Assembly: GCA_040751955.1 (NCBI GenBank)
Contig: JBFMFY010000007.1
Location: forward strand, 23,949-87,948
Direction of reading: 5' to 3'
DNA: 64,000 bases
Source of the DNA: Bacteroidota bacterium
Lineage (GTDB): Bacteria; Bacteroidota; Ignavibacteria; UBA10030; UBA8401
Both the position numbers and the translations under genes were made by a program. The notes beneath the pieces were generated by a model. That model did no database searches. It was not told where the DNA came from and saw only the letters and a program-made list of their open reading frames with translations. Shown piece by piece: positions 1 through 64,000 of the stretch; positions within the stretch are counted from its first letter, which is position 1; each line of letters begins with the position of its first letter.

Positions 1-8
1 CATGTTCT

Positions 9-3000
9 GTGACTGAATTTCAATTCTCGATAGACCAAAATAAGCCCCGTAACACATTTTCTCTCAACGGTACGTGGAAAATTTCCGGCGGCGATGAAAA
101 AGATGTTCCAAAGGAATTTACCTCGACGATTCCTGTCCCTGCTGTCGTCGATATGGCTGTTCCGGCATACGATTGGCAGAGGTTCAATTTCCATTGGTAT
201 CGCACTTCGTTCGTAGTTGACGGTCTTTCCGACAGACAATGTATGTTCCTGAAAATTTCCCAGAGCATGTTCGGCACAGAAGTGTGGTTGAACGGTCATC
301 ACCTCGGCGGTTCGATCAGTTGCTACACATCGCACGAATATCCGTTGCACGATTTTTTGAATCGTAACGCTTCGAATGAATTGATCGTCCGCGTTGGTGC
401 AAAACATACACTTCCCCCTGAAAGCGCAGTCGGCAGAGACCAGGAAAAGGAAATGTACACGCCGGGAATTTGGGGTGATGTATCGCTCGAGTGTACCGGC
501 GCCGCGCGTGTGAAACTTGTGCAGGTGATTCCTCACATTGAATCTGCAACTGCTGAAGTACGAGGATGGATTGAAAATCTCATTTCACAACATCAGACAC
601 TTTCTGTTTCGGCAAAAATCATCGAGAAGAAATCCCGCGAGCCGGTTTCATCCGATCATACGGCGATGGTTTCTGTTGCCCCACACTCTGCTGGTCAGGT
701 TGTGTTTCTGATTCCGATTCAGAATATAAAATTATGGTCGCACGAAACGCCGTTTTTGTATGAGGTAGAAGTCGGTGTTTTTTGCCCATCCCCAACCCCT
801 TCCCAAAGGGAAGGGGCAAGCCAAACGCAAAGTCTTTCTTTAGGCGAGGGTAGATATGGTTACCAAACTGCCGATACAAAAGTATATCATTTGCTTGAAC
901 AGTTTGCAAAAGAACATCGAAAAAATCCGACGCAAGCGGAAGCAGTTTTATGGGAGCGTTTGAAATCTAAAGCACTTGAAAATTATAAGTTCAGAAGACA
1001 ACATATAATAGGAAGATATATTACAGATTTTGTTTGTCTGTCAAAAAACCTTGTTATAGAAATTGATGGGTTAATTCACCAGTTGCCGGAAAACAAAGAA
1101 AACGATGGGATTAGAACACAATGGTTGGAGGAGCATGGGTATCGAGTCATTCGATTCTCGAATGAGGAAGTACTGCAAAATCTCGATGTCGTATTGAACA
1201 AAATTTTAGAGGCTTTAAAAGTCCCCTCCTTTGGAGTGGATTTAGAGGAGGCGTGGGAGGATCTAGGTAGGGCGTGTTTCGGCATGCGCGAATTTAAAAT
1301 AGTCGGCTCCGATTTTTATTTGAACGGGAAAAAGATTCTCCTTCGCGGCGGCAACATTGCGTTCCACAGATTTCTTTCGGACAAACAACGGCAATTGCTG
1401 CCGTGGGATGAGCGGTGGATCAAAAAAGCACTGATTGATATTCCGAAAGAGCACAATTTCAATTTCTTCCGCAATCATCTCGGTCAGATGTACAACAAAT
1501 GGTACGATATCGCCGATGAATACGGCATGTTGATACAGAATGAATGGCAATTCTGGTGTGCAACGGGGTCTGATACTCAAATACGAAAAGAGTTCACGGA
1601 GTGGCTGCATGACAATTGGAATCACCCGAGCATCATCATGTGGGATCCGCTGAATGAATCGAGCGATGACACAGTGCAGAATGAAATCGTGCCGGAGATG
1701 AAGAGACTTGATCCGACCCGGCCGTGGGAATCGGTCGATTTTCTTGAGGAGCATCCGTACATCTACTCGCTCGGTATGGTCTTAAACGACCATAAGTTCG
1801 GTTTTGCACGGTCACTCAATGAGATAGAGCATCTTTCCGTTCCATCGATGGTGAATGAATTCTTGTGGTGGTGGTTCAATGACAAATGGGAGCCGACCGT
1901 GCTCACGAAAGAAATTGTTGAACGCTGGATGGGAAGAAATTACTCCAAAGAAGATATCGTCGTTCACCAATCCTTTCTTGCGCAGGAATTGATAGAACTC
2001 TTTCGCAGGTTGCGCGTTAAAGCGATCCAGCCGTTCGTGTACATCAGCAACAACGATGGTCCGACCGCACATTGGTTTCTTGGCGACATTAAAGACCTGC
2101 AACCGAAGCCGGTGTTACAAGCGATCAAGAACGCATTCGCCCCATTCGGCGTCAGCATTGAATTGTGGGACAGGCATTTTGTTGTGAATGAACATCGTGT
2201 ATTACGAATTTTTGTTTTCAACGACTCGCAGTCGGTACGAAGCGGTACATTATCCTTTGGAATACAATCGTCGGACGGCACGTGGGTTTCAAAAAAAGAA
2301 ATTCCTGTCATTGTTGATCCTGTGGGTGATAAAGTTGTACCGCAGGAGATCGTATTTCCTGAAACAGGAGGAGAGTATTCCATTTGTGCAGAGTTGCAAG
2401 AAAACTCGTCCGTTCTTGCTATCAGCACAAAGATCGTGCATGTGTTTGAGAAACCTCAACCCCCGAATATGAAGAAAAATATTGTCGTTCTCGATCCGTC
2501 AAACGAAATCAACGAGTTTCTTTCCGGAATAAATATCCGGTGTACGGATTTTGGAGATGGATTTACTGCTGCCGGAATTGTTTTGACTCACGGGGATGTT
2601 TTCTCGAATCAAGTGTATCAGCGGCAGCAGAGAGCGCTATCCGATTTTGTAAAAAATGGCGGAACAGTTGTGTTGATTGAACCTGAATTCCGGGTTGTTG
2701 GCAGCGCCGTGCACACTGTTGTTGATGGCATCGATCTGAAAATTTCACACCGCGCCGACCTTGATAAAGGGGGATATGATTCGTACGTTTTTGCCGAAGA
2801 TCATACGCATCCGTTGTGGAAGAATATCACAAAAGAACACCTGAAGTTTTTCAACGGTGCGTACGGCGGTGAGATTGTCTCGCAGTATGATGTTGATTTC
2901 TCTGTACCCTCAAAACGATTGGCGAGCTGCGGAATGCATCTCAATGTTGTCGCTGCTTCCGAAGTGAGATATGGAAAAGGGAAGATCATTCTTTTCCGTC

Positions 3001-3107
3001 TGCAATTGCGCGGAAGATTAAAGCAACAATCGCAATCCGAATCGTTGTATGCTCGCAGAACCGATCCGGTTGCACAGCAGTTGCTGTGTAACATCATCGA
3101 ATATTGA
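9..3107 (+). CDS. Glycoside hydrolase family 2 protein (beta-mannosidase/beta-galactosidase-like), 5' end probably outside the window. It carries an in-frame DUF559 endonuclease-like insertion of about 164 aa between the beta-sandwich and TIM-barrel domains.
   Basis: The N-terminal part shows GH2 sugar-binding/Ig-like beta-sandwich sequence and has no signal peptide. The ORF opens with GTG at the window edge, so it is likely truncated. After the insert comes the typical GH2 'FGxRxxxxxxxxFxLNGKxxxLRG' stretch and a TIM barrel with 'WDPLNES'. The middle segment (about nt 783-1275) is homologous to the DUF559 ORF at 7540-7977. Confidence 0.7.
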   Translation: MTEFQFSIDQNKPRNTFSLNGTWKISGGDEKDVPKEFTSTIPVPAVVDMAVPAYDWQRFNFHWYRTSFVVDGLSDRQCMFLKISQSMFGTEVWLNGHHLGGSISCYTSHEYPLHDFLNRNASNELIVRVGAKHTLPPESAVGRDQEKEMYTPGIWGDVSLECTGAARVKLVQVIPHIESATAEVRGWIENLISQHQTLSVSAKIIEKKSREPVSSDHTAMVSVAPHSAGQVVFLIPIQNIKLWSHETPFLYEVEVGVFCPSPTPSQREGASQTQSLSLGEGRYGYQTADTKVYHLLEQFAKEHRKNPTQAEAVLWERLKSKALENYKFRRQHIIGRYITDFVCLSKNLVIEIDGLIHQLPENKENDGIRTQWLEEHGYRVIRFSNEEVLQNLDVVLNKILEALKVPSFGVDLEEAWEDLGRACFGMREFKIVGSDFYLNGKKILLRGGNIAFHRFLSDKQRQLLPWDERWIKKALIDIPKEHNFNFFRNHLGQMYNKWYDIADEYGMLIQNEWQFWCATGSDTQIRKEFTEWLHDNWNHPSIIMWDPLNESSDDTVQNEIVPEMKRLDPTRPWESVDFLEEHPYIYSLGMVLNDHKFGFARSLNEIEHLSVPSMVNEFLWWWFNDKWEPTVLTKEIVERWMGRNYSKEDIVVHQSFLAQELIELFRRLRVKAIQPFVYISNNDGPTAHWFLGDIKDLQPKPVLQAIKNAFAPFGVSIELWDRHFVVNEHRVLRIFVFNDSQSVRSGTLSFGIQSSDGTWVSKKEIPVIVDPVGDKVVPQEIVFPETGGEYSICAELQENSSVLAISTKIVHVFEKPQPPNMKKNIVVLDPSNEINEFLSGINIRCTDFGDGFTAAGIVLTHGDVFSNQVYQRQQRALSDFVKNGGTVVLIEPEFRVVGSAVHTVVDGIDLKISHRADLDKGGYDSYVFAEDHTHPLWKNITKEHLKFFNGAYGGEIVSQYDVDFSVPSKRLASCGMHLNVVAASEVRYGKGKIILFRLQLRGRLKQQSQSESLYARRTDPVAQQLLCNIIEY
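783..1275 (+). mobile_element. DUF559 (Vsr-like endonuclease fold) cassette inserted in-frame into the GH2 gene. It is bracketed by GC-rich hairpins: CCCCTTCCC-aaa-GGGAAGGGG at about 796-816, and CCTCC..GGAGG at about 1224-1258.
   Basis: The segment 'YHLLEQFAKEH...WERL...RRQHIIGRYITDFVC...IEIDGLIHQ...RTQWLEEHGYRVIRFSNEEV' aligns at roughly 40% identity with the standalone DUF559 ORF at 7540-7977. The flanks translate to the 'PSPTPSQREGA' peptide class seen as 'SSPLPPQGGGK' and 'SSPVPPQGEG' at the second copy. There is no stop codon and the host reading frame is preserved. Confidence 0.55.
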
Positions 3108-3121
3108 ACATAAGGAATACC

Positions 3122-3853
3122 ATGAAGACCATTGTCGCAGTCATCCTCGTTATTTCTTTTTTTCTGCTTACCGGCTGTTCAGCATCGAAAGAGTGGACAC
3201 TTGCAACCGGTCAGCATCCGCACAGTTTTGAAAAGGAAGTCGTAAAAAAAGCGTCGTTGAATTTTCTCCTGTATCTTCCGAAAAATTACGGAGAACCGGG
3301 CAAAACGTATCCGTTGCTGATGTTTCTTCACGGTTCCGGTGAAAGAGGAAACGACCTCAACAAATTGAAAGTGCACAGCATTCCGAACATCGTTGATGGG
3401 AAAGACGATTTTCCATTCATCGTGGTTTCGCCGCAATGTCCCGAAAGTAAACGATGGGATGCGGAAGAATTAAATCTTTTACTCGACGATATCATTGCGC
3501 GATTGCCGATCGACACGACGCGTGTGTATCTTACCGGCTTAAGCATGGGTGGATACGGCACGTGGAAATTTGCTGCAGCGTATCCCGAACGATTTGCTGC
3601 AATTGCACCGGTCTGCGGCGGCGGCACGCTTGAAGACACGTGGCGCTTGCGCGACATGCCTGTATGGGCATTTCACGGAGCAAAAGATGATCTCGTTCTG
3701 CCGATTGAGAGCGAACGAATGATCGAGTCATTGAAACGGATGGGAAACACGAAAGTGAAATATACAGTATATCCCGAAGCCAATCATAATTCGTGGGATG
3801 CAACCTACGCAAATCCCGAACTGTATGAATGGTTCCTTCAACACAAAAAATAA
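3122..3853 (+). CDS. Secreted lipoprotein alpha/beta-hydrolase (carbohydrate esterase or predicted peptidase, COG4099-like).
   Basis: ATG at 3122 is preceded by an aaggaat RBS. The signal/lipobox is 'FLLTGCS'. 'FLHGSGERGND' and the nucleophile elbow 'GLSMGGYG' are present. The TTG at 3104 given by the ORF track overlaps the upstream stop and is less likely. Confidence 0.65.
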   Translation: MKTIVAVILVISFFLLTGCSASKEWTLATGQHPHSFEKEVVKKASLNFLLYLPKNYGEPGKTYPLLMFLHGSGERGNDLNKLKVHSIPNIVDGKDDFPFIVVSPQCPESKRWDAEELNLLLDDIIARLPIDTTRVYLTGLSMGGYGTWKFAAAYPERFAAIAPVCGGGTLEDTWRLRDMPVWAFHGAKDDLVLPIESERMIESLKRMGNTKVKYTVYPEANHNSWDATYANPELYEWFLQHKK

Positions 3854-3863
3854 ATTGGACGCT

Positions 3864-6107
3864 ATGAGAAATACAATACTGAAAATCTTTTGTGCTGCAC
3901 TTGTTGTCTGTGGTGCACTGTTGGCGCAGTCCCCGGTGCAACTTCTTTCGCCGCCGACGGAAGCGAAGATCGATTCTATCATCAAACTGATGACGACAGA
4001 AGAGAAGCTGGGGCAATTGAACCAGATCGGCGGAACATGGTATGACACAAAAACAGAACGGCTGAACGAAGAGCAGACCGAGCTCTTAAAAGCCGGGAGT
4101 ATTGGATCGTTTCTCGGCATCAATGGCGCGGCTGAAACGGGAAGGATACAACGAATTGCGATGGAAGAAACACGCATGAAGATTCCCGTGCTGTTCGGTG
4201 CGGACATCATTCATGGTTTCCGTACAATCACGCCGATACCTCTGGCTGAGGCAAGTTCGTGGAACCCGGAACTGGTTGAACGCTCTGCACGCATTGCTGC
4301 AATTGAAGGTGCATCTGCCGGTGTGCATTGGACGTACGCACCAATGGTGGACATTGCACGCGATCCGCGCTGGGGAAGAATTGCCGAAGGGTCCGGTGAA
4401 GATCCATATCTCGGCTCGGTAATGGCAGCGGCACGAGTGAAAGGATTTCAAGGAAAGAATCTTTTGGAATTCGGTTCTCTGCTTGCGTGTGCAAAACATT
4501 TTGCAGCATACGGCGGTGCAGAAGCAGGGCGGGATTACAATACGGTCGATATGTCCGAACGAACATTGCGCGAAGTCTATCTTCCTCCGTACAAAGCAGC
4601 AATTGATGCAGGTGCATGGACACTCATGAGTGCGTTCAATGAAATCGGCGGCGTGCCGAGTTCCGGAAGTCACTGGCTGATGACAGATCTGCTGAGAAAA
4701 GAATGGGGATTCAAAGGATTGGTTGTGAGTGACTACACAGCGATCATGGAATTGCTGAATCATCGTATTGCCAAAGATAGCACCGAAGCGGGGATTGTCG
4801 GGCTCTCCGCGGGAGTTGACATTGACATGGTGAGCAGAATTTATATCTATAAACTTGCCGAAGCTGTCCGCACTGGAAAATTATCCGAAGAAATTGTCAA
4901 CGAAGCGGTACGAAGAGTGCTGCGGGTGAAATTTGCATACGGTTTGTTTGACAATCCGTACCGCAATGCGAATCCGGAGAAAGAAAAAGAGCTGCTGTTG
5001 CATAAGGATCATCGCGCTGTTGCGCGGGAGATGGCGCGGCAATCCATCGTGCTGTTGAAGAATGAACGCACGCTTCTTCCACTTGATAAAGCCACAAAAA
5101 AAATTGCACTCATCGGTCCATTGGCTGGAAACGAACATCGCCGCGATCTTGCCGGTGCATGGGCATGGGTTCAAAATCCTGACGATGTTGTTTCGGTTAT
5201 CGAAGGTATTAAATCTAAAATTTCTCAAACGGCAAAAATATTGTATGATAAAGGATGCGAGATCGAATCCGATTCCGGTGCACGTATTTCACAGGCGGTA
5301 AAACTGGCGAAACAATCGGATGTCGTGATCGCGGTGTTGGGAGAGTCGCAGCATGTGAGTGGCGAGGCGGCGAGCAAAACGAATCTTGATCTTCCGTCCA
5401 TGCAAAAAGAATTGCTCAAAGCATTGCACAAAACGGGCAAACCGATCGTTCTTGTGGTGATGAACGGCCGTCCCCTCACGCTGCAATGGGAAGCAGACAA
5501 CATCCCTGCAATTGTTGAAGCGTGGCATCTCGGTGTTGAAACAGGCAACGCACTTGCCGACGTACTGTTTGGCGATTACAATCCGAGCGGCAAATTGCCG
5601 GTCACGTTTCCCCGAAGCGTCGGACAAATTCCGATCTACTATAACCACAAAAACACCGGACGCCCGATGACAGCGAGTGACAAATACACATCCCGATATC
5701 TCGATTCGCCGAACTCGCCGTTGTATCCATTCGGGTACGGACTTTCGTACACAACATTTGCGTACAGCAATCTGAAAGTTTCTTCTTCATCTATTAAAAA
5801 AAATCAAACCATCACTGTTTCCGTTGATGTGGAGAATACGGGAATACGGAGCGGCGATGAAGTCGTTCAATTATATATCCGTGATGATGTTGCAACAGTA
5901 ACACGCCCGGTGAAAGAATTGAAAGGGTTCAAAAAAATCCCGTTGAATCCGGGTGAAAAGAAAACCGTCGAGTTTACGTTGACGCCGGACGATCTTTCGT
6001 TTTATAATCTTGAAATGAAAAAGGTTGTAGAGGCAGGTACATTTACTCTCTTCGCAGGCGGAAATTCTGAAGACTGCATCGAAACGAAGTTCGAGGTAAC
6101 AGAATAA
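3864..6107 (+). CDS. bglX: Periplasmic beta-glucosidase, glycoside hydrolase family 3 (BglX-like).
   Basis: ATG at 3864 is followed by a signal peptide, 'MRNTILKIFCAALVVCGALLAQ'. The GH3 N-terminal domain carries the nucleophile motif 'GFKGLVVSDY', and GH3 C-terminal and FnIII-like domains follow. The longer ORF beginning at 3798 overlaps the previous gene. Confidence 0.85.
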   Translation: MRNTILKIFCAALVVCGALLAQSPVQLLSPPTEAKIDSIIKLMTTEEKLGQLNQIGGTWYDTKTERLNEEQTELLKAGSIGSFLGINGAAETGRIQRIAMEETRMKIPVLFGADIIHGFRTITPIPLAEASSWNPELVERSARIAAIEGASAGVHWTYAPMVDIARDPRWGRIAEGSGEDPYLGSVMAAARVKGFQGKNLLEFGSLLACAKHFAAYGGAEAGRDYNTVDMSERTLREVYLPPYKAAIDAGAWTLMSAFNEIGGVPSSGSHWLMTDLLRKEWGFKGLVVSDYTAIMELLNHRIAKDSTEAGIVGLSAGVDIDMVSRIYIYKLAEAVRTGKLSEEIVNEAVRRVLRVKFAYGLFDNPYRNANPEKEKELLLHKDHRAVAREMARQSIVLLKNERTLLPLDKATKKIALIGPLAGNEHRRDLAGAWAWVQNPDDVVSVIEGIKSKISQTAKILYDKGCEIESDSGARISQAVKLAKQSDVVIAVLGESQHVSGEAASKTNLDLPSMQKELLKALHKTGKPIVLVVMNGRPLTLQWEADNIPAIVEAWHLGVETGNALADVLFGDYNPSGKLPVTFPRSVGQIPIYYNHKNTGRPMTASDKYTSRYLDSPNSPLYPFGYGLSYTTFAYSNLKVSSSSIKKNQTITVSVDVENTGIRSGDEVVQLYIRDDVATVTRPVKELKGFKKIPLNPGEKKTVEFTLTPDDLSFYNLEMKKVVEAGTFTLFAGGNSEDCIETKFEVTE

Positions 6108-6146
6108 TGTTTTAACACACAGGCACGATGTATCTAATTTTTTTCG

Positions 6147-7454
6147 TTGAAAAATAAAACTCTATATATAGCGCTTGCTCTCTTGTCCATAGTTACTCTT
6201 CGCTGCAACAGATCAACAGATGCCGTCACCGTCATCAAATTCTGGGGATTAGGAAACGAAGGTGAGATGGTTGTGCCGCTCATCAAAGAATTTGAGCGCC
6301 GGAATCCGACCATCAAAGTGGAGATGCAGCAGATACCGTGGACTGCCGCGCATGAAAAATTGCTCACTGCGTACGCCGGAGAATCGACGCCGGATGTCGG
6401 TCAACTGGGAAATACCTGGCTGCCCGAATTCTCCGTCCTCAACTCGCTTGAGCCGCTTCATCCCTTTGCAAAAAATTCGGCATTTGTCGATCTCAACGAT
6501 ATTTTTCCAGGTGTGTTGAAAACGAATATTATTGATTCGGTTTTGTGCGGGATTCCATGGTATGTTGATACGCGCGTGGTGTACTATCGTAAGGATGTGT
6601 TGAAACAGGCAGGCTTTGATGAGTTTCCTAAAACGTGGGATGAGGTGTTGAAAGCATCCGAAATCATTCAACGTCAGGCAAAAGCGAAGAATAAAATCTG
6701 CTACCCATTCTTCCTTCCGACCAATGAATGGGTCCCCGCGATCGCGCTCGGGATGCAATCCGGCGGAAATTTCCTGAAGAACAAGAACTCGCAGGGAAAT
6801 TTCAGCGGAGAACAATTCAGCAAAGCGTTCACATTGTTGAATGAATTTTACCGCAGGCAGTACTCGCCGTCGGGAATGCAGTTGATCACCAACCTGTACA
6901 ATTCGATCTCCGACGGATTGATCACTATGTACATCACCGGTCCGTGGAATATCGGGGAATTTACCAGGCGCATTCCCGCGCATCTGCAGGATGAATGGAT
7001 GACCGCGCCGTTGCCGTCGATGGATTCGCAATTGCCCGGCACGTCGCTTCCGCTCGGCACCAGTCTCGTGATCTTCAAAAATAGCAAACATAAAGATGCT
7101 GCATGGAAGCTGATAGAATTTCTTTCCTCCGTTGAACAAACGGTTGAGTTCTACAAAATTACCGGCAATCTGCCGCCGCGGCAGTCGGCGTGGAATGATT
7201 CATCGTTGTCAAACAATAAATACATCAAGGCGTTCTACCGGCAGTTGCAGCGCGTCGATCCGCTGCCGCAGATTCCCGAATGGGAACAGATTGTGATTCG
7301 GTTGCAAACGTATGTTGAATACATTGCGACAGGCACGATGACAGTTGAACAAGCGCTGAAACAATTTGACGGTGAAGTAGATGTGATGTTGGAGAAACGA
7401 AGGTGGTTGGTGGAAAAATCCTCCCCCTTACCCCCTCAGGGAGGGGGAAAATAG
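6147..7454 (+). CDS. ABC transporter sugar-binding protein (solute-binding protein family 1, MalE/UgpB-like).
   Basis: The start is TTG with an N-terminal signal/lipobox ('TLRC'). SBP_bac_1-like sequence runs throughout. The last 11 aa ('SSPLPPQGGGK') are encoded by the hairpin repeat of the adjacent DUF559 cassette. Confidence 0.8.
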   Translation: MKNKTLYIALALLSIVTLRCNRSTDAVTVIKFWGLGNEGEMVVPLIKEFERRNPTIKVEMQQIPWTAAHEKLLTAYAGESTPDVGQLGNTWLPEFSVLNSLEPLHPFAKNSAFVDLNDIFPGVLKTNIIDSVLCGIPWYVDTRVVYYRKDVLKQAGFDEFPKTWDEVLKASEIIQRQAKAKNKICYPFFLPTNEWVPAIALGMQSGGNFLKNKNSQGNFSGEQFSKAFTLLNEFYRRQYSPSGMQLITNLYNSISDGLITMYITGPWNIGEFTRRIPAHLQDEWMTAPLPSMDSQLPGTSLPLGTSLVIFKNSKHKDAAWKLIEFLSSVEQTVEFYKITGNLPPRQSAWNDSSLSNNKYIKAFYRQLQRVDPLPQIPEWEQIVIRLQTYVEYIATGTMTVEQALKQFDGEVDVMLEKRRWLVEKSSPLPPQGGGK

Positions 7455-7977
7455 TGGGAGGTTTTGCGGTGTGTAATGTTTTAGAAAAATGTTAAGTCTC
7501 ATTTTTCCCCTCGTAGAGGGGGATTAAGGGGGAGGAGTTGTGAATCAGGAAAAAGCCGGGAAAGACAACCACTACGGATATAACAGCAGACTACAACCAT
7601 TTGCGCGGGCGAACAGAAATGGGATGACGAAAGCCGAAGCATGTCTGTGGAAATATGTTCTGCGTGCGGGAATGATGAAAGGGTACGGTTTTCGGCGCCA
7701 GCGTCCGGTGCTGAACTATATAGCAGATTTTATGTGCAAGGAATTGATGTTGATAATTGAAGTCGACGGCTTCACGCATCAATTTGAAGAGACGATCAAG
7801 AAAGACAAGATCAGGCAACAGCGATTGGAAGAGGCAGGGTTTATTGTGTTGAGATTTACTGATGATAACGTGCTACATAGTATTGAAAACGTTCGTCAAC
7901 AAATTTTGTTTACTGTTGAGACGATCGAAAAGCGAAGGGGAATTTCCTCCCCCGTACCCCCTCAAGGAGAGGGATAG
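7421..7977 (+). mobile_element. DUF559 endonuclease-like cassette with flanking GC-rich hairpins, inserted between the SBP and permease genes.
   Basis: Three hairpins bracket the cassette. The first is CCCCCTC-agg-GAGGGGG at 7430-7450. The second is CCCCTC-gta-GAGGGG followed by GGGGGAGGAG at 7503-7536. The third is CCTCCCCCGTACCCCCTCAAGGAGAGGG at 7946-7975, at the gene's 3' end. The cassette sits between co-oriented SBP and permease genes. Confidence 0.55.
7540..7977 (+). CDS. DUF559 domain protein (Vsr-like / restriction-endonuclease-fold family).
   Basis: The 145-aa product contains 'LW..L....GYGFRRQRPVLNYIADFMC....IIEVDGFTHQ........RQQRLEEAGFIVLRFTDDNV', typical of PF04480. It starts with GTG, or possibly at an internal M. 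Confidence 0.7.
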   Translation: MNQEKAGKDNHYGYNSRLQPFARANRNGMTKAEACLWKYVLRAGMMKGYGFRRQRPVLNYIADFMCKELMLIIEVDGFTHQFEETIKKDKIRQQRLEEAGFIVLRFTDDNVLHSIENVRQQILFTVETIEKRRGISSPVPPQGEG

Positions 7978-8004
7978 TTGTTAGATCAATTTAAGTTTGT
8001 ACCC

Positions 8005-8889
8005 ATGTTCAACAACACCCGCACCGCCGCCGCATGGATCTTTCTCTCTCCCGCCATGGGAGTGATCGGAATATTTTTTGTTTTGCCCGTGCTCGCGGCA
8101 TTCGTGCTCAGTTTTACCGACTTTGATATATACGCACTTGGCAATTGGGATTATATTCGCTTTGTCGGATTTCAGAATTATGTCAGAATCATCGAAACGC
8201 CGCTCTTCTGGAAGGCACTGAAAAATACATTCTACTTTGTTCTGGTCGGCGGACCGTTATCTGTTGCTGTTTCCCTCGGAACTGCGCTAATGTTGAATTC
8301 GAAACTCGCAAAGTTCAGGTCGCTGTACCGCACAATCTATTTTCTGCCTGTCGTTTCTAGTCTCATTGCAGTAGCGATCATCTGGCGTTACCTCTATCAT
8401 CCTGCGCATGGCATTCTCAATTACCTTCTGTCGCAATTCGGCATTGCGCCGATCGATTGGCTTGGCGATCCCGACATTGCAATGCCGGCAATCATTCTTA
8501 TGGCGGTGTGGAAGAACTTCGGATACAACATGCTCATCTTCATTGCCGGTCTTCAAAATATTCCCGACGATCTGTATGAAGCGGCGCATCTGGACGGCGC
8601 AAGTTGGTGGCAGCAGTTCAAAGAGATCACGATACCAATGTTGAAGCCGACCACCGTCTTTGTCGTGATGATCACGATCATCGGTTACTTTCAATTATTC
8701 GCCGAACCGTACGTGATGACGCAGGGGGGACCGTTGAATTCTACGACGAGCATTGTGTTGTTGATGTATGAGCAAGGATTTCGCTGGTGGAGCATGGGGT
8801 ATGCTGCTGCGATTGCATTTGTTCTGTTTGCCATAATTTTAGTCTTTACGGTTGTTCAAATGTTTCTGCAACGAAGCGTGCGACAGTAA
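8005..8889 (+). CDS. Carbohydrate ABC transporter permease (MalF/UgpA-like).
   Basis: Six TM segments are predicted and the EAA loop 'EAAHLDGASWWQQFKEITIPMLKP' is present. The start is ATG at 8005 ('MFNNTRTAAAWIFL'). Confidence 0.8.
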   Translation: MFNNTRTAAAWIFLSPAMGVIGIFFVLPVLAAFVLSFTDFDIYALGNWDYIRFVGFQNYVRIIETPLFWKALKNTFYFVLVGGPLSVAVSLGTALMLNSKLAKFRSLYRTIYFLPVVSSLIAVAIIWRYLYHPAHGILNYLLSQFGIAPIDWLGDPDIAMPAIILMAVWKNFGYNMLIFIAGLQNIPDDLYEAAHLDGASWWQQFKEITIPMLKPTTVFVVMITIIGYFQLFAEPYVMTQGGPLNSTTSIVLLMYEQGFRWWSMGYAAAIAFVLFAIILVFTVVQMFLQRSVRQ

Positions 8890-8894
8890 CAATT

Positions 8895-8976
8895 AAGTCA
8901 TCCGATGAGTGTATTAAATTCTTATGATAAGTCTGGGAAATCGTGCGCATCAAAGTAGTGATTCATCGGATGACTT
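8895..8976. repeat. Perfect 14-bp inverted repeat with a loop of about 54 nt (AAGTCATCCGATGA ... TCATCGGATGACTT), in the intergenic region between the two permease genes.
   Basis: The arms at 8895-8908 and 8963-8976 are exact reverse complements of each other. Confidence 0.7.
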
Positions 8977-8990
8977 CTTTCTAAAAACAA

Positions 8991-9812
8991 ATGAGTAAAA
9001 GAGCAACACAAATACTTCTCAACATCGGATTGCTGCTAATCGGGTTGACGACGCTTGCACCCGTTCTCTGGATGGTGTCGGCATCATTGATGGCGTCCGG
9101 AGAAGCGGGAACATTTCCGCCGCCGATGCTGCCCAAACAGCCGACGATCGAACATTATCTCGCATTGACCGAACGGCTGAATATGGGGAGATACTTCCTC
9201 AACAGTTTCATCATCGCAAGTGCAGCAACGCTCATTTCCACACTCTTGAATTCAATGGCGGGATTTGCTTTCGCTAAGTATCATTTCAAAGGAAGGGATA
9301 AATTATTCAACATGCTGCTTGGTGGTTTGGTCGTACCGGCGCAGGTAACAATGCTGCCACTCTTTCTGATGTTGAAAACGATGGGATTCGTCAACACGTA
9401 TGTGGGGGCGATTATTCCCGGCATGGCGAGCATCTTCGGAATATTTTTAATACGACAATTTGTAATTGCAATTCCTGACAGTTTAATCGAAGCGGCGCGT
9501 ATCGACGGCGGAAGCGAATTCAGAATTTACCGTACCGTTATTCTTCCGCTCTGTCGTCCTATTCTGTTTACACTCGCACTCTTTACATTCATGGGAACGT
9601 GGAATGACTTCATGTGGCCGCTGATCATCATGACCGATCAATCCAATTACACGCTGCAGGTGGGACTTGCAAGTCTTATGGGTGAACACACGCTCGATCT
9701 CGAACTGATGATGGCGGGCTCGGTCATTACCATCATTCCCGTCCTTGCCTTGTTCCTTCTCTTCCAGCGCCACTATGTTCGCGGCATTATGGTGGGCGGG
9801 GTGAAAGAGTGA
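8991..9812 (+). CDS. Carbohydrate ABC transporter permease (MalG/UgpE-like).
   Basis: The EAA motif 'IEAARIDGGSEFRIYRTVILPLCRP' is present and six TM segments are predicted. Confidence 0.8.
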   Translation: MSKRATQILLNIGLLLIGLTTLAPVLWMVSASLMASGEAGTFPPPMLPKQPTIEHYLALTERLNMGRYFLNSFIIASAATLISTLLNSMAGFAFAKYHFKGRDKLFNMLLGGLVVPAQVTMLPLFLMLKTMGFVNTYVGAIIPGMASIFGIFLIRQFVIAIPDSLIEAARIDGGSEFRIYRTVILPLCRPILFTLALFTFMGTWNDFMWPLIIMTDQSNYTLQVGLASLMGEHTLDLELMMAGSVITIIPVLALFLLFQRHYVRGIMVGGVKE

Positions 9813-10029
9813 CATTCATTGTTTGCAACTCAAGTCCTCTCTGTGTGTTGGGAATGTGTGAAAGGGAGAGGGGATTGAGGGATGTGTAAAAAATTAAAAG
9901 AACAATAAAGACTGTTAACTGTATTGTAGTATTTCAAATTTGAAGGAATAACACACCCCTTGCGCCTCTCACCAACACTACAAGCCAATGCTGGAGAGGG
10001 GAATTTGAATCTTAAAAGAGATTGTTAGT

Positions 10030-13000
10030 ATGAAAAAATTTCTTCTCTCCTTGTCCATGGTGATTTCAATTCTCCATTCCCAATCATCCCGTACCTCGCT
10101 TCTTCTCGACGACTGCAACAGCGTAAAGTCTTGGACAACATTCCGATCCACCGGCGTTGAAGTAACACATCAGAACGATCTTGGGACACTGCGCTTTGAT
10201 ATCGAATTTCCGAAGGGTTCCGGTTATGGCGGTGTATTCAGGAATTTTAATTCACATCTGCCCGAGAATTACGATATCTCGTTCATGATGAAATCAACTG
10301 TTCCGGTCAATAACTTCGAAGTAAAAATCAGCAGCGACAGCGGTGGCGGTACGATCTGGTGGGTGAACAATAAAAATTATACGTATCCGGCGGATTGGAA
10401 ACGGATCGTAATAAAAAAACGCCATCTCAGTTTTGCATGGGGACCGAATTATGCGGCGCATCCGTCGAAATTATCCCGATTGGAAATTGTTGTAACTGCA
10501 GGGACCGGAGGAAAGGGGAGTGTCTGGATCGACGATGTTACATTAACGACGCTGCCGGCATCGCCGAAAGAAATTCCGCTCCCCTCAGTTTCTGCATCAT
10601 CCTTTATGGAGAAGAACAGCGAACCATCGAATGTGCTTCCGGGACGAAAAGGATCTTGGATCAGTAAATCAAAGAAGAATGAATGGATCGAACTCGATCT
10701 GAAGTATGAAAAAGAATTCGGCGGAGTAAATCTTCTATGGGATCCTTCGCTGAAAGGATTATCGTACTCCATCCTTACGTCATTTGACCGGAAGAAATAT
10801 GATACGATCTATTCCGTAACGAAGGGAAAATCGGGGAATGTTCACCACTTCCTTCCCGAATCTGAAGCACGGTATGCCCGTTTATTATTGAAAGGCAATG
10901 CGTCGAATCAACCGTTCAAACTTGAAGAATTTTCCGTCATCGCCAGCGAATCGCTCTCCACGCCGAATCATTTTTATGAACGGATTGCCGCCGCATCTCC
11001 GTCCGGATTTTACCCGCGCTACTTCTTAAAGCAGCAGCCGTACTGGACAGTCGTCGGCGTTCCTTCAGACACGCGCGAAGCGTTGTTCAATGAGGATGGC
11101 GTATTTGAAGTGGACAGGCAAAAATTTTCCATCGAACCGTTCATCGCACTCGATCACAACAGGAATATTTTCCACTGGGCGAACGGAAAGAGTGAACAGT
11201 CTCTCGAGGAAAATTATCTCCCAATCCCAACGGTGACACGCACCTATGAAGATGTTGAACTGCGAACCACCCTGCTGGCAGCGGGTGATGCGGGAAGTTC
11301 TGCGGTGATGGCGCGTTATGTTGTGAAGAACTCATCACCGAAAAATCAAAAAGGGTCGTTCTACATTTCGCTCCGACCATTCCAGGTAAACCCTACGTCG
11401 CAGTGGCTCAATTACGATGGAGGTTTTGCAAAGACAAATACAATTTCCATTGTTGGAAATCGTGCAACGGTTGATGATAAAACGGTGATCGTCTCCGGAA
11501 TTCCGACCGCGTTCGGTGCATCGGCGATCGAACAAGGGGATATTACGGATTTCATTGCGCAGAATTCGATCCCACAATCTCCATTTGCAATGCAGTCACA
11601 AGGGATGACCTCCGGTGCGTTTCAATATTCATTCGATTTGAAACCGGGCGATTCGCTTGTGGTGATTGCAGCAGTTCCCTTTACGCCGGAAGGAAACCGA
11701 TGGACAAACGGATTGCCGACTGCTGACGAGTTCGAAAAAACATTTGCTGAAGTGAAATCATTCTGGAAGAAAACATTGAACACTGTCGAGTTCAATGTGC
11801 CGCCCGATGCACAGCGTCTTGTGAATATCATCCGCTCGAATCTTGCCTACATCCTCATCAACAAAGACAAATTCGGATTCCAGCCCGGCTCCCGTTCGTA
11901 CGAGCGATCGTGGATCCGCGACGGTTCGATGACCTCCGACGCGCTGTTGAAACTCGGCATCACCGAAGAACCGAAGAAATATCTTGAATGGTACGCACCG
12001 TACCAATACGAAAGCGGCTCTGTTCCTTGTGTCGTCGATACGCGGGGTCCGGACCCTGTGCCGGAACATGACAGTCACGGTCAGTTGATCTTCGCCTGCA
12101 TGGAATATTTCAGATTTACGAACGATACTGCATTCCTCCGTGCCCGATGGAATAATATTGCTGCAGCGGTCAGTTTTATTCAATCGCTCCGAGCGCAGCG
12201 GATGACGCCGGAATTCCGCGACGGGAACGACGAAAAGCAGGCATTCTACGGATTGGTGACGGAATCCATCAGCCACGAAGGATATTCAGACAAAGCGATG
12301 CATTCGTACTGGGATAACTTTTTCGTGTTGAAAGGATTGAAGGACGCATCTGCCGCCGCTGCCGTGCTTGGCAAACAAAAAGAAGCACGCGAGTACGACT
12401 CACTGGCAAAAGCATTCCGCATTGATCTGTACAATTCCATTGCCCTGGCGATGAAGAACAGGAAGATCGATTACATCCCCGGGTGCGTAGAAAAAGGAGA
12501 TTTCGATGCGACATCAACATCGATTGCGCTCTTTCCAAACGGAGAAATGAAGTTCATTCCACAACCGGCATTCAACACAACATTTGATAAATATTTTGAC
12601 TGGTTTGTTCAAAGAGCAGAAAACAAACTAACATGGGATGCATACACTCCATACGAAATTCGTAACGTTGGAACATTCATTTATCTCGGACAAAAAGAGC
12701 GTGCGCATTATGCGCTTGATTATTTTTTAAAAGACCAGCGTCCGCAGGGATGGAATCACTGGGCGGAAGTTGTTGCGAACGGATATCGCACGATGCGCTT
12801 CATCGGCGATATGCCGCATACATGGGTCGGTTCTGATTACATCAACGCCGTCCGTGCGATGTTTGTGTACGAAATTGATGATGACCACTCCATCGTGATG
12901 GGTGCGGGATTGAAAGAGGAGTGGGTGAAAAAAGGATTATCAATAAAAGGGTTGCCGACACATTACGGGACACTCTCGTATTCTGTTTCTTCTCCATCCG

Positions 13001-13182
13001 ACAGCAGCGTTACAATACAAATTGAAGGAACGGTTAATGCAAACAAAACTCCGCTGTTAATTCCCGTTACGCTCTGTGCGAAACAATTACAACGCGCGAG
13101 TATCAATGGTGTCGCAGTTACGCCGGAGAATGGATTTATTGTGATAAAGCAGTTGCCCGCGAGTGTGGAGATGATCTACTAG
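10030..13182 (+). CDS. Large secreted protein with N-terminal carbohydrate-binding (discoidin/F5/8-C-like) modules and a C-terminal (alpha/alpha)6-barrel glycoside-hydrolase-like domain (GH15/GH63-type 'WIRDGS' region).
   Basis: The signal peptide is 'MKKFLLSLSMVISILHS'. A 'NASNQPFKLEEF' CBM-like segment is present. 'ERSWIRDGSMTSDALLKLG...EWYAPYQYESGSVPCVVD' resembles six-hairpin glycosidases. The family assignment is uncertain. Confidence 0.4.
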   Translation: MKKFLLSLSMVISILHSQSSRTSLLLDDCNSVKSWTTFRSTGVEVTHQNDLGTLRFDIEFPKGSGYGGVFRNFNSHLPENYDISFMMKSTVPVNNFEVKISSDSGGGTIWWVNNKNYTYPADWKRIVIKKRHLSFAWGPNYAAHPSKLSRLEIVVTAGTGGKGSVWIDDVTLTTLPASPKEIPLPSVSASSFMEKNSEPSNVLPGRKGSWISKSKKNEWIELDLKYEKEFGGVNLLWDPSLKGLSYSILTSFDRKKYDTIYSVTKGKSGNVHHFLPESEARYARLLLKGNASNQPFKLEEFSVIASESLSTPNHFYERIAAASPSGFYPRYFLKQQPYWTVVGVPSDTREALFNEDGVFEVDRQKFSIEPFIALDHNRNIFHWANGKSEQSLEENYLPIPTVTRTYEDVELRTTLLAAGDAGSSAVMARYVVKNSSPKNQKGSFYISLRPFQVNPTSQWLNYDGGFAKTNTISIVGNRATVDDKTVIVSGIPTAFGASAIEQGDITDFIAQNSIPQSPFAMQSQGMTSGAFQYSFDLKPGDSLVVIAAVPFTPEGNRWTNGLPTADEFEKTFAEVKSFWKKTLNTVEFNVPPDAQRLVNIIRSNLAYILINKDKFGFQPGSRSYERSWIRDGSMTSDALLKLGITEEPKKYLEWYAPYQYESGSVPCVVDTRGPDPVPEHDSHGQLIFACMEYFRFTNDTAFLRARWNNIAAAVSFIQSLRAQRMTPEFRDGNDEKQAFYGLVTESISHEGYSDKAMHSYWDNFFVLKGLKDASAAAAVLGKQKEAREYDSLAKAFRIDLYNSIALAMKNRKIDYIPGCVEKGDFDATSTSIALFPNGEMKFIPQPAFNTTFDKYFDWFVQRAENKLTWDAYTPYEIRNVGTFIYLGQKERAHYALDYFLKDQRPQGWNHWAEVVANGYRTMRFIGDMPHTWVGSDYINAVRAMFVYEIDDDHSIVMGAGLKEEWVKKGLSIKGLPTHYGTLSYSVSSPSDSSVTIQIEGTVNANKTPLLIPVTLCAKQLQRASINGVAVTPENGFIVIKQLPASVEMIY

Positions 13183-13338
13183 ATATTGTGATTTTACAGA
13201 CATATCGCTATTGCCAAACGTATTACTGAGGTATCCACACGGCGCAGACGGATTTTCCCGCCTTGTTCTGCAATGAAACTCTCCGTACATTGTATCTGTC
13301 CATTAATTTTCAGGATTTCCATTACTAATACTTCACAC

Positions 13339-14163
13339 ATGAAAACTCTCATTGATGTGTTGACGCTGATTCTGCCGGTTATCTACGGAGGATTGGTCTG
13401 GCTGTACGCGAAAAATTTTTTTACCGATGCTCCGCTTCATAAAAATGTGCAGAGATTTTTCGTTATTCCGGCAGTCATTCTCCACGCAGGCTATCTCATT
13501 GTCCGGACGGAAGCGTTCGATCACGTTCCCATCACCACGATGTACGAGATCATGTCGCTGATCTCGTTTGCCATTTTTATTGTCTATCTCATTATCGAGT
13601 ACATGATCAAAGTAAAAGGGACAGGCTTTTTTATCATTACATTGTCGTTTATCTTCCAGATTATTTCGTCGCTCTTTATTGAAGATCTGCTGGAAGTGAA
13701 ACCTGTCCTGCGCAGCAAACTTCTCGGTACGCATGTCTCATCCGCGCTTGTCGGGTACGTCGGACTGGCGCTTGCCGCGGTGTACGGATTTCTGTATATC
13801 ATGTTATACCGTAATATCAAGGCAAAACGCTTCAATGCCTTCTATACAAAATTGCCAAATCTGGAAATTCTTGAGCAAATGACCTCAATTTCCATAGCAA
13901 TTGGCTTTGTCTTTCTTGGCATAGCGATTGCAGTTGGTATGATATGGCTTCCCCGGGCGTTTGAGCATTTTTCGTATTTTGACCCGAAATTGGTTATTAC
14001 AATATGCATATGGATCATGTACGGAATTGCGCTTCTGGCAAAACGGTATTCGGGATTGAAGGGGCGACGCTTTATGATACTTGCAATCGCCGGATTCGTC
14101 GTGTCGTTTTTTTCGCTAACGGTGGGGAATTTGTATTTCAGCAATTTTCATAATTTTTATTGA
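13339..14163 (+). CDS. Polytopic membrane protein of the cytochrome c assembly (CcsA/HemX-like) family, located upstream of hemA.
   Basis: The protein is about 275 aa with about eight hydrophobic segments. Its position directly upstream of hemA matches B. subtilis hemX and Chlorobi/Bacteroidota ccsA-like genes. No WWD heme-handling motif was seen, so HemX-like is favoured. Confidence 0.45.
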   Translation: MKTLIDVLTLILPVIYGGLVWLYAKNFFTDAPLHKNVQRFFVIPAVILHAGYLIVRTEAFDHVPITTMYEIMSLISFAIFIVYLIIEYMIKVKGTGFFIITLSFIFQIISSLFIEDLLEVKPVLRSKLLGTHVSSALVGYVGLALAAVYGFLYIMLYRNIKAKRFNAFYTKLPNLEILEQMTSISIAIGFVFLGIAIAVGMIWLPRAFEHFSYFDPKLVITICIWIMYGIALLAKRYSGLKGRRFMILAIAGFVVSFFSLTVGNLYFSNFHNFY

Positions 14164-14177
14164 TTTACGGCTGAAAC

Positions 14178-15485
14178 ATGGATCTTTTTGTTGTCGGAAT
14201 AAATCATCGGACTGCATCGCTGGATGTGCGTGAAAAGTTATGGCTTTCCACTGATGAAAAGCGCCGCCTGCTCCATGCCTGCAGAGAGAAATTTTTTAGC
14301 GAATGTTTTGTCACATCTACATGCAACCGAACCGAATTATACGGAGTGATCGATAAAACATTTCAGCAACAGACTGATACTGCCGCTTCTTATTATCGGG
14401 AAATACAAGATTATTTTGTCGGATTTAAGAATGCAGCCTCATTTCTCAAATATGAAAATCTATACTCGCTTTCCGCTGTTGCTGCTGTGAAACATCTTTT
14501 CCGAGTTGCTGCCGGCATCGATTCGATGGTTGTCGGCGATGTCCAGATTCTCGGGCAGATCAAAGATGATTTTCAACTTGCGGTAGAAGAGCAAACGGTC
14601 GGAACATTGATGCACAAATTTCTACAGGCGGCGCTGCACGTCGGGAAGAGAGTGAGAACGGAAACGTCGCTGATGGAAGGTGCCGTCTCCGTGAGTTATG
14701 CTGCCGTTGAGATGGCGTCGAAAATTTTCGACGATCTCGGCACACGCAAAGCGTTGTTGATCGGTGCCGGAGAAACGGGAGAGTTGACGGCAAAGCATTT
14801 AACGGGACGCGGTATTGGAGCATTATTCATTACGAACCGCACGCGGCAGAAAGCGGAAGAACTTGCGTCAACACTCGAAGGGAATGTCGTTGAATTCGAA
14901 TCGTTCCACACGATCATCCCGACCGTCGATATCATCATCTCATCGATCGATTCCAAAGAATATATTCTCACCGCACCGCAGATCAAGACGGCGCTCAAAC
15001 AACGGCATCACACCCCGCTCTTTATTTTCGATATCGGCGTACCCCGCAATATCGATCCGGCAGCGAATGATATTGACAATGTATTCCTGAACGATATGGA
15101 TTCACTCTCCAATGTCATTTCTCAGAACATTCATAAACGTGAATCGGAACTGCCGAAAGTGAACGGGATTATTCTGGAGGAAATGAGAAATTTCCACCAA
15201 TGGTTCAAGTCATTGCAGGTCGGTCCTACGATTCAAGATCTCAGAAATCATTTTGAGTATGTCCGGCAGGAAGAAGTTGCGAAACATATCAACCGCTTTA
15301 CCGATCGCGATCAGGAATTGATCGACCTGGTGACAAAACGGATCGTCAACAAACTGCTCCATCACCCAACCGTCACGCTTCGCAACGGACATGATGAAAC
15401 CGAGAGTCAGAAAAAATCCCGGCTCGATCTCGTGAGGAGTTTATTCGGATTGGACAGGTCGAAGCATTCAGAGGGACACGAGTGA
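14178..15485 (+). CDS. hemA: Glutamyl-tRNA reductase.
   Basis: 'MDLFVVGINHRTASLDVREKL' and 'TCNRTELY' are present. A NADPH-binding 'LIGAGETGEL' segment follows. Confidence 0.95.
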   Translation: MDLFVVGINHRTASLDVREKLWLSTDEKRRLLHACREKFFSECFVTSTCNRTELYGVIDKTFQQQTDTAASYYREIQDYFVGFKNAASFLKYENLYSLSAVAAVKHLFRVAAGIDSMVVGDVQILGQIKDDFQLAVEEQTVGTLMHKFLQAALHVGKRVRTETSLMEGAVSVSYAAVEMASKIFDDLGTRKALLIGAGETGELTAKHLTGRGIGALFITNRTRQKAEELASTLEGNVVEFESFHTIIPTVDIIISSIDSKEYILTAPQIKTALKQRHHTPLFIFDIGVPRNIDPAANDIDNVFLNDMDSLSNVISQNIHKRESELPKVNGIILEEMRNFHQWFKSLQVGPTIQDLRNHFEYVRQEEVAKHINRFTDRDQELIDLVTKRIVNKLLHHPTVTLRNGHDETESQKKSRLDLVRSLFGLDRSKHSEGHE

Positions 15486-16429
15486 TCCAACCGAACAAAA
15501 TCGTTATCGGAACACGCGGAAGCGAACTAGCGCTCTGGCAGGCAGAATGGGTGCGGCAGGAACTGCAGCAGCGATATTCTTGGATCGAAATCGATACCGT
15601 CATTATCAAAACCACCGGCGATAAAATTCTCGACTCGCCTCTGTCGAAAATCGGTGATAAGGGATTATTCACCAAAGAGATTGAAAAAGCGCTGTTAGAC
15701 AAAGAGATTGATCTTGCTGTTCATAGTTTAAAAGATGTCCCGACGCAGTTAACCCCCGGATTAACTCTCGGTGCAATTTCCAAACGCGAAGATGTGCGGG
15801 ATGTGTTCATTTCGCATCCATCAAAAAAATATGCTTCGTTCAACGATGTGCCAACAGGGGGAAAAGTAGCGACGGGAAGTTTGCGGCGAAAATGCCAATT
15901 GTTGCAGCACCGCCCCGATCTAACGATCATCGACATACGAGGCAATCTCAAAACACGAAGAGAAAAACTTGAACAATCCGACTGGGACGGAATGCTCCTT
16001 GCCAAAGCGGGCGTAACACGGCTGGGTTGGGCTGCGATGATCTCCGAAGTATTCTCACCGGCGTTCATTCTTCCCGCTGTCGGGCAGGGGGCTCTTGGAA
16101 TTGAAATACGTGATGACGACGGTGAATTAATGAAACTTATAGCTCCGCTGTCACATTCTGAAACACAAATTGCAACCACGGGCGAACGCGCTCTTCTGCG
16201 CCACCTCGAAGGAGGTTGCCAAATTCCGATCGGCACATTCGGGAGAATCGAGAATGGCGCATTCATCCTTGATGCGATGGTCGGATCGCTTGATGGAAAG
16301 CGAGTAGTACGTGGTTCCATCAACGGTTCACCGGATGAAGCGGGAGGACTGGGCATCCGGCTTGCCGATGAATTGCTCGCGCGCGGTGCAAAAGATATTT
16401 TAGACGAGATACGGAAAAATTCGCCGTGA
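15482..16429 (+). CDS. hemC: Porphobilinogen deaminase (hydroxymethylbilane synthase).
   Basis: 'IVIGTRGSELALWQAEWV' is present. There is a 4-nt overlap with hemA. Confidence 0.95.
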   Translation: MIQPNKIVIGTRGSELALWQAEWVRQELQQRYSWIEIDTVIIKTTGDKILDSPLSKIGDKGLFTKEIEKALLDKEIDLAVHSLKDVPTQLTPGLTLGAISKREDVRDVFISHPSKKYASFNDVPTGGKVATGSLRRKCQLLQHRPDLTIIDIRGNLKTRREKLEQSDWDGMLLAKAGVTRLGWAAMISEVFSPAFILPAVGQGALGIEIRDDDGELMKLIAPLSHSETQIATTGERALLRHLEGGCQIPIGTFGRIENGAFILDAMVGSLDGKRVVRGSINGSPDEAGGLGIRLADELLARGAKDILDEIRKNSP

Positions 16430-17208
16430 CAAGGCAGCTACCACTTTCCGGCAAAACAATTGTAGTCACGCGGCGGAAAGAACAGGCAAAAGAATTTTCC
16501 GAACTGTTGATGCAAAAAGGAGCAAACGTTCTTCTTTTTCCTGCACTGGAGATCGTAGCGCCTGATTCGTGGAGAGAGTGTGATGTCGCTCTGGATCGGC
16601 TGAACAGCTATTCCGGAATTATTTTTACCAGTTCAAACGCGGTAAAATACTTCCTGCAGCGCGTCAGCTATCGAAAGCAATCGGCGCAGTTGAACAATCT
16701 TGCACTCTACGCCGTGGGTGAAACAACGGAAAATGAAATCAAGAAATCTGGTTTTCACGCAGAGCAATTGCCGGATACATTTTCCGCACAGGAGCTTGCA
16801 CAAGCAATTGCACAAACCAGTGTCAGGGGTAAACGATTCTTGTTTCCGAGAGGGAATCTTTCAAAAAATGACATCCAGGCGATTTTGACGGTGAACGGTG
16901 CAGTGGTTGACGATGTTGTCGTGTACACGACACAGGAACTGCCGCTCAATAACGAACGGAGAAATATGTTGAGTGAGATTGAACAACGAGCAGATTTGAT
17001 TACGTTCTTCAGTCCGTCGAGCGTGCGCCATAGTATGAATTACGCTCGGAATATTTTTTCACTGAAAAATGCGGCAGTGATAGGCGAAACAACAGCTGCC
17101 GCCGCACGTCAAGAGAATTTGAATGTTGTTCTTGTTGCGCCGCGTTCAACCGCCGCGGCATTTGCAGATGCGATAGAAAAGTTTTATACAAAAATAACCG
17201 AACAATAG
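16426..17208 (+). CDS. hemD: Uroporphyrinogen-III synthase.
   Basis: The HEM4 family signature 'KTIVVTRRKEQAKEFSELLMQKGANVLLFPALEI' is present. There is a 4-nt overlap with hemC. Confidence 0.85.
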   Translation: MTRQLPLSGKTIVVTRRKEQAKEFSELLMQKGANVLLFPALEIVAPDSWRECDVALDRLNSYSGIIFTSSNAVKYFLQRVSYRKQSAQLNNLALYAVGETTENEIKKSGFHAEQLPDTFSAQELAQAIAQTSVRGKRFLFPRGNLSKNDIQAILTVNGAVVDDVVVYTTQELPLNNERRNMLSEIEQRADLITFFSPSSVRHSMNYARNIFSLKNAAVIGETTAAAARQENLNVVLVAPRSTAAAFADAIEKFYTKITEQ

Positions 17209-17215
17209 AAATTGG

Positions 17216-17300
17216 TCACCCTGAGCATGTGCCGGCGTTTATTAACGGTATGCGTCGAAAGGTTATCCTTCGATGTGCTCGCGTACTCAGAATGAATTCC
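17216..17300. repeat. Degenerate member of the nested-palindrome repeat family, in the hemD-hemE intergenic region.
   Basis: The sequence reads cctgagcatgtg...GCGTCGAAAGG..CCTTCGATG...actcagaatga, with the same 'tcgaagg / ccttcga' core as the other copies. Confidence 0.5.
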
Positions 17301-17325
17301 GATTGATAACGAAAGCAAAATACCA

Positions 17326-18378
17326 TTGAAAAATGATTTACTTATCCGTGCCGCTCGCAGGCAGCACGTTGAACGAACACCGGTCTGGTTCATGAGGCAA
17401 GCCGGAAGATATTTGCCGGAATACAGGGCAGTCCGTGCAAAAGCGGATTTCCTCACGCTGTGCAAAACTCCAGAACTCGCCGCCGAAGTAACGGTGCAGC
17501 CGGTAGAATTGATCGGTGTCGATGCCGCCATAATTTTTTCGGACATCTTAGTGGTTCCCGAAGCAATGGGAATGGAATTGATCGTTGAAGAGGGGAAAGG
17601 GGGTCCGCGTTTTCCGAAACCGGTACGCTCTTCTGAAGATATCAATGCACTGCGCGCCGTCGATCCGAACAGCGGACTTCGATACGTGATGGATGCGATC
17701 CGTCTGTCAAAGCAGCGGCTGTCCGATGAAGTGCCGCTCATCGGGTTTTCCGGTTCGCCGTGGACACTGGCAGCGTATATGGTGGAAGGGAAAGGATCAA
17801 AAGACTTTCGTCATGCAAAAGAAATGATTTTCTCCAAGCCGCAGCAGGCGCATCTGTTGTTGCAGCGGCTTGCGCAATCGGTGGCTGAGTATCTTTCCGC
17901 ACAAGTTGACGCCGGTGCAGACATTGTGCAGATCTTCGATACATGGGGCGGAATTCTTGCACAGGAAGAGTTCGAAGAATTTTCTCTCCTGTATATTCAA
18001 AAGATCGTTGAACAGGTGAAGAAGAAAAATGTTCCTGTTATTGTCTTTTGCAAAGACTGCGGTCATTCGCTCAAAAAAATTGCCGACATCGGAGCCGACG
18101 TCGTCGGTTTGGATTGGTCAACGGATATCGGAAAGGCACGGAATGCCGTCGGAAAAAAAGTTGCATTGCAGGGAAATCTTGACCCGACGATGTTATTCTC
18201 GACCCCCGAACGGATAGAGCACGGTGTACAATCGATCCTGCAAAAATACGGCAACGGTGCAGGACATATTTTCAATCTCGGACACGGTATTCTTCCTGAA
18301 ACTCCTGTCGAGAACGTGAAGACATTTATCAACGCTGTAAAAACATTCAGCACTCAGTATCATGTGAAAGAGAAGTGA
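17326..18378 (+). CDS. hemE: Uroporphyrinogen decarboxylase.
   Basis: 'NDLLIRAARRQHVERTPVWFMRQAGRYLPEY' is present. The start is TTG. Confidence 0.95.
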   Translation: MKNDLLIRAARRQHVERTPVWFMRQAGRYLPEYRAVRAKADFLTLCKTPELAAEVTVQPVELIGVDAAIIFSDILVVPEAMGMELIVEEGKGGPRFPKPVRSSEDINALRAVDPNSGLRYVMDAIRLSKQRLSDEVPLIGFSGSPWTLAAYMVEGKGSKDFRHAKEMIFSKPQQAHLLLQRLAQSVAEYLSAQVDAGADIVQIFDTWGGILAQEEFEEFSLLYIQKIVEQVKKKNVPVIVFCKDCGHSLKKIADIGADVVGLDWSTDIGKARNAVGKKVALQGNLDPTMLFSTPERIEHGVQSILQKYGNGAGHIFNLGHGILPETPVENVKTFINAVKTFSTQYHVKEK

Positions 18379-18382
18379 TGCG

Positions 18383-19771
18383 ATGAAACAATTTGAATCG
18401 ATTGATGTTGGCATTCTAAAAAAATACTCCGGTCAAGGACCGCGCTACACAAGTTATCCCACTGCGCCTCTCTTTTCTTCCTCTTTCGGTCCAAAGGAAT
18501 ACAGAGAAGAGATCGCAAAGACAAATACGGACGGAAGCAGCGCCGACCTTTCCCTGTATTTTCATTTCCCGTACTGCGATACACTCTGCTATTTCTGCGG
18601 CTGCACAATGCTGGTCACGCACGATCACAACAATATTGTCAACTATAATAAGTTTCTTAAAAAAGAGATCGAAATGGTTTCGCCGATGATTTCTCCGAAT
18701 CGTACGGTGTCACAGTTGCACTGGGGGGGCGGAACGCCGTCGTACCAGGAGCCGGAGGAAATTCGTAACATCGGTTCGTTCATTAAAAATCATTTTCACT
18801 TTGCAGATGGTATCGAAGCAAGTGTCGAAATCGATCCCCGCGGATTGACATATGAACATATGAAAGCGCTGCGCGAAAGCGGATTTAACCGTGTAAGCAT
18901 GGGCGTGCAGGATTTCAACGAAAAAGTGCAGGAGGCGGTCAATCGGATTCAGCCTGAATCGATCACTCGCGCAGCAGTGGATTGGAGCCGCAATCTCGGT
19001 TTCTCCAGCATCAATCTCGATCTGATCTACGGTTTGCCGTACCAAACATTGAAAACATTTGAAGAAACGGTAGAGAAAGTAATAGATATTTCACCGGACA
19101 GAATTGCGGTCTTCAATTATGCGCACGTGCCGTGGCTGAAGCCGCATCAAAAAGTGATCAAGACGGAAACACTGCCGACGGTAGAAGAGAAACTGGAAAT
19201 TTTCAAAATGACGATTGAGAAACTTGTCGATGCAGGATACTGGAACATCGGCATGGATCATTTCGCGAAGGCGACCGATGAGATAACGATCGCACAGAAG
19301 AATAAAACAATGTACCGCAACTTCCAGGGATACTCGACCAAAGCAGGATGCGACCTGTACGGATTCGGGATGTCTGCGATCGGACATTTTCAAAATACAT
19401 ACCACCAGAACGTTAAAACGGTGACCGGATATTGCAACACAATCGGCGCGGGAAACTTTGCAACGACCGTCGGCTACAGAATGACTGCGGACGATCATAT
19501 ACGCAAAGATGTCATCATGCGGATCATGTGCGATATGGAATTAGACATTCCCGCAACCGAAGCAAAACACAAGATCAATTTCAGAGATTATTTTGCTTCG
19601 TCGTTCGATAAGCTTCAACCCTTTGTTGATGATGGTTTGGTAACAATTGAACCGACAAAGATTATCGTTCACGGGCTTGGCAGACTTGTTATCCGCAACA
19701 TCGCCATGGCATTTGATGCATACATTGACCAAATGATGAAAGAAAAACCGATCTTTTCAAAGACTGTGTAA
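18383..19771 (+). CDS. hemN: Oxygen-independent coproporphyrinogen III oxidase (radical SAM).
   Basis: The motifs 'YFHFPYCDTLCYFCGC' (CxxxCxxC) and 'GGGTPS' are present. The 462-aa length is typical of HemN rather than HemW. Confidence 0.9.
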   Translation: MKQFESIDVGILKKYSGQGPRYTSYPTAPLFSSSFGPKEYREEIAKTNTDGSSADLSLYFHFPYCDTLCYFCGCTMLVTHDHNNIVNYNKFLKKEIEMVSPMISPNRTVSQLHWGGGTPSYQEPEEIRNIGSFIKNHFHFADGIEASVEIDPRGLTYEHMKALRESGFNRVSMGVQDFNEKVQEAVNRIQPESITRAAVDWSRNLGFSSINLDLIYGLPYQTLKTFEETVEKVIDISPDRIAVFNYAHVPWLKPHQKVIKTETLPTVEEKLEIFKMTIEKLVDAGYWNIGMDHFAKATDEITIAQKNKTMYRNFQGYSTKAGCDLYGFGMSAIGHFQNTYHQNVKTVTGYCNTIGAGNFATTVGYRMTADDHIRKDVIMRIMCDMELDIPATEAKHKINFRDYFASSFDKLQPFVDDGLVTIEPTKIIVHGLGRLVIRNIAMAFDAYIDQMMKEKPIFSKTV

Positions 19772-19840
19772 AGAACTTCCGCACCTTTGCGAAGAGTAGG
19801 AAGGGATTATGAAAACCTTCGCATGGACCAGTATAAAAGA

Positions 19841-20836
19841 ATGAGCCCATACAAAGAAAGAATTGCCGTTGTACTTCTCCAACTCGGCGGACCAGACAAT
19901 CTTGCGGCGGTTGAACCATTTCTCTACAACTTGTTCTGCGACCCGGACATCATTGATATTCCCGGTGCATTCTTATTTCGCAAAAGGCTTGCACGAATGA
20001 TCTCTACCCGCCGGGCGCCGAAAGTGCAGGAGTTATACAAACGCATTGGCAATCGATCGCCGATTTTGAAGCAGACGAAATTGCAGGCAGACCGCTTGTT
20101 GGAAAGGCTGAGAGGAAAAGGATACACAGTTGATGTTCACATTGCGATGCGCTACTGGCATCCGTTGACCGATGTTGCCGTTCAAAACGTTTTCGATTCG
20201 AAACCCGACCGCATTGTTTTACTTCCGCTCTATCCCCACTATTGCAAGGCGACAACAGGATCAAGTGTGAATGAATGGAATCGAACAATCAAACGATTGA
20301 ACATGCCGGAGATACCAACAACGCTGATTGAACATTATTACGATCATCCGTTGTACATTGAAGCAATGGTGAATCGTATTCGTTGCGCACTCAATCGTGT
20401 TCCGAAGAATGAACGTTCCAAAGTGCAGATCGTGTTCAGCGCGCACGGCACACCGATGAAATTGGTGCGGGATGGCGATCCGTATTCGCATCACATCAGA
20501 AAAACGTATGAACTTGTTGTTGAAAAGGGGCAGTTCGGATTGCCGCATGCGCTCTGTTTTCAAAGCAAAGTTGGTCCGCAAAAATGGTTGACCCCGTCGC
20601 TTGTTGAAACGATTGATCGATTGGGACATGCAGGGGCAACACATCTTCTTGTCGTACCCATTGCATTTGTGACCGATCATATCGAGACGCTCTCCGAGAT
20701 CAACATCGAAGCACGCGATGAGGCGCTGAAATTAGGAGTGAAGTACTACGACATGATGCCGGCATTGCTGACGGAAGAGTCGTTCATTGAATGCCTCTCT
20801 GATCTTGTTGAGAAAAGATTATCGACACCACAATGA
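19841..20836 (+). CDS. hemH: Ferrochelatase.
   Basis: 'IAVVLLQLGGPDNLAAVEPFLYNLFCDPDIIDIP' is present. The start is taken at 'MSPYKERIAVV'. The ORF track extends to 19787. Confidence 0.9.
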   Translation: MSPYKERIAVVLLQLGGPDNLAAVEPFLYNLFCDPDIIDIPGAFLFRKRLARMISTRRAPKVQELYKRIGNRSPILKQTKLQADRLLERLRGKGYTVDVHIAMRYWHPLTDVAVQNVFDSKPDRIVLLPLYPHYCKATTGSSVNEWNRTIKRLNMPEIPTTLIEHYYDHPLYIEAMVNRIRCALNRVPKNERSKVQIVFSAHGTPMKLVRDGDPYSHHIRKTYELVVEKGQFGLPHALCFQSKVGPQKWLTPSLVETIDRLGHAGATHLLVVPIAFVTDHIETLSEINIEARDEALKLGVKYYDMMPALLTEESFIECLSDLVEKRLSTPQ

Positions 20837-22230
20837 CCTCTTCTCACATTACAATTATTGGCGGAGGAATTTCGGGGCTTGCAACAGCGTGGTGGCTGAA
20901 GAAACAGGGCTATTCCGTGGCGCTCTTTGAGAGAGATGCAGAGGTCGGCGGAACAATGAAGACAGTAATGAAGGAGGGCTGGCTGATCGAAACAGGTCCC
21001 AACAGTGCGCTTGAAACGACGCCCCTCTTTAAGATATTGTTTGCCGATCTCGGGATTGAGAAAGAGCTTGTCTATGCAAATCCTGCGGGAAAGAATCGTT
21101 ACATTCTGCGCGAAGGGAAATTGCATCCGTTGCCAATGTCTCCGGGAAAATTTTTGGCGTCAACGCTCTGGTCGCCGGCGGGAAAGATGCGCCTCTTGAA
21201 AGAACCGTTTGTCGGCAAAGCGGCAAAAGAAGAATCGATTGCGGAATTTGTCGTGCGAAGATTAGGAAGAGAATTTTTGGATTACGCGATCAACCCTTTC
21301 GTTGCGGGAGTTTTCGCCGGATCACCGGAAAAATTAAGCGTCCGCGCAGCGTTTCCAAAACTGTATGCACTGGAAGAGAAGTACGGCGGATTGATACGCG
21401 GGCAGATTGCCGGTGCACGCGACCGGAAGAAACGGGGAGAAGTTGCAAAAGACCGCGCGCAGATGTTTTCATTTAAAAGCGGAATGCAGACATTGCCCAA
21501 GGCGCTTGGCAAAGCACTCGGAGATTCTATACGGACGTCGTCTAGTGTGGACGGAATTGACCTCGGCGGGAACGGGAAAGGGAAAGGATACACACTCCGA
21601 TATGTATCAAATGGTTCCGCACACACACACTCGACGAACATCGTAGTTCTTGCCGTTCCTGCACCTGCCGCCGCCCGTTTCGTGCAGCCGTTCGATAGTT
21701 CGCTAGCACATGCGATACGGGAAATTTATTATCCGCCGGTAACGGAAGTATTTGTCGGATACAGATCAGAGCAGGTACGACTGCCGATGGACGGATTCGG
21801 TTTTTTGATACCCGAAAAGGAAAACAGGAAGATTCTCGGCGCGATCTGGTCATCGTCATTGTTTGAATGCCGCGCTCCCGATGGGTGCGCTGCCGTCACC
21901 GTTTTTGTGGGCGGATCCCGTCAACCGGAGAATGCGTTGATACACGACGGAGAATTGCTTTCAATGGTACACAATGAATTGAACGAGTTGATGCACATCA
22001 ACGGTGAACCGATCTTCACCCATATCACGCGATGGGAGAAGGCGATTCCGCAGTATCACCTCGGACATTTGCAGGTTACCGAACGTATGGCGCAATTCGA
22101 GCGACTGCACCCGGGGCTGTTTCTGTCCGGAAATTATCGCGGCGGCATCAGTGTCAGCGACTGTGTACTTCAGTCCGAAAAAATAAGTCAACAAATTATC
22201 GAATACATTGCTTCACAAAAAACAGAATGA
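20833..22230 (+). CDS. hemY: Protoporphyrinogen oxidase (FAD-dependent, HemY/PPOX type).
   Basis: The FAD motif '[17 protein letters not shown]' is present and the PPOX-like length is 465 aa. An ATGA overlap links it to hemH. Confidence 0.85.
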
Positions 22231-22237
22231 GGATAGT

Positions 22238-23224
22238 ATGTCACTAAAAATAGAATCAAACCAGCGCCTTCGCCGGTTAAGAATGAAACCGGCATTTCGC
22301 GACATGGTGCGCGAAACGGAACTGTCGCCGAAAGATTTCATCTACCCTTTGTTTGTTGTTCCCGGAAAGAAATTCAAGAAAGAAGTCTCCTCCATGCCCG
22401 GCGTGTTCCAGCAATCGGTTGATGAACTTGTGAAAGATTGTGCAGAGACGTATTCAATGGGAATTCCCGCCGTCATTCTGTTCGGTATTCCCGAACACAA
22501 AGACGATGTTGGCAGCGGAGCGTACGACGAAAACGGTATTGTGCAGCAGGCAGTACGGGCGCTGAAGAAAGATGTTCCCGGACTTGTCGTCATCACCGAC
22601 GTTTGCCTGTGCGAGTACACCTCGCACGGCCATTGCGGCATCGTGCAGGGAGACGAAATTGTGAATGACGCTTCGGTAGAGTTGCTGACGAAGGAAGCGC
22701 TCACGCACGCCCGGGCAGGCGCGGATATCATCGCACCGTCAGATATGTTCGACGGACGCATCGGCGCAATCCGCACGGTGCTGGATGAACATCATTTCCA
22801 CAACATTCCTATCATGTCGTACGCGGCAAAGTATGCATCGGGATTTTACGGACCGTTCCGCGAAGCCGCGGAGAGCACGCCGAAGTTCGGCGACCGTCGT
22901 TCGCATCAGATGGATCCCGCAAACAGCGATGAAGCAATCCGCGAAGTCAAACAAGATTTGGCTGAGGGTGCCGACATCGTGATGGTGAAACCTGCGCTTC
23001 CGTATCTCGATATTATCCGCCGCGTGAAAGACACATTCAGAGTTCCAACCGCGGCGTACAATGTGAGCGGTGAGTACGCGATGATCAAAGCGGCGGGTCG
23101 CAACGGATGGATTGATGAAGAGCGGGTAATGATGGAGACACTTCTGGGGATCAAACGCGCCGGCGCCGATATGATTTTGACGTACTTTGCCAAAGATGCC
23201 GCCAAAGTGCTTGCAAGAAAGTAA
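22238..23224 (+). CDS. hemB: Porphobilinogen synthase (delta-aminolevulinate dehydratase).
   Basis: The protein starts '[41 protein letters not shown]'. The active-site lysine region is '[12 protein letters not shown]'. An RBS 'aggat' lies upstream of ATG 22238. Confidence 0.92.
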
Positions 23225-23320
23225 GTTACCACTCTCGTTGTTGTTCGACAGTTTAACAGTTGAACTGGTTACTGTCCGAGAGTTGAACTCTCGGACAACA
23301 TAAGATTGCAAACACAACAC

Positions 23321-23372
23321 TATAGTCATGCTGAGCAAGTCCGCCGTAGGCGGACGCGTCGAAGCATATCCC
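23321..23372. repeat. Nested-palindrome repeat copy between hemB and hemL.
   Basis: The sequence is tatAGTCATGCTGAGCAAg-tccgccgtaggcgga-cGCGTCGAAGCAT. Confidence 0.6.
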
Positions 23373-23379
23373 AAAAACT

Positions 23380-24675
23380 ATGAACACAAAAACATCAGAT
23401 GCATTATTTCAGCGTGCACTGCAAAAAATTCCCGGCGGAGTGAATTCTCCGGTACGCGCATTCAAATCGGTGGGACGAAATCCGGTCTTCATTAAAAAAG
23501 CGCAAGGCTCAAAACTGTGGGATGTTGACGGGAACGAATACATTGATTATGTCGGCTCATGGGGACCGATGATTCTCGGTCATGCACATCCGGCAATTCT
23601 CGATGCAGTGCAGAAAGCTGCGATTGACGGGACAAGTTTCGGTGCGGCAACGGAGCGCGAAGTGGAAATGGCGGAACTGATCTGTTCCATCATGCCGTCC
23701 ATCGAAATGGTGCGTATGGTAAATTCCGGCACAGAAGCGACAATGAGTGCGATCCGGCTGGCGCGCGCGTTCACAGGGAAAGAAAAGATCATCAAGTTTG
23801 AAGGATGCTATCACGGACATGCAGATTCTTTTTTGATCAAAGCAGGTTCCGGCGCAATGACTTTCGGCGTGCCGGACAGTCCGGGCGTTCCCGCCTCAAT
23901 CGCCGGCGCAACATTGACTGCGCGGTACAATGACCTTGCGTCGGTAGAAAAATTGTTCGGTGAATATTCCGGACAGGTTGCAGGAATAATTGTTGAACCG
24001 GTTGTCGGGAACATGGGGTGCATTCCTCCTGATAAAGGATTTCTGGAAGGATTACGGAATCTGTGTGCGCAGCACAAAGCATTGTTCATTATGGATGAAG
24101 TGATGACAGGATTCCGCGTAGCACTCGGCGGCGCGCAGCAATTGTACGGCGTTTCACCGGACATTACAACGCTGGGAAAAATCATCGGCGGAGGCTTGCC
24201 GGTGGGTGCATACGGCGGGAAAAAAGAAATTATGCAAATGGTTGCGCCCAGCGGACCGATGTATCAGGCAGGAACATTATCGGGGAATCCGCTGGCGATG
24301 GCAGCAGGGATCGCAATGCTGACGATGTTGAAAAAAGATTCTTCCATCTATACCACATTGGAAAATCTTTCATCGAAATTGGAACATGGGATCGCCGATG
24401 TTGCAAAGCGATTTCAACTTCCGTTGATGCAAAATCGAGTCGGTTCCATGTTCACGCTCTTCTTTACGCAGGGAACCGTGAAAGATTATGATACCGCAAA
24501 GACTTCGAACATAACACTATTCGGAAAATATTTTAACGAAATGCTGGACCGCGGAATTTATCTTGCGCCGTCGCAATTCGAAGCGGCATTTATGTCCGCT
24601 GCGCACACTGAAAGTGACATCGACCGTACCCTGACGGCAGCGGAAGCATCGTTGAAGAGTGTCTTTGGAAAGTGA
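23380..24675 (+). CDS. hemL: Glutamate-1-semialdehyde 2,1-aminomutase.
   Basis: '[23 protein letters not shown]' and '[15 protein letters not shown]' are present. Confidence 0.95.
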
Positions 24676-24687
24676 ATCAAATAATAC

Positions 24688-24718
24688 GTCATTCCCGCAT
24701 ACTTTGAGCGGGAATCTA
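24688..24718. repeat. Hairpin repeat 'GTCATTCCCGC-N10-GCGGGAATC' between hemL and tRNA-Glu. It may act as a terminator.
   Basis: An 8-bp stem ATTCCCGC/GCGGGAAT is present. It has the same core as 37520-37545. Confidence 0.55.
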
Positions 24719-24778
24719 ACCATAGATGTACTGACAAAAACAGGCGTGATGAATCTTGTTGAGCGAGGGATTTTTTTG

Positions 24779-24851
24779 TGTCCCCAACAAGATTCGAACT
24801 TGTGTCTGGAGCTTGAGAAACTCCCGTCCTAGGCCTCTAGACGATAGGGAC
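24779..24851 (-). tRNA. tRNA-Glu: tRNA-Glu, anticodon CUC.
   Basis: The minus-strand sequence reads GTCCCTATCGTCTAGAGGCCTAGGACGGGAGTTTCTCAAGCTCCAGACACAAGTTCGAATCTTGTTGGGGACA. It shows the typical tRNA-Glu D-arm 'CGTCTAGAGGCCTAGGAC' and T-loop 'GTTCGAATC', and folds into a cloverleaf with a 7-bp acceptor stem. CCA is not encoded. Confidence 0.85.
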
Positions 24852-24941
24852 AGGACAATATAAAAAAATTTCAGCGGCGGAAAAAGACGAATAATTCTCG
24901 CCCAATGCAGCCGTGATTGTCGTGCTCGGCTGCAGATATGA

Positions 24942-27900
24942 TCAATATTCTTTTTCTTTCACAAATTTTTCCTTCATCCACTCTTTTATCTTTTCTGTCC
25001 ACTCATCAACCAGCGAGTACGCTGTCGGTACGACGACGAGCGTGAGGAATGTGGAGAATGTTAAGCCGAAGATGATTGCAACTGCCAGCGGACGCCAGAA
25101 GCCGGCGCTTTCCGATCCGGTGACGAAATGAAATTCTGTCCAATTGAAATCAAAGCCCGTTCCCATCGGAATCAATGCCAGCACTGCGGCTGCGGCGGTT
25201 AACAGCACAGGGCGCAAACGGACTCTGCCTGCTTCGAGCAATGCGTCATCCAATGAAAGTCCCCCTTCATTATGTTTATGTTTTACAAAGTCGAGAAGAA
25301 TAATGCCGTTGCGCACCACGATTCCTGCAAGCGCAACAATGCCGACGCCCGTCATCATCACGCTGAGTGCTGTGCGTGTGACGAGCAAGCCGAAGAGTAC
25401 TCCTATCAACGACAATATCACCGAGATCATGATCACGAACGGAACTTTCATCGAATTGAATTCCATTACCATAATTAAAAAGACGAGCAGGAGCGTTATG
25501 ACAAACGCGCGGCTCAGGAAGTCGGACGCTTTCTGCTGTTCTTCTTCCGAACCTGTCAGTTTTACTGAATACCCGTTCGGCATTTCGATACCTGCGATTC
25601 GTGCTTTCACATCGTTAATCACTTCGGACTGTACGCGTCCCTCCACATCGCCGCTGACTGTGATGACGCGTTTCATATCTTTGCGGCGAATGTCCGTTAC
25701 GGATGTGGTGCGGCGGATGGTTGCAACCGATGTGAGCGGAATCGAGAGCAACTGTCCGCGCCTGTTCATAAAATTGATGCGGAGATTTTCGAGATCGGCA
25801 GGGGCAGTGCGCTGGTCTTCTTTTAACCGCACTCGGATTTTGTATTCATCTTCACCCACGCGGTACTTCGACGCCTCAACGCCTGCAATTGCCGCACGGA
25901 CCGTTGATGCGATCTGTCCTGTGCTCGTCCAAAACAATCCCGCTTTTTCGCGGTCAACGATAATTTCCACTTCGGGGCGTCCGGTATTGTAATCATCTTT
26001 CAAATCCACAAGCCCGGGAACATCTTTGATTTTTTCGCGGATCTGTTTGCTGAGTGTTGCAAGTTGAGTGTAATCCTCGCCCGAAACTTCGATGTTCACG
26101 GGAGCGCCAACCGGAGGTCCCATCTGCTGTTTGGTCAACCGCAGATCGGCACCTGCAATACCGGCTAATTTTTCACGTACTTCTTCCATCGTTACGAATG
26201 TGCTTTGTTTGCGGAAATCTTTTTCGAAGAAATTGATCGCAACACTTCCTTTATTTGATGTTCCCTGTCCGCCAAAATCGAACACGTTGTCCGATGTGCC
26301 GATGCGCGAAACGATGAATTCGACATCCTTTCGCCCCGGAATTTTTTCAAGCCGTTCTTCGAGAATTTTGGCAATCCCGTTGGTAATTTCCAGCGATGCA
26401 CCCGATGGACATTCGATGCTGATGCTGATCTGCGCCGGTTCCGTATTGGGGAAGAACTCAACTCCTTTATTGAACAATCCGAACAACACAATGATTGTCA
26501 GCAGGAGAATGAACGAACCGAGCATGGTTTTCTTCTTGTTGTGCAATGTCCACCGAATAACCTGCACATAATTCTTCTGCATCCAGGGGAAAAATTTATC
26601 ATCTACTTCGTGATACAGCCATGTGAACGGGTTGTACTTCTTGTACCAGTGTGGATGCTCGAGATTGAATTTTGCCTTCTTAATTTCTCTTTTGTAGTCA
26701 ATCCATTTCGCCGCTTGTACCGGACTGATGACATACGCAACAAAGAGCGATGCGGTCAACGTTACGATCAATGTGATCGGCAGAAATTTCATGAACTCGC
26801 CGACGATACCGGGCCAGAAGAGCAGAGGAATGAACGCAGAAAGAATCGTTACTGTTGATGTCAACACGGGGATGAAGACCTCGCCTGCGGCATTCTTTGC
26901 TGCGGCATTCGGCTCTTCACCGTACTCCTGCTGGTGGCGGTATGTATTTTCGATAACAACAATGGCATCATCAACAAGAATGCCGAGCACGAGCAAGAGA
27001 GAGAAGAGGACAACCATGTTCAGTGTAATTCCCATCGCGCTAAGGACAATATATCCGGTAAACATTGAAAGCGGAATCGCCGTCGAGATCAGCAATGAAT
27101 TCTTGAATCCGAAAAACATGAACAGCGCAAGCACGACGAGGAACATACCGGTGTAAATGCTGTTCTCCAGTTCATGCACCATGCGTTTGATAAAACGGGA
27201 TTGATCGCTGGAGATTTCGAGTTTGATCCCGTCGGGTAAATTGCTCTGCTCCACCGCAATGATTCGTTTCACTTCATCGGCGATGCGGACAAGATTTTCT
27301 CCTGCTCGCTTGCGCACTGCAAGTGTGACAACTTCGTTGCCATTCAACCGCGAGTAGGTTTGTCTGTCCTCAAACGAAGACTTGACCGTTGCGACATCCC
27401 GCAGATAAATCGGTTTGCCGTTTTGGATTTTTAAAATAATGTCTTCCAGCGGCTTCACTTGTTTGAATTCACCGGGAACGCGGACAGTGAGATTCTTTTC
27501 TTTCGTTTCGATCGTTCCGCCGGGAATTGAAAGATTTTCCACTCGGATTGCTCCCGATACGTCGTCGAAGCTGACCTGATATGCATTCATGCGGTACACA
27601 TCAACATTCACCTGAATTTCCGGTTCAAGTCCGCCGACAATATCTGCGCGCAGTACGCCGGGAACCGATTCGATCTTGTCTTGCAGCTCTTCTGCAACGT
27701 TCTTCAACCGCGCCGCGCCGACATCGCCGACAGCGTTCACATACATGATCGGGAATTCGCTGATGTTGATCTCCGAAACGATGGGATCAAGAATGTCGGC
27801 GGGAAGTTGTGAACGTGTCGAGTTCACCTTATCCCGAACGCGGCGGAGCGCTTCGTCGATATCGATGCCGGTGTTGAACTCGATGCTGATGGTTGACAGT

Positions 27901-28160
27901 CCCTCTTTTGAGACTGAACGGATCTCTTTGACATCTTTCAATCCCTTCAACGCGCGCTCGAGCGGCTGGGAAATTAATCCTTCGATGTCAATGGGTGAAA
28001 CGCCGATGTACGGAGTTGAAACGATAACGAGAGGAATGGTAATGTCCGGCGTTGCTTCCCGCGGCAAATCATTGTACGACGTGTACCCAAAGATGACGAT
28101 CAAAATCATTAACAGGTAAACGGCTGTTTTATTATCAACTGCTATGTTCCAGATTTTCAT
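24942..28160 (-). CDS. Efflux RND transporter permease subunit (AcrB/CzcA superfamily).
   Basis: The N-terminus is 'MKIWNIAVDNKTAVYLLMILIVIFG'. The protein is 1072 aa with 12 TM segments and large periplasmic loops. Confidence 0.9.
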   Translation of the reverse strand: MKIWNIAVDNKTAVYLLMILIVIFGYTSYNDLPREATPDITIPLVIVSTPYIGVSPIDIEGLISQPLERALKGLKDVKEIRSVSKEGLSTISIEFNTGIDIDEALRRVRDKVNSTRSQLPADILDPIVSEINISEFPIMYVNAVGDVGAARLKNVAEELQDKIESVPGVLRADIVGGLEPEIQVNVDVYRMNAYQVSFDDVSGAIRVENLSIPGGTIETKEKNLTVRVPGEFKQVKPLEDIILKIQNGKPIYLRDVATVKSSFEDRQTYSRLNGNEVVTLAVRKRAGENLVRIADEVKRIIAVEQSNLPDGIKLEISSDQSRFIKRMVHELENSIYTGMFLVVLALFMFFGFKNSLLISTAIPLSMFTGYIVLSAMGITLNMVVLFSLLLVLGILVDDAIVVIENTYRHQQEYGEEPNAAAKNAAGEVFIPVLTSTVTILSAFIPLLFWPGIVGEFMKFLPITLIVTLTASLFVAYVISPVQAAKWIDYKREIKKAKFNLEHPHWYKKYNPFTWLYHEVDDKFFPWMQKNYVQVIRWTLHNKKKTMLGSFILLLTIIVLFGLFNKGVEFFPNTEPAQISISIECPSGASLEITNGIAKILEERLEKIPGRKDVEFIVSRIGTSDNVFDFGGQGTSNKGSVAINFFEKDFRKQSTFVTMEEVREKLAGIAGADLRLTKQQMGPPVGAPVNIEVSGEDYTQLATLSKQIREKIKDVPGLVDLKDDYNTGRPEVEIIVDREKAGLFWTSTGQIASTVRAAIAGVEASKYRVGEDEYKIRVRLKEDQRTAPADLENLRINFMNRRGQLLSIPLTSVATIRRTTSVTDIRRKDMKRVITVSGDVEGRVQSEVINDVKARIAGIEMPNGYSVKLTGSEEEQQKASDFLSRAFVITLLLVFLIMVMEFNSMKVPFVIMISVILSLIGVLFGLLVTRTALSVMMTGVGIVALAGIVVRNGIILLDFVKHKHNEGGLSLDDALLEAGRVRLRPVLLTAAAAVLALIPMGTGFDFNWTEFHFVTGSESAGFWRPLAVAIIFGLTFSTFLTLVVVPTAYSLVDEWTEKIKEWMKEKFVKEKEY

Positions 28161-28174
28161 GCTATGTACTCCTG

Positions 28175-28296
28175 AGTATCATGCTTCGACGCAGTGCAAT
28201 AGAGTATCGTCATCCTGTGCAAGTCCCGATGCATTGTATCGGGACGCGTCGAAGGATGATCCATTTTGCGTATTGCACCTTGTTCAGCATGACTAT
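28175..28296. repeat. Full-length nested-palindrome element of about 120 nt between the RND pump and adaptor genes.
   Basis: The sequence reads catgcttcgacgcagtgcaatagag..GTCATCCTGtgcaag-[tcccgatgcattgtatcggga]-cGCGTCGAAGGATGAtc...ttgttcagcatgactat. The outer arms (atagtcatcctg / cagcatgactat) and the inner arms (tcatcct / aggatga) are both inverted repeats. Confidence 0.7.
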
Positions 28297-28315
28297 CTTT
28301 TTATTCTCTATTTTT

Positions 28316-29350
28316 TTATTCCGTCACCACAACCGGCGAGCCGTTGATCAGTTTCTGATACCCGGTGACAATCAAATGTTCTCCGATGTTCAATCCCGAT
28401 GTCACCTCAACGAGATTTCCCTGGCGGCCGCCGATTGTAATGCGCCGTTCTTCCGCAATGCCGTTGTTGTTCACATAAACAACGTACCGGTCGCGGTCTA
28501 CCAGTTGAATGATATTCTCACTGACGAGGATTGCGTCGGTTTTTTTCCTCCGGACAAGATTCACCTTTGCGACCATTTCAGGTTTGATCCTGCCGTGCGG
28601 ATTCTGCAGCACGATCTCGATGAGCATCGTGCGGTTCGCAGCCGAAACGGTTGAACTGACGAACGATACAGTGCCGTTCAGCACTTCACCGGGAACAGCG
28701 TCAAACGTCACCGATGCGGGTGTTCCTGTTTTTATCGTGCCGGCATATAATTCGGGAATCTCCGCTTGTATCTTAATCATGGATGTGTTCACTACCCGGG
28801 CAATCGGAACGCCGGGCGGAGCCATTTCGCCGGCATTCGGCATCGTATTGTCAACCACGCCGTCAATCGGACTGCGAAGTTGCGTCCGTTCCCAGCGCGC
28901 TTTCATCAAGTCGGCGTTGGCTTTTGCGGCGTCACGGCTGTAGATCATATTCTTGTACTGCAATTCGCTGATCCCTTGCTGTTCGTACACCGACTGCTGC
29001 TTTTCGACATTGAGTTGCGCGATCCGGTATTGCGCTTCGGCGGCGTCGTATCCCGCTTTGATCACTTCATCTTTGAGAATAACGATAAGATCACCTTTCT
29101 TCACATGGTCTCCCTTTTTTTTCACCCACTCTTTCACGACACCCCCTTCTTCGGGGCTTATCATCACATCTTCAAACGCTTTCACCGTACCGGCAACCTG
29201 AATGCCGTCGATCATGGGAGATGGTTTGATTTGTTGGACCGTAACGTTGACCGGTTGGACTTTTTGCGTGCTGCCTGTTTCTTCTTTTGTGCAGGAAGAA
29301 ACGCCGAGAAGGAAAACACAGATGACAACTGCGGTTGATATTTTTTTCAT
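28316..29350 (-). CDS. Efflux RND transporter periplasmic adaptor subunit (membrane fusion protein, HlyD/AcrA family), lipoprotein.
   Basis: The lipobox is 'LLGVSSC'. The protein shows biotinyl/lipoyl-like hairpin and beta-barrel MFP architecture. Confidence 0.85.
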   Translation of the reverse strand: MKKISTAVVICVFLLGVSSCTKEETGSTQKVQPVNVTVQQIKPSPMIDGIQVAGTVKAFEDVMISPEEGGVVKEWVKKKGDHVKKGDLIVILKDEVIKAGYDAAEAQYRIAQLNVEKQQSVYEQQGISELQYKNMIYSRDAAKANADLMKARWERTQLRSPIDGVVDNTMPNAGEMAPPGVPIARVVNTSMIKIQAEIPELYAGTIKTGTPASVTFDAVPGEVLNGTVSFVSSTVSAANRTMLIEIVLQNPHGRIKPEMVAKVNLVRRKKTDAILVSENIIQLVDRDRYVVYVNNNGIAEERRITIGGRQGNLVEVTSGLNIGEHLIVTGYQKLINGSPVVVTE

Positions 29351-29382
29351 TGATGGATTCCTTTGTTATTCATTTCTTTGGA

Positions 29383-29500
29383 ACATGCTTCGACGCAACG
29401 CAATAGAGCATAGTCATCCTGAGCAAATGCCGATGTTGGTATCGGCATGCGTCGAAGGATGACGCAATTCTATAAATTGCGCTTTGCTCAGCATGACTAT
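29383..29500. repeat. Second full-length copy of the same nested-palindrome element, between the adaptor and TolC-like genes. It is about 85% identical to the 28175-28296 copy.
   Basis: The sequence reads gaacatgcttcgacgcaacgcaatagagcatAGTCATCCTGAGCAAa-[tgccgatgttggtatcggca]-tGCGTCGAAGGATGAcgcaattctataaattgcgctTTGCTCAGCATGACTAT. Confidence 0.7.
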
Positions 29501-29525
29501 ATTTTTTTTGAAACGAGGACATTTC

Positions 29526-30917
29526 TTACTCCTCCTCTTCCCGCGCATACTCCGGCAGGCGGCCGAGCATCGAATCGAGTTCGGCAGCAGCGACGAGATA
29601 ATCATAGATCGACTGCATACGGTTCACTTTCGCCTGAGAGAGCGCAAGCTGCGCATCGTTCACTTCCAATTGCGTTGCAGCATTTGTAAGGAAGCGGGCG
29701 GTGACGATCTTGTAGCCACGTTCCGCCGTCTCGACAGTCTTCTGCTGAGCATCGATACGCTTACGCGCCTGGCGCAGGTTTCCGATCACAGAACGTACGC
29801 CCATCTGCAGATTCCGTTCGAGACTTCCTTTTTGTTCTTCTGTTTTCTGTTTCTCCAGCTGCGCCTGTTCAATGCGCGAACTTGTCTGCAGTCCCTGAAA
29901 AAGATTGAGCGAGAATGTCAATCCCACCTGCGATTGTTTGTAAAAGTCGTTCGTCGAAATTCTGTAATCATCTTTGATCGCCGTGTACGAGTACGAACCG
30001 TACGCCGCGATGGTGGGGAGGAAGTTTGCTTTCTCCGCATACACCAATGCATCGTTCAATTCGATCTGATGTTGTACGATGTTGAGAGCCGGGTTCGATT
30101 CCAGTACGGTTTCATTCGCTGTCATCAATATGGATTCGTCCACTTCCTGCAGCGTTAAACTTTCTGCCGGGATGAAGTTCACCGAATCCGCGACGCCGAT
30201 TGTGTTGCGGAGATTGTCAACAGCAAGATTAAAATTTGTCTCGGACTGAATAACAATCGGGCGGAGATTTTCCACGCCGACTGTTGCGCGCAGTTCGTCG
30301 TATTCGGAGACGATGCCCTGTGACCGCATCAATTGCACATTCTTCAGATTTTCTTCTGCATTTTTCAGATTGGATTGCATCATCGTCAGCGCTTCACGTG
30401 CCAGCAGCGCGCCATAATATGCTTTGCGGACTTTTGTTACCGTCTCGACCTTCTTTTGAAGGAAGATATCCCGCGCCATCTTTGAATAGATATTTGCCGC
30501 ACCAACGCCGATGAAGACCGATCCGTTGAAGAGAATCTGCCGCACGTTCAATGCGGCATTGGCAGAATTTGTGGGGGACATTGAGAAAGGGAGCTCGATC
30601 AGTTGACCGGTCGGCTTCGGTACTTTTGCCGAAGAGTCCATCAGTTTCACGAGCGGATAATAGATTGCATCGGGAAAATAACTCTTCGGCTTGGAGACAA
30701 TGTGGTTGAAATTGCCGCTGAGATCGACTGACGGCATCGTGTATCCCCATGCTTCCATCACACGCGCGTCGGAACGCTCCACCTCCAGCCGCGCGGAAAC
30801 GAGCTCGGGATTATGCTGTATCGCCATTTGGACTGCTGCATCGATCGTGAGCGAGAGTTGCGTAGTGTCTTGCGCGGTTAAACCAAGAGGGACCAAAATA
30901 AAAAATGACGATGTCAT
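29526..30917 (-). CDS. Outer-membrane efflux protein (TolC-like OMF).
   Basis: The start is taken at 'MTSSFFILVPLGLTAQ' (ATG ending at 30917), followed by 'IDAAVQMAIQHNPELVSARLEVERS' and two OEP repeats. The ORF-track N-terminal extension to 31208 runs through the repeat elements and is rejected. Confidence 0.8.
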   Translation of the reverse strand: MTSSFFILVPLGLTAQDTTQLSLTIDAAVQMAIQHNPELVSARLEVERSDARVMEAWGYTMPSVDLSGNFNHIVSKPKSYFPDAIYYPLVKLMDSSAKVPKPTGQLIELPFSMSPTNSANAALNVRQILFNGSVFIGVGAANIYSKMARDIFLQKKVETVTKVRKAYYGALLAREALTMMQSNLKNAEENLKNVQLMRSQGIVSEYDELRATVGVENLRPIVIQSETNFNLAVDNLRNTIGVADSVNFIPAESLTLQEVDESILMTANETVLESNPALNIVQHQIELNDALVYAEKANFLPTIAAYGSYSYTAIKDDYRISTNDFYKQSQVGLTFSLNLFQGLQTSSRIEQAQLEKQKTEEQKGSLERNLQMGVRSVIGNLRQARKRIDAQQKTVETAERGYKIVTARFLTNAATQLEVNDAQLALSQAKVNRMQSIYDYLVAAAELDSMLGRLPEYAREEEE

Positions 30918-31165
30918 TGCGAGGGAGCGCAGCGACCGAAGCAATCTGTTGCTTCTGCGACAAAAAAGGAGATTGCTTCGCCAAACAACGGCTCGCAATG
31001 ACAATGCTTTTCTGCTGTTATTCTGAACAAAGTCCCGACGCAGCGTATCTCCTCCGTGTCGGGACGGAGTGAACCCGCCTGCCGGACGGGCAGGGAATCC
31101 ATCTTCTGGATTCTTCGTCGTCCCGCACAACGCGGGACTCCTCAGAATGACACGGTTGAGGTATT
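30895..31165. repeat. Cluster of 5-6 consecutive GC-rich hairpins and repeat modules between tetR and the tolC-like gene. It overlaps the tolC start codon.
   Basis: GTCATTGCGAGGGAGCGCAGCGACCGAAGCAATC lies with its partner GCTCGCAATGAC. The hairpins are gtcccgac..gtcgggac, cctgccggacgggcagg, gaatcca..tggattc and gtcccgcacaacgcgggac. The module 'ctcctcagaatgacacgg' is shared with 33640-33660. Confidence 0.65.
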
Positions 31166-31204
31166 CTGTTATGCTTCTTGTCTGATGTGATTTGTTTTCT
31201 CTTT

Positions 31205-31888
31205 TCATCTGTACCTCGTATTCAATATTCTGTGTAATTCTTCTTTTCCTTTGTCGGTCAGTATGGATTCAATCAACAGTGTCGTGGAGAGTCGAAGCGT
31301 ATGTTTCAGGTCGATATTCATCGTTTCTTTCCAAAGATCGTACTGCGCGTCGATCCGCATCAGCAGCGTTGTCGCATTCGACCAGAGGACGATCGTTATT
31401 TCGACCGGGCTGAGATCGTCCCGCACCAACCCCTGCCGGACACCCTGTTTCAACGCTTCGATGACGATATTCCACAACTGCTGCGCAACAGAGTCGCATG
31501 AGTGCCTCATCTCCGCAGAGACCTGTTTGTGGAATTGCGGCGTCTCGAAGAAATGCATCATGCGGAAATAGTTTTTGTGCTCTTCGTAGAATTTTGAATA
31601 TGTCTCGCTGAGGTTCAGCAGTGTTACGAGGAACGGAGCCCGTGCGTCGATATCGGAGCGGAACATGTCGTTCAGCAGCGACATACCCCGCATCATGACG
31701 GCGAGGTAGAGATCTTCCTTGCTATGATAATAGAGATAGAGAGTTCCTTTGGCTAGCTCCGCCTGTTCTGCGATCTCGTCCATGGTAGCAAGAAGCAGAC
31801 CTTTGTCGAAGAAGACTTTCTGTGCGGCGTCTATGATCGATTCTTTGCGGCTCTCTTTTTCCCGTTCTTTGCGTTCAACGGTGCCCAT
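31205..31888 (-). CDS. TetR/AcrR family transcriptional regulator, likely repressor of the downstream efflux operon.
   Basis: The HTH region is 'SIIDAAQKVFFDKGLLLATMDEIAEQAELAKGTLYLYYHSKEDLY'. Confidence 0.85.
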   Translation of the reverse strand: MGTVERKEREKESRKESIIDAAQKVFFDKGLLLATMDEIAEQAELAKGTLYLYYHSKEDLYLAVMMRGMSLLNDMFRSDIDARAPFLVTLLNLSETYSKFYEEHKNYFRMMHFFETPQFHKQVSAEMRHSCDSVAQQLWNIVIEALKQGVRQGLVRDDLSPVEITIVLWSNATTLLMRIDAQYDLWKETMNIDLKHTLRLSTTLLIESILTDKGKEELHRILNTRYR

Positions 31889-32371
31889 TTTTTTCCACTA
31901 AGGCACGAAGTTACAATTAAGAGTCTCACGTTTCAGGATTCAGGTTTCAGGTTTTTAATCATCAAGGCAGACTTTAAGCATGAGACATGAAATGTGAAAC
32001 CTGAAGCAGTATTCGTGTTTGTGAACTTATAAACAGGGACTGACTTGCGGTCAGTTACTACATGCAAGTCTTGCAAGTTTTTTGTTGGTAAGCAAGAATG
32101 AAATCAGGAAAAATATTTTGTTATTCGGACAAATCGCTCTTGGGAAAACAAACGGAATTGCAGAAAATGAAATCCGGAGAAGAATGTGCTGTATTCAATT
32201 TTTTTCACCGAGAAAAATATCTGTTTTCATTGTCGCTTTTTTCCAACGTAACAATTGTGACATTCTACGGAGATGGGGACGAAGAAGTTGCTAAAATATT
32301 GGCGGGCGTGTGTTACGGAATTTTTGGAAAAAATGTTTGGCAAGTGTGAACAGAATAACTGCGGTTCATTC

Positions 32372-33571
32372 TTACAGTATGTTCCGGTATGATTCAGTGA
32401 TTTCGGATCTCATCATATCGAAGAGCGGTGAATGCAGAGATCGTTTCATAGAAGAAATCAATAGTGTCGCTTCCACATACGCCGCCGTGTACGTCGTGCC
32501 GCGGTACTCGGGATAAAACGGATTAACGGTGATTGCAGCGAGAAGGATAGGTTTACGATACGAGATGATGATGTTGAGTCCGGTCAGTTGTGCAATGTGT
32601 TGTGCGGTGCGCTGCGGCTCGCCGGAAAGAAGGAGGGAGATGGGATCGGTGAAGATAATTTCATGCGGGCGGTCTGCTTCTTGCAGGAGACGAATTCTTT
32701 CGGTAAGTGTTTGCAAACCAATCGATGTAATCAATCCATTGATAATAAGTGGATTCCCGCTTTCGCTGGAACGACAATCCTCTTTATAATGTAATATTAA
32801 CTTTTCGACTTCCGTTGCGTCAATAATGGTTGAGGAGGAGCTCCCGGCAGGTAAAGCGAGATTCTTCGCTTCGCTCGGAATGACATTGATTGAGAAGTTG
32901 TTTTGTTTATTATTCCACTGCGTCTTACCGAATTGAAATAAGAATTCAATCGCTTTCATTTCCTCAACAAGAGCGGCAATGTCGGTTGTCCGTGCTGCGC
33001 CGGTGGTGAAGATGATCTTGTCGACAACAGACATCGGTGCAATACGATTGAGCGAACCATCAACAAAAATATCTTTGCAACCTAAATCTGTCATCTGTCG
33101 CACAACCTTTTCGAGTTCGCTCCGTTTGTTCGGTCCCGCAAGCACAATCAAGCCGGGTGTCTCACATCGCACAATGACGATCTCGCCGAGCGCAGTGTAC
33201 AATCCGGTTTTCTGAATGATGCTCCAGCCTCTCGCCGGCACGCATTGCAACGATGTTGAAGCGATCATTCCATGATGAAGAAAGATGCGCGGCTTCGGAA
33301 GTGATGTGATGTTGTCGATCTCTTCGCCGTCATAGCCGATACTGGTAACGCCGGTTGTCATTCGGAACGAAGTCCCGAAGGGACGAGTGAGGAATCTGGA
33401 CTGAATATGCGGCGGAGAAGCAGATTTCTCGCCTCCTTCGTCGGCTCGAAATGACACCGATGAAGTATTGTCTGCATCCAGAACTCCAAACTGAGATTTG
33501 TGAAGCAGCGCGTTGAGCGTGGTGGTCTTGCCGGTGTTCTTTGCCGTCCCTGCGATGCCGATGATGGACAT
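32372..33571 (-). CDS. P-loop NTPase with a deviant Walker A motif (SIMIBI-class, KxxxGKTT). It may be a B12-enzyme accessory/chaperone. The coding sequence carries two repeat-derived segments.
   Basis: The N-terminus is 'MSIIGIAGTAKNTGKTTTLNAL'. The region 33356-33456 is a palindromic repeat element read in-frame ('VSFRADEGGEKSASPPHIQSRFLTRPFGTSFRMT'). A degenerate repeat remnant lies at 32751-32780 ('RSSESGNPL'). Confidence 0.5.
   Translation of the reverse strand: MSIIGIAGTAKNTGKTTTLNALLHKSQFGVLDADNTSSVSFRADEGGEKSASPPHIQSRFLTRPFGTSFRMTTGVTSIGYDGEEIDNITSLPKPRIFLHHGMIASTSLQCVPARGWSIIQKTGLYTALGEIVIVRCETPGLIVLAGPNKRSELEKVVRQMTDLGCKDIFVDGSLNRIAPMSVVDKIIFTTGAARTTDIAALVEEMKAIEFLFQFGKTQWNNKQNNFSINVIPSEAKNLALPAGSSSSTIIDATEVEKLILHYKEDCRSSESGNPLIINGLITSIGLQTLTERIRLLQEADRPHEIIFTDPISLLLSGEPQRTAQHIAQLTGLNIIISYRKPILLAAITVNPFYPEYRGTTYTAAYVEATLLISSMKRSLHSPLFDMMRSEITESYRNIL
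33356..33456. repeat. Nested-palindrome element embedded in-frame inside the P-loop NTPase coding sequence.
   Basis: The sequence is TGTCATTCGGAACGAAG-tcccgaagggac-...-gagaagcagatttctcgcctccttcgtcggCTCGAAATGACA. Its terminal inverted repeats match the intergenic copies. Confidence 0.6.
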
Positions 33572-33589
33572 AAAAACGAAAATGTGATT

Positions 33590-33695
33590 TGAGGAATTTC
33601 TTTACTGGATTCTTCACTTCATCCCGATCTAAATCATCGGGACTCGTTCAGAATGACACGGTATATTCAGATTTCTCGCTTTGCTCGAAATGACA
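33590..33695. repeat. Repeat element between the P-loop and aminomutase genes.
   Basis: The hairpin tcccgatctaaatcatcggga, 'ctcgttcagaatgacacgg' and 'gatttctcgctttgctcgaaatgaca' are present. The last is the reverse complement of the 35842 module. Confidence 0.6.
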
Positions 33696-33726
33696 AAGGG
33701 AAATGAATATTTCAGAAGTCACATAT

Positions 33727-35526
33727 TTATTGAATGACTGTTCCTTTGCCGAACGTTCCCGGATACGCGCCGTCCTCTTTGCTGCCGAGTGCGCCGGCGT
33801 TGATTGCTTCGGGGAGATTTGCATATGCGGCAACTGTTTCAAGAGTCGATTGGATCTTTCGAACGAAATCATCTGTGAAATTGTCCGCTGCGGCTGTCGG
33901 TTGGAATGATGCATCTCCCATGAACCGGAATGCATCGGTCACGGCGCGGATGGAATCGATGCGCGATGCAATCGTGATGGGTCCGCGTGAGAACGCTTCG
34001 TCAGTTGACGCTATTGTAATTGCATCTACTCCGGCACATGCAGCGAGCGCGGCGTGGTACGATGTGGCATTTGCCGATTGCACGCGTTCTTCCGTCTGCG
34101 TCATGAACGCGATCGGTTCGCCGGGCCAGATCGGTGCATCAACGATCGAACGGAGCGCGCGGATCTTTGCAGCGTTGTAATCGACATAATTCTGTTTCAT
34201 CTGTCCATGCAGAACAATATCCGGTCCGTAGCAGAAGAGAGGTTTCAGGATCGCTTTTGCCCCGAGTTTTTTTCCGAGCATCACGTTGATCAATAATCCC
34301 GCAAGTGATTTTGCAGCAGGCACGCCGCTCAGTTCATCGTTTCCCGGAATGTCGAACGCCATGATATGCTCGGCTGCGATCTTCATCGCAAACAGACCAT
34401 CCACAGTCAATCGCTCAGGATCTGTACCTGCGCCGAGCGATCCGTACACAAGATTGATCTTTGTCATATCGGCGCCCGCTTGTGCGGCGAGATAGATCGT
34501 CTCCGGCGTGTTCAATCCACGGTGTGCGCGGACAGTAAGTAATGTCGAAGGGTCCAGAGATTCCCTCATCAACCGTACATTTTCTTCAGAGGTGATCGTT
34601 CCGTCGTTCTCATGCGTCAGGAGTCCGTGGAGCAATCCTTCGTACCGCGCCTCCCACGACGGATTGATGATGAGGAATCCGTCAACGCCGTACCGCTCGC
34701 AGATCTTTGCGTGAACGATATCCATCGTCGGACATCCGCTGCCGAGGAATTTGAAAATGAGCGGCTGGCGTGCGTTGTGCCGGATATTCTGTTGATGCAG
34801 CGATTGTTTCTGGCGGAGGAGCAGCCGGATATTTTCGACTTCGTTGTCCGTGATGTAGCGGACCCCTTTCGGGAATATTTTTTTGGAATTCGCATCGGCG
34901 ATAACCGGATCGCACAGTGCGTCGTACCGATCCATTAATGATCTTCTGCGGGACGAGTCCGTAACTACGGAGAGTTCCTGACGTATCTTGCATCGTTCTA
35001 TTCCGGCGGACGATTTACCTTCTGCCCAGCGCAACGTTTTTTCCGCAATTGTATCGAGCAGATCGCCGATTCGTCTGTGCCGGAAGGAATAGAAATAGTG
35101 GCACGTGATATCCGGTTTTGTCCGCTCATGGTTGCCGGCGGCGCTGTGCAACGGACGATCTTCAATGTATGCAATCACTTCGTCGATCGATGAGTGTTCG
35201 CCGAATCCTTTGTCGAAGCCGAGTTCCGCGGCAAGTTCCGGTGTGATCGGTTTTCCTCCCAATACTATTTTTGTCGATTCGCGAACGCCTGCAGCATCAA
35301 GCAGGTCGTTGAATCGTGCAAGCAGCTCTGCCACACCGTACCCCAGCGTGCGGCTGACAAGGATGTAATCATACTGTGTTGCCGATGCTTTTTTCACGAT
35401 CTCTTCCATCGAAAGGTCGGGGGGGAGGAGTTCGGTGCAATGTCCGCGCTCTGCAAGAGAATTTTTTATTAGTTTGATGCCGACATCGTGGACCGGATCG
35501 AACGGGACGCAGAGGATCTTTTTCAT
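33727..35526 (-). CDS. Fused cobalamin-binding domain and aminomutase catalytic TIM-barrel protein (lysine 5,6-aminomutase alpha / D-ornithine 4,5-aminomutase E-like).
   Basis: The start is taken at 'MKKILCVPFDPVHDVGIKL'. This N-terminal B12-binding domain carries the DxHxxG motif 'DPVHDVG' and aligns with glutamate mutase S ('VLGVIGSDCHAVGNKIL'). The C-terminal region 'ENVRLMRESLDP...' matches KamD 'ENFRLMREALD'. The Arg/Cys-rich 58-aa N-terminal extension in the ORF track is rejected. Confidence 0.6.
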   Translation of the reverse strand: MKKILCVPFDPVHDVGIKLIKNSLAERGHCTELLPPDLSMEEIVKKASATQYDYILVSRTLGYGVAELLARFNDLLDAAGVRESTKIVLGGKPITPELAAELGFDKGFGEHSSIDEVIAYIEDRPLHSAAGNHERTKPDITCHYFYSFRHRRIGDLLDTIAEKTLRWAEGKSSAGIERCKIRQELSVVTDSSRRRSLMDRYDALCDPVIADANSKKIFPKGVRYITDNEVENIRLLLRQKQSLHQQNIRHNARQPLIFKFLGSGCPTMDIVHAKICERYGVDGFLIINPSWEARYEGLLHGLLTHENDGTITSEENVRLMRESLDPSTLLTVRAHRGLNTPETIYLAAQAGADMTKINLVYGSLGAGTDPERLTVDGLFAMKIAAEHIMAFDIPGNDELSGVPAAKSLAGLLINVMLGKKLGAKAILKPLFCYGPDIVLHGQMKQNYVDYNAAKIRALRSIVDAPIWPGEPIAFMTQTEERVQSANATSYHAALAACAGVDAITIASTDEAFSRGPITIASRIDSIRAVTDAFRFMGDASFQPTAAADNFTDDFVRKIQSTLETVAAYANLPEAINAGALGSKEDGAYPGTFGKGTVIQ

Positions 35527-35807
35527 TGCGGGTCGCTCTCCAGCCAGTGGTACTTTTGTGCAGGACGATGGATGTATTTGCGGATACGGACACGGACGCC
35601 GTACCCGTCGAATTCTTCGAACATGACATCGACATCTCCGAGATTCATTTCTTTTCCGAGCTGCAGCGCAAGCGCATGTCCTTGATGTGCATTGGTACAC
35701 ATCAGGTATGCTTCAACATCGACCGCGTCGATAACTTTATTGAGGGCTGACATGTTTAACCTATTATAATTCCATGCAATCGGTTTTAAGAAAATTTCAA
35801 ATTTCAA
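35523..35807 (-). CDS. Small hypothetical protein, translationally coupled (ATGA overlap) to the aminomutase gene. It could be a small subunit or partner (OraS-like role).
   Basis: The 94-aa ORF has its stop overlapping the aminomutase ATG. The real start may be 'MSALNKVIDAV' at about 35753. No recognisable motif was found. Confidence 0.3.
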   Translation of the reverse strand: MKFEIFLKPIAWNYNRLNMSALNKVIDAVDVEAYLMCTNAHQGHALALQLGKEMNLGDVDVMFEEFDGYGVRVRIRKYIHRPAQKYHWLESDPQ

Positions 35808-35841
35808 ATAAATCGAGACATCTGAAAAATTATCTTGGTAC

Positions 35842-35928
35842 TGTCATTTCGAGCGAAGCGAGAAATCTCGCCGTTGAATTTGAAAAGAAAAACGAGATTC
35901 CTCGTTAAACAGCAACTCGGAATGACAT
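35842..35928. repeat. Repeat element upstream of the small-ORF/aminomutase pair.
   Basis: The sequence is TGTCATTTCGAGCGAAGCGAGAAATCTCG ... CGAGATTCCTCGTTAAACAGCAACTCGGAATGACA. Confidence 0.6.
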
Positions 35929-36004
35929 TGATTTGAGATTTTTCAGATGGTCCCAATCTCAAATTCCATAACACGGAACCTTACATGTATAGCGCAAAGT
36001 TTTA

Positions 36005-37471
36005 CTATTCAAATGTTCCCGCATGGCTGCAGACGATCTCGATCAACATCACCAGCGCGCGGACGATCATCTGTGCACGCTCGTGGATCAACTGTCCCTT
36101 TGAATCGCACGTGCCGAGTCCGGGAGAGATGAAGAAGTTGGCGTCGTACGCGATCGTCGGAATGATTCCCATCGCCGTCATTCCGTCCTGGAACAGATGC
36201 GAACCAGCGTACATATCTTCGATGGAGAAAATGGGAATACCGAGTTTTCCGTTCTTCCAACTCTCTTCGTAGTTGATCTCTACCGCGCCGCTATTTCTGC
36301 TTCTGTATATCTTGAAGAAGGGACGGATTCGGGAATCGATCTTTGCAAATTCTTTCTCACAGATCTCGTACAGTTCATCCACCGGCTTCGTCACAACTTC
36401 AGGATGATCGCGGAGAACTTTCAACGCCGCAACTTGTCCCGACAATCCTTCTTTTCCAGGATCGTGCGTAACGAAAGCGGCTTTGCCGTACGATGCGGTG
36501 GTACCGTACCGGTTTCCATGCATGCCGAGCGCGCGGCGGATCGGAACGAGCACATCTTCTTTTCCGATGATCAATCCACTCGTCGGTGAACCGGTTGCTT
36601 TATCCATACTATAGATCATCACATCGGCGCCGATCTTTTTGATGCTGTTGCCAATAATCGGGAGTCCCCACGCGTTGTCGATGATGTAGGGGACATTGTA
36701 TTCTTTTGCAAGCGAAGCCAAACCTTTTTGCAGCAGCGGAGTTCCGTCGGAATCTTTTTCTCCGTACCCGTATCCCGGTGTGTCGTACCCGAGCGACGCA
36801 AAACCAGAAAGCATCGTCTCGTGCCGCTTTGCCTGCTTCCCGATCTCTGTCAACGATTCTTTTGCATTGATATTCTTCATTAATGGAACAGGATAATATT
36901 TTATTCCATGCACGGGATATTCGGCGCCAGCCATCGGAACAAAGATGGTGTCGAAGTTCGCCTGACGTTTTCCGTAGAAACCCAATTCGCCTGCGGTACT
37001 GCCGCGATCTGCAAGGATATCTTTATACTTCGGAGGGAAGGGGCGTCCGTATGATGCTTGATGATGTGCATGACGTTCCAACGGAGCAATGTATCTCGAG
37101 CGATAGTTGTCGCCGCGTCCCTGAAATGGCGGTGTCATCAAGCATTCGAACGTCGTCCATAATCCGGCTTCGCATGTGTTCACGGGACATGCATCATATT
37201 CATCCCCGTACGTATCTTTAATGATCTCGCGGATCTGATCGACATAAACGGCGAGCGGAACCACTTTTTTCCCTTCAGTCGCCATCGCGTGTTCGATATC
37301 GTCACGAAGCGGCGAGGGGCAGCCGGAGATTGCGCCGGTGAGTCCGATCGCCCCTTTTAATTCTGCCGGAATGTTGAGAGATTCAGCCGCTTTTTTCGCT
37401 TCGGCATAAATTTGTTGTGTGCGTTGTTGCAGCTGTTTGTACATCTGAAATTTGAATTTAGGTGCAGGCAT
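36005..37471 (-). CDS. PLP-dependent enzyme of the SelA-like family (L-seryl-tRNA selenium transferase-like fold). It is a candidate beta-subunit of a 2-amino-4-ketopentanoate-thiolase-like enzyme.
   Basis: 'IYSMDKATGSPTSGLIIGKEDVL' matches the SelA-type PLP-lysine region 'FSGDKLLGGPQAG..G'. The protein is 488 aa. Confidence 0.5.
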   Translation of the reverse strand: MPAPKFKFQMYKQLQQRTQQIYAEAKKAAESLNIPAELKGAIGLTGAISGCPSPLRDDIEHAMATEGKKVVPLAVYVDQIREIIKDTYGDEYDACPVNTCEAGLWTTFECLMTPPFQGRGDNYRSRYIAPLERHAHHQASYGRPFPPKYKDILADRGSTAGELGFYGKRQANFDTIFVPMAGAEYPVHGIKYYPVPLMKNINAKESLTEIGKQAKRHETMLSGFASLGYDTPGYGYGEKDSDGTPLLQKGLASLAKEYNVPYIIDNAWGLPIIGNSIKKIGADVMIYSMDKATGSPTSGLIIGKEDVLVPIRRALGMHGNRYGTTASYGKAAFVTHDPGKEGLSGQVAALKVLRDHPEVVTKPVDELYEICEKEFAKIDSRIRPFFKIYRSRNSGAVEINYEESWKNGKLGIPIFSIEDMYAGSHLFQDGMTAMGIIPTIAYDANFFISPGLGTCDSKGQLIHERAQMIVRALVMLIEIVCSHAGTFE

Positions 37472-37519
37472 GGTTGGTTTCCTTTTTTAAATGTGTTGAG
37501 CAATTTTTCTTGCCGTTGT

Positions 37520-37580
37520 TGTCATTCCCGCGAAAGCGGGAATCCAGGATCTGGATGCCGGCGTACGCTGGCATGACGAG
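37520..37580. repeat. Repeat element GTCATTCCCGCGAAAGCGGGAATCC plus a second module, between the PLP enzyme gene and the small ORF.
   Basis: A perfect hairpin ATTCCCGC-gaaa-GCGGGAAT is present. The overlapping ORFs translate to the spurious peptides '...FPRKRESRIWMPAYAGMT' and 'WIPAFAGMT'. Confidence 0.7.
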
Positions 37581-37584
37581 GTAT

Positions 37585-47300: not shown

Positions 47301-48821
47301 GAAGAAGCGCTTCGCCGGAGCGAGGAAAAATACCGTTCGCTCTTTGAAGAATCGAAAGACGGCATTTACATCAGCACTTACTACGGAAAATTCATCGATG
47401 TCAATCCGGCAATGGTGGAACTGCTTGGATATGAGACAAAAGAAGAATTGCTTGCACTCGACATTAAAAAAGATGTGTACTACAATCCGTCGGACAGGGA
47501 AAAACTCAAAAAGGCATTTGCCAATAAATCATACGTAAAAGACCTCGAACTTTCGTTGCGCCGCAAGGACGGTTCTGAACTGAATGTGCTGTTGACATCG
47601 ACCGTTGAGCGGGGAACCGATGGCAATGCATTGTTCTATAGTGGAACGGTGCGGGACGTTACTGAACGGAAGCGCCTCGAAGAGCAATTGATGCAGGCGC
47701 AAAAGATGGAAAGCATCGGCACGCTGGCGGGAGGCATCGCGCACGACTTCAATAATCTGCTTGCCATGATCCTGGGAACAGCGGAGTTGATTCAACAGAA
47801 AGTTTCCGATAATCCGGCGATCAACACCTACATCAAAAGGATCATCGAAGCGTCGGAACGGGGTGCATCGATCTCGAGACAATTGCTGCTCTTCTCCCGC
47901 CCCGAACACTCGGAACTGCAGCCCCTGTCTGCTTCCGTCGTGATGGAACGCCTCCATGATTTTCTGTCGCACTTCCTGCCGAAGAACATCACCGTTAAAT
48001 GCGCTATCGAAGACAAATCTGCTGTTATCATGGGGGATGATGGCCACCTGCATCAGGCATTCGTCAACCTTGCTTTGAACGCCAAAGACGCAATGCCGAA
48101 CGGCGGGACCTTGACGCTCGCTCAATCCGTTGTCGAGAGCAGCATCGTCAGAAAAAAATTTCCCGGCGCAGACAACCATCAATATGTTGCGCTCAGTATT
48201 CACGATACAGGCATCGGTATTGAACAACATCTGATGCAGAGGATTTTTGAACCGTTCTTCTCGACGAAGGAACGGGGAAAGGGAACGGGGCTCGGTCTTG
48301 CGATCGTGCACGGTATCGTGCAACTCCATCACGGATATATTGATGTCGAAAGTGAAAAGGGAATCGGGACACAATTTACGATGTACTTTCCTTCTTTGGC
48401 GATTGAGATTCACGACAATTCACGGGAAAAAGAAATGACTACACAACACGGCACCGGTACTATACTGATTGTTGACGATGAAGAGATCCTTCGCGAGATT
48501 CTTGCAGAAACCTTACGCGATGAGGGGTACACCGTACTGCTCGCATCGGACGGGTACGATGCGTTGAAAGTCTTCCAGGAACACCAACAACAAATCTCCC
48601 TGGTGATAACCGATCTCGGCATGCCGAATATGGGAGGCGAGCAACTTTATGATAAACTCAAAGAATTGGATCCGCATATTAAAGTCCTCGTTTCCTCGGG
48701 ATATTTGGACACCTCCAGTAAATCCGATCTGCTGCGAAAAGGGATCAAGGATGTTCTGACAAAACCGTACAAGTTTGAAATCATTTTTGAGACTGTGCAA
48801 AGGGTGCTTTCGTACGATTGA
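44394..48821 (+). CDS. Hybrid sensor histidine kinase: REC, PAS, GAF, more PAS domains, HisKA, HATPase_c and a C-terminal REC (1475 aa).
   Basis: The N-terminal REC is 'VLIVEDEKIVALDL...IILMDIALKG'. Multiple 'DITERK' PAS/PAC ends are present. The H-box is 'HDFNNLLAMILG', the G-box is 'GTGLGLAIV', and the C-terminal REC is 'ILIVDDEEILREIL...ITDLGMPNMGG'. An ATGA overlap links it to the upstream kinase. Confidence 0.85.
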   Translation: MKKKKVLIVEDEKIVALDLRSIFLRAGYAVLPDISTAQRAIDVALKEHPDIILMDIALKGKTDGIEAAEKILQTADIPIIFITANSDPKTLDRAKTIDPYGYILKPFDERDVRTIVEMALYKHQTERELKEQQRWLNTTLRSIGDAVIATDKKGNVKFMNNIAETLTGWSEAEAIGKKLQDVFIVENEETGKRLPNPVAKVLRERKPLSVTNHTILISKEGIRTYIEDSAAPILAFDGSIIGVVLTFRDVNEKRLAQDALNVSEKRFRALIEKSTEGITVLDANGIIQYTTGASTPIVGHRIGELKGKNVFEFVHPDERENDLHLFAELLQLPGKAIHHEIRFKHKDGSWRWLEITATNLLHDPAVVGVVVNFRDITYRKEAEENLNHINQRLNLISRVTGEVIGWLPIQKQVREMAEQVQHAFQVDAVVVRIVDDGELHLLASIGVPDHQLSEKIPLYYGIADQIIKSRRAVAYKDVRENFATAMLQQKAAQEISKYDFISYAGAPLLIGHTVIGIIGLFTHTRTMEFTPMDLEHLQIVANHIAVAVANNRLFREVREQNIELTQHIEEQKKAEQLLRVSEERYRAFVEQSSEGIYRTAFMQPISVDLPIDEQVRLMFERSYIAECNAVMAKMYGFNSIQEAIGKRIRDMLVESDPHNIEYMRTFIRKGYKFFDEESHERDKDGAIKYFMNNGIGIIEDGMWLGVWGTQRDITERKLAENALRESEERYRALVEFSPNAIAVHVKGIVQFVNQAAIRLMGASHADELVGRNVIEFVHPDHRAKVVERIKKVYANEAAPPQEQLWLRKNGTTVEVEVVSIPFMFEGEPAAQVIARDITERKQAEGALRESELRLRSLFENAKDAVFIADTKTGIIIDANAEAEKLLKRPRTEIIGMHQTDIHPPDRIDEALSIFREHILTLGEHPIEFEVVNAEGERIPVEIKASIIRLDDNRIVAQGIFRDITERKATEEALRRSEEKYRSLFEESKDGIYISTYYGKFIDVNPAMVELLGYETKEELLALDIKKDVYYNPSDREKLKKAFANKSYVKDLELSLRRKDGSELNVLLTSTVERGTDGNALFYSGTVRDVTERKRLEEQLMQAQKMESIGTLAGGIAHDFNNLLAMILGTAELIQQKVSDNPAINTYIKRIIEASERGASISRQLLLFSRPEHSELQPLSASVVMERLHDFLSHFLPKNITVKCAIEDKSAVIMGDDGHLHQAFVNLALNAKDAMPNGGTLTLAQSVVESSIVRKKFPGADNHQYVALSIHDTGIGIEQHLMQRIFEPFFSTKERGKGTGLGLAIVHGIVQLHHGYIDVESEKGIGTQFTMYFPSLAIEIHDNSREKEMTTQHGTGTILIVDDEEILREILAETLRDEGYTVLLASDGYDALKVFQEHQQQISLVITDLGMPNMGGEQLYDKLKELDPHIKVLVSSGYLDTSSKSDLLRKGIKDVLTKPYKFEIIFETVQRVLSYD

Positions 48822-48824
48822 ACT

Positions 48825-49736
48825 ATGAAAGTTGTCATTTCCGGCGGGACAGGATTCATTGGCACATATCTTCTCCGGTCGTTGGTAAAAGAACCGCACG
48901 AGATTGTCTTGCTCACCCGCTTGCTGTCACGTTCTGAAAAAACCGATGCTGCGGTTGTTCGGTACGTGCAGTGGAAACCGTACCTCGCTGGCAAATGGAT
49001 GGATGAGATCAACGGTGCCGATGTCGTTATCAATCTTGTCGGCAAGAATGTTGTTGAACAGAGATGGAATGAAAAAGCAAAGCAGGAAATATACGACAGC
49101 CGCATCATCCCCACAAAGTTAATCGTCGATGCAATCGGCAGCGCCCGATCAAAGCCATCGCTTCTTATTTCCGCTTCCGCCGTGGGATACTATGGCAACA
49201 GGGAAAATGAAATAATCACCGAAGAAAGTTCCGGCGGCAATGATTTTCTGGCGTACGTTGTGCGCGAATGGGAAGGTGCAGCATATCGTGCTGAACAATA
49301 CGGAGTCCGCGTCGCAACTCCCAGAACAGGATTGGTACTTGCAAAAAATGGCGGGATGATTGCAAAAATGCTGCTTCCGTTCCGACTCTTCATTGGCGGA
49401 CCGATCGGGAACGGAAAACAGTATCTTCCATGGATTCATATTGATGACGTTGTGCGCGGAATGCTGTTTCCGATTGAGAACAAAAATTTCCGCGGCGTGT
49501 ATAATCTCGCTGCTCCCAATCCTGTTACAATGAAGGAATTTGCGAAGGCGTTTGGAAGTGTGCTTCATCGTCCGTCGTGGATACCGGTGCCGTCATTTGT
49601 ATTGAGAACGATGTTTGGAGACGGAGGGAAAGTGATTCTTTCGGGACAGAGAGCGCTGCCGAACAAGTTGCTTTCCGAAGGATTTATTTTTTCTCATACA
49701 GAAGTACATGATGCGTTGAAACAGATTTTGATGTAG
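48825..49736 (+). CDS. TIGR01777/YfcH-family NAD-dependent epimerase (DUF1731 C-terminus).
   Basis: 'MKVVISGGTGFIGTYLLRSL' is present and the length matches at 303 aa. Confidence 0.7.
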   Translation: MKVVISGGTGFIGTYLLRSLVKEPHEIVLLTRLLSRSEKTDAAVVRYVQWKPYLAGKWMDEINGADVVINLVGKNVVEQRWNEKAKQEIYDSRIIPTKLIVDAIGSARSKPSLLISASAVGYYGNRENEIITEESSGGNDFLAYVVREWEGAAYRAEQYGVRVATPRTGLVLAKNGGMIAKMLLPFRLFIGGPIGNGKQYLPWIHIDDVVRGMLFPIENKNFRGVYNLAAPNPVTMKEFAKAFGSVLHRPSWIPVPSFVLRTMFGDGGKVILSGQRALPNKLLSEGFIFSHTEVHDALKQILM

Positions 49737-49784
49737 AACCGATCGCCGGCTTTTGGTATTTTTGAAACAGATGATAGGATTAGT

Positions 49785-50177
49785 TTGAGGGAAAGGAGAG
49801 TGTGCGTTGTGTTTAAAATCTCAAATATTCTGCTAATTTTCTTTCTGTTCCTTTTCATTCCTGGCTGCTCTGCTTCTCGAAAAACGGAATCAAATCTCAA
49901 TCTCGTCGAAATGCGCTGGGTGAAACATGAGGGGAGTGCGAGTGCGCAATCAATTATCCTCACATTGGAAAATGCCGACACCGTCCGAGTGACGATCAAG
50001 AACAGCAGCGGCGATCCTGTTGCACAAGAGTATGTTACGGTGCTCAACTTCGGCGCGTATCGTCTTGAAAGCACGTTTGCTCCGCTCGTACCCGGCGCAT
50101 ACTTTGTTGATGTACGAACAAGCAATGATAATTTTGTTCGGTATATATCAGTAACGGATCTCAGGCAAAATCCCTAA
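49785..50177 (+). CDS. Hypothetical small lipoprotein.
   Basis: A lipobox ('FIPGCSAS') follows a hydrophobic leader. No domain was recognised. The start is uncertain. Confidence 0.35.
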   Translation: MRERRVCVVFKISNILLIFFLFLFIPGCSASRKTESNLNLVEMRWVKHEGSASAQSIILTLENADTVRVTIKNSSGDPVAQEYVTVLNFGAYRLESTFAPLVPGAYFVDVRTSNDNFVRYISVTDLRQNP

Positions 50178-50378
50178 AAACTAAAATTAAAAACTCCCCA
50201 AGTATCTGAAAGCAGACCTCGATGTTTCAATAGTGAATGCACATGGAAAAGGGTACAAATTGCTGATTGACCGCTAACACACTCATTTTCATACTTCTTT
50301 AACATTCTCCCATTAATTCTGTCTAATCTGCGTCAAAATACTTTTGAGTTGCAAGATTTTTCACGAAATTGAGTCAGA

Positions 50379-51353
50379 ATGAGAACACGTTTTCTTTTTT
50401 TCATATCTATCGTATTGATTGCAGGTTGTGTTGACGATGCACCGCGGGATAACCCGCTTGACCCGGATTCTCCGGCTTATGTCAGGTCGGGAAGCGTTAC
50501 AGGAGTGATCAAAATCGCAAATCAATCGACCGCCATTGCCGGTGCAACGATTACCGATCTTGCCGAAAATATTTTCGTTAAGTCCGATACGCTCGGATAT
50601 TTTGTGTTCAATCACCTTCCGTCCGGCACGCATACGTTTGTCTGCACAAAAGAGAATTTCACGAACGATACGTTTCAAGTCGAGATCCGGGACCGCGCAT
50701 CGACGCATGTTGTCCGCTCACTCAACGGCGCGCCGGTTGTCCTCTCACAAAATATTCTCACCCGGAAGATCGATTACGTCTCATTCAGTCCGAAATATTT
50801 TGTTGACATAGTTGCGGAAGTCAACGACCCGAACAGTTTTCTTGACCTTGATTCAGTTTGGTTCAGTGTTGTCGATACAATCTTTTTTCCTCTTAAACCC
50901 GTTGCGGGAACAAATACGTTCATTACAACGATCTACAAGAATGAACTTCCCACGAATACAATCCAGTGGCTTGTCAAGAAGCAGCTTCACATAGTATCAA
51001 GAGATCGACAATTTGCCGTCAGCATCAGCGATCCGTTTTTTGTCTCGCGGATTATTGAGAATACGTCAACTCCAATCTTTCCTTCACAAAATACACTGAA
51101 TACAGATTCAATTTATTTTCGATGGAGTCCCCCGGATATTACATTTAATTACACAAGTACCGTGACCGTGTATGAGGCTGGGACTGAAAATGTCGTGGTG
51201 TCGTACTCGGGCGTAAATTCATTTTATGAAAGGTATCCCACGGATGGATCTTTTCTTCATCTGGAGCCGAGTAACTATTTTTGGACAATATCTCTTGTCG
51301 ATGATTTCGGAAATTATTCCAGGTCGAAAGAATCATACTTCACGGTGAAATGA
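50379..51353 (+). CDS. Hypothetical lipoprotein with carboxypeptidase-regulatory / Ig-like beta-sandwich repeats.
   Basis: The leader 'MRTRFLFFISIVLIAGCVDD' contains a lipobox. Confidence 0.45.
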   Translation: MRTRFLFFISIVLIAGCVDDAPRDNPLDPDSPAYVRSGSVTGVIKIANQSTAIAGATITDLAENIFVKSDTLGYFVFNHLPSGTHTFVCTKENFTNDTFQVEIRDRASTHVVRSLNGAPVVLSQNILTRKIDYVSFSPKYFVDIVAEVNDPNSFLDLDSVWFSVVDTIFFPLKPVAGTNTFITTIYKNELPTNTIQWLVKKQLHIVSRDRQFAVSISDPFFVSRIIENTSTPIFPSQNTLNTDSIYFRWSPPDITFNYTSTVTVYEAGTENVVVSYSGVNSFYERYPTDGSFLHLEPSNYFWTISLVDDFGNYSRSKESYFTVK

Positions 51354-52825
51354 TGGAACAGAAAGACAACTTCAACGCACTGTACGATATTACAAAAACG
51401 ATCAATTCCATCCTCGATCCGAATGATCTGTTGGAAAAAGTATTGGAGATCGCAATGACACATCTTTCCGCCGAGCGGGGATTCGTGATGCTCTCCGACC
51501 AGAATGCGGAACTCGGATACACTGTCGTTGCATTTAAGAATTTCACCTCTAAAAAAGCAGGGAATGAGTTCGCCGGTTCATCGTCTGTCGTAAAAACCGT
51601 GCTCGATTCGGGCGAGCCGGTGCTGACCTTCGACGCAATGAGCGACGAACGGTTCGAGTCGTCGGTCAGCATCATGGCGCAAAAGATCCTTTCTATTATT
51701 TGCATTCCGTTGCGCGCCGGAGAACGGATCACAGGTGCCGTCTATCTCGACAGCAGTAAATCGCGCAAAGCATTCACGGACGACGCACTGAAATTCCTGA
51801 CGATCTTCGGGAATCTTGCCGCCATCGCTATCGAGAATGCACAGCAATACTCGCTGCTGCAGGCTGAAAATGTGCGCCTGAAAAACGAAGTCGATGTCAA
51901 CCATTTGTTCGGGAACATGATCGGCACCAGCGAAAAATGGATGAAGGCATTGGAGATCGCTCACCGCGTGCTTGATGTTGATGCTGCCGTGTTAATCACG
52001 GGCGAAAGCGGGACGGGAAAAGAACTCGTTGCGCGGGCGATCCATGACAACGGCACTCGAAAAGGAAAACCATTCGTTGCTGTGAATGCATCGGCATTGC
52101 CGGAAAATCTTATGGAAAGCGAACTCTTCGGATATATGAAGGGCTCGTTCACAGGCGCAAATAGCGATAAAAAAGGGTTGATAGAGGTTGCCAATGGCGG
52201 CACGTTGTTTCTTGATGAGATCGGGGATCTGCCGCTGAATCTGCAGGCAAAAATTCTGCGCTTGCTGCAGGAAAAGGAGTATAGGAGAGTCGGTGACACG
52301 AAAAATAAAGTTGCAGATATTCGCATCATTGCAGCGACTAATAAAAATCTCGAAGCCGAAGTGAAAGCGGGAAAGTTCAGGGATGATCTTTATTTCCGGC
52401 TGAACGTAATTGATATCCATTTACCGCCGCTGCGTGAACGGAGGGATGATATCCCATTACTTGCAAAACATTTTCTGAAGAAGGCAGCGGAAAGCCACAA
52501 ACGCTCTGTTGATAGCATCCATCCCGATGCAATGCAGATACTGCTTGCCAACCAGTGGAAAGGAAATGTGCGTGAGTTTCAGAATGTCATCGAGCGTGCG
52601 GTCGTGCTCTGCCGCGGCAATCAATTGACCAAAGAGGATTTTGTATTCAATGCCGGAGATTCCTCTGCGCTGCAAAAGAATTCCATGACTCTTGCCGATT
52701 TTGAACGGCAGATCATTGAAGCGACATTGAAGGAGATGGATGGAAACCGCACGCGTACAGCGGAAAGGCTTGGTGTGTCGCTGCGGTGGCTGCAATACCG
52801 GTTAAAGGAATGGGGAAGCGAGTAA
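51350..52825 (+). CDS. Sigma-54-dependent transcriptional activator (GAF, AAA+ sigma54-interaction domain, Fis-type HTH).
   Basis: The N-terminal domain is GAF. The AAA+ domain carries Walker A 'GESGTGKE', the 'GAFTGA'-equivalent 'GSFTGA', 'LFLDEIGD' and 'RLNV'. The C-terminal HTH is 'RTAERLGVSLRWLQYRLK'. Confidence 0.9.
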   Translation: MMEQKDNFNALYDITKTINSILDPNDLLEKVLEIAMTHLSAERGFVMLSDQNAELGYTVVAFKNFTSKKAGNEFAGSSSVVKTVLDSGEPVLTFDAMSDERFESSVSIMAQKILSIICIPLRAGERITGAVYLDSSKSRKAFTDDALKFLTIFGNLAAIAIENAQQYSLLQAENVRLKNEVDVNHLFGNMIGTSEKWMKALEIAHRVLDVDAAVLITGESGTGKELVARAIHDNGTRKGKPFVAVNASALPENLMESELFGYMKGSFTGANSDKKGLIEVANGGTLFLDEIGDLPLNLQAKILRLLQEKEYRRVGDTKNKVADIRIIAATNKNLEAEVKAGKFRDDLYFRLNVIDIHLPPLRERRDDIPLLAKHFLKKAAESHKRSVDSIHPDAMQILLANQWKGNVREFQNVIERAVVLCRGNQLTKEDFVFNAGDSSALQKNSMTLADFERQIIEATLKEMDGNRTRTAERLGVSLRWLQYRLKEWGSE

Positions 52826-52832
52826 AACGTAT

Positions 52833-53268
52833 CACACAAAGGCACAAAGGACTATGTCTGAAAATGAGATTGCAAAGATCGCCGTTGATGTTGCCTATCA
52901 CTTGCATTCCGATTTGGGTCCCGGATTACTAGAATCTGTCTATCAAGAGTTACACGTTGATAAATTGAGAGGTCGTGGTTTAACTGTGGAAACAGAAGTT
53001 GACCTTCCTATCGTCTATGATGGTAAAAGATACAAATCCACTTTTCGTATTGATATTTTAATTGAGAAAAAAATTGTTATTGAATTAAAGTCGGTGGAGA
53101 ATCTTTTACCTGTTCACAAAAAACAATTGCTCACCTATTTAAAATTAAGTAATCTTCGGTTGGGTTTGCTCATTAATTTTGGCTCGCCGTATTTTAAAAG
53201 CGGAATTGAGCGCATTATAAACGCTACGTTGGAGTGACATTTTATTTTTTCCTTTGTGTCTTTGTGTG
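52833..53268 (+). mobile_element. Cassette carrying a GxxExxY (PD-(D/E)xK-fold) gene, bracketed by 18-bp inverted repeats.
   Basis: The left arm, CACACAAAGGCACAAAGG at 52833-52850, sits directly after the activator stop. The right arm, CCTTTGTGTCTTTGTGTG at 53251-53268, is its reverse complement with 17 of 18 matches. It sits directly before the kinase gene. Confidence 0.55.
52854..53237 (+). CDS. GxxExxY family protein (PDDEXK_3 nuclease-fold).
   Basis: The family-defining motif 'GPGLLESVYQ' is present. The 127-aa length is typical. Confidence 0.75.
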   Translation: MSENEIAKIAVDVAYHLHSDLGPGLLESVYQELHVDKLRGRGLTVETEVDLPIVYDGKRYKSTFRIDILIEKKIVIELKSVENLLPVHKKQLLTYLKLSNLRLGLLINFGSPYFKSGIERIINATLE

Positions 53269-53273
53269 AGATA

Positions 53274-54794
53274 ATGAACAGCGAACAATTGAGAATAGAG
53301 CAGAAGATCAGCGAGAGTGGTACGACGACAGTGTATCGTGCCTTCGACGTCGCACTTCATCGTCCCGTGCTGCTGAAAGTGCTGCACAAACATCTGGCAC
53401 ACGATGAAGATGTCCGTGCCCGATTTATTCGTGAAGCACGTGCGTGTGCAGCACTTCGGAGCGAGCACATCGTGCAGGTGTACGATTTGACCGACGTGGA
53501 GCAATCTCCCGCCATCGTGATGGAGTTTGTCGAGGGAAGTTCGCTGAAGGATCTCATTGCAAGCGGCGAAGGGAAAGGATTTGACGCTGCACGGAAAACC
53601 GCCCTCCATGTTCTGCGCGCACTCGCAACGGCGCATGAGAAAAAAATTATCCATCGGGATATTAAGCCGGGCAATATTCTGGTGAGTGTGGATGGGACAA
53701 TGAAAGTAACAGACTTCGGGCTTGCATCGTTCGCGCTTTCACCGACGGTGACGATGGAAGGAATGGTGCTCGGTACACCGGCGTATATGGCTCCCGAGCA
53801 AGTGCGCGGCGACGATGTTGACGAACGGACCGATCTTTTTGCGCTCGGCGCAACATTGGTGGAAGTATTGAGCGGCGAAAGGATCTTTGAAGGTTCAACC
53901 TACACTGAATGCATGAAAAAAGTCCTTGCATTCAAGGAACCGGAGTTGGAAAAATACATTCCGCATTCTTCTCAGGAATTTGTTCAGTTCCTCAAGGGAC
54001 TGATGCATCCCGACAAGAACAAGCGGCTTGAGTCAGCGAAAGAGGCGTTGTCGGCGTTCGGCGAAAAGAAATCGAGCGTCTTTCTCCGTCCGGATGCAGT
54101 GCAATTATCGAAACGGAGAGCATTCATACCGGTTCTCGGCGGTGCCGGTGTCATTCTGCTCTTTATCCTTTTTGGATGGATGAAACTCTCACAACAACCG
54201 TCAGGAAAAGAACAACGGTCGAACTCTAATATATCCGGTTCGATCCAGTCTGAAGACACAGTGCAGAAGTTGGAGCAATCGCACAACGCAGTGCTCCAAT
54301 CGCCGGTGCTTCAAACATTCAATTCGCGCGATACCGGATCAAAGGAAGTACCGTTGCGCAATGTTGCAAAAGATTCGGGAAAAGTATTTCTTGCAAGTAC
54401 GCCGTGGGCAAAAGTGTACATTGATAATCGTCTGATCGGCGAAACACCGATTGCTACGCCGTTCATTCTTGCTGCCGGTCAGCATACCGTGATGTTCATG
54501 AATCCATCGTTCGAACCGATCATGAAGACGATCACCGTCGAACCGGGGAAAGAGATGACCGTGACCGGAAATTTTTTTGAACACGTCGGTTATGTTATGT
54601 GCACCGTCATTCCGTGGGCTGATGTGTATATTGATGAACAAAAGAAAGACACAACCCCGCTGGAAAAACCGATCATGATAGCAGCAGGAAAACATTCCGT
54701 TCGGTTCAAAAATCCGGCATTCATCGACATAGTTAGAGAGATCACCGTTGCACCGAAAGAGACACTGCAGATTACAATTTCATTTATCGAATGA
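53274..54794 (+). CDS. Serine/threonine protein kinase with C-terminal TM segment and PEGA-like extracytoplasmic domains.
   Basis: The catalytic loop is 'HRDIKPGNILV'. 'DFG' and 'APE' are present. 'TPWAKVYIDNRLIGETP' and 'IPWADVYIDEQKKDTTPL' are PEGA-like repeats. Confidence 0.85.
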   Translation: MNSEQLRIEQKISESGTTTVYRAFDVALHRPVLLKVLHKHLAHDEDVRARFIREARACAALRSEHIVQVYDLTDVEQSPAIVMEFVEGSSLKDLIASGEGKGFDAARKTALHVLRALATAHEKKIIHRDIKPGNILVSVDGTMKVTDFGLASFALSPTVTMEGMVLGTPAYMAPEQVRGDDVDERTDLFALGATLVEVLSGERIFEGSTYTECMKKVLAFKEPELEKYIPHSSQEFVQFLKGLMHPDKNKRLESAKEALSAFGEKKSSVFLRPDAVQLSKRRAFIPVLGGAGVILLFILFGWMKLSQQPSGKEQRSNSNISGSIQSEDTVQKLEQSHNAVLQSPVLQTFNSRDTGSKEVPLRNVAKDSGKVFLASTPWAKVYIDNRLIGETPIATPFILAAGQHTVMFMNPSFEPIMKTITVEPGKEMTVTGNFFEHVGYVMCTVIPWADVYIDEQKKDTTPLEKPIMIAAGKHSVRFKNPAFIDIVREITVAPKETLQITISFIE

Positions 54795-55573
54795 CCATCT
54801 TCGTGAAAATATTATTTCTCGTCCCTCTCTTTTTCCTCTCACTTTTCTCTCAGGAGCTGTTATCAATTGATTCTACGCTCCATCAGATAGAATCTCTCTA
54901 TAACAATGCGCGGTACATTGATGCAGAACTTGAAGCCAGGAGATTATCTGAAGAAGTAATCATTTCGGATTCGGTGAAGGTGCAGGTTGAAAAATGGATC
55001 GCCTTTTCGCTTATTGCGCAGGGAAGAACTATTCCTGCGCGTGAGCGGTTCGTTTCTCTTCTCTCGATCAATCCGGATTTTGAGCTCGATCCGGTTCTTA
55101 CGTCGCCGAAGATCTTATCTGTATTCAACGACGCTAAAGTGAAATATCGTTCGAATAAGAAATTCCAATCCGACTCTTTAAAAGACGAAAGGGAGCGTAT
55201 TGTGCAAACAATTACATACCGCACAGCGCTTTTTCCGGGATGGGAACAACTTCATCAAGGGAGGATGACCAGCGGTTCACTTTTTTTTGGCGCCGGTATC
55301 GCAACACTTGGAGCGGGAATCACATTTGAGATACTTCGCGCGAATGCAAGGGAGGAATATTTAAAAGCAACCATTCCTTCTGATATCGCTGCAAAATACA
55401 ATTCGTACAATTCGTACCGCAAATCGGAAATTTATTCATTCATCGGTTTTGCCATTGTCTATTTCTCTTCGGAGATAGATGTGTTTACAAACAATGATTC
55501 ACAATCACTGTCTATAATGCCGTCAAACGATCCTTTGTTGGGGCAGTCAATCACACTTTCCGTCAAATTCTGA
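54791..55573 (+). CDS. Hypothetical membrane-anchored protein.
   Basis: An N-terminal hydrophobic leader is present. The ORF overlaps the kinase stop by 4 nt. No domain was recognised. Confidence 0.4.
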   Translation: MTIFVKILFLVPLFFLSLFSQELLSIDSTLHQIESLYNNARYIDAELEARRLSEEVIISDSVKVQVEKWIAFSLIAQGRTIPARERFVSLLSINPDFELDPVLTSPKILSVFNDAKVKYRSNKKFQSDSLKDERERIVQTITYRTALFPGWEQLHQGRMTSGSLFFGAGIATLGAGITFEILRANAREEYLKATIPSDIAAKYNSYNSYRKSEIYSFIGFAIVYFSSEIDVFTNNDSQSLSIMPSNDPLLGQSITLSVKF

Positions 55574-55661
55574 CATGCATAGGCTGCATTCAGCCCCGCA
55601 GGTTTTGCGTAGTACTTGTAGTAAAATCCTTAAAACCACGAAGATTTTTCTGGTTTTTCAA

Positions 55662-55677
55662 TGGCACACGGATTGCG
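55662..55677 (+). promoter_or_regulatory. Candidate sigma-54 (RpoN) promoter TGGCAC-N5-TTGC, about 155 nt upstream of the T9SS cargo gene.
   Basis: The sequence is atGGCACacggaTTGCgg. The GG and GC dinucleotides have exact -24/-12 spacing. Confidence 0.5.
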
Positions 55678-55833
55678 GTTCAATGCAGCGTCGTTCTATC
55701 ATTCTTCAACGTTTCACTCAAACCGGGCTGTATGCTTCCCCCTTTTGCATGCAGTCCGGAGTATATCAACCGCCGCAATGGCGATGTGAGATTTTCAAAA
55801 GTACATCATAACATTCTCTTGGGAGGATTCACT

Positions 55834-58446
55834 ATGAAACGTTTTCTTACTGCTTTTATGTTGATGCTGCTTAGTACGGCAGCGAGCTTTGCGCAGACGG
55901 AAGATCCTTCGTTTAAATTGTTTGCGACGAGGGTTGATCTTACGGGCGAAGTAAAGCTGATCTGGACCACTCCCGCAGGCGCACCTGCAAATACTTCTTA
56001 CGAATTGTATCGCGCCAAAGTCTCAGACTCCACAACATTCACTTTGGTAACAACGATTTCCGATACTGTTTACATCGACAAAATCCCGACACCGATTACT
56101 ACGATATCGAATAGTTATGCGTACTATGTGTATGCAAAATTCAACGCAACGATTTTGAAAACGAATGTAATTATTCTCCCTGTTCCGGGAATACCGCCGA
56201 TCGGTTCATTCCGGTTGGAGGGTAAGATCGACAGCGGAAAAGTAAAACTTGTCTGGCAAAAACCACCGGTCGATGTCGCCGTTTCATATTATCTTGTCTT
56301 TCGCAGTATGGTATCGGGTGAAAACCCGGCGATTGTCCAAATTGACTCAACGGCAAATCAATGGTCAATTACAGACTTACCGCCGCTTCCGGCTATATTC
56401 GCCGATTGGAAATTTTACTTTATTGTGAAAGCCAAACTTGCTACAGGTGAAATTTTAACCAGCACTACTCTTCAGTTGACCTATTCTACAAGGCCGCCTC
56501 ATGACGATGTGAAATTTATTTCCATTCCTCCGAAGTACGGACAGGCAGGAAAGAAGTATGAATATACCGCCAAAGCTGTTTCATCAGACTCGTCTGCAGT
56601 TATTCGCTACTCCGGCTGGGCTAGCCAGGGATTGTTGAATGTCGTTGTTCCCGAATTCAAAATCGATTCCGTCACTGGTGTCGTTAATTGGACGCCGGCA
56701 TCGAAGGGATGGTATCACATCATCATCAATGCGAAATCGAATAAAGGGGGGCATGCAAAACAGGAATTTGCCGTTGCAATTACCGGCGGTAATGGCACTG
56801 TTCAGGGTAAAGTAACCGATACGATGAGCGCAGGTATTCCAAGAGTACTCATTGAAGCCTTTAAAGTGGAAAACAGCACTGTATTCTCATTTGCTTATTC
56901 CACATTGACCGATGAGAACGGAAACTATCGCATTGAACGGGTCGATCCCGGCTCATATAAACTGCGTGCGTCCGCACCGGGGCGGTATGAAAGCCAGTGG
57001 TATGACGGTGTGAAGGAAGCAGGGCAGGCAACTGTGATCTCTGTAGCAGATTCGCCCGCTGTGACTATCGCAAACTTTAAATTACGCGGTGGTGCCAATG
57101 TACGTCCAAAGGTGACTGTGTCGGGTTCAGTGAAAGATACGGCAGGATTTGCCATCGTTGACAGAAATTGCCGGGTGGTTTTTGTTCGTGCAGAGTTTGC
57201 GTTGAATTTTGGCGGCGGGTTGAACCTTTCCGGCGACAACATGCGGAAGTTTTTTGAGTTGAACATGCACGGCGATTTCCGACTTGAGGGAAATTCTGAA
57301 TATGTGTTCAAGACGAAGACCGATTCACTCGGGAATTACAAGATACAACTTCCGCACGGCGCGTATATTGCATTCGCTCGTGCAAAGGGATACGAGACTG
57401 AATTTTACAATGAACAGTCGAGCATTCTGACGGCGGATATCGTCAGAGTACCTGATCCGCGCATGCCTCCAATGGATCCACCGATTAATTTCACACTTGC
57501 ACCGTTGCCGCCGGTCGTTCTTGGCGAAATCAGCGGCGCAGTGATTGATTCTGTAAAAGATATTTTTGTTCCGGCGCGTGTGCTGGCAATCCGGGATGGC
57601 TGGAGATTCAACGACCACCATCGTGTTTCGCGTGTGTATGTTACGGATACGGATTCTACAGGGTATTACAAGTTCGAAGATCTGCTCCCCGGCACGTATG
57701 TGGTGATGGCTGTGCCGCTCGGAAACTATGCACCGGCATTTTATTCCCACGATACATCCAATATGAGATGGAAACGTGCAACAAAGATCGTCATCAACGG
57801 CAACAGCGTGGATGGAATAGATATTTACGTTCATCCGTTTGGTCCGTCTGCACAAGGGTACACCGGCATTGTTGGTACTGTTAACTATTCCAGCAGCATG
57901 GGTGGTGGAAATATGCAGGGTGGCGTAAAATCTGGTGCAGTCGTCTATGCGTATCGCGGCGGCGAGATTGCCGGATATGCCTTTACGAACGCAGAAGGTA
58001 ATTACGCGATCACAGGACTCTCTGCAGGATCGTACTCAGTGTTTGTTGACAAACCCGGCTACAATGAATCGGTTGTTGTCAATGCCGAGGCAGGATACAC
58101 TATCTCAGGAACACCAGTGAGCGGTACGGCAGACTTTATGCTGAGTCCAACAAGTGTCACTGTTGATCGTACGGTTCAACCGACTCAGTTTGTGCTCGAC
58201 CAGAATTATCCGAATCCGTTCAACCCGAATACCACAATCAGCTATTCGCTGCCGAATGCTGAGAATGTAACACTGAAAGTGTACGATCTTCTTGGTAAAG
58301 AGGTAACGACACTTGTCAGCGGCTACCAGCAATCGGGGAAATATACGGTGACGTTCAACGCGGCGCAGTTATCGAGCGGCGTCTATTTCTATCGGCTGGA
58401 ATTCGGAAAGAATACATTTGTTAAAAAAATGATCCTGATGAAATAA
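55834..58446 (+). CDS. Large secreted protein with FnIII/Ig-like and carboxypeptidase-regulatory-like repeats and a C-terminal T9SS (Por) sorting domain.
   Basis: An RBS gggagga lies upstream of ATG 55834. The signal peptide is 'MKRFLTAFMLMLLSTAASFAQ'. The C-terminus 'NYPNPFNPNTTISYSLP...VYFYRLEFGKNTFVKKMILMK' is a TIGR04183-type T9SS tail. Confidence 0.8.
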   Translation: MKRFLTAFMLMLLSTAASFAQTEDPSFKLFATRVDLTGEVKLIWTTPAGAPANTSYELYRAKVSDSTTFTLVTTISDTVYIDKIPTPITTISNSYAYYVYAKFNATILKTNVIILPVPGIPPIGSFRLEGKIDSGKVKLVWQKPPVDVAVSYYLVFRSMVSGENPAIVQIDSTANQWSITDLPPLPAIFADWKFYFIVKAKLATGEILTSTTLQLTYSTRPPHDDVKFISIPPKYGQAGKKYEYTAKAVSSDSSAVIRYSGWASQGLLNVVVPEFKIDSVTGVVNWTPASKGWYHIIINAKSNKGGHAKQEFAVAITGGNGTVQGKVTDTMSAGIPRVLIEAFKVENSTVFSFAYSTLTDENGNYRIERVDPGSYKLRASAPGRYESQWYDGVKEAGQATVISVADSPAVTIANFKLRGGANVRPKVTVSGSVKDTAGFAIVDRNCRVVFVRAEFALNFGGGLNLSGDNMRKFFELNMHGDFRLEGNSEYVFKTKTDSLGNYKIQLPHGAYIAFARAKGYETEFYNEQSSILTADIVRVPDPRMPPMDPPINFTLAPLPPVVLGEISGAVIDSVKDIFVPARVLAIRDGWRFNDHHRVSRVYVTDTDSTGYYKFEDLLPGTYVVMAVPLGNYAPAFYSHDTSNMRWKRATKIVINGNSVDGIDIYVHPFGPSAQGYTGIVGTVNYSSSMGGGNMQGGVKSGAVVYAYRGGEIAGYAFTNAEGNYAITGLSAGSYSVFVDKPGYNESVVVNAEAGYTISGTPVSGTADFMLSPTSVTVDRTVQPTQFVLDQNYPNPFNPNTTISYSLPNAENVTLKVYDLLGKEVTTLVSGYQQSGKYTVTFNAAQLSSGVYFYRLEFGKNTFVKKMILMK

Positions 58447-58473
58447 CAAGGAAGGGAAAATGCAGGAGAATAC

Positions 58474-58506
58474 AAAGGCGGACATTTGTCCGCCTTTGTT
58501 ATTTCA
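58474..58506 (+). terminator. Rho-independent terminator downstream of the T9SS cargo gene.
   Basis: The sequence is AAAGGCGGAC-attt-GTCCGCCTTT followed by GTTATTTC. Confidence 0.7.
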
Positions 58507-58657
58507 GTCAGTCGTTTGTAGGATTTTAACTGATATTCCATAGAAAATTATACCTGCAATTGAAGATGATGTTTGTTTCTATACCATGCATCGCATCGTT
58601 CTTCCGATAGTCCTCATTTTTTTGTATTTTACCGAAGCATAAAAATGAACGGACTCA

Positions 58658-60346
58658 ATGGAACCAAAAGAAAAATCAGATTTCATCCGCGATATCATCA
58701 ACGAAGATCTCAAGACAAATAAATTTCACGGCAGAGTACACACCCGCTTTCCCCCCGAACCGAACGGCTATTTGCATATCGGCCACGCAAAATCTATCTG
58801 CCTGAACAACGGATTGGCAAAGGATTACAACGGCAAGTTCAATCTCCGGTTCGACGATACCAATCCGGAAAAAGAAGAACAGGAATATGTCGATTCTATT
58901 ATAGATGACGTGCGATGGCTCGGCGGAAATTTTGAAGATCGTATCCTTTTCGCTTCCGATTATTTCAGCAAGATGTACGAATGGGCTGTCGCGCTCGTGA
59001 AGAAAGGGAAAGCGTATGTTTGCGATCTTACAGCGGATCAAGTGCGCGAAATGCGAGGTACGTTGACAGAACCGGGAAAAGAGAGTCCGTACAGGAATCG
59101 GAGCGTTGAAGAGAATCTCGACCTGCTCGATAGAATGCGGAAAGGGGAATTTCCTGACGGATCAAAAACACTCCGCGCAAAGATCGATATGGCGTCGCCG
59201 AACCTGAACCTGCGAGATCCGATCATGTACCGCATCGTGCATGCGGAACATCATCGTCAGGGAAACCGGTGGTGCATCTATCCCACGTACGACTGGGCAC
59301 ACGGGCTGGAAGATTCGATCGAAGGGATCACCCATTCCATTTGCACGCTGGAGTTTGAGAATCACCGCCCGCTGTATGACTGGTTCCTTGACGAATTGGG
59401 AATTTACCATCCGCAGCAGATAGAGTTTGCGCGGTTAAATTTAAGTTACACCGTGCTGAGCAAACGCAAGCTCCTCCGCCTCGTGCAGGAAAAGCATGTC
59501 TCCGGATGGGATGATCCGCGCATGCCGACGATTGCAGGTTACCGCCGCCGCGGTTACACGTCTGAAGCGATCCAGAATTTTTGCGACATCATCGGCGTTG
59601 CTCGTCGTGATAGCGTCATCGATGTTGCGCTGCTGGAATATTCCATCCGTGAAGATCTTAACAAACGTGCACAGCGTGCCATGGCTGTCCTTCATCCGTT
59701 GAAAGTTGTCATCACAAATTACCCTGAAGGGAAAACAGAAGAACTGGATGCTGTGAACAACCCCGAGGATGAATCGGCGGGAATTCGTAAAATTCCGTTT
59801 GGAAGAGAGATGTATATCGAGCAGGACGATTTCCGCGAAGTACCGCCGCCGAAGTATTACCGTCTCTCACCCGGAACAGAAGTACGGCTTCGTTATGCGT
59901 ACATCATCAAGTGTGAAAAAGTGGTGAAGGATGAAAAAGGAAATATCGTTGAACTTCATTGCACGTACGATCCCGAAACACGAAGCGGTATGCCGAATGC
60001 GAACAGAAAAGTAAAGTCAACGATCCACTGGGTTTCAGCGCAGCATGCAGTTGATGCGGAAGTGAGGTTGTACGATCGGTTATTCATCAAAGAGAACCCT
60101 GATGATGTTGATGAGGGGAAGGATTTTCTCTCCAACCTTAATCCCAACTCGCTGCAGATCCTTTCACGATGTAAAGTGGAACCGATGCTGGGGAACGCAA
60201 AACCGGGAGATCGGTTTCAGTTCGAGCGGATGGGATATTTTGCTGTTGATACAAAAGAGAGCAGTCCGTCATATCTTGTCTTTAACCGCATCGTAACACT
60301 CAAAGATGCGTGGGCGAAAATTGAACAAAAAGGTGAGAAGAAATAG
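58658..60346 (+). CDS. glnS: Glutaminyl-tRNA synthetase.
   Basis: The HIGH motif is '[21 protein letters not shown]' and the KMSKS-type motif is 'VLSKRK'. The 562-aa length is typical. Confidence 0.92.
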
Positions 60347-60384
60347 TGCAATCATTTTTTCTTTAGTACTTGATTTCACGATAC

Positions 60385-60410
60385 ACCCCGCATCTGCGGG
60401 GTTTTTATTT
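60385..60410 (+). terminator. Rho-independent terminator after glnS.
   Basis: The sequence is CCCCGC-atct-GCGGGG followed by TTTTTATTT. Confidence 0.7.
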
Positions 60411-60450
60411 GATTCTCGATAGCACAGTCGTTATTTTCTTCAACGCCATG

Positions 60451-63400
60451 ATGAAATTTTACTATAGAACAATCTCCGCGGTGTTACTCGTTTTGCATCC
60501 CATGCTTGCACAAATCACCGGCAAGCTGACGATTGATGACGGTCTTTCTCAAAACTACATTTACGATATCCTTCTGGACCGGCGTGGATTTCTCTGGTTC
60601 GGCACGAAAGAAGGATTGAACCGATACGACGGTTATTCGTTTGTGGTGTACAGGAACGATCCTCTGGACCCACACTCGTTATCGAATAATACAGTTACCT
60701 CATTACACGAAGACAACGCCGGTGGATTGTGGGTAGGGACAATCTCCGGCGGATTGAACAGATTTGACCGGTCAACGGAGACATTCAGTAGAATCAAACT
60801 CCAGCAGTCGCACCGTTTTACCGAATCAATCGATAACATTACAGCAATCTTTTCTGATTCAGACAGTATGGTGTGGATCGGCACACACGGCAGCGGTTTA
60901 TTCCGGTACGATCCGCAAAGGAGGGAAGTAAAGAGATTTTTTCCCGATTCGGTGCAACGCGGCGGGGTGTTATTCAACAGCGGCATTGCCGATATTTCGG
61001 AATGGGACGGGATGATGTGGATCGCAACAAACAGCGCTGTTTCATCCTTCGATCTGCAAACGGAAAAAAAAACGACGTACGTTCATCCAAAGATCACTCC
61101 TCGAAACGGCATAACGACGTTGTTTAAAACATCCCGCAATGAACTGCTGGTGGCTCATAGAAACGGCGTCGATCGGTTTGACGGCAAAAATTTTAATCCG
61201 GTGTTTACCGCTAACGACTCCAATCAGATGTACTGGACGAGCCGTATTCGGGAAGACCGGGAAGGAAATCTCTGGTTTGCTACCATGCGGCGTATTGTCA
61301 AATACGAACCACATAAAAAACAATTTACTGAGATCGCTTCGATCAGCGACGAACGGTTTACTCGTGGATTTTGTATCGATTCATCGAACGTTGTTTGGTG
61401 CGGGACAACGGGTTGGGGTGTGTATATCAGCAATCAAAATGTCAGACGGTTCGGTGCCATGCAGGGGAATTTTTTGTCTGAAGTGTTCGGGAAGGAAATT
61501 TCTCTCGTGCACCGATTCATTCAAAAGAAGAACATTACTGCTGATATTTCGTTTTCACTTCGCGGCGGTATGTTTCCTTCCTGCATTCATGACCGTGCCG
61601 GGAATGCGTGGCTGCTCACCAATGTAGGTCTGTTTTTCCACAAGAAAGATTCCGCTGATGTACGTCTTATTTCTACCACACCCCGTCAATACAACTCTAT
61701 GCCCGCGTGGTCAACAAGCCGTGTGTATGAAGACCGGGAGGGAGAAATCTGGATCGGCACGGTTGGCGGCATCAGCAAATTAAACAAACCCACGTACACA
61801 TTTGAGTATTACAGAATATATCCCGGTCAGGAAATTTCGAGCGATGACCTGAACCTGTCATCGTACAAAGATATTACCGCCATATTTCAGGATAAACGCG
61901 GCATGGTATGGATAGGAACTCCGGCGAACGGTTTGTTTCGGTTGGATCCCGCAACGAATGAGATACACAATTTTGTGAATCGCGATGGCGACCTGCGTTC
62001 ACTCAGCAGCAACCATGTGCTTTCCATTTGTGAAGACCCGTTTGCACCGGATTCAATATTGTGGATCGGAACAGACGGCGGCGGGTTGAACCGCTTCAAC
62101 GTTCACACAGGAACATTTTCATCATTCACGCAGAGAAACAATTTTCCGAATAATGTCGCCTACGGTATTCTGACGGATAAAAATAATTTTTTTTGGATCA
62201 GCACGAACTTTGGATTAATTAAAATGAATCCGAAGACGTACGAATGGAAACAGTACGATGTTCATGACGGTTTGCAAAGCAATGAATTCAACCGGAACGA
62301 ATTTTATAAAGCCCCGGAAGGGAAAATGTACTTCGGCGGAATTTACGGTTACAACGGTTTTTTTCCTGAAACAATATACGATAATCCGGTAGTACCGCAT
62401 GTTGTACTGACTGAATTCAGCATTTTCAACAAGACGATCACCCATTCCTCGAAACAGTCGCCACTGAGGATGTCTATTTCGGAAACGCGAAGTATTACCC
62501 TGGAGTATTCGCAGAATATGTTTACTCTTGAATTTGCAGCGCTTGAGTTTTCTGCGCCGTTAAAAAATAAGTACGCGTACAAACTGGAGGGATTCAATGA
62601 TGATTGGATTTATTCCGGAACGCAGCGGCAGGCAACGTACACCAATCTCGACCCCGGTGAATATACGTTCCGTGTTAAAGCATCGAACGGTGACGGTGTG
62701 TGGAACGACAAGGGAACATCCCTCGCCATCACAATCCTCCCGCCATTTTATATGACGTGGTGGTTCCGCGGAATTGTCATCCTGTTTTTCGCTGCGGCAG
62801 GTCCGTCTGTATATTTCCTCCGCGTCAATCAATTGAAACGGGAACAGAAACGCCAGCATGAAGTTTCGCAGATGTTGATCGAAAGTCAGGAACAAGAGCG
62901 CAAACGGATTGCGCAGGAAATGCACGACTCTCTCGGACAGGAACTATTGGTGATAAAAAATCGAGCGGTGATGGGGTTGAAAACGGCATCGGCAGAATCC
63001 AGAGAGAAAAAACAATTGGAGCAAATTTCGGACGGCGCAACGAATGTTCTCAAACTCGTCCGAACAATTTCACACAATCTTCGTCCGCCTGAACTGGACC
63101 GTTTAGGTTTAACCGAAACAATTCGCTCTATTCTATTGACTATTCGCGATGCAACGAGTAAGACGCTGCATGCTGAAATCGATACAATCGATGGTCTCAT
63201 AGAAAAAGAAAACGAGATCAATCTGATTCGGATCCTTCAGGAAGCAGTGAGCAATATTGAGAAGCACTCCGGCGCAACGGAAATTACTGTTCACTTGAAA
63301 ATCGAACAACCGAATATTAATCTCTTACTTAAAGACAACGGCAGAGGATTTGCCGTTGATGCGGTAAAACATGGCATCGGCTTGGCGGGAATTTCAGAAC

Positions 63401-63498
63401 GGGTTCGTATATTGCACGGAACGCTTGCAATTACTTCAGCGCCTGCTGAAGGAACCACGTTGTCCATTACAATACCAATCTACCATAGCAATGGCTGA
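60451..63498 (+). CDS. Sensor histidine kinase with periplasmic two-component-regulator beta-propeller repeats and a Y_Y_Y domain, one TM segment, HisKA_3 and HATPase_c (NarX/DesK-type, partner of a LuxR-family response regulator).
   Basis: The signal is 'MKFYYRTISAVLLVLHPMLAQ'. The sequence has repeated 'W(I/F)GT..GL.R(F/Y)D' propeller blades and a TM segment 'WWFRGIVILFFAAAG'. The H-box is 'HDSLGQELLVIKN', and 'GIGLAGISERVRILHGTL' is present. Confidence 0.85.
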   Translation: MKFYYRTISAVLLVLHPMLAQITGKLTIDDGLSQNYIYDILLDRRGFLWFGTKEGLNRYDGYSFVVYRNDPLDPHSLSNNTVTSLHEDNAGGLWVGTISGGLNRFDRSTETFSRIKLQQSHRFTESIDNITAIFSDSDSMVWIGTHGSGLFRYDPQRREVKRFFPDSVQRGGVLFNSGIADISEWDGMMWIATNSAVSSFDLQTEKKTTYVHPKITPRNGITTLFKTSRNELLVAHRNGVDRFDGKNFNPVFTANDSNQMYWTSRIREDREGNLWFATMRRIVKYEPHKKQFTEIASISDERFTRGFCIDSSNVVWCGTTGWGVYISNQNVRRFGAMQGNFLSEVFGKEISLVHRFIQKKNITADISFSLRGGMFPSCIHDRAGNAWLLTNVGLFFHKKDSADVRLISTTPRQYNSMPAWSTSRVYEDREGEIWIGTVGGISKLNKPTYTFEYYRIYPGQEISSDDLNLSSYKDITAIFQDKRGMVWIGTPANGLFRLDPATNEIHNFVNRDGDLRSLSSNHVLSICEDPFAPDSILWIGTDGGGLNRFNVHTGTFSSFTQRNNFPNNVAYGILTDKNNFFWISTNFGLIKMNPKTYEWKQYDVHDGLQSNEFNRNEFYKAPEGKMYFGGIYGYNGFFPETIYDNPVVPHVVLTEFSIFNKTITHSSKQSPLRMSISETRSITLEYSQNMFTLEFAALEFSAPLKNKYAYKLEGFNDDWIYSGTQRQATYTNLDPGEYTFRVKASNGDGVWNDKGTSLAITILPPFYMTWWFRGIVILFFAAAGPSVYFLRVNQLKREQKRQHEVSQMLIESQEQERKRIAQEMHDSLGQELLVIKNRAVMGLKTASAESREKKQLEQISDGATNVLKLVRTISHNLRPPELDRLGLTETIRSILLTIRDATSKTLHAEIDTIDGLIEKENEINLIRILQEAVSNIEKHSGATEITVHLKIEQPNINLLLKDNGRGFAVDAVKHGIGLAGISERVRILHGTLAITSAPAEGTTLSITIPIYHSNG

Positions 63499-64000
63499 AC
63501 AAGAAAAAAAAATATCCGTTGTGCTTGCCGATGATCACCCGCTGATGCGCAGGGGATTGAAAGAGATGATTGAAGAGGAATCCGGTTTTACTATCGTCGC
63601 GCAAACAAATAATGGCGAAAGCGCGCTTTCACTTATCGAACAGTTGCAGCCAACGATCGCCGTTCTTGATATTGATATGCCGAAAATGAGCGGATTGGAA
63701 GTTGCACAAGCGGTTCAAAAAAAGAAGATTCCAACAAAAATAATTTTTTTGACGATGTACGATAAAGAGAATATCTTTACGAAAGCGATAGAAATCGGAG
63801 TGATGGGGTATGTGCTGAAAGAAAGCGCAGCGACAGAGATTGTTGAAGCACTGCAATGCGTCAGCGAAGGAAAACATTTTATTACCCCTGCACTTTCAGG
63901 GCTGCTGGTAAAGCGGTCCGCGCTATCAGATCACCATGCGGAAGAAGTTCTATCCCTTTCACAATTGACACCCACAGAACGGAAAATTCTTTCATTGGTC
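63491..64000 (+). CDS. LuxR/NarL family response regulator (REC plus HTH), 3' end outside the window.
   Basis: The N-terminal REC starts 'ISVVLADDHPLMRRGLKEMI'. 'LTPTERKIL' is the start of the LuxR HTH. The ATG overlaps the kinase stop. Confidence 0.8.
   Translation, partial: MAEQEKKISVVLADDHPLMRRGLKEMIEEESGFTIVAQTNNGESALSLIEQLQPTIAVLDIDMPKMSGLEVAQAVQKKKIPTKIIFLTMYDKENIFTKAIEIGVMGYVLKESAATEIVEALQCVSEGKHFITPALSGLLVKRSALSDHHAEEVLSLSQLTPTERKILSLV

What the first reader, a model, noticed from the sequence alone, without database searches (positions are those of the whole stretch)
55662..55677. RpoN-type promoter upstream of a T9SS-secreted giant protein, 3 kb downstream of a GAF-containing sigma-54 activator
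The sequence atGGCACacggaTTGCgg has the canonical -24 GG and -12 GC elements with correct spacing. It lies about 155 nt upstream of the 904-aa T9SS cargo gene.

The only enhancer-binding protein in the window (GAF-AAA+-Fis, 51350-52825) is encoded just upstream. Between the two lie a Ser/Thr kinase with PEGA domains and a membrane protein. This suggests a local circuit: a small-molecule (GAF) signal, then the EBP, then sigma-54-dependent expression of a surface or secreted protein.
Basis: seen in the sequence. Interest (0 to 1): 0.5.

Follow-up and report, generated by a model that had tools for sequence, protein, structure and literature searches.

The report
Conserved sigma-54 promoter for T9SS cargo
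A textbook sigma-54 promoter with two activator-binding sites upstream sits in front of a secreted surface-protein gene. The promoter and the neighbouring activator and kinase genes are conserved in 13 related uncultured bacteria, so the switch is very probably real but of a well-known kind.

Summary
The motif is real. TGGCACACGGATTGC at 55662-55676 (+) is the only exact TGGCAC-N5-TTGC in the 64 kb window (0.17 expected by chance).

Thirteen orthologous loci (cargo identity 81-41%) all keep the same five-gene cassette: lipoprotein, GAF-AAA+-HTH activator (EBP), Ser/Thr kinase with PEGA domains, a ~260-aa membrane protein, an intergenic region, then the T9SS cargo gene.

In every locus:
- The best sigma-54 match upstream of the cargo gene is at the homologous place. 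T-26, G-25, G-24, A-22, T-15, T-14 and G-13 are invariant.
- Two palindromes YGCA-N5-TGCR lie about 20 bp apart, centred near -106 and -85.
- Phased A/T tracts lie between the palindromes and the promoter.

The EBP is the best-conserved protein of the cassette. Its DNA-binding helix is almost invariant and it keeps G(S/A)FTGA.

Corrections:
- The protein is 870 aa, starting at ATG 55834. It is neither 904 aa nor giant.
- A PD-(D/E)XK gene also lies between the activator and the kinase.
- The conserved kinase, not only the GAF domain, is a likely input.

An extra finding is a conserved two-hairpin 5' leader of about 145 nt, with no Rfam match.

rpoN and the transcription start could not be checked. 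Overall this is a new member of a known kind.

The parts
50379..51353 (+). Gene 1 of the conserved cassette: 324-aa lipoprotein (signal peptide ending in the lipobox LIAGC) with a CarboxypepD_reg-like domain.
   Evidence: Pfam. Sequence inspection. Present in all 11 loci that reach this far upstream.
51350..52825 (+). Sigma-54 enhancer-binding protein, 491 aa: GAF, AAA+ with GSFTGA at residue 265, and a Fis-type HTH_8 domain.
   Evidence: Pfam score 236 bits for PF00158. Closest NCBIfam model is NifA, but below its cut-off. 63-92% identical among orthologues, with a near-invariant HTH.
52854..53237 (+). PD-(D/E)XK_3 gene. It is not part of the conserved cassette, being absent in 9 of the 11 loci that span this site.
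53256..54794 (+). Hanks-type Ser/Thr kinase, 512 aa: cytoplasmic kinase domain (HRD, DFG and APE motifs present), one transmembrane segment (residues 287-305), and two extracytoplasmic PEGA domains.
   Evidence: Adjacent to the EBP in all loci.
54791..55573 (+). Gene 4: 260-aa protein with a signal peptide and a transmembrane segment near residues 164-182. No Pfam family; weak TssQ/TPR-like match below cut-off.
   Evidence: Conserved in all loci.
55576..55588 (.). Upstream activator site 1: palindrome TGCA-TAGGC-TGCA (consensus YGCA-N5-TGCR), centred at about -106.
   Evidence: Present at the same place in 13 of 13 loci.
55597..55609 (.). Upstream activator site 2: palindrome CGCA-GGTTT-TGCG, centred at about -85 and 21 bp from site 1.
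   Evidence: The tandem arrangement is unique in the window. In 1.5 Mb of related loci the two sites plus the promoter occur only at cargo promoters.
55623..55658 (.). Phased A/T tracts: AAAA at 55623 and 55632, TTTTT at 55645 and 55654. Inferred to be an intrinsic DNA bend between the activator sites and the promoter.
   Evidence: Conserved A/T runs at -65..-62, -55..-52, -46..-41 and -33..-28 in the anchored 13-locus profile.
55662..55677 (+). Sigma-54 -24/-12 promoter TGGCACACGGATTGCG. The predicted transcription start is near 55688.
55690..55697 (+). Leader 5' box GTCGTTCT at +3 to +10. Invariant in the 10 loci that have a long leader.
55723..55759 (+). Leader hairpin P1: 13-bp stem with an 11-nt loop.
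   Evidence: 100% paired in clade A, with 2 compensatory and 3 wobble changes. A hairpin at the equivalent position in clade B shows covariation.
55771..55783 (+). Leader hairpin P2: CGCC-GCAAU-GGCG.
55821..55827 (+). Ribosome-binding site GGGAGGA.
   Evidence: An AGGAGG-like site is conserved before the ATG in the alignment.
55834..58446 (+). T9SS cargo gene, 870 aa: Sec signal peptide, three CarboxypepD_reg domains, and a type-A T9SS C-terminal sorting domain at residues 792-867.
58472..58499 (+). Perfect 13-bp inverted repeat followed by TATTT. Probable terminator of the single-gene cargo transcript.

Best explanation
The site is a functional sigma-54 (RpoN) promoter of a single-gene transcription unit, running from about 55688 to the hairpin at 58472-58499. 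The unit encodes an 870-aa surface protein exported by the type IX secretion system (T9SS).

**Proposed mechanism.**
1. RNA polymerase with sigma-54 binds TGGCAC-N5-TTGC as a closed complex.
2. The GAF-AAA+-HTH activator encoded 2.8 kb upstream binds as dimers to the two palindromes YGCA-N5-TGCR, centred at about -106 and -85.
3. The phased A/T tracts between those sites and the promoter bend the DNA, so the assembled AAA+ ring touches sigma-54 through its GSFTGA loop.
4. ATP hydrolysis opens the promoter.

**Input.** Activator activity is set by its N-terminal GAF domain. The always-adjacent transmembrane Ser/Thr kinase, whose two PEGA domains face the periplasm, may also act on it. In that case envelope or extracellular information, rather than only a cytoplasmic small molecule, would decide when the surface protein is made.

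**Leader.** The transcript starts with a conserved leader of about 145 nt: a 5' box GUCGUUCU followed by two hairpins. This probably adds a post-transcriptional layer of control (stability or translation).

**Shown:** the motif, its conservation, the two upstream sites, the synteny, and the domain content.
**Inferred:** sigma-54 dependence, which protein binds the palindromes, the bend, the role of the kinase, and the function of the leader.
For: - **Motif.** It is the only exact consensus match in the window and lies in the 260-nt intergenic region facing the cargo gene.
- **Promoter conservation.** In 13 orthologous loci (cargo identity 81-41%), the top sigma-54 weight-matrix hit within 450 nt upstream of the cargo ATG is the homologous site: 10.9-18.1 bits, against 6.2 bits or less for the runner-up in 12 loci. 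T-26, G-25, G-24, A-22, T-15, T-14 and G-13 are invariant while neighbouring columns drift.
- **Upstream sites.** All 13 loci carry exactly two YGCA-N5-TGCR palindromes at fixed distance from the promoter, 19-22 bp apart. The tandem is unique in the window. In 1.5 Mb of related DNA the composite of two sites plus promoter occurs only at these cargo promoters.
- **Bend.** Phased A/T tracts are conserved.
- **Synteny.** The five-gene cassette is kept while the outer flanking genes differ.
- **Activator.** The EBP is the most conserved protein of the cassette, its HTH GNRTRTAERLGVSLRWLQYRLKEW is almost invariant, and G(S/A)FTGA is kept in 11 of 11.
- **No competitor.** No sigma-70-like promoter and no terminator were found in the intergenic region. 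A strong hairpin follows the cargo stop codon.
- **Leader.** Structure is supported by 89% paired cells and 7 of 16 pairs with compensatory changes, against 28-55% paired in slid controls. Clade A is 100% paired.
- **Precedent.** In Flavobacterium psychrophilum a sigma-54-type promoter upstream of the operon for the T9SS adhesin SprB was validated by reporter mutagenesis (PMC9723704).
Against: - No rpoN gene is in the window or in any fetched locus. Its presence in this genome is assumed from the intact EBP.
- The -12 C is T in four orthologues and A in one.
- No transcription start or expression data exist.
- No terminator separates gene 4 from the cargo gene, so read-through from the upstream genes could add to or replace this promoter.
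- Nothing shows that this particular EBP binds the palindromes, or that the kinase acts on the EBP.
- The kinase's PEGA region and gene 1 show no specific sequence similarity to the cargo protein.
- The two most distant loci (L095, L096) have a short leader without the box and hairpins, and a third divergent locus (L089) lacks the box. The leader is therefore not essential to the circuit.
Confidence: 0.72

Rival explanations
1. The conserved block is not used by sigma-54. The cargo gene is transcribed by read-through from the upstream four-gene operon or from an unrecognised housekeeping-type promoter, and the TGG...TTG and palindrome elements are operator sites for another DNA-binding protein.
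For: - There is no terminator between gene 4 and the cargo gene.
- The -12 C varies in 5 of 13 loci.
- Promoter rules for this lineage are unknown.
- rpoN was not seen.
Against: - The invariant positions (T-26, GG, A-22, TTG at -15 to -13) are exactly those of the sigma-54 consensus, at the canonical spacing.
- An EBP with an intact sigma-54-contact loop is always encoded in the cassette.
- No sigma-70-like site is in the intergenic region.
- The region between hairpin P2 and the ribosome-binding site, where a proximal promoter would lie, is poorly conserved.
Confidence: 0.12
2. The sigma-54 promoter is real, but its main product is a small regulatory RNA (5' box, P1, P2; about 100 nt). The RNA ends or is processed after P2, and cargo expression is only a secondary read-through.
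For: - The box-P1-P2 module is the most conserved part downstream of the promoter.
- It is a self-contained unit: L086 tolerates a 136-nt insertion right after it.
- P2 is followed by an A/U-rich stretch.
Against: - P2 is not followed directly by a U-run, and no terminator was detected there.
- Three divergent loci (L089, L095, L096) keep the promoter, the upstream sites and the cargo gene without the box-and-hairpin leader.
- The module is always in cis, in sense orientation, in front of the cargo gene.
Confidence: 0.08
3. The promoter is sigma-54-dependent but is activated by a different EBP encoded elsewhere. The neighbouring EBP regulates other targets.
For: No binding data exist. The rest of the genome is unseen. 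EBPs can act at a distance.
Against: - EBP and cargo gene are syntenic in all 11 loci that reach far enough upstream, across wide divergence, while the outer flanks change.
- The near-invariant HTH matches the invariant half-sites.
- The two-site motif is found nowhere else in 1.5 Mb of related DNA.
Confidence: 0.06
4. The motif is a chance match with no function.
For: An exact match turns up in 16% of shuffled windows. An even better-scoring site at 13917 lies inside a coding region.
Against: The site is conserved at the homologous position in 13 of 13 loci, while flanking intergenic bases diverge.
Confidence: 0.02

Closest known systems
Classical enhancer-dependent sigma-54 promoters: glnAp2 with NtrC and nifH with NifA in Enterobacteria and Klebsiella (textbook knowledge, recalled from memory)
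   Same: - -24 GG and -12 GC core.
- Two dyad-symmetric activator sites about 80-140 bp upstream, on the same face of the helix.
- DNA bending between enhancer and promoter.
- An activator built as sensory domain, AAA+ with GAFTGA, and C-terminal Fis-type HTH. NifA also has an N-terminal GAF domain.
   Different: - The site sequence is YGCA-N5-TGCR, not TGT-N10-ACA (NifA) or TGCACC-N5-GGTGCA (NtrC).
- The bend appears intrinsic (A/T tracts) rather than made by IHF.
- The target is a secreted surface protein, not nitrogen metabolism.
- The EBP scores below the NifA equivalog cut-off (400 against 528 bits).
- The partner is a Ser/Thr kinase, not NifL or NtrB.
Flavobacterium psychrophilum SM4 (sigma-54-type) promoter upstream of remFG-sprCDBF (PMC9723704)
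   Same: A member of Bacteroidota in the broad sense uses a -24/-12 promoter to drive a T9SS-secreted cell-surface protein (SprB). This fits the view that sigma-54 controls the bacterial exterior (PMC3162934).
   Different: - The cargo family is different.
- It is an operon with a second, non-sigma-54 promoter.
- The passages read mention no dedicated adjacent EBP-kinase cassette or defined upstream sites.
- That promoter was tested experimentally; this one was not.
Myxococcus xanthus networks of Ser/Thr kinases and FHA-domain EBPs feeding sigma-54 promoters (own knowledge: Jelsbak, Givskov and Kaiser 2005; not retrieved here)
   Same: Hanks-type kinases, instead of histidine kinases, are thought to be the input of sigma-54 activators.
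   Different: There the EBPs have FHA phosphothreonine-binding domains. Here the EBP has a GAF domain, no phospho-recognition domain is evident, and the kinase-EBP link rests on adjacency only.
PorX/PorY/SigP control of T9SS genes in Porphyromonas gingivalis (own knowledge)
   Same: Dedicated regulation linked to T9SS.
   Different: That system is a two-component system plus an ECF sigma factor acting on genes of the secretion machinery. It is not sigma-54 with an EBP acting on one cargo gene.

Membership tests
Sigma-54 (-24/-12) promoter | GG and GC doublets separated by 10 nt within TGGCAC-N5-TTGCW | tested here: met
   TGGCACACGGATTGC at 55662-55676, an exact consensus match. Weight-matrix score 15.5 bits, second best in the window.
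Sigma-54 (-24/-12) promoter | The element is conserved at the homologous position upstream of orthologous genes | tested here: met
   13 of 13 loci. Seven core positions are invariant. The -12 C is kept in only 8 of 13.
Sigma-54 (-24/-12) promoter | The genome encodes sigma-54 (rpoN) | not testable with these tools
   No RpoN box in the window or in 1.5 Mb of fetched loci. Literature searches gave nothing for Ignavibacteria.
Sigma-54 (-24/-12) promoter | Transcription starts about 12 nt downstream of the GC and depends on rpoN and an EBP | not testable with these tools
   Needs 5'-end mapping and genetics. The only indirect support is that leader conservation begins at +3.
Bacterial enhancer-binding protein (NtrC/NifA superfamily) | AAA+ sigma-54 interaction domain (PF00158) with a GAFTGA loop | tested here: met
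   PF00158 at 236 bits. GSFTGA at residue 265. G(S/A)FTGA in 11 of 11 orthologues.
Bacterial enhancer-binding protein (NtrC/NifA superfamily) | C-terminal Fis-type HTH that binds dyad-symmetric upstream sites | tested here: inconclusive
   HTH_8 is present and nearly invariant. Conserved dyads are present at -106 and -85. Binding itself was not tested.
NifA (TIGR01817 equivalog) | Score above the curated cut-off (528.85 bits) | tested here: not met
   400.5 bits. The domain architecture is the same, but this is not NifA.
T9SS type-A cargo | N-terminal Sec signal peptide plus a C-terminal Por_Secre_tail domain (TIGR04183 / PF18962) | tested here: met
   PF18962 at 49 bits, residues 792-867. TIGR04183 at 51 bits against a cut-off of 23. 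N-terminus reads MKRFLTAFMLMLLSTAASFAQT.
T9SS type-A cargo | The genome encodes the T9SS machinery (PorK/L/M/N, SprA, PorV and others) | not tested
   None of these genes is in the window. Many other genes with the C-terminal sorting domain occur in related loci.
Hanks-type Ser/Thr kinase | Pkinase domain with HRD, DFG and APE motifs | tested here: met
   PF00069 at 162 bits. HRDIKPGN, DFG and APE are visible in the sequence.
Any described RNA family (Rfam 15) for the leader | A match to a covariance model | tested here: not met
   No relevant hit even at E<=10 on 55400-56000. Only a tRNA reaches gathering score in the whole window.

The most novel reading that the evidence does not exclude
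The five-gene cassette would be a self-contained signalling device of a type not yet described. A transmembrane Hanks kinase with periplasmic PEGA domains, helped by the lipoprotein and the 260-aa membrane protein, would replace a histidine kinase as the input of a GAF-type sigma-54 activator. The output would be gated a second time by a new cis-regulatory RNA (5' box GUCGUUCU plus two hairpins) in the cargo mRNA. Together these would couple envelope sensing to production of one T9SS surface protein in Ignavibacteria-like bacteria.
Probability: 0.25. Interest if true: 0.6.

Novelty: new member of a known kind. Interest (0 to 1): 0.4.

Why it matters
- **A usable regulatory prediction.** It gives a precise prediction (promoter, two activator sites, cognate activator, transcript ends) for an uncultured Ignavibacteria-like lineage in which no promoter has been mapped.
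- **A wider pattern.** It extends to this group the idea that sigma-54 controls the cell exterior, with T9SS cargo as a target. The only experimental precedent found here is in Flavobacterium.
- **Something to test.** The strict pairing of the activator with a Ser/Thr kinase, and the conserved structured leader, are concrete handles for asking how such bacteria decide when to display a surface protein. The DNA parts are small enough to test in a heterologous host.
- **Limits.** It does not overturn anything known.

Tried and rejected
- **Genome scan.** The genome-contig scan with the full cargo alignment was wasted. The tool chose the generic T9SS tail peptide QNYPNPFN, so 79 of 80 loci were unrelated cargo genes.
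- **Exact-protein look-ups.** Those for the window's own EBP and cargo protein found nothing, so the assembly could not be named.
- **Rfam.** No family matches the leader.
- **Consensus folding.** RNAalifold on a plain MAFFT alignment of both leader clades recovered only P2.
- **Covariance model.** A model built from clade B finds clade A only weakly: L081 at E=0.01, and the window not at all. The two clades share architecture rather than sequence.
- **Folding energy.** Z-scores of the leaders are modest, -0.2 to -3.6.
- **Kinase senses the cargo by like-with-like domain contact.** No specific similarity exists between the PEGA region or gene 1 and the cargo protein. Rejected as unsupported.
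- **5' box pairs with codons 2-4 (AAACG) to mask the start codon.** Such pairing is possible in most loci, but both partners are invariant, so covariation cannot test it. Kept only as a low-confidence idea.
- **A leader peptide.** Rejected, because the leader alignments contain indels that do not preserve a reading frame.
- **Other sigma-54-like sites** at 13917 and 41571 lie inside coding regions and have no tandem activator sites.
- **rpoN.** Motif searches and literature searches gave no information for this lineage.

Full report
**1. Observation**

The + strand at 55661-55678 reads aaTGGCACACGGATTGCgg. GG is at 55663-55664 and GC at 55675-55676, with ten bases between them, as in the sigma-54 consensus TGGCAC-N5-TTGCW.

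It is the only exact TGGCAC-N5-TTGC in the window on either strand. The expected number is 0.17, and 16 of 100 shuffles gave at least one match. With one mismatch allowed there are 6 hits against 4.5 expected.

I scanned the window with a weight matrix that I wrote from memory of the published consensus. This site scores 15.5 bits, second only to a site inside a coding region at 13917. The match alone is therefore not decisive. Its position is what makes it interesting: it lies in the 260-nt gap between 55573 and 55834 and points at the next gene.

**2.

| Coordinates | Product | Evidence |
|---|---|---|
| 50379-51353 | 324-aa lipoprotein (lipobox LIAGC) with a CarboxypepD_reg-like domain | |
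| 51350-52825 | Activator (EBP): GAF, AAA+ (PF00158, 236 bits; GSFTGA at residue 265), HTH_8 | |
| 53256-54794 | Hanks Ser/Thr kinase: HRD, DFG and APE motifs, one transmembrane segment at 287-305, two C-terminal PEGA domains that must lie outside the cytoplasm | |
| 54791-55573 | 260-aa protein with a signal peptide and a transmembrane segment; no Pfam family | |
| 55834-58446 | Cargo protein | |

The cargo ORF found mechanically starts at 55732 (904 aa). The real start is ATG 55834.
- It is preceded by GGGAGGA.
- It opens a typical signal peptide, MKRFLTAFMLMLLSTAASFAQT.
- It gives an 870-aa protein identical to one NCBI annotates in a Bacteroidota metagenome-assembled genome (MAG).

The protein has three CarboxypepD_reg domains and a type-A T9SS sorting tail (PF18962; TIGR04183 at 51 bits against a cut-off of 23). 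It is an ordinary-sized, adhesin-like cargo protein, not a giant one.

The -12 C is 158 nt from ATG 55834.

The EBP is indeed the only one in the window.

A perfect 13-bp hairpin at 58472-58499 follows the cargo stop codon. No terminator or sigma-70-like promoter lies in the intergenic region.

**3. Comparative evidence**

A protein search found about 100 relatives of the cargo protein, in MAGs labelled Ignavibacteriales or Bacteroidota. I recovered DNA for 12 further distinct loci with cargo identity from 81% down to 41%.

Every locus that extends far enough upstream keeps the same order: lipoprotein, EBP, kinase, ~260-aa protein, an intergenic region of 163-401 nt, then the cargo gene. The genes outside this block differ; on one side or the other they include an epimerase, a histidine kinase with its response regulator, glnS, a B12-binding MerR regulator and DUF3160. 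The cassette is therefore the conserved unit. The PD-(D/E)XK gene is present only in the window and in L086/L087.

*Promoter.* In all 13 loci the best weight-matrix hit in the 450 nt upstream of the cargo ATG is the site homologous to 55662. Scores are 10.9-18.1 bits, and the runner-up is 6.2 bits or less in 12 loci. Anchored on that site, T-26, G-25, G-24, A-22, T-15, T-14 and G-13 are identical in 13 of 13. Positions -23 and -21 are C or T, and most neighbouring columns are variable. This is the conservation pattern expected of a sigma-54 promoter. One blemish remains: the -12 C is kept in 8 loci, is T in four (one subclade) and A in one.

*Upstream activator sites.* All 13 loci have exactly two palindromes YGCA-N5-TGCR at fixed distance from the promoter. 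In the window they are 55576-55588 (TGCATAGGCTGCA) and 55597-55609 (CGCAGGTTTTGCG). They are centred at about -106 and -85 and lie 19-22 bp apart, which is two helical turns. The spacer bases differ freely, so it is the half-sites that are under selection. The tandem occurs once in the window. In 1.5 Mb of fetched Ignavibacteria-like DNA, the composite of two palindromes plus TGG...TTG is found only at these cargo promoters.

*DNA between sites and promoter.* It carries conserved A and T runs at -65..-62, -55..-52, -46..-41 and -33..-28. In the window these are AAAA at 55623 and 55632 and TTTTT at 55645 and 55654. I read this as an intrinsic bend (inference).

*Activator.* The EBP is the best-conserved protein of the cassette, at 63-92% identity against 36-82% for the others. 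Its recognition region GNRTRTAERLGVSLRWLQYRLKEW is almost invariant, matching the invariant half-sites. G(S/A)FTGA is present in 11 of 11. Its closest curated family is NifA, with the same GAF-AAA+-HTH layout, but it scores below the cut-off (400 against 529 bits).

**4. Leader**

Conservation resumes right after the predicted start (about 55688). The octamer GTCGTTCT at 55690-55697 (+3 to +10) is invariant in the 10 loci that have a leader of about 145 nt. It is followed by two hairpins at equivalent positions.

- **Window clade (clade A).** P1 is 55723-55759 (13 bp) and P2 is 55771-55783. Every cell is paired. Five variable pairs all stay paired, two by double changes, and an invariant U-G pair fits only the + strand.
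- **Second clade of six loci (clade B).** The stems have different sequences. On a plain MAFFT alignment, 89% of cells pair and 7 of 16 pairs show changes on both sides. Sliding the partner by 1-3 columns drops pairing to 28-55%.
- **No known family.** No Rfam family matches even at E<=10.
- **Limits of the evidence.** The sample is small. A covariance model from one clade barely detects the other. Folding z-scores are modest. The two most distant loci, L095 and L096, have short leaders without these elements, and L089 lacks the box.

I regard the leader as a probable cis-acting RNA element of unknown role. It is an accessory to the promoter circuit, not required by it.

**5. Mechanism**

The most likely reading, with confidence about 0.7, is a standard enhancer-dependent promoter.
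1. RNA polymerase with sigma-54 sits on TGGCAC-N5-TTGC.
2. Dimers of the cassette's EBP occupy the two palindromes.
3. The bent A/T-tract DNA brings the AAA+ ring to the closed complex.
4. ATP hydrolysis opens the promoter.
5. A single-gene mRNA of about 2.8 kb runs to the hairpin at 58472.

The sensory step is inferred. However, the kinase is as tightly linked to the EBP as the cargo gene is, and its PEGA domains face the periplasm. An envelope-derived signal passed on by phosphorylation is therefore at least as plausible (confidence about 0.4). I found no sequence evidence that the kinase recognises the cargo protein itself.

**6. Rivals**

- Read-through, or another promoter, with the conserved elements serving a different protein: about 0.12.
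- The leader is the main product, as a small RNA: about 0.08.
- A different EBP is the cognate activator: about 0.06.
- Chance: about 0.02.

**7. Comparison with known systems**

Functionally this is the glnAp2/NtrC or nifH/NifA design, with a different operator sequence and a different input. A sigma-54-type promoter in front of a T9SS surface adhesin operon (remFG-sprCDBF) has been validated by reporter mutagenesis in Flavobacterium psychrophilum (PMC9723704). The general link between sigma-54 and the cell exterior is established (PMC3162934). Kinase-linked EBPs are known from Myxococcus (from my own knowledge) but use FHA domains.

I therefore file the finding as a new member of a known kind. 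The conserved kinase-EBP-cargo cassette and the unclassified leader are its only unusual features.

**8. What could not be tested**

- No RpoN box is in the window or in any fetched locus, and the literature searches were uninformative.
- There are no data on the transcription start, on sigma-54 or EBP dependence, on DNA binding, or on phosphotransfer.
- The decisive computations and experiments are listed under next steps.

Noticed in passing
window 55688-55833 (also L081, L082, L085, L086, L088, L091-L094): Conserved structured 5' leader: an invariant octamer GTCGTTCT at +3 to +10 followed by two hairpins with compensatory changes. It has no Rfam match and is absent from the three most divergent loci (L089, L095, L096).
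   Followed up: partly
window 52854-53237; L086 6862-7248: A PD-(D/E)XK_3 gene sits between the activator and the kinase in the window and, at the same site, in L086/L087 (76% amino-acid identity). The site is empty in the nine other loci that span it. This suggests either an old insertion lost repeatedly or a site-specific mobile gene.
   Followed up: partly
window 13917-13932 (+): TGGCATAGCGATTGCA scores higher than the focal site in the sigma-54 matrix. It lies inside a cytochrome-c-assembly ORF (13273-14163), 246 nt before hemA, and has no tandem activator sites nearby. It could be an intragenic sigma-54 site or chance.
   Followed up: no
window 9-3107 (+): A GH2-family glycosidase ORF carries a DUF559 (endonuclease-like) domain at residues 297-403, between its GH2 domains. 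This is an odd in-frame insertion or a gene fusion.
   Followed up: no
window 49785-50177 (+): A small lipoprotein-like ORF (lipobox IPGC) fills the 640-nt gap between the epimerase gene and the first cassette gene. The equivalent gap in L082 is only 120 nt.
   Followed up: no
L086 about 9870-10000: The leader of this orthologue has an insertion of about 136 nt between hairpin P2 and the ribosome-binding site. The box-P1-P2 module therefore tolerates being moved far from the start codon.
   Followed up: no
window 57514-57521; L081 about 10931; L085 about 11675: The leader octamer GTCGTTCT recurs inside the cargo coding sequence, where it encodes the conserved PVVL motif. This is possibly coincidence: there are 5 copies in the window against 2.3 expected.
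   Followed up: no
L085 16983-17876, L086 12659-13417, L087 6662-7552, L088 12716-13609, L089 12750-13658: A CarH-like MerR/B12-binding regulator is encoded convergently just downstream of the cargo gene in four of the orthologous loci (it lies further downstream in L085). It is absent from the window, where glnS follows.
   Followed up: no
window 58472-58499: A perfect 13-bp inverted repeat (ACAAAGGCGGACA/TGTCCGCCTTTGT) lies 26 nt after the cargo stop codon. It is a probable terminator that the simple terminator scan missed.
   Followed up: yes
window 13273-24675 and 24778-24851: A complete heme-biosynthesis gene row (hemA, C, D, E, N, H, Y, B, L) is followed by tRNA-Glu(CTC) on the opposite strand.
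   Followed up: no
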